The notes under the pieces: generated by a model | Told to the model about the DNA's origin: nothing | Database searches by the model: none | The model's input: only the letters and a program-made list of their open reading frames with translations | Assembly: GCA_014859165.1 (NCBI GenBank) | Contig: JACUUT010000002.1 | Span: 1 to 40,603, forward strand | Direction: 5' to 3' | Source: Dehalococcoidia bacterium | Lineage (GTDB): Bacteria > Chloroflexota > Dehalococcoidia > E44-bin15 | DNA: 40,603 nucleotides | Shown: positions 1-40,603 of the stretch, piece by piece | Numbering within the stretch: position 1 is the stretch's first letter | Layout: every line of letters begins with the position of its first letter | Translations under genes and position numbers: made by a program

Positions 1-1
1 C

Positions 2-577
2 GATTTTGGCGGCGTCTCATTTAGAGGCTGGGGGGTGGCGGGCCGTTTAACGAGCCCGCCCTCGCAGAGCGGGGCGGGAGCATATCTCTTGCTAACACCA
101 GGGCATTCCCTCGACTCTGTATCTATCTACCTGAAGGGCGAAAAAGCGATCTTCACCGGCGATCTGCTGTGGTATGTGAATCCCAATGCGCTTGAGGGAA
201 GCATCGAGACCTTGCTTCAGAGCACCGCCAAGTTGAAACGCCTGGTGAGGGAAGAGGGGATCGCCTACCTGGGAGAAGGGCATTTCCAGCCCATTTTGGG
301 CCGAGAGAATATCCTCGATTATATTTCGGAATATGAGGAGAAGGAAAAAACCCTCGCCTCCTGCATCCGGGAGGCAATAGCAGGTAGAGACAGGGTGAGT
401 GGGGACTATTTACTGGAGAAACTGAGGGAGAGCGACCACCCGGCGATAAAGGAAGCGCTGCGAATCAACTACCCCTATTACCCCAGCTACCTCCACAGGT
501 TCACCCGTGTTTTCCTGCGGGAGAAGGGATGGCATCAGGTGGAGAAGGGAGCTGGCGGAACCTGGGAGCGCTCTTAA
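2..577 (+). CDS. MBL-fold metallo-hydrolase, C-terminal part (5' end outside window)
   Basis: The frame is open from the window edge, and the listed ORF 35..577 starts at an internal GTG. LLLTPGHSLDS...IFTGDLL resembles the metallo-beta-lactamase fold His motif region. Confidence 0.55.
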   Translation, partial: DFGGVSFRGWGVAGRLTSPPSQSGAGAYLLLTPGHSLDSVSIYLKGEKAIFTGDLLWYVNPNALEGSIETLLQSTAKLKRLVREEGIAYLGEGHFQPILGRENILDYISEYEEKEKTLASCIREAIAGRDRVSGDYLLEKLRESDHPAIKEALRINYPYYPSYLHRFTRVFLREKGWHQVEKGAGGTWERS

Positions 578-613
578 TCAGGGCGAGAGGCACCGCTGAC
601 AGTGCCATCTACT

Positions 614-1909
<1,296 letters not shown>

Positions 1910-2007
1910 TCACAGTATACCAAATAGGACGCTTTTTGATAAGGGAGAGAAAGGGAGTGTGGGAGACACCGAATTTACTGTTATAAAAAGAAGAGATATT
2001 CTCCATA

Positions 2008-2037
2008 TTGACAATTAGCTACAAGATAATGTATATT
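2008..2037 (+). promoter_or_regulatory. candidate sigma70-type promoter for the tRNA-tuf cluster
   Basis: TTGACA (2008-2013), 18-nt spacer, TATATT (2032-2037), about 50 nt upstream of tRNA-Thr. Confidence 0.4.
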
Positions 2038-2085
2038 CTCTTGGAATAGTTCCTATTTAAAAAAAGAAGGCCCAGCTCGAAAAGG

Positions 2086-2157
2086 GCCCGAGTGGCGCAA
2101 TGGTAGCGCAACCGACTTGTAATCGGTAGGGTAGCGGTTCGAATCCGCTCTCGGGCT
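2086..2157 (+). tRNA. tRNA-Thr (anticodon TGT)
   Basis: Acceptor stem GCCCGAG/CTCGGGC, T-arm AGCGG-TTCGAAT-CCGCT, anticodon loop CT-TGT-AA. No encoded CCA. Confidence 0.9.
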
Positions 2158-2257
2158 GGGGTTTTCTCGTCCTGTGTGATATACTTTGCTTCTTTGAGGC
2201 TAGTTTTTGTAAAGTAGGTCCAGGGTTTATTCTAAAGTAGCGTAAAGCCCGAAAAGA

Positions 2258-2340
2258 GGCGGGGTGGGTGAGTGGCTAATACCAGCAGACTGTAAATCTG
2301 CCGCCGCGAGGCTTCGTAGGTTCGAATCCTGCCCCCGCCA
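2258..2340 (+). tRNA. tRNA-Tyr (anticodon GTA)
   Basis: Acceptor GGCGGGG/CCCCGCC, long variable arm, anticodon loop CT-GTA-AA, T-loop TTCGAAT. Confidence 0.9.
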
Positions 2341-2454
2341 CTTTTTCCCCGATATATCGGGGGCAATATAAGAAGGGGCGATGCCCTTCCACTGAAGGGT
2401 AAAGCAAGCTTCCAAGTAGTAAAGCATATCGAATAGGACGAAAATTCGAAAAAG

Positions 2455-2526
2455 GCCCACATAGCTCAGTGGTAGAGCACGCCCTTGGTAAGGGCGGGGT
2501 CGCCAGTTCAAATCTGGCTGTGGGCT
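2455..2526 (+). tRNA. tRNA-Thr (anticodon GGT)
   Basis: Acceptor GCCCACA/TGTGGGC, D-arm TAGCTCAGTGGTAGAGC, anticodon loop TT-GGT-AA, T-loop TTCAAAT. Confidence 0.9.
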
Positions 2527-2542
2527 TAAATTAGGAGGGAAA

Positions 2543-3745
2543 ATGGCAAAGAAAGTCTTTGAGAGAAAAAAGCCCCACTGCAATGTGGGCACCATCGGCC
2601 ACGTGGACCACGGCAAGACCACGCTGACATCGGCGATGACCAAGCTCCTGTCTCAGGCGGGCCCTACACAATATCGCTCCTTTGACTCCATCGATAACGC
2701 CCCTGAGGAGAAGGCGAGGGGACTCACTATCGCCATCTCTCATATTGAGTATGAGACGGATAAGCGCCACTATGCCCATATCGATTGCCCCGGTCATGCT
2801 GACTATATCAAGAACATGATCACCGGGGCAGCGCAGATGGATGGTGCAATACTGGTGATCGCTGCCGACGATGGGGTGATGCCTCAGACCAGGGAGCACC
2901 TCCTGCTGGCGCGTCAGGTGGAGGTGCCCTATATAGTAGCCTGCCTGAACAAGGTAGACCTGGTTGATGATGAGGAGCTATTGGAGGTGACCGAGCTAGA
3001 GCTAAGGGAGGAGCTGTTCCCCAAATACGGCTTCCCCGGCGGGGAGATTCCCATAGTGCGGGTGAGTGCCCTTAAGGCTGGGGAGTGTGGCTGCGGCAAG
3101 CGGGAGTGTCAGTGGTGCGGCCCTATTTGGAAGCTATTGGATGCCATAGATGACTACATCCCAACTCCAGAGCGTCACAAGGAGAAGCCCTTCCTCATGC
3201 CCGTCGAGGACGTCTTCAGCATCAAGGGGCGGGGGACGGTAGCCACCGGCAGGGTGGAGCGCGGCGTGGTCAAGCCCGGAGATGAGGTGGACATCGTGGG
3301 CATAAAAGAAATGCGGCGGACAGTGGTAACCAGCGTTGAGATGTTCCACAAGATCCTGGGCGAGGGGGAGCCCGGGGATGCCATCGGTTGCCTCCTTAGG
3401 GGGATAGAAAGGGAGGAGGTGCAGCGGGGCATGGTATTGGCGGCTAAGGGGTCGATCAAGCCTCATACCGAGGCCGAAGCCCAGGTATATGTGCTCACAA
3501 AGGAGGAGGGGGGCAGACATACCCCATTCTTCAGCGGCTACAAGCCCCAATTCTACATCAGAACCACTGATGTCACCGGGAGCATCCACTTGCCCGAGGG
3601 GGTGGAGATGGTGCTGCCCGGCGATAACGTAAGGACGAGGGTGAAGCTCATCGAGCCTGTGGCTCTAGAGGAGGGGCTTAGATTTGCTATCAGGGAAGGG
3701 GGCAAGACCGTCGGGGCTGGTGTGTTCACCTCGACCCTGGATTAG
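2543..3745 (+). CDS. tuf: translation elongation factor Tu
   Basis: 400 aa with [18 protein letters not shown] and NKVD GTPase motifs. SD AGGAGGG precedes the ATG. Confidence 0.97.
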
Positions 3746-3753
3746 GGGGTTAA

Positions 3754-3921
3754 TTGGCGAAGAAGGGAAGCCCCAGGATTATCATTCATCTTGCTTGCAC
3801 CGAGTGCAAGGATAGAACATATACCACAACGAAGAATAGAAAGAACGACCCGGAGCGACTGGAGATCAGCAAGTATTGCCCTCGCTGTCGAACCCACAGG
3901 CTCTATCGAGAGGTGAGGTAG
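3754..3921 (+). CDS. rpmG: 50S ribosomal protein L33
   Basis: Not in the ORF track (55 aa, TTG start). My translation is [54 protein letters not shown], with the CxxC...CxxC pattern of L33. It sits in the conserved position between tuf and secE, with a GGGGG SD-like run upstream. Confidence 0.85.
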
Positions 3922-3922
3922 G

Positions 3923-4141
3923 ATGAGAAGGGAGGCCGTGACGGGAAGGTCAGTCATCTCTAGGCTTCGTGGCTATATCGGTGAGATCATATCTGAGCTC
4001 AGGAAGGTGGTCTGGCCTACCAGAGAGGAAACAAGACGGCTAACCCTGATGGTGATTGCTATTGCCCTTGCGGTTGGGCTTTTCCTCGGCGCCATCGATC
4101 TAGGTTTTACTCGTCTGGTTAATCTTCTTTTAGGAGGATGA
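3923..4141 (+). CDS. secE: preprotein translocase subunit SecE
   Basis: 72 aa with ELRKVVWPTREET followed by a single TM helix. Canonical position upstream of nusG. Confidence 0.85.
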   Translation: MRREAVTGRSVISRLRGYIGEIISELRKVVWPTREETRRLTLMVIAIALAVGLFLGAIDLGFTRLVNLLLGG

Positions 4142-4199
4142 AGAGTAGCGGGTCACCCCGATTCTATGGGAGGTTGTTTTGATTTTAGGGGAGAAGAGT

Positions 4200-4733
4200 A
4201 TGCAGGTGGATGAGCGGAAATGGTATGTGATCCATACCTATTCCGGATACGAGCAACGGGTTAAGACCAACTTGGAGCATCGCATCAAGTCTATGGATGC
4301 CGAGGATAAGATCTTCCAGGTGGTTATCCCCACCGAGAGCGAGATCGAGATCAAGGATGGGCAAAGACGAACCGTAGCCAAGAAGGTCTTCCCAGGCTAC
4401 ATCCTTGTTGAGATGGAGATGAACGATAAGAGCTGGGATGTGGTGCGCAATACCCCTGGGGTCACTGGTTTTGTGGGCGCCGGAATGAAGCCCGTTCCCC
4501 TTAAAGAGCAAGAGGTTAAAGCCATCTTCAACCAGATGCAGGCGGAGACGCCGCGCGTCAAGGTTGGTTTCAGAAAGGGGGAGAGCGTGCGCGTGGTCGA
4601 CGGCCCCTTTATCGATTTCATCGGTGTTGTCGATGAGATCAATGTGGCGAAAGGGAAGGTAAGGGTGCTCATCTCCTTCTTCGGGCGGGAGACACCTGTG
4701 GAGCTCGACTTCCTTCAGGTGGAAAGGCTCTAG
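4200..4733 (+). CDS. nusG: transcription termination/antitermination factor NusG
   Basis: KWYVIHTYSGYE NGN start and a C-terminal KOW (VRVVDGPF...G.V). I prefer the ATG at 4200, which has GGGGAGAAG upstream, over the track start 4179. Confidence 0.92.
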   Translation: MQVDERKWYVIHTYSGYEQRVKTNLEHRIKSMDAEDKIFQVVIPTESEIEIKDGQRRTVAKKVFPGYILVEMEMNDKSWDVVRNTPGVTGFVGAGMKPVPLKEQEVKAIFNQMQAETPRVKVGFRKGESVRVVDGPFIDFIGVVDEINVAKGKVRVLISFFGRETPVELDFLQVERL

Positions 4734-4799
4734 ATGGGAACCCCGGATAAATACATTTTCGTTAATGGCCCTCGGGGTTCATGAAAGCGAGGGGTAGGA

Positions 4800-5222
4800 T
4801 TGGCAAAGAAGATTAAGGCGGTTATTAAGCTTCAGCTCCCCGCGGGGCAGGCAAGCCCCGCCCCTCCCGTGGGTCCTATTCTGGGGCAGCATGGATGCAA
4901 TATCATGGCCTTTTGCAAGGATTATAACGAGCGCACTGCATCCCAAGCGGGCTCCATCGTTCCTGCCGAGATCACAATATATGAGGATCACTCCTTTACC
5001 TTTGTTCTCAAGAACCCGCCCGTTGCCGACCTGCTGCGGAAGGCGCTTAATGTGGAGAAGGGGAGCAGCATACCAAACCTGCAAAAGATCGGCAAGCTCC
5101 CCCCTGAGAAGATCCGCGACATCGCCCAGCTTAAGATGAAGGACCTTAATGCTGCCGACATCGAGGGGGCGATGAGGATGGTCGAGGGGACGGCGAAAAG
5201 CATGGGGATTGAGGTGGGATAA
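4800..5222 (+). CDS. rplK: 50S ribosomal protein L11
   Basis: [32 protein letters not shown] is canonical L11. TTG start. Confidence 0.95.
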
Positions 5223-5935
5223 TGGCGAAGCATGGTAAGGGGTATCAAGAGGCTGCTAAACTGGTGGATCGCACCAGGGAGTATGACCCCAAGGAGGCCA
5301 TCAAGCTGGCAAAGCAGGCAGCCTATGCTAATTTCGATGAGACCATGGAGCTCCACCTCCATATGGGTCTTGACCCCAGTCATGCCGACCAGCAGGTGAG
5401 GGGAGTCGCCAACCTCCCTCAGGGGCTGGGCAAGAGGGTGAAGGTCCTCGTTTTCACCCAGGGGGAGGCGGTGAGAGTCGCTGCGGAGGCTGGGGCCGAT
5501 CATGTGGGCAGCGATGACCTGGTGACGAGGATCGAGGAGGGCTGGCTCGATTTCGATGTTGCTATTGCCACCCCAGATGTAATGGGCAAGGTCTCGAAGC
5601 TGGGTAAGATCCTTGGTCGCCGTGGGCTGATGCCCAACCCGAAATCGGGGACCATCGTCCCCCCCCAGGACCTACCTCGGGCAATCAGCGATGCCCGAAA
5701 GGGGCGTGTGGATTTTAGAATGGACAAGACAGCGGTCATTCATCTCCCCGTGGGAAAGCTTAGCTTTGATGATGATAAATTGGTGGAGAACCTGGCCGCA
5801 CTGATCGAGACGGTGATGAGAGCCAAGCCCAGTGGCGCTAGGGGGCAATATATCAAGAGCGCTACCCTGACTACATCCATGGGGCCAGGGATCAAGCTTG
5901 ACCTTCAGCCCACGCTCGCTCTGACCACCGCTTAG
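5222..5935 (+). CDS. rplA: 50S ribosomal protein L1
   Basis: 237 aa, L1-like, with a TAATG overlap with rplK. Confidence 0.95.
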   Translation: MAKHGKGYQEAAKLVDRTREYDPKEAIKLAKQAAYANFDETMELHLHMGLDPSHADQQVRGVANLPQGLGKRVKVLVFTQGEAVRVAAEAGADHVGSDDLVTRIEEGWLDFDVAIATPDVMGKVSKLGKILGRRGLMPNPKSGTIVPPQDLPRAISDARKGRVDFRMDKTAVIHLPVGKLSFDDDKLVENLAALIETVMRAKPSGARGQYIKSATLTTSMGPGIKLDLQPTLALTTA

Positions 5936-6035
5936 CAAGCCGTGAAAATAGATGCGATAACTGTGCCGTAGACGCCGGCGCCCAAAGGGCTTAAAGATTG
6001 CCTGCTGAGGCGACAATGGGGAGAAACCTTTGGAG

Positions 6036-6067
6036 AGTCCTTGTGTCTAGGGCGCAAGGACTTTTTT
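6036..6067 (+). terminator. intrinsic terminator/attenuator hairpin in the rplA-rplJ spacer (L10-leader region)
   Basis: AGTCCTTG (6036-6043) pairs with CAAGGACT (6055-6062). An 11-nt loop separates the arms, and the stem runs into a T6 tract (6062-6067). Confidence 0.55.
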
Positions 6068-6162
6068 CGTTCTTTTCGAACGCCTTTTTACCAAGATGCG
6101 CCTCTGCCAAATTGCGGAGGAGAGGATAAAGCATTTTTATAGTGCAAAATTTGGAGGTGAGT

Positions 6163-6693
6163 ATGCGGCGGGATGAGAAGAAGGAGGCAGTCAGAGAGCT
6201 TGCGGAGAAGCTTGAGCGGTGCAATATCGCTATCACCACCGACTATCGCGGGCTATCGGTGGCTGAGATGACCGAACTTCGGCGCAGGCTACGCCAAGGA
6301 GAGATCGAATACCGTGTGATCAAGAACACCCTGGCTCGTTTTGCTGCGGAGCAGGCGGGCAAGGAGGGGCTCGCTACCATTATCGAGGGTCCTACAGCGA
6401 TCGCCTTCGGCTATGGCGATACCGCCGCCCCCGCCAAGGCATTGGTCGATTACATTCGTTCCTCTAAGGGGGCGCTCCAGATCAGGGGGGGGCTTCTTGA
6501 CCGGCGGGTGCTTAGCGCATCTGAGGTAACAACCCTGGCTACCTTGCCCCCCAGGGATGAATTGATTGCCAAGCTACTAGCTGAGATGCAGGGAACCATC
6601 TTCAGCTTGGTCAATGTGCTTAATGCAAACATAACAGGTTTTCTTGGCATATTAAACGCTCGCATAAAACAACTAGGAGGAAGAGATGGCTAA
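6163..6693 (+). CDS. rplJ: 50S ribosomal protein L10
   Basis: [10 protein letters not shown]...[19 protein letters not shown]...VIKNTL. ATG 6163 is preceded by GGAGGTG, and I regard the track start 6142 as a 5' over-extension. Confidence 0.93.
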
Positions 6694-7144
6694 TCAAAAA
6701 GGGGTGAAAAAGGGAGAGGTTGCCAAGAGGGCAGCTCCCAAACGCACTGCTGTCAAGGAAAGAGGGACGCTGACCAAGGCTGAGCTCATCGCTGCCATCA
6801 AGAATATGACCGTGCTCGAGCTTAGCGAGCTGGTCAAGGCGCTGGAGGCGGAGTTCGGCGTCAGCGCTGCCGCTCCGGTGGCGGTAGCCTCGGCACCCGC
6901 TACTGAAGGTGCTGCTCCCGAGGTGGAGGAGAAGACGGAATTCACCGTGATCCTTAAGGAGGTCGGCGCCAACAAGATCAATGTGATCAAGACAGTGCGG
7001 GAACTAACCGGCCTCGGGCTTAAAGAGTCGAAGGATTTGGTGGAGCGCGCTCCCACGACGGTGAAGGAAGGCATCACTAAGGAGGAGACAGCGACACTGA
7101 AGGAGAAGCTGGAGGCAGCAGGAGCCACCATTGAGGTCAAATAG
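6686..7144 (+). CDS. rplL: 50S ribosomal protein L7/L12, with a basic N-terminal extension
   Basis: Core [31 protein letters not shown]...A/P hinge...C-terminal domain [17 protein letters not shown] 6686 has a GGAGGAAGAG SD and overlaps rplJ by 8 nt. Confidence 0.9.
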
Positions 7145-7856
7145 CTCCAAGAATCAAGCCAGGGTAGAATATCACCCTAGGATCAAGGAGCTACCCATCC
7201 ACGAGCGCCCCAGAGAGCGACTCCGGGAGAGCGGTTCGGGCTCACTCTCAAACAGCGAACTCCTGGCGATCATCCTTCGCACCGGCAGCGCTTCGGAGAA
7301 TGTGCTCAGCCTCGCCGCCAGGGTGCTCACAAGATTTGGTGGCCTTCCCGGTCTTGCCCGTGCGAGCTTTGGCGAGCTTTGCACCGAGAGGGATGTGGGC
7401 GAGGCAAAGGCCGCTCAGCTCAAGGCCGCTTTAGAGCTGGGGCGAAGGCTGGTCTCCACCCAGCCCGAGGAGCGAGCGGTGGTCCGCTCACCCCAGGACC
7501 TGGCTAACATCCTCATGGCTGAGATAAGCCTTCTGGATCAGGAGCACCTCAGGGTGGTGCTCCTCAACACCAAGAACCAGGTAATATCCATATCGGAGGT
7601 CTATAAAGGCAGTGTCAATACCTCGCTGATTCGCACCAGTGAGGTGTTTCGAGAGGCGGTGAGGGAGAACTGCCCGGCAATAATTGTGGTCCATAATCAC
7701 CCCTCAGGCGATCCCACCCCAAGCCTGGAGGATATTCAGGTCACCGAGCGGATTGTAGAAGCGGGGAAGATGCTTGACATCGAGGTTCTGGACCATCTCA
7801 TCATCGGCGAGCAGCGATTCGTGAGCCTGAAGGAGCGGGGGATAGGGTTTAAGTAG
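7131..7856 (+). CDS. radC: RadC-family JAB/MPN domain protein
   Basis: ERPRERL N-terminal motif, HhH-like region and [18 protein letters not shown] motif. TTG start overlaps the rplL 3' end. Confidence 0.85.
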
Positions 7857-7891
7857 AGATACACTAAAGCACCCCAAGCAGTTTGAAAGCA

Positions 7892-9859
7892 TCAAAGGGA
7901 GGCCCTTGAGTAGCTCCCCCGCTTGAATTCCTCAAAGGAAAGGTAATCCCCAGGGGAATAGGTCGCGCTCTTGACATATCGGGTGGGGCTGTATTCCTCA
8001 AGCTTAAGCGCTCTCCTCTTGGCATCGATATGAGCCAGCACCTTTTCCACGATCTTATGCCAGTCAGGCTCGAACTCCAGCCCGGCCCCTACCTTCTCCG
8101 TCCAGCCCTCATTGATCAACCTTGTTACCTCTTGGCTGCCCCCAACCGGCGAGCCGACACCGAATATGGTGTGAACACCGGAGGCCACGCAGTAGGCCCC
8201 AATGCAAAGGGCCTTCTCACTCATCCATTCCGGGGCAACACCCGCTACCGGCAGGTCGCTAATGTCCTCGCCGAGCCCGCCCTCGGTGGCACATTGGGTG
8301 AGGACGGTCAGGATTCGAGAATTATCCACACAGGAGCCCATATGCAAAACCGGCGGGATGCCTATCACCTGGCAGACCTCTCTGAGACCGGGGCCAGCAT
8401 AATCCATCACCTCCGGCGTCAGCAGACCCTGCTTGGCGCACGCAATGGCATTGCAACCTGTGGTCACCACTAGCACATCGTTGCGGATGAGCTCCTTCAC
8501 GATCTCTATATGGGGGTCGTCATGGGTTACCCTGGGGTTGTTGCAGCCAACAACGCCGGCGGCGCCTCGAATCCTTCCATTCATTATGTTATCGTTCAGG
8601 GGACGGAAGGACTCCCGATAGGTCCCTCCCTGCATATAGGCGATATACTCATGGGAGAAACCAGCCACCACATGGTCAACTATGTCTGGGATATATGCCC
8701 CTTTTCGATTGGGGTAGTTATCTATAGCCATCCTTACGATCTGCTTGGCTATCTCGTAGGCATTGTGATCCTCAAACTCGACGTGGGTGGCGCCGGTTAT
8801 CTTCACCTTTGGTGAGGTGGTGACGATCTTGGTGTGAAAGTGCTCCGCCACGCTTTGTAGCCCCTGCATGATGCACTGGTAGTCCACCACCACAAGCTCG
8901 ATCGCTCCAGTGGCGATAGCCAGGTCTGTTTGCAGCAGGTTTCCCACAATGGGTATTCCGTGGCGCACCAAGAGCTCATTGCCGCTGCAGCACATCCCCA
9001 TCAGGTTTATCCCCTCAGCCCCTTTGGACTTGGCATAATCGAGGAGTTCGGGGTCTGAGACTGCGACTACCAGCATCTCGGCTAGGGTAGGCTCATGGCC
9101 ATGAACCGAGATATTCACCTCGTTCTCTTTCAGGATGCCGAAATTGGACCTTGTGGCCACCGGAGCTAGGGTGCCGAAGAGGGCATCGCTGATGTCGGTG
9201 GCCAGCATCGAGCCACCCCAGCCATCGCTGAGGGCCACACGCAGCGACTGCAACATCAGATGCTCCGCATCCTGGTCAGTCCCCATGTTAGTGCGGTGCA
9301 TCGTCTCCACCACCTCGCGGTCGACGCCCCGCGGTGTGATGCCCAACTGGCGCCATATCTGTTGTCGCTTTACCGGGGCCCGCCTCACATATAGCAACTC
9401 ACCCTCCTGACGGCCGAACTCGCTCAGGGCCACCGTGCCCACATCCAGGGCAAGCTCCTCCGTGGTGCGCCCGTCTACAGGGACATTCAAAAACCGGGCG
9501 ATTTTCCTCAGCTTCTTCTCATCCTTTATCTTATAGTCCGGCGCCTTCCCCTGGGCCACCGCAAGCAGGGTGAAGGCCATATTGCGCCCGTGGTCGCCAT
9601 GGGCTGCTGCGCCGGCGGCGATGTGGCGCGCCAGATTCCTCGCCGACACTGTTTCCTTGGTCGCCCCACAGACCCCCACCGTAGTCTTGCCGGTGAGGCG
9701 GCAGGGGCCCATGAAGCAATTACTGCAGCAGTTCCCCTCGTGCCCAATGGGGCACGGCTTGGTGGTCTCCGCTCGTTTAAAGGCGGTGGAGATGCCCTCA
9801 GCCTCCGCCTTCGCCAGTATCTCGATTACCGCTGGGTCGATGGTTTTTCGCTCCGCCAT
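7892..9859 (-). CDS. cooS: anaerobic carbon-monoxide dehydrogenase catalytic subunit
   Basis: 655 aa. N-terminal [20 protein letters not shown]...GVCGA cluster-B/D motif and overall CooS/HCP-fold pattern. Confidence 0.88.
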
Positions 9860-9956
9860 TTTTCTCCTTCTCTAGAACTTGTGGCAAATTTCACGATTCA
9901 TATTATAGCAATTTGCTGCTCGCTAAGTCAACTTTTTCGCCCTGCTTTTTATTTCC

Positions 9957-9985
9957 TTGAAGGGGTTTTAACTCGGTGTTATAAT
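9957..9985 (+). promoter_or_regulatory. near-consensus extended -10 promoter upstream of larB
   Basis: TTGAAG (9957-9962), 17-nt spacer, TGtTATAAT (9977-9985). Confidence 0.5.
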
Positions 9986-10012
9986 GCGTTCACAATAGAT
10001 GGGGGGACAGAG

Positions 10013-10752
10013 ATCGATACCGAGCGCCTGCATCAGTTACTGGCCGGGGTGAAGTCGGGGGAGGTGAGCATTGATGAGGCCCTCTCCCAGCTTGCTGTAT
10101 TGCCCTATGAGGATATTGGTTTCGCCAAGATCGATCATCATCGGGCGCTGCGTCGTGGCTTCCCGGAGGTTGTTTTTGGGCCGAGGAAAACGGCGGAGCA
10201 GGCTGCGGCGATCGTGGCGCGGCTCGCCTCCGGCGCCGATCGGGTGCTGGTAACTAAGGTGGCGGAGGAGTGCTTCGATGCGGTGCGCCAGCTTGTGCCC
10301 GATGCTGAGTATCATCCCATCGCCCGGGCGATCACCATAAATCGGGCAAAAGATACCCCCTCTCGTCCCGGGGTCATGGTGCTGAGCGGGGGTACCTCGG
10401 ACATCCCGATAGCTGAGGAGGCAGCGATCACTGCGGAACTAATGGGGAGTGCTGTGGTACGTTCCTATGATGTTGGTGTCGCCGGCGTTCACCGCCTTCT
10501 CGACCTTCTGCCCCAGCTCAGGCAGGCAAGGGTAGTGGTAGCGGTGGCCGGTATGGAGGGGGCTCTTCCCAGCGTGGTCGGTGGGCTGGTAGCGGTGCCT
10601 GTGATCGCCGTGCCCACCAGCGTGGGCTATGGAGCGAGCTTCGGGGGGTTAGCGGCACTCTTGACCATGCTTAATAGCTGCGCCGCAGGGGTATCGGTGG
10701 TTAATATCGATAATGGCTTCGGGGCAGGCTACCTGGCTGCCTTGATAAACCG

Positions 10753-10756
<4 letters not shown>
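10013..10756 (+). CDS. larB: nickel-pincer cofactor biosynthesis protein LarB (PurE-like carboxylase/hydrolase); start codon unresolved
   Basis: [29 protein letters not shown]...[11 protein letters not shown]...[12 protein letters not shown] matches the LarB family. The track ORF from 9590 is antisense to cooS and spans the promoter. In-frame canonical starts exist only at GTG 9881 and GTG 10049. ATC 10013, 5 nt after GGGGGGA, would give a 247-aa product. Confidence 0.75.
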
Positions 10757-14958
<4,202 letters not shown>

Positions 14959-14970
14959 CTCAACCCCTCC

Positions 14971-17900
14971 TCAAAATCCAGGCATCTTCAGCCTTGGGAA
15001 ATCTAGCCCTGAATCCTCCACCAGGGCCACCTTCTCCTCCTCCTCATTTAAGACCTCCACAGCAAGTCCCAAGCTTTGTAGTTCCTTAACCAGCACCTTG
15101 AAGGATTCTGGCACCCCGGGCTCCAAAATATCATCACCCTTAACGATGGACTCATAGGTCTTCGCCCGACCAACCACATCGTCCGACTTAACGGTGAGGA
15201 GTTCCTGAAGGACGTGAGCGGCACCATAGGCCTCCAGGGCCCAAACCTCCATCTCACCGAAGCGTTGCCCACCGAACTGAGCCTTCCCTCCCAGGGGCTG
15301 CTGGGTGATCAGGGCGTAGGGTCCTGTAGAGCGAGCGTGGATCTTATCTTCAACAAGGTGGATCAGCTTCATGATATAGATATAACCGACGGTCACCGGC
15401 CCATCGAAGGGCTCTCCGGTGCGCCCATCGTAGAGGGTGGTCTTCCCCCAGGTGGGAAGGGAAAGGCCTCTCTCCCGGGAAATCCGCTTCGCCTCTGCCT
15501 CCACCTGTTCATCGCTCAAGCCCTCACTTCCCACCCCCATGTCTTCCAACCACAACCTGAGGCAGGCCACTTTCGCTCCCCCCGTATGCTCATTGCCGAA
15601 GATCCGCTCTCCATCATAGCCTCGCTCTTCAAGCCATGCCTTGGCCCGCTCTAGCTGAAAAGGATGTTCTTCCTCAGGGTCAAGGCCAATCGCCCCAGAG
15701 CGCTGGGCAATCCACGCCTGGGAGAGAGCATTCTCAATGTCCTTGGTATCAGCGCCATCGAACACCGGGGACTGCACCTTAAACCCCAGAGTATGTGCCG
15801 CCCAACCAAGGTGGGCCTCCAGCACTTGCCCTAGGTTCATCCTTGAGGGGACACCGATAGGATTGAGAATAAGTTCCACATGCCTGCCATCGGGCAGGAA
15901 GGGCATATCCTCAATGGGCAATATGCGGGAGATGACCCCTTTATTCCCGTGCCGCCCAGCCATCTTGTCCCCCTCACGGATCTTCCTCCGCTGCGCCACC
16001 CAAACCCGCACCATTTTATTAACCCCTGGAGGAAGCTCAGGGTGGGATTCCCGGCAGAACATCTTAACCTCGATAACCTTACCCCACTCCCCATGGGGCA
16101 CCCTTAGCGAGGAGTCCTTTACCTCCCTGGCTTTCTCCCCGAAGATAGCGCGCAGTAGCTTCTCCTCCGCGCTCAGCTCTGTTTCCCCTTTAGGGGTGAT
16201 CTTCCCCACCAGGATGTCCCCAGGCTTCACCTCAGCCCCTATCCGAATAACACCATCTTCATCGAGATTAATGAGGCTCTCTTCGCCAACATTGGGTATA
16301 TCCCTGGTGATCTCCTCCGGCCCTAATTTTGTGTCCCGGGCCTCGATCTCATGCTTCTCGATGTGAATCGAGGTGAACTTCCCCTCCCTAACCAGGCTCT
16401 CGCTGATGACCACTGCATCCTCGAAGTTATAGCCCTCCCAGCTCATGAAGGCGCAGAGGACGTTTTGCCCCAGGGCCAGCTCCCCATGATCCGTAGAGGA
16501 GCTATCGGCCAATGTCTGACCTTGCCTTACCTTTTCACCCTTATCTACCGCGGCACGCTGGTTGATGCAGGTCCCTTGGTTTGAGCGGGCAAATTTTGTC
16601 AAGTGATGGGCATGCTCCCTCCCCTCCTCATCCCGAACCACGATCTTTCTTTCCTCAACCGAGCTCACCTCGCCATCGCTCTCGGAGAGAAGCACCTGTC
16701 CGCTATCACAGGCTGCTTGCCACTCCATACCGGTGCCGATGAGCGGGGACTCAGGCTGAACCAAAGGCACTGCCTGACGCTGCATGTTCGAACCCATGAG
16801 AGCACGGTTGGCATCATTGTGCTCCAGGAAGGGGATCAGGGCGGTGGAAACGCTCACTATCTGCTTCGGCGATACATCCATGAGGTCCACCCTCTCAGGC
16901 AGCTCTTCATAAAACCTGCTTCCTCGCCTTACCTCTATCTTTTCATTGATGAACTGATCCCTCTCGTCAAGTGGCTCATTGGCCTGGGCGATGGCATAGT
17001 GCCCCTCTTCATCGGCAGAGAGATAGACGATATTGTTGACATCCTGGGTGACGAAAGGCACGATCTTTATCGCCCTCTCAGGCAGCTCGGCGAGCCACTG
17101 GGCAATCTCCGGGGTGATCAGGGTGCCTGGCTCCACAGGGGGATGCCCCTCACCATCGAAAACCGCCTCCACCACTGTCCTACCCACGAGATCCGGTGAG
17201 GTATTTGAGAGCTCCCTCATCACCCTTCGGTACGGGGTCTCAATGAACCCATATTCGTTGATCACACTATAGGTGGCGAGCGACCCAATGAGGCCGATGT
17301 TGGGTCCCTCTGGGGTCTCTATGGGGCAGATCCTGCCATAGTGTGAATGATGAACATCTCGCACCTCAAAGCCGGCACGCTCCCGCGACAGGCCCCCCGG
17401 CCCCAAGGCGGAGACACGTCGCTTATGAGTGAGTTCCGCCAGGGGGTTGGTTTGATCCATAAACTGGGAGAGTTGGGAGGCACCAAAGAACTCCCTCATC
17501 GCGGCCACCACAGGTCGAACGTTGATCAGGGCGCTGGGGGTCACCGATTCCGGGTCGATAATGCTCATCCGCTCTCTGATCACCCGCTCCATGCGCAGTA
17601 GCCCAATGCGGAACTGATTTTGGATCAACTCCCCCACTGTCCTCACTCGCCGATTCCCCAGATGGTCGATGTCATCGGGGGAATCGGCCCCATTGTTCAC
17701 CATAATGATGTGCCGCACGATCTCAACTAGGTCTTCCTTGGTCAGCACCCACTGGCTCAAGGGCAACTGGAGTCCCAACCTTTTGTTTAGCCTGTAGCGA
17801 CCAACTTTGCCCAGATTATAGCGGCGGGGGTTGAATAGGAGATTATTTATCAAGCTTCGAGCGTTTTCTATAGTGGGTGGATCACCCGGTCTCAAGCGCC

Positions 17901-18657
17901 GGTAAAACTCAATCAAAGCTTCGCCCTCGCTCTTCACTAAGGGATCGCGTTCCATGGTTTGCTGGATAAAAGGATGCTCTATGGAGGTATCGACGGCGGC
18001 GAAGATCTTCTCCAGTCCCTTGTCGCTGCCATAGCCGATGGCGCGGAGGAGGGTGGTAATGGGAACCTTCCGTTTACCATTGACCTTTACCGAAATTACA
18101 TCCTTGCTACTGGTCTCGAACTCAAGCCATGCCCCCCGCTGCGGGATAAGCTTGGCAAAGCAGAGCCGCCGCCCGCTGGCCATGTCCTCCTCCAGGGTAA
18201 AATAAACCCCTGGCGAGCGAATGAGCTGGCTTACCACTACCCTTTCCGCCCCGTTAATGACAAAGGTTCCCCGAGGCGTCATGAGGGGGAAATCGCCCAT
18301 GAAGATATCCTGCTCCTTGATTTCCCCGGTCTCCTTGACCACCAGCCTAGCCTTGACATACAGAGGAGCAGCATGGGTAATATCGCGCTCGCGGCATTCC
18401 CGCTCCGAGTATTTAGGTGGGTATTTCTCGCTCAGTGGATAAATATGGTAATCCAGGAAGTGAAGCTCAAACCTCGTCCCAGTAAAGTCCTGGATCGGTG
18501 AGGTCTCGTGGAACAGCTCCTTTAGGCCCTCCTCTAGAAACCAGCGGAAGGAGTTTAGCTGAATCTGGATTAAATGAGGTGCCTCCAAGACCTGGGCGAT
18601 CTTAGCGTAGGATTTGCGGGGAGCTGCTTTTTGTTTCATTGGAAAGGTAGCGATCAT
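14971..18657 (-). CDS. rpoB: DNA-directed RNA polymerase subunit beta
   Basis: 1228 aa with typical beta-subunit motifs ([23 protein letters not shown]). Lies 12 nt upstream of rpoC. Confidence 0.97.
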
Positions 18658-18767
18658 ACTAAATCTCCTGGAAAAGAGACAATAGTTCTCATATTACATG
18701 TTCTGGGCAAAAACTAAAGGTGTTGAGGGATTGAGAGAGAAATCGGGGTTTCCATTGACAAATTAAT

Positions 18768-18797
18768 AACATACCACAAAATGTCGAATTTTGTCAA
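18768..18797 (-). promoter_or_regulatory. candidate rpoBC promoter
   Basis: Minus strand TTGACA (18797-18792), 18-nt spacer, TGgTATGTT extended -10 (hexamer 18773-18768). About 110 nt upstream of the rpoB start. Confidence 0.35.
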
Positions 18798-19077
18798 TAT
18801 ACTTCAGGCATCCCAAAATCAGCAATTGGGGCTTTGTGAGCTGAAAAATTGGCCTGCAGCACTAAATCCCTCGCTTTTCCTACTTTTCCCTCGCTCTTTC
18901 GTTGTAGGAACGACCTCAGGAGGCTATCAAAATACCTGGCATTGCACGCTTCGGGGTATTCATCACATCAATTTCTGGTCTTAGGGTCATACTTATCCTT
19001 TCCCTTTAAGGGCTAATAAGTTAAATGCTTTTATTTCATCCCCCCTGCGCAAAAATTGACGAAGCAAGCGCTCCCCC

Positions 19078-19106
19078 TTTACAAAGGCGGATTTTAGGGC
19101 TAAAAT
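19078..19106 (+). promoter_or_regulatory. candidate promoter of the tRNA array
   Basis: TTTACA (19078-19083), 17-nt spacer, TAAAAT (19101-19106), 12 nt upstream of tRNA-Val. Confidence 0.45.
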
Positions 19107-19118
19107 GGATACGATTTT

Positions 19119-19191
19119 GGGCGGTTAGCTCAGTGGTTAGAGCGCTTGCTTCACACGCAAGAGGTCACTGGTTCAAGTCCAGTACCGCCCA
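19119..19191 (+). tRNA. tRNA-Val (anticodon CAC)
   Basis: Acceptor GGGCGGT/ACCGCCC, anticodon stem CTTGC/GCAAG, loop TT-CAC-AC. Confidence 0.9.
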
Positions 19192-19214
19192 TTTTTGTCC
19201 TGTGTGGTGAAAAA

Positions 19215-19297
19215 GCCGAAGTGGCGGAATGGCAGACGCGCTACGTTCAGGGCGTAGTGTCCTTTAGGACGTGAGGGTTCAAATCCCTCCTTCGGCA
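19215..19297 (+). tRNA. tRNA-Leu (anticodon CAG)
   Basis: Acceptor GCCGAAG/CTTCGGC, long variable arm, anticodon loop TT-CAG-GG. Confidence 0.9.
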
Positions 19298-19385
19298 GTT
19301 CCCAAGTGAGAAAGGCTAACCATTAAGAGAAGGAAAGTTAAACGAATTCTATCGTTGCTTTAAGGATAGCCTTAAGGTCGGAAAA

Positions 19386-19462
19386 GCGCTTGTAGCTCAG
19401 TTGGACAGAGCGTAGCCCTGCGGAGGCTGAGGTCGCGGGTTCGAGCCCCGCCAAGCGCGCCA
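19386..19462 (+). tRNA. tRNA-Arg (anticodon GCG as read), CCA encoded
   Basis: Acceptor GCGCTTG/CAAGCGC, anticodon stem TAGCC/GGCTG, loop CT-GCG-GA, T-loop TTCGAGC. Confidence 0.85.
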
Positions 19463-19463
19463 T

Positions 19464-19536
19464 GGGCGATTAGCTCAGTGGGCAGAGCGTCTGCTTTACA
19501 CGCAGAAGGTCAGAGGTTCAAGCCCTCTATCGCCCA
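19464..19536 (+). tRNA. tRNA-Val (anticodon TAC)
   Basis: Acceptor GGGCGAT/ATCGCCC, anticodon stem TCTGC/GCAGA, loop TT-TAC-AC. Starts 1 nt after tRNA-Arg. Confidence 0.9.
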
Positions 19537-21191
19537 CGAGTTCCTTTGAGGTTTGACTGCCAAAGCCTCAGCAGTTCGAGAAAGGGGCTGTAGCTCAGTT
19601 GGGAGAGCGCCTCCTTTGCACGGAGGAGGTCAGGGGTTCGAGTCCCCTCAGCTCCACCAGGGGTGTCAATAGACAGAACTGGCAACTTCTCTTCAGTCAT
19701 TCCCCCAGGTAGCATAGGTATCGTATAGGTTAATAATACTTCATCTCCGGTTACTTTCACTTCTTTTACGAAGCTTCTAACAAATGATTTCCTCTCGGCA
19801 AGGGAACTCTCGCTCAGCGTATTACGCAGGTCAACCACACATTGAGCTACAGTTTCTGCATCTGCCAGCTCCACACGCCTGTCAGAAAGCTCCTGCTCCA
19901 ATTCCAGTCGTGTTGCCTGCAATTGCTCCTGCCGCTGCCTCAATTGCTGAATCCGTGGCGCCAAATCGGCGAGTTGTATTTTCCCGGTTTCAAGAGCATC
20001 ATATAACCTCTCCAATCGACGGCTCACATCGGCGATATCATCAAGGATGCTGTCCAAACGTTGACGATACTCTATTGCCAGACCATCCATTTCCTCATTT
20101 ACTATATGAACTAGTCTGGTAAGATTCTCAGTAGTTAAGACATGCTCTTTTATCTTATCGATAACCAAGTTCTCAAACTTTTGGCTGTTAAGATAACGGG
20201 TTGGACATGAGCCTGCCCCTTTCTTCGCTAAGGTTCCACACACGTAATAGCTAAATTGTCCGCTCTTAACGTCTAAACCAATAAGAGCCTTGCCACAATG
20301 CCCACACCTGGCCACCCCACTCAGTAAATAGCGACTTGCTACCCGCCTGGGATGAAGGCTGACAGGAGCCCGGTCTTTAAGCAGAATCTGAACCCGGTCA
20401 AAGGTAATTCTGTCAAGAATAGCTGGCCAGGCATTCTCTACCCGAATAGGAGGCAGGTCACGCAAGCTAGATCGACCCCAGACCAGAGTGCCGGTATAAC
20501 ATTCGTTGGTCAGTATCTTACGGATTGTAGTCTTCATCCAGCCCTTGCCTCTGGGACCAGCAATTCCCTCCCTGTTTAGCTGTTTGGCAACCTCCATTAA
20601 ACCCTTCCCTTCAAGCACATGGTTATATATGCAAGCTACGGTTCTAGCCTGATTCGGCTCAACTTCAAGCTTGGGACGATCTTTACTGCCATCGTTGGTC
20701 TTAACCTTGCGATATCCGAAAGGAGCCTGGGCTGAAATATAAAAGCCGCGGGAGGCGCTTTCCCGCATCCCCTTGGTTACCTCTTCCCCGAGATTAGCCG
20801 AGTAAAACTCATCCAAGCTTTCAATCATGGCCTCAAGCAGTTTTCCTGTAGGCGTATCCTCTGCAGGCTCACTTATAGATATCACCCGGATTCCGTTCTT
20901 TCTAAGCATAGTTTTGAAGACTATTGAGTCCTCACGACTGCGGGCGAAGCGTGAATACTTCCAGACCAGAATGAGATCAAACGGCTTCTGAGAGCGACGT
21001 GCGGCTGAGATCATCTCCCGGAAAGCTGGCCGTGCTGTTGTTTTTCCGCTCTCCGCTTCATCTACGAATTCCTTGACTACTTCGTACCCGTTTCTGCCCG
21101 CATATTCTTTCAGTGACTTAAGCTGCGCTGAAATGGAAAGGTCAACATCCTGTTTTTCTGAAGAAACCCTAGCGTAAAGAGCTACTTTCAT
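19527..21191 (-). CDS. large serine recombinase (resolvase N-domain, recombinase domain, zinc ribbon, coiled coil)
   Basis: VALYARVSSEKQ catalytic-Ser motif, a later CGHCGKAL...YYVC zinc-ribbon motif and a long coiled coil. GGAGGAG SD. The last 44 codons are antisense to tRNA-Ala and tRNA-Val. Confidence 0.9.
   Translation of the reverse strand: MKVALYARVSSEKQDVDLSISAQLKSLKEYAGRNGYEVVKEFVDEAESGKTTARPAFREMISAARRSQKPFDLILVWKYSRFARSREDSIVFKTMLRKNGIRVISISEPAEDTPTGKLLEAMIESLDEFYSANLGEEVTKGMRESASRGFYISAQAPFGYRKVKTNDGSKDRPKLEVEPNQARTVACIYNHVLEGKGLMEVAKQLNREGIAGPRGKGWMKTTIRKILTNECYTGTLVWGRSSLRDLPPIRVENAWPAILDRITFDRVQILLKDRAPVSLHPRRVASRYLLSGVARCGHCGKALIGLDVKSGQFSYYVCGTLAKKGAGSCPTRYLNSQKFENLVIDKIKEHVLTTENLTRLVHIVNEEMDGLAIEYRQRLDSILDDIADVSRRLERLYDALETGKIQLADLAPRIQQLRQRQEQLQATRLELEQELSDRRVELADAETVAQCVVDLRNTLSESSLAERKSFVRSFVKEVKVTGDEVLLTYTIPMLPGGMTEEKLPVLSIDTPGGAEGTRTPDLLRAKEALSQLSYSPFLELLRLWQSNLKGTRGR
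19584..19659 (+). tRNA. tRNA-Ala (anticodon TGC), CCA encoded
   Basis: Acceptor GGGGCTG/CAGCTCC with the G3:U70 identity pair, anticodon loop TT-TGC-AC. Confidence 0.92.
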
Positions 21192-21222
21192 TGTACTCCT
21201 CCTCTAATAAATCTAGCCTTGT

Positions 21223-22059
21223 TCATAGGGGACAGTACTTGCAGCGACCTGGTACTATCCGCCTGAGTCTTATCACCGCCAGTTCCTCTCTGAGCTTGCG
21301 ACCCAGTCGCCCAATCTCAGCGACTGTTTTTTCTAAATCATGATATGCTTCCCAATCTCTTAGGCTGGATTCCAGGTCATCCAGAACATCCCGCACTACT
21401 TCTTTATACCTCTCGGCATGCTCCGTATCCATTTTACCCATCTGCGAGAAGCCGTAACGAAGATTCACAAACCCCTCTCCGGCAGGCTCAGTGACCAAGT
21501 TATCTTTGAGATTAAGCCCTTTGTACCCCTGGGACCACTGCTTTGCCTGAAAAGCAAGAACACCAATAATGCCAGGGACAACCATATCCATGCCGGCAGC
21601 GACCAGAGTAGTTAACCTGCGATCTGCTTTCGCTTGTTGTTCAATCAATTTTTCCAGTTCCTGTTGCCGTTCGTCCTTTTCTTGGTGGAGGTTATGCCAC
21701 TTCGACATGTAGCTCCATATCGGCGACCGGGGTAGATGCTGTCGCAATGCAGCTCCCATAAGGTCGTAATCTAGTGATGGCGGAACATTGCTCAGTCCTG
21801 ATATCTCCGAATTCAGCATCTCAGCGTAACTGCGTAGATCATCATAGTGGTGCTCCAGCGCATTACGCAGCACAAGCAATCTCGCCTCGCGCACCTCTCG
21901 CTCTTGTTTGGCTATCTCGATCTGCTTGCGAACTGTGCGGACGTCATATCTGTCATTAGCTGCAATTTGAGGGGGAGACTCACCATTCTCCTCGTTAAGG
22001 CGCAGCCATTCCCGGCGCAATTCAGGCTTAATTGGTGGCTTCCTAGTTCTCTTTGCCAT
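21223..22059 (-). CDS. hypothetical HTH/coiled-coil protein co-transcribed with the LSR
   Basis: 278 aa. The N-terminus (ELRREWLRLNEENGESPPQIAANDRYDVRTVRKQI) looks like a small HTH. The middle is charged and helical, and the C-terminus ends CKYCPL. AGGAGGG SD. I recognise no family. Confidence 0.6.
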   Translation of the reverse strand: MAKRTRKPPIKPELRREWLRLNEENGESPPQIAANDRYDVRTVRKQIEIAKQEREVREARLLVLRNALEHHYDDLRSYAEMLNSEISGLSNVPPSLDYDLMGAALRQHLPRSPIWSYMSKWHNLHQEKDERQQELEKLIEQQAKADRRLTTLVAAGMDMVVPGIIGVLAFQAKQWSQGYKGLNLKDNLVTEPAGEGFVNLRYGFSQMGKMDTEHAERYKEVVRDVLDDLESSLRDWEAYHDLEKTVAEIGRLGRKLREELAVIRLRRIVPGRCKYCPL

Positions 22060-22098
22060 ATGCCCTCCTATTAGCTATAAATTGGTATTTATGAGCAA

Positions 22099-22127
22099 AT
22101 TATAACACAGCTAATTCATGATGTCAA
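22099..22127 (-). promoter_or_regulatory. perfect consensus sigma70 promoter for the 278-aa/LSR operon
   Basis: Minus strand TTGACA (22127-22122), 17-nt spacer, TATAAT (22104-22099) with an upstream TG. About 33 nt of 5' UTR before ATG 22059. Confidence 0.7.
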
Positions 22128-22204
22128 GTGCTTATGTGAGTATAATTATATGTATTTTTAATGTCTTAATGATGTTGGCAACAGCATAGTTTCTCGTATA
22201 TAGT

Positions 22205-22402
22205 ATGTTTGTTATGAATTCTAAACCTATTGTAAATCATTTAGAATTGCCGAGTCAAGACGAGAGTGAAATAAGCCGCGCGGATGACGGGTTGCGGCTT
22301 TTGGGCAGGATAATTGCTCGTAACCTCTTAGCTAGACGTTCGGTTCACACCAATAAGAATGATACTAAGGAGAATAATCCACAAACACTGGCGGACAGTT
22401 GA
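22205..22402 (+). CDS. small hypothetical ORF (65 aa)
   Basis: Only an ORF with a TGATG overlap with the downstream recombinase fragment. No recognisable motif. Confidence 0.3.
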   Translation: MFVMNSKPIVNHLELPSQDESEISRADDGLRLLGRIIARNLLARRSVHTNKNDTKENNPQTLADS

Positions 22403-22986
22403 TGAAGACCTATCTTGAAACAGAAGAGATCAATCTAATGGGAGATGCAGCCACCAATCTCAGGGATCGGCTTCTCATTCATATGCTATTTCGATTGAGC
22501 TGTCGTATTAGCGAGGCTCTGGCACTAAAGGTTGAGGATATAGATTTTACACAGGGTACAATTATCATCCAACATCTCAAAGCCCGTCTCAAGCTGTCAT
22601 GCTCCGAGTGCGGGCAAAGACTCGGCAGAAGTCATCCCTTTTGTCCTAAGTGCGGAACTAAAGTGACGAATGCTCAAACCGAGCAGCAGGAACACCACCG
22701 CCAGAGGGTGCTACCCGCTGATAGTGAGACTTTACGCATGCTCAAAGACTATATCCGCCGTGGCGGTCCGGTTCTTCGAGATGGGAAGAGGCTGATTTTT
22801 GGTATTAATAGGCATAGGGCTTGGCAAATCGTCAAAGAATGTGCCGAAAAAGCAGGTTTGCCCCGGCTTCCCAATCCGGAGACGGGCAAGGTGCACAACG
22901 TCAGTCCTGCCCGGCTCCGTGATGCTCGACCGGCTGATGTTCATTTATTTCATCCAGAAGAAAGGCTTTTTGGATGGAGACATTGA
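22402..22986 (+). pseudogene. tyrosine recombinase catalytic-domain fragment with an inserted zinc ribbon, 3'-truncated
   Basis: RDRLLIHMLFRLSCRISEALALKVEDIDF (Arg-I box) and ...VSPARLRDA (box II region). The frame then degenerates with no catalytic Tyr region. CSEC...CPKC insert at 22600-22653. Confidence 0.6.
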
Positions 22987-25450
22987 TTACCTTGCTAATA
23001 AGCTTAGGGAGTCGAAAGCCCGCGGTGCGAACCAGTTCTACCGGAAGTTTCTAATCAGGCTGTTCTTCGAGGGCTTTGCCAAAGAGGATACGGAGCGCTC
23101 CCAAGAGGTAAATCAGCTACTCGGCAAAGTACCATATCTGAATGGTGGCCTCTTCCTGCCTCACCAACTGGAATTAGCGCATGGAGAAAACATCAACATA
23201 ACTGACGCCGCTTTTGAGCAGCTATTCGCTTTCTTTGACCGCTATAGCTGGCATCTAGATTATCGCCCACTGCGGGCGGACAACGAAATCAACCCTGACA
23301 TACTGGGTTACATCTTTGAGAAGTATGTTAACCAGAAACAGATGGGGGCTTACTATACCAAAGAAGATATCACCGATTACATCTGTAAGAACACCATAAT
23401 ACCATTTCTCTTTGATAAGCTTGAGAGCATGCGTTATGACGAACTCCATCCCTTCCCCATGGAGGACATTGAGCCGTACATCTACGAAGCGGTTAAGCAG
23501 GAAGATTACCTGCTCACCGAAACGGAACGGGAATATCAGGCAAGGCGGAAGCGTTACCAGCAGATTAAGCAGGACTTTGCCGCCGGCAAAATCTCCAGCA
23601 TCAACGACTTGATAACCTATAATCTTAACATTCGTAAGTTCGCTGAAGACCGGGCACGCAATATCAAAGACCCCGTTACCCTGCGTGCCTTCTACTTCCA
23701 CTGCCTTACCAAAGTGACTGTCCTTGACCCGGCAGTGGGCAGCGGTGCCTTCCTCTTCGCTGCTCTGAATATGCTAGAGCCACTCTACGAGATATGCCTG
23801 GACAAGATGGAAGAGCTGGGCGGTACCAAGTACCCCGACTTTGCTGAAGAACTGGCCAGAATCCGCCGGCATCCTAACCGCAAGTACTTTGTGCTCAAGA
23901 GCATAATCGTCAACAACCTCTTTGGTGTGGACATTATGGAAGAGGCGGTAGAAATCTGTAAGCTGCGTCTCTTCCTGAAACTTGTCTCTCAGGTCAGTGA
24001 TGTGGACAAGATTGAGCCATTACCGGATATTGACTTCAACATACGTGCCGGGAATTCGCTTGTTGGCTATGTCAATGAAGAAGAGATAAAGAAAGCTAAG
24101 GCAACTCAGCTAGACCTCAGTGGTGCACTCAAAGGAATTGAGGACAGGATAGAAAATGCTGATTGCGCCCTAAAAGCCTTCAGGGACTTGCAGACTAGGC
24201 TTGACATACGCGCTTCAGAGGTTGCCAAAGCCAAGGCGGAGATAAAAGCCAAGCTTGCTGAGATTCAAAAAGAACTGGATAGAGACCTGGCTGCCTTCTA
24301 TGGCGCCCGTGACGTTAAGCAATTTGTGAAGACGCACCAGCCGTTCCACTGGTTTGTTGAGTTTTATGGCATCATGAAGAATGGTGGGTTTGACGTTATC
24401 ATCGGTAATCCACCATACGTAGAATACAGCAAAGTAAGAAATACGTATACTATTAATAATTCAAAGTGCCTGGAGGCTGGCAACCTATACGCTTACATCA
24501 TTGAACGCTCCCTCAATATAGAGCGCTCATATTCTCGACTGGGCATGATAATACAGCTATCTGCATTTTGTACCCCACGTATGAAACCATTTCAGGATGT
24601 TCTGTTTGGATCAACGGACCATATTCATTTGTCGTTCTTTGATGATCGCCCGGGAAAATTGTTCGACGGACTTGAACACATTAGAGTTGCTATTGTACTA
24701 GTTCGAAAAGGTACTGGTTCACCCAAAGTTGCCACAACACGCTATATTAAATTTTCCACAGAAGCTCGCCCATTTCTTTTCGACAGCATTGTCATGCAGG
24801 CTAATGACCGCCCTAGACACGGCAGCAGTGTGCTAAAGGTATCAACCGCAACCGAAAATGAAATTGTCCGAAAGCTCTGGTCGATGAAACATACTTTATC
24901 AGACTATCTTCAGGAAGCCGAGAACAAGAACTTTGTGTATTACGGCTATGGTTTTGGCTATTGGGGCAAAATATTGAACTTCAAATCCTATTTTAGGGGC
25001 GAAAAAGTAAAAGCGTCAACTGGTGATAAATACATATATTGCCAGAAACAACTAGACAGGGATGTAGTTACGGCCATCATGAATTCGTCACTCTTTTATT
25101 GGTTCTATGTTAACTACAGTGACGGGCACAACTTCACAAAGCATGTTATCGGATCATTCCCATTTGAGATACCGGATCCAATAATCACGAATGAATTGAA
25201 AGAACTTTGTTCTCGCCTTATGGTTGATCTTAAGAAAAATACTAGGCGTAAGACGGCTTATTATGCAGCAACAGGACATATCGAGTATGAAGAGTTCTAT
25301 CCAAAGCTCTCTAAATCTATCATAGATGAAATTGACTACGTTCTGGCAAAGCGTTATGGCTTCACAGATGAGGAACTGGACTTCATCATCAACTATGACA
25401 TCAAGTATCGGATGGGTAAAGAGAGCGAGGAGGACAACAATGGTGACTGA
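22922..25450 (+). CDS. N6-adenine DNA methyltransferase, Eco57I/MmeI (type IIG)-like, apparently lacking an N-terminal nuclease domain
   Basis: LDRLMFIYFIQKKGFLDGD and VPYLNGGLF helical-region motifs, motif I DPAVGSGAFLF, motif IV IIGNPPYVEY, and a C-terminal TRD ending DEELDFIINYDIKYRMG. The first in-frame ATG after the junction with the recombinase fragment is 22922; the track start 22799 overlaps the other frame. Confidence 0.8.
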   Translation: MLDRLMFIYFIQKKGFLDGDIDYLANKLRESKARGANQFYRKFLIRLFFEGFAKEDTERSQEVNQLLGKVPYLNGGLFLPHQLELAHGENINITDAAFEQLFAFFDRYSWHLDYRPLRADNEINPDILGYIFEKYVNQKQMGAYYTKEDITDYICKNTIIPFLFDKLESMRYDELHPFPMEDIEPYIYEAVKQEDYLLTETEREYQARRKRYQQIKQDFAAGKISSINDLITYNLNIRKFAEDRARNIKDPVTLRAFYFHCLTKVTVLDPAVGSGAFLFAALNMLEPLYEICLDKMEELGGTKYPDFAEELARIRRHPNRKYFVLKSIIVNNLFGVDIMEEAVEICKLRLFLKLVSQVSDVDKIEPLPDIDFNIRAGNSLVGYVNEEEIKKAKATQLDLSGALKGIEDRIENADCALKAFRDLQTRLDIRASEVAKAKAEIKAKLAEIQKELDRDLAAFYGARDVKQFVKTHQPFHWFVEFYGIMKNGGFDVIIGNPPYVEYSKVRNTYTINNSKCLEAGNLYAYIIERSLNIERSYSRLGMIIQLSAFCTPRMKPFQDVLFGSTDHIHLSFFDDRPGKLFDGLEHIRVAIVLVRKGTGSPKVATTRYIKFSTEARPFLFDSIVMQANDRPRHGSSVLKVSTATENEIVRKLWSMKHTLSDYLQEAENKNFVYYGYGFGYWGKILNFKSYFRGEKVKASTGDKYIYCQKQLDRDVVTAIMNSSLFYWFYVNYSDGHNFTKHVIGSFPFEIPDPIITNELKELCSRLMVDLKKNTRRKTAYYAATGHIEYEEFYPKLSKSIIDEIDYVLAKRYGFTDEELDFIINYDIKYRMGKESEEDNNGD

Positions 25451-27365
25451 ACAGACTGTAAGCTTTGAAGATTTTCGGAACCAGTGGCTCGAAGATATCC
25501 AAAGCGGTAGTCCATCCACCGTCGAGCTGGGCCGCCGCTTCGCTCACAAACTCCTTATCCAGTGGCTGGATATCGAGAGTGCTTCCGACGACCTTGTCTA
25601 TTGTGATGGCAGTGGTGACGGTGGCATAGATATAGCTTACCTAGATCGTGGTGAACGTGGCGATACCGGAGAAGGTGAGGAAGAGTCTGCTGTAGGCCAT
25701 ACCTGGTACATTGTTCAAAGTAAGTATGGGAAAGCCTTTCATGGTACTACCACGCTTCTTGAAGAAAGTCAGAAGGTCATAGAAAGCCTTGATGGTAGAC
25801 GCCCTAAGCTGTCCTCTCTAGCTGAGGGGCTGCTTGAACGGTTAAGCAACTTTCGCAAGCAAGCTTCTGATCGGGACAGAATCCGCCTTGTATTTGCAAC
25901 TGAATTGCCTTTGAGCGAAGAGGAAAAGCAGGTTCTAAAGGATGTTCGTGCGATGGGCCGTGAACGCCTTGGCCCTATTTTTGATGTCGAGTCTATTTCT
26001 ATAGAAACCGTCTATCGGCGTACGCTTGAAGAATTGGTGACCGGTAAAGACCGGATTCGAGTACCGATCAAGGCAAACATGGTGAAATCTGGCGAGGACG
26101 TCTTAGTAGGCACGGTGACACTCATTGACCTCTTTGAATTCCTTAAGGCTTATCGGGATCGTACAGAAGATTTAGACCAGCTTTATGAAAGGAATGTGCG
26201 GCGCTTTCTGGGTGGTCGCGGCAAAATCAATAAAGGAATCCAAGAAACACTGCGCAATGCTCCGGAGCGCTTTGGATTGTATAACAATGGAATCACAATT
26301 GTAGTGACAAATTTTGTACTCAATGGAAATGGGAATATCGAACTAATAGAGCCCTTTGTCGTTAACGGATGTCAGACAACGAAAACCATTTGGGAGATCT
26401 GCTACGAAAAACTAGAAGCTGGTGGTACGGGCACCTCACCAGAATTGGAAGAATGGCGCAAGCGAGCTGGAGAAGGAGTTGTCATAACAAAGATTGTAAG
26501 GGTGGGGGACAATGGAGAAGAACTTGAGCGAGCTATTACTCGGTACACAAATAGTCAAAATGCAGTGAGGGAAAAGGATTTCCTCGCTTTAACTACGGAC
26601 TTTAAGAGATGGGCAAGCCTTATGTCTGAAAGATATGAGGTATTTCTGGAAAGACAGCGCGGTGGCTGGGATTCGCGCCGTGCACTACAAAAACAACGCC
26701 CCGACATTAAAAAATTTACTAAGGCAGCTAATGCCTTTGACTTACTAAAGGTGTACGGCTCGGGATGGCTTGGTGAAGCTGGAACAGCGTTTGGCAAGAA
26801 TGGGCCGTTTGTTCCGAATGGAGCCATATTCAAGAAGATTATGGAACCTGTCGACGGAGAAGATGAATCGTTCGGTGTAGATGACCTTTATGCAGCTTAT
26901 CAGTTACAGTGCGCAGCAGACAAACTTGATTTTGGCAGAGGAGCTGCCAAAATTACGCGCAAACAAACGAAATTCCTTTTCTACATGATTGTAATAGACT
27001 TGCTGAAAGACGTGATGACAAGGGCAGAGATAGCAGCGACTCGAAAAAATTGCACTCGTGCGTTGCTGAAACTCTTCGACGGCAACCACGAGTCAGCGGC
27101 GCAAGCACTACCTGATGCTGCGACGGAGGTGGTAGACGGATACCTTACTTCAGGTACAGATAATTGTGTGTTTGACGAGCCTGCGTATAAGAATACTTTC
27201 AACCATGACTTGAATGCCTTTCTGAAGTGGGAGAAGCTTGGCAAGACTGAAGAGGACTGCCCCCGGTTCCGCAACTTGCTCGCAGTTAACAAGGTCGCTA
27301 TGGGACAAAAAGTAGGAGGTCAGCCATCTATGCGCGAAACCATTAGGACGGCTATTGCTTCCTAA
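25440..27365 (+). CDS. AIPR-family (abortive infection phage resistance) protein with N-terminal Mrr-like nuclease motif
   Basis: YNNGITIV...VVNGCQTT AIPR hallmark. N-terminal DGSGDGGIDIAYLD...WYIVQSKYGK. ATG 25440 is preceded by GAGGAGG and overlaps the methyltransferase stop by 11 nt. Confidence 0.8.
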   Translation: MVTEQTVSFEDFRNQWLEDIQSGSPSTVELGRRFAHKLLIQWLDIESASDDLVYCDGSGDGGIDIAYLDRGERGDTGEGEEESAVGHTWYIVQSKYGKAFHGTTTLLEESQKVIESLDGRRPKLSSLAEGLLERLSNFRKQASDRDRIRLVFATELPLSEEEKQVLKDVRAMGRERLGPIFDVESISIETVYRRTLEELVTGKDRIRVPIKANMVKSGEDVLVGTVTLIDLFEFLKAYRDRTEDLDQLYERNVRRFLGGRGKINKGIQETLRNAPERFGLYNNGITIVVTNFVLNGNGNIELIEPFVVNGCQTTKTIWEICYEKLEAGGTGTSPELEEWRKRAGEGVVITKIVRVGDNGEELERAITRYTNSQNAVREKDFLALTTDFKRWASLMSERYEVFLERQRGGWDSRRALQKQRPDIKKFTKAANAFDLLKVYGSGWLGEAGTAFGKNGPFVPNGAIFKKIMEPVDGEDESFGVDDLYAAYQLQCAADKLDFGRGAAKITRKQTKFLFYMIVIDLLKDVMTRAEIAATRKNCTRALLKLFDGNHESAAQALPDAATEVVDGYLTSGTDNCVFDEPAYKNTFNHDLNAFLKWEKLGKTEEDCPRFRNLLAVNKVAMGQKVGGQPSMRETIRTAIAS

Positions 27366-27517
27366 TTGTATGGGGCCACCTGTAAGTAAAGAGAGCATCG
27401 AATATATTCAAGAGCATTGGCCTGTAACTGTGGAAACAAGAGCGATCACACTACGCGTCAGATTGTGCAATCGATGGCCTTTGCAATCCATAAGATGCAA
27501 ATAGCGAAATACGCCTA

Positions 27518-27569
27518 GCCTTAACAAGCCGAATAGTATGATGGAAATAGGGCTCGCCTTAACGAGCCG
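27518..27569 (+). repeat. 14-nt direct repeat pair GCCTTAAC(A/G)AGCCG
   Basis: 27518-27531 and 27556-27569 are 13/14 identical. The second copy is embedded in the hairpin GGCTCG-CCTTAA-CGAGCC (27551-27568). Confidence 0.5.
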
Positions 27570-27577
27570 TAACGCTT

Positions 27578-27763
27578 ATGATAGATATATGCCTTGCGGA
27601 GACGAGATGGAACTGGCAGTATCAAGAATGGGCAGTGATAGGTGACAGAGCTGTAGTGCCTCCAGACCAGAGGGTGGCATCGGCCAGGGTCTTTGTGGGC
27701 AACCCGGCAAGGGAGCTCGGAGATTGTCGGATGAGGACAAAGAAAGTTCTACAATGGTGGTGA
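27578..27763 (+). pseudogene. 3' remnant of a hexapeptide-repeat (gamma-CA/acetyltransferase-like) gene
   Basis: AVIGDRAVVPPDQRVASARVFVGNPAREL resembles the C-terminal end of left-handed beta-helix proteins. No upstream body of the gene is present. Confidence 0.35.
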
Positions 27764-27784
27764 AGATGAAGGCCAACCTCTGAT

Positions 27785-29701
27785 CTATAGCTCTTCCAGG
27801 CCCAGCTCCCTGAGTTTCGGGGGGGTAGGTGTCCCGGTCTTCTTGTCCCAGCCCCGCTCCTCGTAGTAGTCGTCCAGTATCCGGTCTACATCCGCCTCGG
27901 TGAGAACGGTGGTCTTGTAGTAATCCATGAGGGGGAATTCGGTACCCTCGCCCTTGAGGGGGGTAAACCACACCTTGGGCGGTCGGTCATCCTTGCGCTC
28001 AAATCCTGCCCGGACGTTGAGCACCTTGAACAGGTTCCAGGCACGCTCAGCCACTTTATACAGCTCGGCGGGGGTTGTCTCCACCCCGGTGACCGCCGAG
28101 TAGAGCTCGGCAATATTCCTTACAGTGAAGAATCTGTTGATATAGAGGCGGTGGCACCTGCCCAGGCAATTTGAGAGGGAATACCAATCCTCGGTGTATT
28201 TGGTGAGCCGACCGGGGTTGAAGGAGGTAGTGGTGAAGGCCCGCTCCATTGCGTCTCCAGGAATCCCTATCTTCTCAGCCTCCCTCACCCACTGCTCAAT
28301 AGGTCTTCCCGGGTTATAGGAGGCAGAGCCTAGGCTGCCGGCGATGCCAGCGCAGCCCCCGGAGCGCGCTGGATGCACTATCTGGGCGATGTCAGGGGTC
28401 CCGAGGCCTGTTATCCTGGGATCCCCAAGAAGATAGTAGCCCTTGATGTGGACTGCATGGTCCTCTGCACCCTTACCAACCCTCCTAGCAGCACCCAGGA
28501 TGCCCTCGGCAAGCACATCGCCAAAGCCTTCCCTATAGGCTGTCATCTCTAGTAGCTTCATGTTGGTATCGAAGTCATCCACCAGTTCTATGCCACCGGT
28601 ATCCTCTTTGGTAATGATCCCCTGCTCATAGAGGTAAGCCATGAGGTCCTTCACAACGCCAAAGCAGAAGAGGCAAATCCCATATCTATTGGCGGCATCG
28701 CGGAATCTGACCGAGCGGTTGTGCTCCTCGAGAGCGCTCTCACCACCCTGTCCACTGAAGCCAAAGTGTGTCATGTAGGTTGTCATGCCGGCAAAGGGGC
28801 CTTCGCTTAGCCGGTTAAGCTCCTTGTCGGCCATGGGGCAACTGGCACAGGCGATAGGTTTTCGCACCCTGTTGTGTATCTCCCTCACATCGTGGCCTGG
28901 GGCGAAGCTAATCTCAGTATAGTTTTGGGAAATCTTAGCCGTTACCGCTGTCCAACTGGCGGTCATAGCCAGAAGGCCACCCTGGATCAGGGTGGGGCGC
29001 AGGCGGTAGTTCATGATGCTATCGAGCATCTCGTCCACCACCTTCCGCAGCTTGAGACGGTGGGCAACCCTTACCCCCCTTGTCCCTTGGACGGCGACAA
29101 TGGCCTTAAGTCTCTTGGAGCCCATCACCGCAGGAAGGCCACCCGAGCCCAGAGTGCCCCCCTTATCGATGGCGGTAACCGAAACCTTCACTAGGTTCTC
29201 CCCTGCCTGGCCTATGGGGATCACGCTGCAAGGATCATAGCGCTCTCTTAGCTCGTCAACCGTCTCGAAAGTATCCCTCCCCCAGAGGCCGCCGGCATCG
29301 CATAGCTCCACATCGTCATCAAGGATCTTGAGGTACACGGGCTTTTCGGCACGACCGCTGATGACCACATGGTCGTAGCCAGAGGTTTTGAGCATAAGGG
29401 CGAAATTCCCTCCCCCACAGGCGGTGGCGAAGGAACCATTAAGGGGAAATTTGCTGGTGACAAGTAGCTCTGCAGACCCGGGAACTATCGTGCCCGAGAA
29501 GGGACCGGTGCCGATTAGGATCGCATTCTCGGGGGAAAGGGGGTCGGCATCGGGGGGGATGAGGTCATAGGCCAGCCTGTTGTTGATCCCCCAGCCGCCG
29601 ATAAGGGCTCTCACCATTTCAGGGTCGAGGGGCTCCTTCCTTATCTGGCCGCTGGTCAGGTCGACGTAAAGGATGCTTCCAGCGTATCCGGGGATCTCCA
29701 T
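27785..29701 (-). CDS. aldehyde:ferredoxin oxidoreductase family protein (paralog 1)
   Basis: 638 aa. AOR N-terminal domain (YAGSILYVDLTSG...GGWGIN...GTGPFSGT) plus the C-terminal AOR domain. Confidence 0.9.
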   Translation of the reverse strand: MEIPGYAGSILYVDLTSGQIRKEPLDPEMVRALIGGWGINNRLAYDLIPPDADPLSPENAILIGTGPFSGTIVPGSAELLVTSKFPLNGSFATACGGGNFALMLKTSGYDHVVISGRAEKPVYLKILDDDVELCDAGGLWGRDTFETVDELRERYDPCSVIPIGQAGENLVKVSVTAIDKGGTLGSGGLPAVMGSKRLKAIVAVQGTRGVRVAHRLKLRKVVDEMLDSIMNYRLRPTLIQGGLLAMTASWTAVTAKISQNYTEISFAPGHDVREIHNRVRKPIACASCPMADKELNRLSEGPFAGMTTYMTHFGFSGQGGESALEEHNRSVRFRDAANRYGICLFCFGVVKDLMAYLYEQGIITKEDTGGIELVDDFDTNMKLLEMTAYREGFGDVLAEGILGAARRVGKGAEDHAVHIKGYYLLGDPRITGLGTPDIAQIVHPARSGGCAGIAGSLGSASYNPGRPIEQWVREAEKIGIPGDAMERAFTTTSFNPGRLTKYTEDWYSLSNCLGRCHRLYINRFFTVRNIAELYSAVTGVETTPAELYKVAERAWNLFKVLNVRAGFERKDDRPPKVWFTPLKGEGTEFPLMDYYKTTVLTEADVDRILDDYYEERGWDKKTGTPTPPKLRELGLEEL

Positions 29702-29725
29702 TTCAGGCAGCCACCCTTTTCTCCT

Positions 29726-30769
29726 TCAGCTATAGCGCCCGTATTGGCGACCAAACTCCAGGAAATGCTTGACATTTTCGATAGGTGCATTATCGGGGAC
29801 CTGACACCCGGAGCACAATATATATTTATATCCATTCGGTTCGGCGGCGGTATCGATGCACTCCTTTACCTTCTCGTCGATCTGATCTTTTGTCCCTATA
29901 ACATATAGCTCCGTTGGGAAATTCCCCTCAATTACGATCCTCCCTTGGGAGATCTCAACCAGCCTTTTGAGAGAAGAGGGGTCATCGATGCTCATCCCAT
30001 CTATCCCCAGCGAGACGAGGTCCTCCATGATGGGATCGGTGTAGCCGCAGATGTGGAGGAAAATCGGTGTTTCCCTCTGGCGCTTAAAGTGAGTGACGGT
30101 CTCCTCAAGGTAGGGTTTGGCCCATTCTCTAAACATCTTGGGAGATATTACACTGCTGCCTGCGTTTGGGTCAGCAACGGTTAGTAATCCTATCCCTGTT
30201 TCTAGCAGGGCATCGCCAACCATCTTGGCAAACTCGGTGGTGAAGCGAAGCAGATCATGGGCGAACTGAGGGTCATCTTTAGTGTCAAAAATGAAGTTTT
30301 CCATGCCTCTCAGCATCATCGCCGCTGTCCACGGGGAGATAGTAAAAGCATCAATTATCACATCGGGGAGTACTGAAATAGCCTTTTCACAGATCTCTAA
30401 GTGGTAAAGAAGACGCTCGTACTGCTTAGGTTCACGGAGTTCAATTTTGGCGAAGGTTGATTTGTCCCCCAAGAGGGGTTTCCCCCTCATGCCAAGGGCT
30501 TTGAGCTCCTCGAAGGAAAGCCCGACAATATTAGCGAACAAAGCATCATCTCCAACTAATATCACTATCGCATCTGAAGGAACGACTTCCTGTAGCGCAA
30601 CCATGGCCTTTATATACTTGTCAGGCTCGGTTCGCACCTCCTTGCCAGTGACGCCAGCAAGCTCCAGAGCGGGCTTTAAGGTTTGCATAGCCCTTACCGG
30701 AATCCTATCGGTAGCTTCACCCCCGAAGACAGCAGCCATGTGATCTTTTCCGCTGTATTGCCTCTCCAT
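29726..30769 (-). CDS. URO-D family methyltransferase (MtaA/CmuA-like, candidate substrate:corrinoid MT-I)
   Basis: 347 aa, uroporphyrinogen decarboxylase-fold pattern with LHICGY and LCSGCQVP putative Zn ligands. Confidence 0.8.
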   Translation of the reverse strand: MERQYSGKDHMAAVFGGEATDRIPVRAMQTLKPALELAGVTGKEVRTEPDKYIKAMVALQEVVPSDAIVILVGDDALFANIVGLSFEELKALGMRGKPLLGDKSTFAKIELREPKQYERLLYHLEICEKAISVLPDVIIDAFTISPWTAAMMLRGMENFIFDTKDDPQFAHDLLRFTTEFAKMVGDALLETGIGLLTVADPNAGSSVISPKMFREWAKPYLEETVTHFKRQRETPIFLHICGYTDPIMEDLVSLGIDGMSIDDPSSLKRLVEISQGRIVIEGNFPTELYVIGTKDQIDEKVKECIDTAAEPNGYKYILCSGCQVPDNAPIENVKHFLEFGRQYGRYS

Positions 30770-30793
30770 AAGACACCTCCTTCGATTTTGGCC

Positions 30794-31432
30794 TTAGCTC
30801 AACCCCAATAGCTCCTTTGCCTTGTCCACACCAGAGGCGGCATCGGGGGCATAGCCATCGGCACCGATCTTATCGGCGTAGCTTTGGGTTACTATTGCGC
30901 CGCCAATCATGGTCTTTATCTGACCCTTTAGGCCCGCTGCCTCGAAAGCCTCGATGGTGGTTTGCATCATGGGCATTGAGGTGCCGAGGAGGGCGGACAT
31001 GCCGACCAACCGGGCCCCCTGTTCCTTGGCGGCATCGATGAATTGCTGCGGCGAGACGCTGACCCCGAGATCGATGACCTCGAAGCCAGCCCCCTTGAGC
31101 ATTATCGCCACCAGGTTCTTCCCGATGTCGTGCACATCCCCCTGTACCGTTCCCAGAATTACCTTCCCTTTCAGCTTCGCGCCGGCACTAAGCAGCAGCG
31201 GCTCCAATACCTCCATCCCGGCTTTCATCGCTCTGGCGGAAAAGAGCACCTCAGGAAGATATATCTCCTTCCGCTTGAACCGTTCCCCCACCACCATCAT
31301 GCCTGCAATCAGCCCATCATCCAGTATCTTTTCTATCCCTATCCCCTTATCTACGGCTGCTTGGGTCAGCTCCCTCACCTTATCAGCTTGTCCCTCGATT
31401 AAATTCTCCCCTATCTCTTCAAGCTCACTCAT
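30794..31432 (-). CDS. corrinoid (B12-binding) protein
   Basis: 212 aa. N-terminal helical cap plus a Rossmann domain with the GDVHDIGKNLV (DxHxxG) motif. Confidence 0.9.
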   Translation of the reverse strand: MSELEEIGENLIEGQADKVRELTQAAVDKGIGIEKILDDGLIAGMMVVGERFKRKEIYLPEVLFSARAMKAGMEVLEPLLLSAGAKLKGKVILGTVQGDVHDIGKNLVAIMLKGAGFEVIDLGVSVSPQQFIDAAKEQGARLVGMSALLGTSMPMMQTTIEAFEAAGLKGQIKTMIGGAIVTQSYADKIGADGYAPDAASGVDKAKELLGLS

Positions 31433-31444
31433 CTCTGCCTCCTT

Positions 31445-32242
31445 TTATCGCTCGGTGAAATTTGGCTTCCTCTTCTCGATGAAGGCCCTCATCCCCTCTG
31501 TGAGGTCCGGCGATAGAAACAAGCGCTCCACAAGCTCTGGTTCGCAGATATACAAGTCGCCGAAGTTTGGTGCTGCGGCTGCATTGACAAGCTTCTTGGT
31601 CATCCTGATAGCCAGGGGAGCCCTGCTGGCAATTTTGTCAATCAGCTCATGGGCAGCCTCCATTAGCCGCTCCCGGGGGACAACCTTATTTACCAACCCT
31701 ATTGCCAGGGCTTCCTCAGCGCCTATGACATCACAGGTCAAAATCATTTCCTTGGCTTTGGCCGGCCCGATGAGCCGGGTCAGGCGCGGGGTGCATCCCC
31801 AGGTGAAGAACAACCCCACATTGGTTTCTGGGATTCCAAAGCTGGCGTTCTCGGAGGCTATTCTGAAATCGCACCCCATAGCCAGGACAAGCCCGGCACC
31901 TAGAGCAAAACCATTAACGGCGGCAATGGTAATTTGCTCCAAGCTTTCCAGGGAGCGGATGAAATCCTGACCCCCTAGCTGTCCCAGCCTCGCCCTGGCA
32001 TGAGGGGGAACGGGTCCCTCCGTTGGAACAACTAAGTCTCTCAGGTCGGCTCCCGACGTGAAGGCTCTCCCTGCGCCAGTAAATATTACGAACCTGGTTT
32101 CAAGGTCCGTCCTCAGCTCAGTAAAAAGCTGGTCAAACTCCGCCAGCATCTGACCATTCATGGCATTGAGTTTGGCCGGCCGATTTAGGGTCACTGTGGT
32201 TGTAGCTCCCAACTTTTCCACAAGCAAGGTTTCATATGCCAT
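31445..32242 (-). CDS. enoyl-CoA hydratase/isomerase (crotonase) family protein
   Basis: 265 aa with FTSGADL...GFALGAGLVLAMGCDFRIA...FGIPETNVGL crotonase motifs. Confidence 0.88.
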   Translation of the reverse strand: MAYETLLVEKLGATTTVTLNRPAKLNAMNGQMLAEFDQLFTELRTDLETRFVIFTGAGRAFTSGADLRDLVVPTEGPVPPHARARLGQLGGQDFIRSLESLEQITIAAVNGFALGAGLVLAMGCDFRIASENASFGIPETNVGLFFTWGCTPRLTRLIGPAKAKEMILTCDVIGAEEALAIGLVNKVVPRERLMEAAHELIDKIASRAPLAIRMTKKLVNAAAAPNFGDLYICEPELVERLFLSPDLTEGMRAFIEKRKPNFTER

Positions 32243-32262
32243 CTTATCCTCCTTTGTGCAAA

Positions 32263-32940
32263 TTAGAGCACAGACCTGCGATATTTACAACCCCCCATAT
32301 TGCAGTGGCGGCAGGGATTGATTTTCTGTTCGCTGTCCAAAGCGGCACCCAGGCCAACACAAAAGGAGACAGACTTCCTGGGGATCATCATGCAATTCTC
32401 ATTGAGGCGAACCCCCACCTTTTCACCGGGAAGGAGGGCAAAGAGCACTTTCTGATCCCTCAAGTCCCATTTCCCGTATCCAGGACTCAACCGAGCGCCG
32501 ACCCCAAGGCTCAGACCCTTTGCCCTTTGGCATATAAAATGATTAACGTAGTCGGCCACACTATCAGCCGCCGCTGAGCCCACGCTGTCTAACATCAACG
32601 CAGCGGGGTATTCCCCCTGGACGAAGAGTTCAGCGACCCTGTCTTCTAATGGTGAACCGATGGTGCATATTGCCACCCCTAAATACTCCGAACCTCTCCA
32701 GTCTTTTAGGGCATGTCCTGCCCCCAACATCAAACCATTGTCTAATATTATCGATCTTCCCACCACCTCTTTGACCCTCACCTGGGTGTAGAGCGCTTTA
32801 GGTTCGCTCAGGCTGTAACCATCCTCAATCTCCGTGCACAACAACTCCTCGACCGCAGGGGTTGGCTTACCCCTGTAGTGTTGTAACCTGAGGACCTCCT
32901 TTCCCTTTATCCTTACTTTTATCTCTTTTATGGTCTCCAT
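32263..32940 (-). CDS. methionine-synthase activation-domain-like protein (candidate corrinoid reactivation factor)
   Basis: 225 aa. LSPGYGKWDLRDQKVLFALLP...LNENCMMIPRKSVSF matches the MetH reactivation-domain pattern. C-terminal CRHCNMGGC. Confidence 0.7.
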   Translation of the reverse strand: METIKEIKVRIKGKEVLRLQHYRGKPTPAVEELLCTEIEDGYSLSEPKALYTQVRVKEVVGRSIILDNGLMLGAGHALKDWRGSEYLGVAICTIGSPLEDRVAELFVQGEYPAALMLDSVGSAAADSVADYVNHFICQRAKGLSLGVGARLSPGYGKWDLRDQKVLFALLPGEKVGVRLNENCMMIPRKSVSFCVGLGAALDSEQKINPCRHCNMGGCKYRRSVL

Positions 32941-32958
32941 AGGACCCTCCCCCGGAGC

Positions 32959-34851
32959 TTAGCATTTAAGGGGGAACCCCTCCAGCCCTAGCTCCTTTAG
33001 CTTCTCATCAGTGGGAAAACTTGTCTCCCTGTCCCAACCGCTCTCATCATAGTAATCATCTAAAGCCCTCTCGGTATCTTCCCTGGTGATTATGGCGTGC
33101 CCGAAGTAGTCCCTCATACGCCACTCCTTACCGTGCATTTTGAGCGGCTCAAACCAAGCCTCTGGAGCTCGATCATCCTTGCGGCTGAATCCCGCCCTGA
33201 CATTCAACAACTTATACATATTCCAGGCACGCTCTCCCGCTTTCAAGAGATCGGCTGGGGTTACCTCCACCCCGGTAATTGCTGAGTAGAACTCGATGAA
33301 GCTTTCCATGCCGTGGAAGCGGTGAATATAGAGTCGATGACACTGACCAACGCAATTGAAGAGGGAGTACCAGTCCAGAGCATGCTTGGTAAGCCTTCCC
33401 ACATTGTAGGAGTCGGGACCGAAGATACGCTCTATTGCCTCCTCAGACATACCTATCCTGCGAGCATGCATGATATGCATATCGATAGGGCGCCCTGGTA
33501 TGTAGATGCCAATGCCGCCGGGAGCATAGTGAGGGCGCCCCGGGTGCACCATCTGGCAAAAAGCCATGGAGTGGAAGCCATCTATCCTGGGCTCGATGAA
33601 CTGGGCACAGCCTTTGATATGAAGCAGATGCTTCTCCGCCCCGCTGCCGATCCTCTGGGCTACCCTGAGGCCACCTTCAGCCAGGAGGTCCCCGAAGCCC
33701 TCCCTATGGGAGATCATATGAATCAGCCTGAGGCTGGTATCATAGTCCGGCTCCGTCTCAAATCCGAAGCCGTCGGTGTCCTCCTTGGTAATGATCCCCT
33801 GATTATAGAGGGAAACCATCATATCCATTAGATTGCCGTAGTTACACTTGCAGACTCCGTCCCTATTAAACTTGTCCCGCCGGTAGACCGCCCTATTATG
33901 GCTATCCAGATAGGTGTTGCCACTGGATTCCCATTCTGCCATGAAATCCGTCATATACCCCACCATAGGGGCATATTCGCCTTCGGTAAGGCGAACCAGC
34001 TCCTTATCGCCCATAGGGCAGCTTGGGCAGGCGAGCGTCTTCCTGCTCTTTTTGTGTATCTCATCCCAAGCATCAACATCCACTTCCGCCAGGGCCCCCA
34101 GCCACCCTGTGGTCATAGAATAGGTGCCCCCTTCAATCAAGGTGGGACGCATGCGGTAGCTCATGACCCGCTCCATCATCCTGTCCACCGCCCTTTGCAA
34201 CCTGAGGGGGTGAGCAACCCTTATCTCCCTATCCCCCTGGCACGCCACAATGGCCTTGAGGTTCTTCGAACCCATAACCGCCGGCAGGCCTCCGTAGCCC
34301 ACCGTGCCCCCCTTATCTATGAAGGTTACCGAGATCCTGACCAGATTCTCCCCCGCTAGGCCTATAGGGATCACACTGCATGGCCCATGCCTTCCCCTGA
34401 GCTCATCGACGGTATCCCAGCCATCTAGACCCCAGAGGTCCCTGGCATCACATAGCTCCACATCGTCGTTTAGTATCTTAAGGTATACCGGCCTTGGGGC
34501 TCGGCCGCTGATGACGATATGGTCATATCCTGAAGATTTGAGCATGAGAGGGAAGTGCCCTCCGCCGCAGCTGGTGGCGATCCCCTCGCTAAGGGGGAGC
34601 TTGAAGGTGATGGATAGCTCAGAGGAACCAGGAACGATAGTGCCTGAAAAGGGGCCGGCCCCGAAGATGATGGCGTTCTCGGGGGCCAGGGGATCTACAT
34701 TTGGCGGGATAAGGTCATAGGCCAGCCGCTGATTGATCCCCGCACCTCCAATGAAGGTGCTCACCAGCTCGGGATCGAGGGCCTCCCTTTCTATCCTGCC
34801 TCTGCTGAGATCCACATAGAGGATTCTTCCCGCATACCCTAGCATCCTCAC
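32959..34851 (-). CDS. aldehyde:ferredoxin oxidoreductase family protein (paralog 2)
   Basis: 630 aa, collinear with paralog 1 and highly similar over the N-terminal 220 aa by eye. GTG start directly after the upstream stop. Confidence 0.9.
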   Translation of the reverse strand: MRMLGYAGRILYVDLSRGRIEREALDPELVSTFIGGAGINQRLAYDLIPPNVDPLAPENAIIFGAGPFSGTIVPGSSELSITFKLPLSEGIATSCGGGHFPLMLKSSGYDHIVISGRAPRPVYLKILNDDVELCDARDLWGLDGWDTVDELRGRHGPCSVIPIGLAGENLVRISVTFIDKGGTVGYGGLPAVMGSKNLKAIVACQGDREIRVAHPLRLQRAVDRMMERVMSYRMRPTLIEGGTYSMTTGWLGALAEVDVDAWDEIHKKSRKTLACPSCPMGDKELVRLTEGEYAPMVGYMTDFMAEWESSGNTYLDSHNRAVYRRDKFNRDGVCKCNYGNLMDMMVSLYNQGIITKEDTDGFGFETEPDYDTSLRLIHMISHREGFGDLLAEGGLRVAQRIGSGAEKHLLHIKGCAQFIEPRIDGFHSMAFCQMVHPGRPHYAPGGIGIYIPGRPIDMHIMHARRIGMSEEAIERIFGPDSYNVGRLTKHALDWYSLFNCVGQCHRLYIHRFHGMESFIEFYSAITGVEVTPADLLKAGERAWNMYKLLNVRAGFSRKDDRAPEAWFEPLKMHGKEWRMRDYFGHAIITREDTERALDDYYDESGWDRETSFPTDEKLKELGLEGFPLKC

Positions 34852-34852
34852 C

Positions 34853-36511
34853 TCAGGCTACCTCCTTCCTTTCCCGGCTCAAGGTGCCATAGGGGCAATA
34901 CCGGGCACAGATGCCACAATTGTCGCATTCATCGGTGAAAGAGACCATGTATTCAGTATCCGCCTTAACCAGCCTGCGGATTTTGATTCGAGCCTTTGAG
35001 GGGTTAAAGGCCCCCTCCAGCCTGAGGGAGCAGCGTAGTTCGCAGATCAAACATCCGCAGCATTTGGCCGGGTCAGCTATAATTGGTAGGTCACACCTTA
35101 AGCAGCGTTTTGCCTGCTCCACAGCTAGCTCCTCGCTGAGGGAGAGCTCTACCTCGGCAAAGCCAGCCAGTCGCTCAGCGATGGGTAATGAGGGGATCAT
35201 GGCCCGCTCGCCAACGGGCACCCAGGGCTCGAGGGGCGCTATCTCATCATGCGGCACTAGCTTCTCGTCGATCACCCCACTGCCACCGAGGTATCTGTCT
35301 ATCGAGATCGCCGCTCGCCTGCCTGCAGCAATGGCCTCGATCACCGAAGCCGGCCCGCTCGTCGCATCGCCGCCGGCAAAAACCCCTTCTCTACTTGTGG
35401 TCAAGGTATCGGGATCGGCCTCTAAGGTGCCCCTCTCACTAATAGCCAGCCCAAACTGGGCTGGGATATCAGGCACCTGGCCGATGGCCGAGATCGCCAT
35501 ATCAAAGCTCATGCTGAATTCGCTGCCCGCGATCGGCTCGGGTCGCGGCCGGCCGCTTTCATCCAGCCCTCCAAGCTTCATGCGGATGCACTCCATCTTG
35601 ACCGCACCGTTATCTCTGGTTATCCCTGTCGGCGCGGCGAGAAACTGAATCGTCACTCCCTCCTTAAGCGCCTCCTCTATCTCGGCTGGATTGGCAGGCA
35701 TCTCCGCCTGGGTGCGACGATAGATAATGGTCACCTCTTTGGCGTCCAGGCGGAGGGCGACACGCGCTGCATCTATGGCCGAATTTCCCCCACCAACCAC
35801 CGCAACCCTGTTCCCCAAGCTGACCTTTTGGCCCTGATTTACCTGCCTAAGCAGGGACAGGGACTCCACCACCCCCGGGCCATCCTCGCCCTCAACGCCC
35901 ATCTTCATCGGCTTATGGGCACCAACGGCCACAAATACCGCATCATGGCCCTGCCCAAAGAGCCCATCCGGTGAGTCGATTCTAGTGTTTGTCTTGATAT
36001 CAACCCCAATCCCTCTGATGGCGTCGATCTCGGCGTCGAGCACACCCCTGGGGAGCCGGTACTCAGGGATGCCTACACGCATCATTCCCCCGGGCTGGGG
36101 CAACGCTTCGAAAACAGTGACTCCATGGCCAAGCTTCGCCAGGTAGTAGGCCGCGGTGAGTCCTCCAGGCCCCGACCCGATAATGGCAACCCGCCTGCCG
36201 GTGGGCTTGCCAATTTTTGAAGCCTGCCTCCAGAGCCCTGTATCCCTTTCGGCCACGAATCGCTTGAGGGCCCTTATCATCATCGCCTCATCCACCTCAC
36301 TCAGCTGGCACTTGGCCTCACAAGGGCTGGGGCAGACGCGACCGCAGACTGAGGGGAAGGGGATCTTCTCGCGGATCACCGCTAGAGCTTCGCCGAACTT
36401 GCCATCGGCGATCAAACGATTGCAGCGCGGTATATCGACCCCAGCAGGGCACACCTTTACACAGGGTGCCTCAACCCCCTCCCTATACACCATGGAAGAA
36501 GCCTGCTTCAC
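34853..36511 (-). CDS. GltD-like NAD(P)H:FAD oxidoreductase fused to a 2x[4Fe-4S] ferredoxin domain
   Basis: 552 aa. N-terminal Cys clusters (GRVCPSPCEAKC), GSGPGGLTAA and VVGGGNSAID dinucleotide folds. The C-terminus has CCGCLICELRC and CDNCGICARYCP. GTG start with AAGGAG SD. Confidence 0.85.
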   Translation of the reverse strand: MKQASSMVYREGVEAPCVKVCPAGVDIPRCNRLIADGKFGEALAVIREKIPFPSVCGRVCPSPCEAKCQLSEVDEAMMIRALKRFVAERDTGLWRQASKIGKPTGRRVAIIGSGPGGLTAAYYLAKLGHGVTVFEALPQPGGMMRVGIPEYRLPRGVLDAEIDAIRGIGVDIKTNTRIDSPDGLFGQGHDAVFVAVGAHKPMKMGVEGEDGPGVVESLSLLRQVNQGQKVSLGNRVAVVGGGNSAIDAARVALRLDAKEVTIIYRRTQAEMPANPAEIEEALKEGVTIQFLAAPTGITRDNGAVKMECIRMKLGGLDESGRPRPEPIAGSEFSMSFDMAISAIGQVPDIPAQFGLAISERGTLEADPDTLTTSREGVFAGGDATSGPASVIEAIAAGRRAAISIDRYLGGSGVIDEKLVPHDEIAPLEPWVPVGERAMIPSLPIAERLAGFAEVELSLSEELAVEQAKRCLRCDLPIIADPAKCCGCLICELRCSLRLEGAFNPSKARIKIRRLVKADTEYMVSFTDECDNCGICARYCPYGTLSRERKEVA

Positions 36512-36566
36512 GCCATCTCCTTAGGCAAAAGTCGCATCCCAAAGTCGGTGGAAACACCTCGACCGT

Positions 36567-36595
36567 ATCTTACCCCTTGATGCGTAGCTGGTCAA
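36567..36595 (-). promoter_or_regulatory. candidate internal promoter
   Basis: Minus strand TTGACC (36595-36590), 17-nt spacer, TAAGAT (36572-36567), in the 185-nt gap upstream of the GltD-like gene. Confidence 0.35.
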
Positions 36596-36696
36596 TGCCC
36601 TTTCAACCCCCTTAAACTTGTTTTAGGGTTTGATGGTTATTCGGTTGATAGTTCCCCACCCCAACCTCTTAACCAACGAACTATCAACCATCATCC

Positions 36697-37491
36697 TCAG
36701 ACAATACGGCCATTTTGGTAGGCGTCAATAAAGTTTTCACAGTATTCATCCCGGCCGAGAAGCATCTCAACCGCAAGGAGGGTTGCCATGAGCTGCTTGT
36801 CGGTCGGATCTAAAATGGCGGCAGACAGACCATATGACATACAAAGAGCCAGAAAGTTGCGGTTGATCAGGCGGCGTTCTGGAAGACCGAAGGAGATGTT
36901 GGAGAGGCCACAGATGGTATTCACACCCGGAAAATCGTTCATGATTCTACTTATGGCTCCGAGAGTGGCGATTCCCATGCCAGTGTCCACAGAAACAGGC
37001 TGCACCAGCGTGTCCACATAAATCTTCTCAAGAGGAATCCCTTCAGCTGCGAGCTTCTTGATAAGTTCCGAACCGACCTGGACTCTCTCTTCCACGGTGG
37101 TGGGCATCGACGTTTGAGCCATGCAGAGGGCGACCACATGACAGGGCTGGGACGTGATTACAGGAATAAGGGATTGAAAGCGGTCTTCTTCCAGTGAAAT
37201 GGAATTGATCATCGGTTCGCCTTTGTGGTGTTTGATCGCTTCGGACAAGGCCTTGGGATTGGGGCTGTCCAGGCACAAGGGCAGATCCACTTCGCTTTGT
37301 ACCGTCTCGACCAGCCAGCAGAGGCAATCAGCCTCTTGTTCCAGGAAAGTTCCGGCGTTGACGTCAATGTAATGGGCCCCAGCTTCGGCTTGCTCCCGGG
37401 CCACTTTGTTGATAAACGCGGCATCCCGTTTCACAACAGCTTCTTCGACGCTCTTCCGACTCGTGTTGATCTTCTCTCCTACAATGATCAT
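36697..37491 (-). CDS. methyltetrahydrofolate:corrinoid methyltransferase (pterin-binding, MT-II)
   Basis: 264 aa. IIVGEKINTSRK...GAHYIDVNAG...NISFGLP is the pterin-binding (AcsE/MetH/MtrH-like) barrel pattern. Confidence 0.85.
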   Translation of the reverse strand: MIIVGEKINTSRKSVEEAVVKRDAAFINKVAREQAEAGAHYIDVNAGTFLEQEADCLCWLVETVQSEVDLPLCLDSPNPKALSEAIKHHKGEPMINSISLEEDRFQSLIPVITSQPCHVVALCMAQTSMPTTVEERVQVGSELIKKLAAEGIPLEKIYVDTLVQPVSVDTGMGIATLGAISRIMNDFPGVNTICGLSNISFGLPERRLINRNFLALCMSYGLSAAILDPTDKQLMATLLAVEMLLGRDEYCENFIDAYQNGRIV

Positions 37492-37624
37492 CGTTGATCC
37501 TATATTTGAATCTTCAAACCTAAAACCGGCATCCTGAATACCCAGCTTTCACCCAAATTAACGTCAACATAGGTAGAGGTTCTTTCATATACTGCTACTA
37601 ACATAACACAAGTCGCAACCTATA

Positions 37625-37830
37625 GCAAATCCACAGGTCTCCTCCACAGGGTTACCGTAAGGAGTAGGGATGCGGCCTTGGGGGTTGGGTGCCTCCCCCC
37701 GGGCGGGTACCCCGGCGACCCCTTCCCACTCTGGAAAGGTGGGAAACGAAGAGAATACGAGTGTCGTCAGGCCAAGCCATCTCGCGGAAGGGTTTCCAAG
37801 GGATAAAGGAGGACGTAGCCCGCAATTTGA
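37625..37830 (-). ncRNA. candidate cobalamin riboswitch (tentative)
   Basis: On the minus strand, in order: GGAAACCC..GCGAGAUGG..CCUGACGACACUCG (37797-37760), CCCAC..GUGGGAAGG (about 37745-37721) and GGAGGAGACCUGUGG (37645-37631, B12-box-like). It lies upstream of a corrinoid-dependent operon. I could not build a full fold by hand. Confidence 0.35.
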
Positions 37831-37973
37831 TAGATGCACTCCACGCCAGTTCCTAGTGCTCCTATACCGCAGCGTGCAGGTCACATACAAGTTGAACATT
37901 TCATCGTAATGTGTCCTTTATCACCTTTGTTCGGGGTAATCATCATAGAGGATGCAATAAAATTTCCATGCCA

Positions 37974-39321
37974 TCAATGACCATGATTACGGCTGCTATG
38001 AGGAGAAAGGCTGAAGGCTAGGCTAAAAGTTCTGCGTATTGTACACGGTGGCCCACCAAAGGTGACTTTTGCAAAACCGTCCTGCTCCCTCACTTTGTTT
38101 ACTCGGGCAAGATTCAACCGGCAACATATCTTCCTCGTCTTCAAGTCCTCGGACGGCAGGACCTTGAGTCCCAGCTTAGCAATTAGTTCTGCCTTCTCCT
38201 CAAACGCCGCTTCTCGCAGATTACGATCACGAAGAATCCTCAACTGCTCTCGCAGCTCGGCCTCAATGGTGCTAAGATCCTTGTTCGTCATCTGGTCTTG
38301 AAGCCCTTTGATCTCTGCCTCCGCCTTAGCAATGGTCCCCTGGTGCTCAGCAATCCTGGTTCTGACATCATCTGGGTTGTAGAAACCCTTCTCCCATCCC
38401 TCATGCACCTTGCCGATGCGGATTCTTGCCTGACTAATCTTCACCTGCTCCAACCTTATCAGTTGCTCAATATCCTCAGCCTTGGAGGAGTCCGCTGTTA
38501 ATTGCTGTTCCAGCCAGGCATCGCTACTCAGCATAGTGCAAATTTCCTCCCAGATCTCGTCATCCCAGGTTCCTGGAACAAACCGATTGTAGGTGCAAGG
38601 GTCTTGCAGCCAGAGGCAGTAGTGTGCCCGACAGTAGTAATAAACTTGGTCACTACCCCTCTTCTGCAGCACGGACATCGGCTTTCGGCATCGCGGGCAG
38701 AGCATCCGGCCTCGGAACAACGCGGGTATTCTTTTGCCCTGCTTACCCCGGCCGCGACCTCTTTCCCTGAGATTGTTATTGGCCCTTAGCCACCGCTCCT
38801 CAGTAGTAAGAGTTGGCACCTCGAATGTCACCTTCTCGCCACCGGGCTTTGGCCGCACGAGGGTCCTTTTTATGCCCAGAGTCAAGTCACCCAGGAGCCT
38901 GTCAGGGTTCGGAACGCGACCATTGGCGTTGTATTCACCCTGCCCCGTATAGCATTTGTGACTAGCAATAAGGAATAATGACTCCAGCTATACGTCTACC
39001 AGCTATCAGCTCTTTACACAGACGGGTAATGCCAGGGCGATTTAAGTCCTCGCTTGACTCAGCATCATATATCACGTATTCCCGGGGAATAATCGCGCCA
39101 TTTGGCCTGGTCAGTTTCGCACATGAAAGCAGATACTCCCCTAGTCGGTCATTCTCCGCCTGCTCCCGCGTGGATTGTCTTGTGTATGCGGCCCACCAAT
39201 GCTTCAGGTTTAAGTCGCACCCTCTCACGCCGAACCCCTGCTCGCAGCCAGCTGCTTTCGCTGCCTCTACAACATAACGGTCCAGACGTTCCTTACTCAT
39301 GGCTTCTATCGTCTGAGTCAT
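37974..39321 (-). pseudogene. large serine recombinase, frameshifted and internally deleted
   Basis: N fragment 38962-39321 (AAYTRQSTREQ catalytic Ser region...VIIPYC*). C fragment 37974-38885 (CPRCRKPM...YYYCRAHYC zinc ribbon plus coiled coil). The C frame is open from about 38965 in the +1 frame. Only about 75 aa separate the resolvase core from the zinc ribbon, against about 210 aa in the intact LSR. Confidence 0.7.
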
Positions 39322-39324
39322 GTT

Positions 39325-39591
39325 TCACCTCCTGAATAGCCAATTTAGTATAGTACCATCATTTTCTTTAGGGACGGGCGATTGTGAAAATTCCCATCTG
39401 GTAACTGCCTCATTAGTCTCTGTCCCAGCGTCTTGTATCGAATGTGCCCACAGCTGACGCATCCTAAACGCAACCTCAAGCACCCGCCCTTTAGAGGCAT
39501 CACTAGTGTCACCAAAATATTCGAGTGCAAGTTCGTTGACCTTGTCACTTAGGTCACTATCAACCTCGACTTCTAGGTCTACGTTTTCCAC
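39325..39591 (-). CDS. hypothetical small protein, possibly RHH-like
   Basis: 88 aa. GTG start 7 nt after GGAGG. The N-terminus LEVEVDSDLSDKVNELALEYFG has a strand-helix pattern. Confidence 0.45.
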   Translation of the reverse strand: MENVDLEVEVDSDLSDKVNELALEYFGDTSDASKGRVLEVAFRMRQLWAHSIQDAGTETNEAVTRWEFSQSPVPKENDGTILNWLFRR

Positions 39592-39733
39592 TACAATACC
39601 TCCAAAAGCGCCTCAGACTATCCCGAACCAATCGACTTACAGCTGTCATACCCTGCCCAGACCAGAGCCGGTCAGCCTCTGCTGAAATCTGCTGCTTCAA
39701 TCCGTCATTGATGTTGAACTTTAACCTTACCAT
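39560..39733 (-). CDS. ribbon-helix-helix (CopG/Arc-like) protein, 57 aa
   Basis: Not in the ORF track. My translation is MVRLKFNINDGLKQQISAEADRLWSGQGMTAVSRLVRDSLRRFW..., a beta-strand followed by two helices. Weak SD. Overlaps the next ORF by 32 nt. Confidence 0.45.
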   Translation of the reverse strand: MVRLKFNINDGLKQQISAEADRLWSGQGMTAVSRLVRDSLRRFWRYCSGKRRPRSRG

Positions 39734-39824
39734 AGCTTCACTTTGCCAAGGGGCAACGAATTCGCGACCAAGTCTGAACCGACATAACGCATTTCCAGAT
39801 ATTGCTTTACTATATAGACCACCG

Positions 39825-40280
39825 TTACTCTACTTTTTCTTCCCGCCTCTTCAATTTCCAGTAACCTCGCCCTACTTCACGGGCTTTTAGAAACCGTTCA
39901 TCCCGACTCAGATATGCAATTAGAGTGGCGCCAGGATCACGACCTCCGATCACAGTACCTTCCTTCCTTACCTCTTCAAGTATTGCCCTATAATGCATTG
40001 GGTTACCATTTCGTGAGAGCACATCGTAGGCTACGTCAGAGGGCTTTCGTTCGATATAAGGCAGCTGCTCCCCTTTTCTGAGTTTGTCCCACTCGGATGA
40101 AATTTGTTGATTAACTCTCTCCGCCTGTCCCTGCGCCATCAGGTTCTCTAGGGCCATCCTCTTGCCGTGAATTACCCCATGTTCCTCGACCAAAGGTTTA
40201 TACTGGAGCTCAAGCTCCAGTTCTCGCTTTGCTAACTCCCGCCACCATTGCCATAAGGTATCTAGTGGAATATCTCCCAT
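39825..40280 (-). CDS. HARE-HTH domain protein
   Basis: 151 aa. The C-terminal DVAYDVLSRNGNPMHYRAILEEV...GATLIAYLSRDERFLKAREVGRGYWKL matches the HARE-HTH pattern. AGGAGG SD. Confidence 0.65.
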   Translation of the reverse strand: MGDIPLDTLWQWWRELAKRELELELQYKPLVEEHGVIHGKRMALENLMAQGQAERVNQQISSEWDKLRKGEQLPYIERKPSDVAYDVLSRNGNPMHYRAILEEVRKEGTVIGGRDPGATLIAYLSRDERFLKAREVGRGYWKLKRREEKVE

Positions 40281-40305
40281 TGGCTCCTCCTTTGTTTATT
40301 ATATA

Positions 40306-40334
40306 ATTATAACGATGTTATATTACTTTGTCAA
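40306..40334 (-). promoter_or_regulatory. perfect consensus sigma70 promoter for the HARE-HTH/RHH/LSR module
   Basis: Minus strand TTGACA (40334-40329), 17-nt spacer, TATAAT (40311-40306). About 20-nt 5' UTR. Confidence 0.7.
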
Positions 40335-40603
40335 GTGCTACAAACTGCCAGTTTCTGTGCCGGTGCTATCGCTGTGTCATATGCCTTACGTCCGAATCTG
40401 TTGGATTGTCTTCAGTCTTTTGTGCTAACCTGAAGAATCGCCAATGAATGGGCATTACTTTACCACTCGGCTAAACCTTACACATGACCTGGGTGGGTAG
40501 GAACTGCGCTTTCAGATGAATTATTCAATCCGGTCCAGTTGAACAGTGCGATGGATTGTATATCCGACCGCCGAAAGCACGCCAACAGGTGGAAAGGAGA
40601 AGC

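Follow-up and report, generated by a model that had tools for sequence, protein, structure and literature searches.

Defence genes can lie embedded in restriction-modification (R-M) or BREX loci, as PrrC does in EcoprrI and the GmrSD-type BrxU in BREX. A link between AIPR proteins and R-M systems has been noted previously (PMC3632139). AbiU of Lactococcus lactis defends as a single protein and is predicted to have a nuclease-like fold; AbiUi alone gives resistance, and in its AF2 model it is similar to the FokI nuclease (PMC13064643). Single-gene phage resistance has been demonstrated for lactococcal AbiUi only (PMC13064643).

The window, that is, the whole 40,603-nucleotide stretch analysed here, carries a methyltransferase (MTase) gene that overlaps an AIPR gene. 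A first-pass annotation read the two as a modification component plus a separate effector, forming a candidate two-gene cassette of no characterised system type. Rather than a new two-gene defence system, the pair is an AbiU-like gene together with the stump of a restriction-like MTase. With a probability of about 75%, what remains here is the 3' corner of a larger restriction-like operon that has decayed, together with an AbiU-like gene that probably acts autonomously, on a tRNA-side island. The result is mainly corrective, in that a tidy-looking coupled pair is the product of a rearrangement; without this correction it would be entered among candidate new defence systems.

Genomic island and recombinases

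The pair sits on a horizontally acquired low-GC island of about 8 kb, beside a tRNA cluster. The GC content drops from 0.54-0.59 to 0.42-0.51 between ~19.7 and 27.5 kb. The part of the island that precedes the pair has the following features.

19118..19659, + strand: five tRNA genes (Val, Leu, Arg, Val, Ala; ARAGORN), left edge of the low-GC island
19527..21191, - strand: large serine recombinase (Pfam Resolvase 3.9e-34, Recombinase 6.7e-21, Zn_ribbon_recom 6.6e-12)
21223..22059, - strand: island-borne ORF of 278 aa, no family match in Pfam, PADLOC or NCBIfam
22399..22914, + strand: tyrosine-recombinase fragment with a zinc-ribbon insert (Pfam Phage_integrase, NCBIfam XerA partial)

The serine recombinase is likely the island integrase. 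Its 3' end lies antisense over tRNA-Ala and the end of tRNA-Val, and its NCBIfam matches to CcrB and XisF were both below cut-off. Only weak and unconvincing att-like repeat matches of 14-24 nt were found flanking the island. The tyrosine recombinase is cut ahead of its catalytic Tyr, with Phage_integrase covering only profile positions 3-64 of 172 (Pfam) and XerA positions 93-150 of 263 (NCBIfam). Its ORF continues to 22986 through MTase-derived sequence, and the translation ends in ...VSPAR/LRDARPADVHLFHPEERLFGWRH, without a Tyr.

Methyltransferase gene

The features of the pair and its borders are as follows.

22909..22915, unstranded: breakpoint between the recombinase fragment and the 5'-truncated MTase (blastn and alignment to intact loci)
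22915..25450, + strand: 5'-truncated PglX/Eco57I-like N6-adenine MTase with TRD, corresponding to residues ~200-1048 of intact relatives
24454..25246, + strand: divergent stretch in the TRD region of the MTase, exchanged relative to L001 and L088, common to L007 and P0002
25427..25450, + strand: GAGGAGG Shine-Dalgarno sequence (25427-25433) and MTase stop/AIPR start overlap (25440-25450)
25440..27365, + strand: complete AIPR/AbiU-like protein of 641 aa (Pfam AIPR, PADLOC AbiU)
27366..27424, + strand: downstream tail common to other AIPR contigs, right end of the AIPR module (blastn)

The earlier assignment to MTases of the MmeI/Eco57I type, with motif I, NPPY and a TRD, was confirmed by Pfam (Eco57I, E=4.7e-26; MmeI_Mtase, E=9.5e-7) and by the PADLOC type IIG model PDLC03628 (E=8e-228). 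Motif I (VLDPAVGSGAF) is located at 23720-23752 and NPPY at 24404-24421. The ORF has 842 codons and is fully open. Possible starts are TTG 22799, from which the ORF is open, ATG 22922 and TTG 22970; the public gene call (P0001, 826 aa) uses the last of these.

The gene was 5'-truncated at ~22914 by a rearrangement onto the tyrosine-recombinase fragment. Homology to intact loci begins at 22912-22916 in every relative (blastn), with 22914-22916 for L001, L007, L088, L089 and L096, and the alignment with L096 is near-identical from ~22914 and unrelated before that. No match to 19000-22911 was found in any of 167 fetched loci (blastn). Since nearly all of the best 120 MTase homologs are 1030-1110 aa long, compared with 842 aa in the window, ~199 codons are missing. 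Full-length relatives read ...AWYASVMLNRLMFIYF; the window protein agrees only from SVMLDRL onward. In the AF2 model of one full-length relative (P0005), an N-terminal alpha/beta domain (1-135) and two helices precede the break, which falls within helix 192-214. The short form is unique to the window contig, and no helicase or DprA-like remnants were detected anywhere in the window. It had been observed earlier that the protein begins at LDRLMFIYF and lacks a cleavage module. This is true, and the cause is the 5' truncation; the start assumed then, ATG 22922, is only one of the three possible.

A natural family of short MTases was ruled out, the homologs being ~200 aa longer. Of the few homologs that are shorter, most come from short contigs or carry a partial flag.

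Deviations are found at 3 of 224 conserved columns (family range 1-17). Because the remnant keeps all its catalytic motifs and has no excess of substitutions, it may be a pseudogene of recent origin or an orphan MTase that has survived. The stretch 24454..25246 is unalignable to L088 and aligns throughout to L007 at 77%; P0005 and the window protein also differ there.

AIPR protein

The partner is an AIPR protein, as first annotated (PF10592, E=5.3e-43, 148 bits against a cut-off of 25). It also matches PADLOC AbiU (PDLC02357, E=7e-35; residues 33-424, profile positions 27-396 of 537), a named single-gene system. MzaE was matched at 4e-14 in PADLOC and 8.8e-18 in NCBIfam. The protein belongs to a distinct, well-conserved subfamily of ~640 aa from Chloroflexota-type metagenomes, and the AIPR proteins of a plasmid collection were all distant from it, with no more than 26% identity. 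Matches of the downstream tail to L091-L094 and L125 reach 27417-27424 and then end (blastn).

A D...QxK motif lies in the N-terminal part (25602-25640, 25704-25730) and NGCQTT in the AIPR domain (26358-26381). Invariant residues are D56, D60, D64, Q93, K95, N309, G310, Q312 and T313. The AF2 model has a pLDDT of 80 and a predicted alpha-beta-beta-beta-alpha order at the N-terminus. Because of the invariant D...QxK, this predicted order and the published AbiUi model (PMC13064643), the protein is read as a putative nuclease whose N-terminal domain looks like a PD-(D/E)xK fold (D64...Q93-x-K95). For the N-terminus, Pfam gave nothing relevant at E up to 10. In PDB profile searches the whole protein matched nothing, and the N-terminal 210 aa matched only repeat proteins, spuriously. 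Foldseek gave no match to the whole model at E<=0.001; the best had E>0.1 and included weak ones to Mus81 and CdiA-CT.

Gene junction

The stop/start overlap at 25440-25450 with GAGGAGG just upstream was correctly described at first and is conserved in relatives. The AIPR frame opens at ATG 25440, GAGGAGG lies 6 nt upstream of it, and the MTase ends in ...N-N-G-D-TGA (TGA 25448-25450), which gives an 11-nt overlap, ATGGTGACTGA. The overlap is kept in L001-L006 and L089-L096, relatives down to ~80% DNA identity, and is therefore not a chance feature of one sequence. In more distant MTase-AIPR pairs the genes do not overlap and are 26-127 nt apart. Translational coupling of the two genes is plausible from these data, and to that extent the suggestion that both proteins are made together stands; the dedicated pairing that it implied is not supported by the neighbourhoods described below.

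Parent operon and gene neighbourhoods

The intact order is found in contigs L001-L006: a PLD(HKD)-SNF2 helicase-nuclease (~1130 aa), a PglX/BrxX-like MTase with TRD (~1040-1100 aa) and AIPR. Among species-level loci of the MTase family in other genomes, 69 of 70 have the PLD-SNF2 helicase-nuclease gene upstream in the same orientation, and 1 of 61 has AIPR downstream of the MTase. When the neighbours of 80 loci were clustered, three families recurred and no others: the helicase, the MTase and a DprA-like gene. The DprA-like gene is 3' of the MTase in 38 of the 80, at distances from a 49-nt overlap to ~10 kb downstream, and the interval between them carries GajA/OLD-like, GmrSD, Schlafen/AlbA_2 and PIN genes. 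To judge by gene order, AIPR is probably an accessory cargo gene in this variable slot.

The species-representative genome collection contains at least 586 stretches that encode an MTase relative, and the parent operon (helicase-nuclease, PglX-like MTase, variable defence-cargo slot, DprA-like gene) is widespread. Assignment to Hma/BR/MANTIS, DISARM or BREX was rejected because their defining partners are missing. No named system of PLD-SNF2 helicase, PglX-like MTase and DprA-like gene was found in the literature searched, absence there being no proof. The operon could serve as a minimal comparator for hemimethylating, helicase-coupled systems.

Viewed from the AIPR side, an Eco57I-like MTase is located upstream in 11 of 47 loci of the subfamily, and the window's own clade accounts for 6 of these; about three quarters of the AIPR relatives have no such MTase adjacent, and no MTase is near most of those with 53-76% identity. 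Other neighbours are gyrA, a peptidase, NAPRTase and integrases, and in L140 and L103 AIPR is immediately 5' of a gene of the DprA-like family described above. AIPR relatives occur just downstream of Eco57I-like MTases from at least three or four lineages, namely the window family, L108/L163, L134 and L100. In L092, L093 and L094 it stands behind MTase stumps corresponding to residues 844-1048, 939-1048 and 944-1048 (105-205 aa). The window locus is a mosaic, with AIPR nearest to L088 (90% DNA identity), the MTase core to L096 (87%) and the TRD to L007; as the closest relatives of AIPR and MTase differ, there is no co-evolution.

Since AIPR is mostly without the MTase or behind short stumps, it is independent of that MTase, and its survival of repeated independent MTase loss is comparative evidence for autonomous action. 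AIPR thus appears to be an AbiU-like accessory that is optional and is usually found alone. This persistence after MTase loss is informative, with modest value, on a poorly understood family. The first-pass annotation had named unlinked homologs and a match to an already named system as grounds for abandoning its proposal; with the weak linkage in both directions and the AbiU match, these grounds largely apply. A dedicated system of modification component and effector is not supported, the conserved partner of the MTase being the helicase-nuclease and AIPR standing mostly alone.

Origin of the locus and alternative explanations

According to the preferred reading, the ancestor was an operon of helicase-nuclease, MTase and AIPR as in L001-L006. 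In the window the helicase-nuclease gene and the first ~199 MTase codons are missing, and a rearrangement has joined the remainder to the tyrosine-recombinase fragment; with these parts gone, the restriction arm would have been lost as well. AIPR, complete and with its own ribosome-binding site, most likely acts alone like lactococcal AbiU. It would be a single-protein nuclease-type effector, whose central AIPR domain, ParB-like in the literature, may serve as a nucleic-acid or NTP sensor. Some observations speak against this reading. The clade-wide overlap and strong Shine-Dalgarno sequence also fit co-translation of interacting partners, the recurrence of AIPR behind several MTase lineages may exceed what island co-localisation produces, and the open MTase ORF, conserved like its intact homologs, would fit a functional orphan MTase, perhaps even one that cooperates with AIPR. 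The database searches also gave no support for the nuclease reading of the AIPR N-terminus.

The same overlap and Shine-Dalgarno sequence, conserved in the close clade, would be expected if AIPR were a guard or backup effector like PrrC with EcoprrI, co-made with the MTase, restrained by it and freed once a phage anti-restriction protein disables the MTase or helicase complex; in the window AIPR would then be either orphaned or still restrained by the truncated MTase. The position of AIPR 3' of several unrelated Eco57I-like MTases is in line with this, as are the backup effectors beside BREX-related MTase/helicase systems in a 2026 survey (PMC12839542) and the fact that the phage inhibitor Ocr is known to target BrxX/PglX, the closest solved structure to the MTase (PDB titles). 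Such a role is nevertheless unlikely, because the majority of AIPR relatives in the 53-76% identity range lack a neighbouring MTase, AIPR persists behind 105-205-aa stumps incapable of regulating it, AbiUi works alone (PMC13064643), and the distant pairs are spaced by 26-127 nt without overlap. It is somewhat harder to credit that AIPR has been repeatedly recruited to the 3' ends of PglX/Eco57I-like MTases, in no fewer than three or four lineages and, in this clade, translationally coupled, as a backup nuclease monitoring the MTase or the helicase complex, with the shortened, well-preserved window MTase still its DNA-recognition or regulatory partner. If true, the decay of a restriction operon would have given rise here to a minimal MTase-guided Abi module.

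A working cassette, with the shortened MTase modifying host DNA and AIPR attacking whatever DNA is unmarked, could draw on the intact catalytic motifs and absence of decay in the MTase, the tight gene coupling and the nuclease-like motifs in AIPR. It is very improbable: AIPR without a cognate MTase would be lethal, yet this is the commonest arrangement; the conserved MTase partner is the PLD-SNF2 helicase-nuclease; the short MTase occurs only here and stems from a breakpoint within a helix; and the nearest relatives of the two proteins differ, without co-evolution. Least credible of all is a metagenome assembly chimera at ~22914 that hides an intact operon. The window is a complete 40,603-bp assembled contig, which would allow for such an artefact, but the two sides of the junction have at most a few bases in common, far below an assembler k-mer, GC is equally low on either side, and the MTase gene is independently truncated in other contigs. 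The decayed operon with an AbiU-like gene is retained as the best explanation.

Comparison with known systems

The window AIPR protein resembles lactococcal AbiU in its profile match and differs from it as a distinct ~640-aa subfamily. The Mza system has the AIPR domain of MzaE in common with it; the NCBIfam MzaE score was 64 bits against a cut-off of 1050, and no MzaA-D, Z1 or MutL-like genes were found.

Among modification-based systems, BREX has the MTase that is closest in structure. PglX/BrxX is the top structural match of the full-length relative (9ewz, E=2e-14, ~1100 columns) and the sole significant PDB sequence match (8c45). Both families have an N-terminal domain, a helical domain, a gamma-class MTase and a TRD. 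PglX, the best structural match, is not a nuclease. The MTase scored 59 bits against the NCBIfam BREX-1 PglX model (BREX_1_MTaseX; cut-off 500). Unlike in BREX, the window lacks PglZ, BrxC, BrxA, BrxB and BrxL and the relatives do not conserve them, no brx gene is among the window ORFs of at least 400 aa, all of which were identified, and the partner of the MTase family is a PLD-SNF2 helicase. DISARM class 1 (DrmA, DrmB and DrmC with DrmD and DrmMI) was not found: DrmD reached 137 bits against a cut-off of 610, PADLOC DrmMI matched part of the protein below threshold (E=7e-27), and neither DrmA nor DrmB is conserved in the neighbourhoods.

The intact relatives resemble the DUF499-centred MANTIS, Gao_RL and type-2 BREX-related systems, their PglX-like MTase being similar to MtsC and their N-terminal HKD/PLD plus SF2/SNF2 helicase-nuclease to MtsD. 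They differ from MANTIS in that no DUF499 AAA+ ATPase (MtsA) or DUF3780/3870 protein (MtsB) is conserved in 80 loci, and a DprA-like gene and the cargo slot often follow; the window has the MTase remnant only.

Type IIG/IIL enzymes (MmeI, Eco57I, DrdV) are similar by the Eco57I, MmeI_Mtase and PDLC03628 matches and by Foldseek, which finds DrdV and MmeI. As in type IIG, gamma-class N6-adenine motifs and a TRD are in one chain. An N-terminal endonuclease in the same chain is absent from the window protein, which is without its N-terminal ~199 residues, and the 135-aa N-domain of the full-length family has no conserved PD-(D/E)xK triad, the conserved residues being E87, H88 and W102. The nuclease of the MTase family is carried on the separate helicase protein.

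PrrC- and BrxU-type loci resemble the parent operon in that a modification-based defence operon contains, or ends with, an accessory effector gene, and the cargo slot of the relatives also bears GmrSD, GajA-like and Schlafen-like genes.

Gene pair and features

The locus is a decayed restriction-like operon followed by an AbiU-like gene that is probably autonomous, and both constituents belong to known kinds. Its features are as follows.

19118-19659, five-gene tRNA cluster, left start of the low-GC stretch
19527-21191, minus strand, large serine-recombinase ORF
22175-22204, sigma-70-like site
22399-22986, ORF of the tyrosine-recombinase fragment; zinc-ribbon insert at 22591-22674 (residues 65-92)
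22915-25450, plus strand, Eco57I/PglX-like N6-adenine methyltransferase (MTase) gene
23720-23752, MTase motif I
24404-24421, MTase NPPY
24454-25246, target recognition region (TRD) stretch of the MTase
25053-25389, weaker sigma-70-like sites
25440-27365, plus strand, AbiU-like AIPR gene, 641 aa
37974-38885, minus strand, 303-aa ORF

The identities given to both genes by the first-pass annotation were borne out. The MTase matches the Pfam Eco57I (E=4.7e-26) and MmeI_Mtase domains and PADLOC type IIG model PDLC03628 (E=8e-228), with motif I and NPPY present; the downstream protein matches Pfam PF10592 (E=5.3e-43). The stop/start overlap also stands: the MTase frame ends N-N-G-D-TGA at 25448-25450, the AIPR ATG is at 25440, 11 nt are common to both (ATGGTGACTGA), and GAGGAGG at 25427-25433 lies 6 nt 5' of that ATG. 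LDRLMFIYF does follow the proposed MTase start, ATG 22922, but this codon is one of three candidates; the frame is already open at TTG 22799, and TTG 22970 is the start in the public gene call.

Truncation of the MTase and genomic setting

Judged by its sequence, the MTase of the window is a truncated gene. Nearly all of its best 120 homologs are 1030-1110 aa long, versus 842 aa in the window. The sequence in full-length relatives is ...AWYASVMLNRLMFIYF; the window protein aligns with them only from SVMLDRL on. DNA homology to intact loci begins at 22914-22916, with identities of 81% (L001/L088), 87% (L096) and 77% (L007). At the junction, near-identity with L096 starts at ~22914 and the sequences 5' of it are unrelated; DNA comparison of 19000-22911 with 167 fetched loci gave no match. 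Left of the junction lies a tyrosine-recombinase fragment, cut ahead of the catalytic Tyr, in which the Pfam match is confined to positions 3-64 of 172 and that of NCBIfam XerA to 93-150 of 263. Since the recombinase is cut before its Tyr and MTase homology starts at ~22914, both genes end at one rearrangement junction; that the two unrelated sequences were instead joined there by a chimeric assembly is unlikely. The zinc-ribbon insert (Zn_ribbon_3, Zn_Ribbon_1, DZR) in the catalytic domain of the fragment is unusual for that family.

When full-length relative P0005 is modelled with AlphaFold2 (pLDDT 80, pTM 0.72), the break maps inside helix 192-214, so that the N-terminal alpha/beta domain (1-135) and two more helices are lost. 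The remnant keeps all family-invariant residues, and of 224 highly conserved columns it departs from the family at just 3 (family range 1-17); either the cut is recent, therefore, or selection still acts on the remnant.

The pair sits in a ~8-kb stretch of lower GC (0.42-0.51 versus 0.55-0.59 in the flanks), together with the large serine recombinase and a 278-aa ORF without a family match. Elsewhere the window encodes housekeeping functions and anaerobic metabolism (rpoB, rpoC, EF-Tu, purA, aldehyde:ferredoxin oxidoreductases, hybrid-cluster protein). At its 3' end the serine-recombinase ORF runs antisense across tRNA-Ala (19584-19659) into tRNA-Val (19464-19537); the tRNA cluster may have been the integration target of the island, the attachment site then lying within the recombinase gene. 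The ORF at 37974-38885, whose only domain is a recombinase zinc-ribbon (E=3.2e-5), may be a second, degraded serine-recombinase gene. The site at 22175-22204, a consensus match only, could give rise to a transcript that crosses the recombinase fragment and reaches the pair.

Parent operon

In the closest intact loci (L001-L006), three overlapping genes encode a helicase-nuclease (1134 aa; RE_NgoFVII/PLD and SNF2/Helicase_C domains), the MTase (1048 aa) and an AIPR protein (643 aa). The MTase census comprised 80 loci of many phyla from a collection with one genome per species, in which at least 586 stretches encode MTase relatives. Of the 70 loci with sufficient upstream sequence, 69 have the helicase-nuclease preceding the MTase in the same orientation; the window holds no helicase remnant. 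Structure comparison of the full-length MTase model ranks BREX BrxX/PglX first (9ewz, E=2e-14), followed by CamA, DrdV, LlaBIII and MmeI, and PglX was the sole significant match in a PDB sequence search. The N-terminal domain of the family lacks a conserved PD-(D/E)xK triad, nor was a fused cleavage domain seen in the MTase; in the intact system, cleavage would most likely be the task of the PLD domain in the helicase protein.

The operon is widespread (L008-L087, e.g. L027:3000-10500 and L045:6300-13853). Its parts are the PLD-SNF2 helicase-nuclease, a PglX-like MTase of ~1100 aa, a slot with variable cargo and a DprA-like gene of ~210 aa. A Ktedonosporobacter contig (L058:6135-19325) has one helicase gene amid three MTase paralogs (1104, 1119 and 854 aa), possibly the result of duplication or a means of switching specificity. 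A 213-264-aa protein with PF03118 (RNA polymerase alpha C-terminal domain, E=9e-21) adjoins the helicase gene in some Poribacteria-type loci, either between helicase and MTase (L010, 9229-9963; L011; L085, 9324-9962) or just upstream of the helicase (L024).

The DprA-like gene (PF02481, E=2.9e-11) follows the MTase in the same orientation at 38 of the 80 loci, at distances from a 49-nt overlap to ~10 kb. The genes between them are almost all on the same strand and include known defence families.

Table. Defence-type cargo between MTase and DprA-like gene (L010, L012, L014, L015, L026, L030, L039, L044, L050, L052, L057, L060, L085)
GajA/OLD-like AAA_15/AAA_21 ATPases: 5 of 53 cargo genes; best PADLOC GajA E=6.5e-131
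Schlafen/AlbA_2 (+HATPase_c_4): 5 of 53
GmrSD: 3 of 53
PIN; TPR proteins

The interval looks like a defence-cargo hotspot inside the operon. AIPR lies directly upstream of the DprA-like gene in L140 and L103, within this slot of varied cargo, which makes it one among many interchangeable pieces of cargo. In L001 (9400-10515; same in L088), the closest intact operon, the gene after AIPR encodes an HTH_3 + Peptidase_M78 protein (PADLOC RmrA E=1.5e-29, CapP weaker), of a regulator type also found in CBASS and further defence loci; the gene is absent from the window.

AIPR with and without an MTase

The first-pass annotation had taken the two genes for a dedicated two-gene defence cassette, a modification MTase with a separate effector. 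The linkage counts do not support this. AIPR lies downstream of the MTase in 1 of 61 loci having enough downstream sequence; conversely, 80 metagenome loci encoding AIPR relatives (53-93% identity) were compared, and of the 47 whose upstream sequence reaches 1.5 kb or more, 11 have an Eco57I-like MTase core preceding AIPR in the same orientation. The window's own clade accounts for six of these 11, and the rest have different MTase lineages: 744 aa in L108 (559 aa in L163, outside the 11), 1232 aa with a different helicase in L134, a more distant MTase in L100, and members of the window's MTase family at ~45% identity in L140 and L142. The remaining AIPR loci have gyrA, peptidase, NAPRTase, integrases or other defence-type genes as neighbours.

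Three loci retain AIPR behind MTase 3' stumps of just 105-205 residues (L092:524-1147, residues 844-1048; L093:1277-1594, residues 939-1048; L094:5573-5887, residues 944-1048), truncations independent of that in the window. An AIPR promoter may lie in the ~320 nt that these stumps retain; the weaker sigma-70-like sites, consensus matches only, fall within this stretch at the MTase 3' end. The closest relative of the window's AIPR is L088 (90% DNA identity) and that of its MTase core L096 (87%); the TRD stretch, not alignable to the closest operons L001/L088, is common only to L007 (MTase P0002). This TRD exchange and the differing closest relatives make the locus a recombination mosaic. Together, the low linkage, the stumps and the mosaic structure argue that AIPR would not need the MTase for self-protection or activity. 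An AIPR serving as a guard or backup beside MTases is given only a small chance, and an autonomous AIPR is preferred.

PADLOC assigns AIPR to AbiU (E=7e-35) and more weakly to MzaE, for which the NCBIfam score is far under the cut-off. AbiU is treated as a single-component system in a 2026 review; AbiUi on its own confers resistance and delays phage transcription, and its AlphaFold model resembles the FokI nuclease (PMC13064643). An earlier survey gave AbiU1/AIPR a ParB-like nuclease domain and described frequent linkage to R-M systems (PMC3632139). The subfamily invariants are D56, D60, D64, Q93 and K95, together with NGCQTT in the AIPR domain. An AlphaFold2 model (pLDDT 80) places these five residues on a predicted alpha-beta-beta-beta-alpha unit, the same arrangement as a PD-(D/E)xK or Mrr-type site. 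Pfam, PDB profile searches and Foldseek did not confirm a nuclease fold, and the mechanism is therefore one that we infer: AIPR would be an autonomous nuclease-type effector carrying a sensing domain.

Comparison with known systems

No name for the parent operon was found in the literature searched, and by membership tests it falls outside BREX, DISARM and Mza. It differs from MANTIS/Gao_RL, a type-2 BREX-related system, in lacking the defining DUF499 ATPase and DUF3780/3870 protein, but resembles it in pairing a PglX-like MTase with an HKD/PLD-SF2 helicase-nuclease.

Follow-up and report, generated by a model that had tools for sequence, protein, structure and literature searches.

Do eight neighboring genes on a contig of a sediment bacterium of the Dehalococcoidia serve a single pathway, and if so, what does that pathway consume? 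Within the 40,603-nucleotide stretch that was analyzed (the window), eight open reading frames, all on the minus strand, span positions 27785 to 37491 (Table 1). The ORF coordinates give intergenic gaps of 185, 1, 18, 20, 12, 24, and 24 nucleotides in transcription order, in agreement with a preliminary description of eight codirectional genes separated by 1 to 25 nucleotides apart from one gap of 185. Searches against Pfam and NCBIfam profiles assigned domains to all eight proteins in the order Pterin_bind; Fer4_20, Pyr_redox_2, and a C-terminal Fer4; AFOR_N and AFOR_C; Met_synt_B12; ECH_1; B12-binding_2 and B12-binding; URO-D; and again AFOR_N and AFOR_C. The gene order and domain content described earlier were thereby borne out, as was the co-occurrence of MT-I and MT-II with a corrinoid protein and a protein of the reactivation type.

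Table 1. Positions and profile matches of the features at the locus
Feature	Length (aa)	Position	Strand	Profile matches and remarks
AOR-1	638	27785..29701	-	AFOR_N + AFOR_C; adjacent ferredoxin gene absent
MT-I, UroD superfamily, MtaA-like	347	29726..30769	-	URO-D 7.9e-52
Corrinoid protein (CP)	212	30794..31432	-	B12-binding_2 3.5e-22; B12-binding 9.3e-29
Crotonase-superfamily protein (ECH), single-Glu clade	265	31445..32242	-	ECH_1 3.3e-62
MetH-activation-domain protein (activator), stand-alone, TM0269-like	225	32263..32940	-	Met_synt_B12 30.6 bits, cutoff 25
AOR-2	630	32959..34851	-	AFOR_N + AFOR_C
NfnB/GltD-like iron-sulfur flavoprotein with C-terminal 2x[4Fe-4S] ferredoxin domain	552	34853..36511	-	Fer4_20, Pyr_redox_2, Fer4
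185-nt intergenic gap		36512..36696	-	12-bp hairpin and promoter-like site
MT-II, pterin-binding TIM barrel	264	36697..37491	-	Pterin_bind 2.6e-21

A site scan found no minus-strand terminator-like sites between the eight genes. The hairpin in the longest gap, at about 36643 to 36689 and directly 3' of the MT-II stop codon, lacks a U tract and its fold is not significant (z = -0.77); no Rfam match was found in this gap, even at E ≤ 1. The same gap contains a weak promoter-like sequence, TTGACC-17-TAAGAT (36595 to 36567; score 9/12), so that MT-II may be transcribed partly independently of the other seven genes. The operon adjoins a low-GC defense island and recombinase genes. No CoA-transferase, ligase, or transporter genes were found within the window. 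Elsewhere in it, at 7892 to 9859, lies a gene for a 655-amino-acid protein of the Prismane/CO-dehydrogenase family, which would fit an anaerobe able to feed methyl-THF into acetyl-CoA-pathway chemistry.

The corrinoid protein consists of a B12 cap and a Rossmann domain with the DxHxxG motif (GDVHDIG), and homologs that are 65 to 85% identical are encoded beside the crotonase or MT-I in relatives. MT-II is predicted to be a methyl-corrinoid:tetrahydrofolate methyltransferase, with 336 bits against NCBIfam PRK07535 (cutoff, 259). Its best PDB match was 4O0Q/4O1E/4O1F (227 bits), the O-demethylase MT-II of Desulfitobacterium hafniense, and the CODH/ACS MeTr 2YCI scored lower (189 bits). For the way an MT-II binds CH3-H4F/H4F, structures 4O1E and 4O1F were taken as template in PMC13222342. 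The operon's activator is not the usual ATP-dependent RACE enzyme and instead resembles TM0269 of Thermotoga maritima (best PDB match, 1J6R, with 37.7 bits and RxSPGYG aligned). Among its homologs, which lie immediately upstream of the crotonase or corrinoid protein genes in contigs L011, L013, L044, L106, and L112, R150-x-SPGYG and a C-terminal C210-x2-C213-x4-C218 are invariant. The activator probably uses SAM to reactivate the corrinoid protein reductively. It shares its fold family and S-adenosylmethionine motif with TM0269 and the MetH reactivation domain but differs in the extra C-terminal CxxCxxxxC and in being encoded with a catabolic-type methyltransferase set rather than with a split methionine synthase.

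MT-I, presumed to be the substrate:corrinoid methyltransferase, scored 177 bits against Pfam URO-D and 113 bits against TIGR01463 (MtaA/CmuA), under the curated cutoff of 235. A profile of its clade scored 108 bits with MtaA (4AY7) and no more than 19 bits (E = 0.005) with CdmB (9RUI), which groups with MtvB, OdmB, and VdmB in the aryl-methyl-ether MT-I clade. Within the UroD superfamily these scores place MT-I on the side of MtaA, outside the known aryl-O-demethylase clade, and speak against the aryl-O-demethylase type proposed earlier. It lies far from the characterized aryl-O-demethylase/halomethane MT-I clade. H239, C241, and C322 are invariant in the MT-I clade and align with the HiCG...GC zinc ligands of MtaA. 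Where members of the MtaA branch serve as MT-I, their substrates are methylated thiols (MtsA and MtpA) or chloromethane (CmuA) (see a figure legend in Kurth et al.). Some aryl-O-demethylase MT-Is also hold zinc (PMC13222342), and the HxC...C motif therefore does not discriminate the substrate. MtaA is the best solved relative and is similar in length; the operon's protein differs in its subthreshold TIGR01463 score and in being bacterial, outside a coenzyme M context. Its partner being a THF-type MT-II, it presumably works here on the substrate side. Several members of the MT-I clade are solitary, without module genes.

The nearest PDB matches of the crotonase were Crt 5Z7R (190 bits) and 5ZAI (185 bits), its top matches being Crt and 3-hydroxypropionyl-CoA dehydratase, and the PDB search detected no specific affinity to feruloyl-CoA hydratase/lyase, the identity suggested earlier, over generic crotonases. 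Of the catalytic Glu pair it does keep a single residue: Val or Ala stands where rat ECH has Glu144, the Glu at the position of Glu164 is retained, and none of the 101 readable clusters among the 120 best homolog clusters has Glu at the first position. The hydratase/lyases (HCHL) are in this one-Glu state; DmdD, which was not among the crotonase's top 60 PDB matches, retains both residues. Hydroxycinnamate cleavage by HCHL/Ech and CouA, which is CoA dependent, non-beta-oxidative, and followed by aldehyde oxidation, shares with the operon a crotonase-fold enzyme with the lone second Glu; the likeness extends to CoA activation genes near the module in relatives and to an aldehyde-oxidizing-type enzyme alongside. 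The operon departs from that route in lacking HCHL sequence affinity, in having relatives with CoA-transferases instead of a ligase, and in encoding a tungsten/molybdenum AOR-family enzyme rather than an aldehyde dehydrogenase that depends on NAD. The crotonase belongs to a large clade that is common across Chloroflexota in other settings as well, and members at 62 to 64% identity often occur in unrelated contexts (L113 and L114), so its function may be a general one.

The two AORs are 57% identical (BLASTP), and their genes form DNA-level repeats with 71 to 77% identity. AOR-2 shows 26 to 32% identity with each of FOR, AORs, and BamB, the catalytic subunit of class II benzoyl-CoA reductase (BCR); for the AOR-family proteins of the operon, identity is 27 to 29% with BamB and 26 to 32% with FOR/AOR. 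AOR-2 contains CPSCPMGD and YMTDF, and AOR-1 contains CASCPMAD and YMTHF; in both, CxxCxxxD replaces CxxCxxxC, Met replaces the catalytic Glu313, and His448 is absent. We assign both to one uncharacterized clade of the AOR/WOR family. AOR-2 is orthologous to the AOR placed after MT-I in relatives (61 to 78% identity). Glu313 and His448 are conserved mainly in aldehyde oxidizers, BCR being the only known non-aldehyde member (PMC13328260). With these residues missing and Asp in the cluster motif, aldehyde oxidation becomes an assumption, and the aldehyde/acid role ascribed to these proteins at first is called into question.

The flavoprotein, encoded 1 nucleotide from AOR-2, had its best PDB matches in 9BOV (420 bits) and 8OH5_C, in both to the NfnB-like N-terminal part, followed by NfnA 9N5U and 4YLF_B (deposited as dihydropyrimidine dehydrogenase subunit A). 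It is probably the NAD(P)-linked electron module of AOR-2. Homologs of the flavoprotein and AOR-2 (47% and 62% identical) occur with overlapping stop and start codons, as a solitary pair, in the Thermodesulfobacteriota MAG L115; the two constitute a separate, portable pair. The solitary pair adjoins a hydrolase gene. Class III tungsten oxidoreductases (WorLSN, e.g., AorABC of Aromatoleum aromaticum; PMC13328260) likewise set an AOR-family subunit beside an FAD/NAD(P)-binding electron transfer protein. They differ in having separate WorS and WorN, whereas the operon's NfnB/GltD-like flavoprotein carries N-terminal clusters of its own and has ferredoxin fused to it, and in their catalytic subunit, the operon's having CxxCxxxD and no Glu313. 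AorB (8C0Z) was a weak match, and no AorC chain reached E ≤ 1e-10 in the flavoprotein's PDB search.

The preliminary description had named linkage in relatives as a test of its reading, and the crotonase-corrinoid protein-MT-I-AOR linkage is kept there, even when rearranged. The clade-specific crotonase adjoins MT-I in nine other nonredundant contigs (L001, L003, L006, L009, L011, L043, L044, L053, and L107; crotonase identity, 64 to 79%), and the same-clade AOR occurs in eight (L001, L003, L006, L009, L011, L044, L052, and L107). These contigs are mostly metagenomic or from Dehalococcoidia/Chloroflexota MAGs, the relatives' sources being marine and hydrothermal sediments, and protein identity across the conserved loci is 45 to 79%. 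Since the core recurs in independent contigs, its clustering goes beyond chance; the crotonase/methyltransferase/AOR linkage is not accidental, and the differing gene orders of L107 (crotonase-AOR-ferredoxin-MT-I) and L001 argue for selection on the association rather than mere inheritance. The run CoAT3-CoAT3-MetHact-ECH-CP-MT-I-Fd-AOR in L011 is self-contained, flanked by glnA and a sigma factor gene, and in L112 the activator, crotonase, and corrinoid protein genes stay together although MT-I and AOR are missing. A small ferredoxin gene precedes the AOR in relatives. Family III CoA-transferase paralogs, 1 to 6 per locus, are adjacent in L001, L011, L036, L106, and L107, which fits a CoA-dependent side-chain reaction, and HGD-D (Bcr/Hgd-like), OYE-type reductases, thiolase, and CoA-transferases lie near the module in L003, L006, L052, and L107. 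A methyltransferase operon in L106 (URO-D/MetHact/Pterin_bind/CP/URO-D/MFS), which includes a 48%-identical MT-II homolog, combines two UroD paralogs with one MT-II, showing that UroD-type proteins are its variable substrate-side partners. MT-II and the NfnB-like/AOR-2 pair were linked to the module in no relative examined and, as the pair is also solitary elsewhere, the eight-gene form is a local composite.

Taken together, the tight codirectional spacing, domain content, conserved linkage, affinity of MT-II to 4O0Q/4O1E/4O1F, DxHxxG in the corrinoid protein, and RxxxGY in the activator count in favor of one anaerobic catabolic module that demethylates a small organic acid and processes the remainder. 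Counted against it are the MT-I score below the MtaA/CmuA cutoff and distance from aryl-O-demethylases, the crotonase's unrelated contexts, the AORs without Glu313 and His448, the unlinked MT-II and NfnB-like/AOR-2 in relatives, the solitary MT-Is, and the missing CoA-transferase, ligase, and transporter genes in the window. Judged from these sequence comparisons, we hold the single-module reading with about even confidence. The acid would probably be handled as a CoA thioester, with the pathway starting at CoA-transferases that would be encoded outside this window and that adjoin the module in relatives. MT-I would move the substrate methyl group to Co(I) of the corrinoid protein and MT-II would pass it to tetrahydrofolate, and the activator would draw on S-adenosylmethionine to repair oxidized Co(II) through reductive methylation, electrons possibly entering at its conserved C-terminal Cys motif. 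The crotonase would act on the acyl-CoA by hydration/retro-aldol or beta-elimination rather than classical two-Glu hydration. The product would then undergo a two-electron redox conversion by the AORs, in the simplest case from aldehyde to acid, with AOR-2 wired to NAD(P) through the flavoprotein-ferredoxin fusion and AOR-1 to free ferredoxin. A methoxylated phenylpropanoid acid of the ferulate type is the leading candidate substrate, tentatively put forward. Of the anaerobic methoxylated-aromatic route proposed at the outset, the functional unit with its full methyl transfer set stands and the specifics of MT-I, crotonase, AORs, and activator are not supported, with methoxylated aromatics remaining a plausible substrate.

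The position of MT-I on the MtaA branch, with its HxC...C zinc motif and relatives acting on methylated thiols or chloromethane, raises the alternative that methylated sulfur compounds of the DMSP, 3-methylmercaptopropionate, or methional type are degraded. This is improbable in our judgment, as are its steps: MT-I would attack a methyl thioether in the manner of MtsA or MtpA, a thio-substituted acyl-CoA would undergo elimination or hydration by the crotonase, and an AOR would oxidize the resulting aldehyde (acetaldehyde or methional). The marine and hydrothermal sediment sources, the two UroD paralogs of L106 (expected for two successive S-demethylations), a one-base crotonase suitable for E1cB elimination, and the abundant family III CoA-transferases, a family that includes DddD-type DMSP lyases, would suit it. 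However, neither an acyl-CoA dehydrogenase (for the DmdC step) nor a ligase belongs to the conserved module of relatives, the crotonase clade lacks the first of the two Glu residues kept by DmdD, DmdD is not among the crotonase's top 60 PDB matches, the zinc motif does not discriminate, and the AOR role is forced. Similarly improbable is a mosaic in which the methyltransferases, an NAD(P)-linked AOR pair for aldehyde detoxification, and a crotonase of housekeeping beta-oxidation share a promoter and no pathway. The stand-alone pair, the parts missing from relatives' modules, the crotonases in unrelated contexts, the solitary MT-Is, and the adjoining defense island and recombinase genes are what such a mosaic predicts; the persistence of these neighbors in two gene orders across nine (crotonase) or eight (AOR) other contigs, and of activator-crotonase-corrinoid protein in L112, would be unexpected of unrelated genes.

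We consider it less probable again that the AORs are low-potential reductases resembling BamB, or non-aldehyde enzymes of another sort, working on aryl- or enoyl-CoA after the methyltransferase has stripped a methoxy or methyl group, with the crotonase hydrating their product as a dienoyl-CoA hydratase does. The AORs have Met at the Glu313 position in a YM motif, as BamB does (YMMKC), and His448 is not conserved, both residues being kept mainly in aldehyde oxidizers; the AORs are about as similar to BamB as to FOR/AOR, and relatives supply a BamC-like ferredoxin and a CoA-ester context. Yet the BamB tungsten ligand Cys322 is Phe in the operon's AOR clade, BamDEFGHI-type bifurcating partners are absent, NAD(P)H delivered by an NfnB-like module cannot power ring reduction alone, and the solitary pair beside a hydrolase resembles a general oxidoreductase. 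An anabolic direction, in which methyl-THF would pass through MT-II and the corrinoid protein to a thiol acceptor on the zinc MtaA-like enzyme, is very unlikely: all four MetH modules are present (pterin-binding, B12 cap and Rossmann, activation domain with RxxxGY, and zinc thiol-type barrel), but the links to crotonase, AORs, CoA-transferases, and an MFS transporter are catabolic in character, two UroD paralogs per MT-II in L106 are typical of substrate-specific MT-Is, and MT-II lies outside the module in most relatives.

A single catabolic module would follow the three-part logic of the corrinoid O-demethylase and methyl transfer systems of bacteria and archaea (MtvABC, OdmABD, Dhaf_4610-4612, MtoABCD, and CdmBCA): a UroD-superfamily MT-I on the substrate side, a corrinoid protein with the same cap, Rossmann fold, and DxHxxG, and an MT-II that binds pterin and makes methyl-THF. 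It differs from them in its shorter, MtaA-side MT-I (CdmB of the MtvB/OdmB/CdmB clade has 429 amino acids), in its activator, and in the crotonase set between activator and corrinoid protein and the attached AOR-family genes, neither of which is described for O-demethylase systems in PMC13222342 and PMC8630106. No published description of this gene combination was found in the literature searched, in keeping with the preliminary description, which knew of none. The conserved core in uncultured relatives suggests that some methylated organic acid is broken down anaerobically by a route that has yet to be described.

The operon at 27785-37491 consists of eight minus-strand open reading frames (ORFs) with intergenic gaps of 185, 1, 18, 20, 12, 24, and 24 nt in the ORF list, the genes being called as the longest ORFs and their starts taken as called. 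The set of eight co-directional genes, together with the order and domain content proposed for them in the preliminary description, was borne out by the ORF list and by Pfam and NCBIfam matches. No terminator-like sites were found on the minus strand between the operon genes. The gap downstream of the pterin-binding methyltransferase (MT-II) gene is the sole long one, and it contains a weak promoter-like site as well as a 12-bp hairpin that lacks a U tract; the fold of this gap was not better than that of shuffled sequences and is not significant. No known RNA or riboswitch was detected in the whole window at Rfam gathering thresholds or within 36400-38100 at E <= 1. Given the promoter-like site, MT-II may be transcribed partly apart from the remaining seven genes.

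Features of the operon (genes in order of transcription) and of its surroundings in the window
Feature	Positions	Strand	Basis or remark
MT-II, pterin-binding methyltransferase (first gene)		-	PRK07535, 336 bits, above cut-off
Flavoprotein (second gene)		-	Fer4_20 + Pyr_redox_2; C-terminal ferredoxin domain
AOR-2 (third gene)	32959-34851	-	AFOR_N + AFOR_C
MetHact (fourth gene)	32263-32940	-	Met_synt_B12, 30.6 bits; cut-off 25
Crotonase, ECH (fifth gene)	31445-32242	-	ECH_1, 3e-62
Corrinoid protein, CP (sixth gene)		-	B12-binding_2 + B12-binding; GDVHDIG
MT-I (seventh gene)		-	URO-D, 8e-52
AOR-1 (eighth gene)	27785-29701	-	AFOR_N + AFOR_C
Prismane/CO-dehydrogenase-family protein, 655 aa	7892-9859		564 bits; between radC and rpoC among core genes
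tRNA cluster (Val, Leu, Arg, Val, Ala), then recombinase/defense genes	19118-27365		after the core stretch
Large serine recombinase	19527-21191		after the tRNA cluster
Integrase fragment	22399-22986		
Eco57I/MmeI-type restriction-modification enzyme	22799-25450		
AIPR abortive-infection-type protein	25326-27365		
303-aa ORF	37974-38885		recombinase zinc-ribbon domain alone, 24.7 bits; just upstream of the operon

A shared function for these genes presupposes that their linkage recurs in relatives, and for the core of crotonase, corrinoid protein, MT-I, and AOR genes it does, in three arrangements. Loci around MT-I relatives (45 to 79% identity) were labeled by using tblastn and precomputed Pfam matches, with neighbor labels derived partly from tblastn matches to window proteins or to proteins labeled in other loci, and reassemblies of the same population were counted once (L003/L004/L005, L006/L007/L008/L060, and L001/L002/L037). 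The order ECH (68 to 76%), CP (68 to 80%), MT-I, an 86-aa ferredoxin, and an AOR (61 to 77% to AOR-2) was found in loci L003, L006, L009, L011, and L044, and L043 shows this arrangement as far as the contig end. In L107 the order is ECH-AOR-ferredoxin-MT-I, and in L001 it is ECH-CoA_trans A/B-170 aa-MT-I-four CoA_transf_3-AOR-ferredoxins. That the association has outlasted both rearrangements speaks for selection acting on the set as a whole. The cleanest example is L011, where two family III CoA-transferase genes are followed by MetHact (a stand-alone MetH-activation-domain protein), ECH, CP, MT-I, a small ferredoxin, and an AOR, flanked by glnA and a sigma factor gene. Family III CoA-transferase paralogs also adjoin the module in L001, L036, L106, and L107, and L112 keeps MetHact (69%), ECH (79%), and CP (85%) without MT-I or AOR. 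The MT-I relatives P0029, P0033, and P0057 are stand-alone genes with uninformative neighborhoods.

MT-II and the flavoprotein/AOR-2 pair were absent within 10 kb of the module in relatives, the exception for MT-II being L106, a more classical operon with the composition URO-D/MetHact/Pterin_bind (48%)/CP/URO-D/MFS. In a Thermodesulfobacteriota metagenome-assembled genome (MAG; L115:5305-8864), an NfnB-like/ferredoxin fusion and an AOR are 47% and 62% identical to those of the window; the two genes overlap stop to start and are followed by an alpha/beta hydrolase gene, with no methyltransferase or crotonase genes. The window ortholog of the relatives' downstream AOR is AOR-2, not AOR-1, which is a 57%-identical paralog that occupies the ancestral position but has no small ferredoxin beside it. 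Since the module is conserved without MT-II and without the flavoprotein/AOR-2 pair, the eight-gene form is a local composite in which this module is joined by MT-II and by a portable AOR unit linked to NAD(P).

Two further features recur around the module in relatives. A protein of ~170 aa with no Pfam match (48 to 53% identity between loci) lies beside MT-I (L001:2540-3052 and L014 at about 11068) or beside the crotonase (L114:10954-11463) and is absent from the window. A conserved run upstream of the module (L003:5427-8457 and equivalents in L006, L009, L043, and L044) encodes an MBL-fold hydrolase (Lactamase_B_3), a Glu-less crotonase paralog, and two GNAT acetyltransferases, and may contribute additional reactions of CoA thioesters to this pathway. 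A 228-aa protein at the "activator" position of the L003-type loci was considered as a diverged MetHact and rejected, as it is a second GNAT protein.

The set to which MT-I belongs had been likened to anaerobic O-demethylases and related methyl-transfer systems. On the basis of PDB and NCBIfam scores, MT-I falls outside the aryl-methyl-ether/halomethane clade (MtvB, OdmB, VdmB, MtoB, and CdmB) and on the MtaA side of the UroD superfamily. A profile of 28 clade members (A1) gave 108 bits against MtaA (4AY7) but only 19 bits (E = 0.005) against CdmB (9RUI), the latter over the C-terminal half only, and a single-sequence search with MT-I gave no match to CdmB at E <= 0.001. CdmB groups with MtvB, OdmB, and VdmB (PMC13222342). 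The aryl-methyl-ether/halomethane clade is distinguished by its size (~47 to 48 kDa; MtoB has 47 to 48 kDa and CdmB 429 aa) and by extensions between the first beta-strands, whereas MT-I does not fit this description and, at 347 aa, is similar in length to MtaA. It nevertheless scores below the curated MtaA cut-offs, with 113 versus 235 bits for TIGR01463 (MtaA/CmuA) and 102 versus 400 bits for MtaA_Meth. Residues H239, C241, and C322 are invariant in 28 sequences and align with the zinc ligands of MtaA (LHICG and PGCG; HxC...C); zinc does not discriminate the substrate class, because some aryl-O-demethylase MT-Is also contain it (PMC13222342). As one MT-II serves two UroD paralogs in L106, we infer that the UroD proteins most plausibly act as MT-Is on the substrate side.

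The remaining methyl-transfer components conform more closely to known systems. The corrinoid protein has the B12-binding cap and the Rossmann domain with DxHxxG (GDVHDIG) that mark a three-component system. Likewise by sequence, MT-II is the predicted pterin-binding, methyl-THF-forming component of such a system, scoring 227 bits to its best solved relative (4O0Q/4O1E/4O1F), which we take to be the MT-II of a D. hafniense O-demethylase, versus 189 bits to the MeTr of the acetyl-CoA pathway. The structures 4O1E/4O1F have been used as the THF-binding template for catabolic MT-IIs (PMC13222342). No RACE-type ATP-dependent reductive activator was found among the eight genes or their neighbors, and the Met_synt_B12 protein MetHact is present instead. 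It is TM0269-like (37.7 bits to 1J6R, with RLSPGYG aligned to RISPGYG of 1J6R) and passes the PF02965 gathering cut-off, and its RxxxGY S-adenosylmethionine (SAM) motif is invariant in five homologs. The alignment of these five homologs showed that a C-terminal CxxCxxxxC (residues 210 to 218) is also invariant, as are Cys92 and Cys137; the CxxCxxxxC motif may form a metal or iron-sulfur site through which electrons enter. We infer that MetHact may carry out SAM-dependent reductive reactivation of the corrinoid protein, and with its Cys motif it suggests an ATP-independent reactivation of catabolic corrinoid proteins.

The suggestion that the crotonase is related to feruloyl-CoA hydratase/lyase (HCHL) found no specific sequence affinity behind it. 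Among solved structures, ordinary short-chain hydratases come closest (Crt, 5Z7R, 190 bits; 3-hydroxypropionyl-CoA dehydratase, 5ZAI, 185 bits), and both HCHL and DmdD are absent from the top 60 PDB matches, which are generic hydratases, isomerases, and MenB. When aligned at the active site with a stretch of the rat enzyme as the reference, all eight module-linked ECHs have Val or Ala in place of the first catalytic glutamate (Glu144) and keep the second (Glu164) within IPE. Among the 120 best homolog clusters (P0121-P0240; 57 to 80% identity, all metagenomic or Chloroflexi), a first-position Glu occurs in none of the 101 that were readable, and the second is kept in 78 of the 79 with a readable second motif, nearly all F[F/Y]TW[G/A]. 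With the first Glu missing, the crotonase is not a canonical two-Glu hydratase. One-base crotonases are suited to isomerase, eliminase, or hydratase-lyase reactions, and HCHL has the same single-second-Glu state, so that a crotonase fold with the second catalytic Glu alone is common to both. DmdD, in contrast, has two catalytic Glu residues, and the window crotonase shares neither the first of these nor sequence affinity with it and is not assigned to that group. Clade members at 62 to 64% identity sit in unrelated contexts, and thus only the closer subclade is tied to corrinoid genes. A second crotonase paralog present in relatives (L003:6160-6963 and L106:7105-7899) lacks both Glu residues.

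The AFOR domains on which AOR-1 and AOR-2 were described as enzymes interconverting aldehydes and acids are present (E-values of 1e-57 to 1e-63), but the cluster cysteine, Glu313, and His448 are not retained. The window AORs and their relatives were aligned by MAFFT to FOR, two AORs, and BamB, the reference sequences having been rebuilt from PDB alignments, and proved roughly equidistant from all of these references (26 to 32% identity). The CxxCxxxC motif has become CxxCxxxD in six of seven module AORs, both window paralogs included, and among the best 120 AOR-2 homolog clusters (P0241-P0360; at least 50% identity) all 118 that bear the motif have Asp (110) or Glu (8) at the third [4Fe-4S] position. 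Glu313 of P. furiosus ("EYE") corresponds to Met in "YMT[H/D]F", and to Met, Leu, Ser, or Thr across the clade, and His448 is not conserved, the reliability of this middle part of the alignment being moderate. Thr243, Glu313, Tyr427, and His448 are conserved in most aldehyde-oxidizing members of the family, and of the 92 clades that make up the tungsten oxidoreductase family, no more than 5 include a member whose physiological role is defined (PMC13328260). "Aldehyde oxidoreductase" is here a family label rather than a demonstrated function, and the clade, whose named members come from Chloroflexota, Thermodesulfobacteriota, Deltaproteobacteria, and Bacillota MAGs, is a branch of that family defined by sequence and as yet uncharacterized.

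At the nucleotide level, AOR-1 and AOR-2 share, across 28592-29724 and 33769-34874, stretches of 69 to 300 nt with 71 to 77% identity at a constant offset of ~5150 nt, as would be expected from a duplication within the lineage rather than from two distant genes having been acquired separately. Among PDB entries, the flavoprotein is most similar to the NfnB-like N-terminal portions of 9BOV and 8OH5_C and to NfnA 9N5U; its identification as AorC was rejected, with no AorC chain among the PDB matches at E <= 1e-10. As in the Class III WOR (WorL + WorS + WorN), an FAD/NAD(P)-binding subunit adjoins AOR-2 (1 nt upstream), whereas a separate WorS with four [4Fe-4S] clusters is lacking and the ferredoxin domain is fused to the flavoprotein instead. 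The predicted flavoprotein with its fused ferredoxin would make AOR-2 a variant of this NAD(P)-linked arrangement.

The first 18.6 kb of the window are core chromosome (purA, tuf, nusG, rplK/A/J with the L10 leader, radC, and rpoB/rpoC). In size, the 655-aa Prismane/CO-dehydrogenase-family protein encoded there is a better fit to an anaerobic CO dehydrogenase of the CooS type than to a hybrid-cluster protein. The five tRNA genes and the recombinase and defense genes after them look like a defense island inserted beside the tRNAs and directly adjoining the operon; the GC content is 44 to 49% in the recombinase/restriction/AIPR stretch, 52 to 60% in the operon, and 54 to 60% elsewhere in the window. 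On the far side of the operon, the 303-aa ORF looks like a recombinase remnant, and it is unrelated to the intact recombinase. No att-like direct repeats were found linking the tRNA cluster to the sequence beyond the operon. With no such repeats and with the recombinase-like ORFs unrelated, GC content and neighbors do no more than suggest that the operon was gained by horizontal transfer. MT-I, the crotonase, and the AORs all have their nearest relatives in metagenomic sequences or in MAGs of Dehalococcoidales, Dehalococcoidia, or Chloroflexota. Among the sources named are hydrothermal-vent sediments, those of the Guaymas Basin included, and a "tar biofilm," and judged from these relatives the host is probably an anaerobic member of the Dehalococcoidia.

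The steps proposed for the operon are all based on family membership and conserved context. We consider the chances evenly balanced that, in general outline, it forms a single catabolic module whose substrate is a methylated acid processed as its CoA ester. The methyl group would pass from the substrate via Co(I) to THF through the action of MT-I, the corrinoid protein, and MT-II, and the MetH-activation-like protein would repair Co(II). The single-Glu crotonase would convert the acyl-CoA, and the AOR-family enzymes would perform a two-electron step on the product, delivering electrons to ferredoxin (AOR-1) or NAD(P) (AOR-2). In the route for methoxylated aromatic compounds envisaged in the preliminary description, a feruloyl-type CoA ester would be cleaved to an aldehyde and acetyl-CoA, with oxidation of the aldehyde to the acid and then O-demethylation. 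The released acetyl-CoA could be the CoA donor for the CoA-transferases that adjoin the module in relatives, which would explain the presence of transferases without a ligase or acyl-CoA dehydrogenase (L011), and the habitats of the relatives, rich in aromatic compounds, were counted in its favor. The feruloyl-type route is the most economical substrate model, but we propose this specific substrate tentatively and with some doubt, because three key enzymes each fell outside the specific group with which they were compared.

A route for methyl-sulfur compounds would accommodate the affinity of MT-I to MtaA and the marine setting, but the dehydrogenase step is missing, as is the first Glu of the crotonase, and we consider this route unlikely. 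That the AORs have a BamB-like, non-aldehyde role appears improbable: the Met at the Glu313 position is common to both (BamB "YMMKC"), whereas the BamB tungsten ligand Cys322 is Phe here, and no BamC-I partner genes were found among the eight genes or their neighbors, so that the AORs are not placed with BamB. It is also rather unlikely that the eight genes are a functional mosaic, since the linkage persists despite rearrangement, and an anabolic system resembling a split methionine synthase seems very improbable. A broader possibility, which we regard as speculative, is that an undescribed anaerobic pathway is widespread in sediment Dehalococcoidia, in which a new MtaA-like methyltransferase, a single-Glu crotonase, and a new AOR clade with an Asp/Glu-ligated cluster and without the catalytic Glu act jointly on one abundant methylated sediment compound, whose methyl group would go to THF and on into the acetyl-CoA pathway. 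Candidates for this compound are a methoxylated phenylpropanoid and DMSP/MMPA, the latter being compounds for which we know of no gene assigned to an anaerobic corrinoid demethylase. The AOR clade might catalyze a non-aldehyde reaction; benzoyl-CoA reductase, the only non-aldehyde member known (PMC13328260), would then have just one companion in the family.

Taken singly, corrinoid methyl-transfer systems, crotonases, and AORs are all familiar. Keyword searches of open-access papers and preprints returned no description of the conserved gene combination or of any of its three clades (this MT-I clade, the single-Glu crotonase clade of Chloroflexi, and the CxxCxxxD AOR clade without Glu313), and those on O-demethylation or DMSP use by Dehalococcoidia and on the "tar biofilm" MAGs returned no description of the gene set. 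The module comprises three uncharacterized enzyme clades with clear signatures: the MtaA-like MT-I, the single-Glu crotonase, and the CxxCxxxD AOR without Glu313. Dehalococcoidia are among the most abundant bacteria of marine subsurface sediments, few have been cultured, and their diet is largely inferred. A conserved module of demethylase, CoA-ester, and tungsten/molybdenum enzymes would name a concrete substrate route for these organisms, and it would tie sediment methyl pools, such as lignin methoxyl and organosulfur methyl groups, to folate and the acetyl-CoA pathway.
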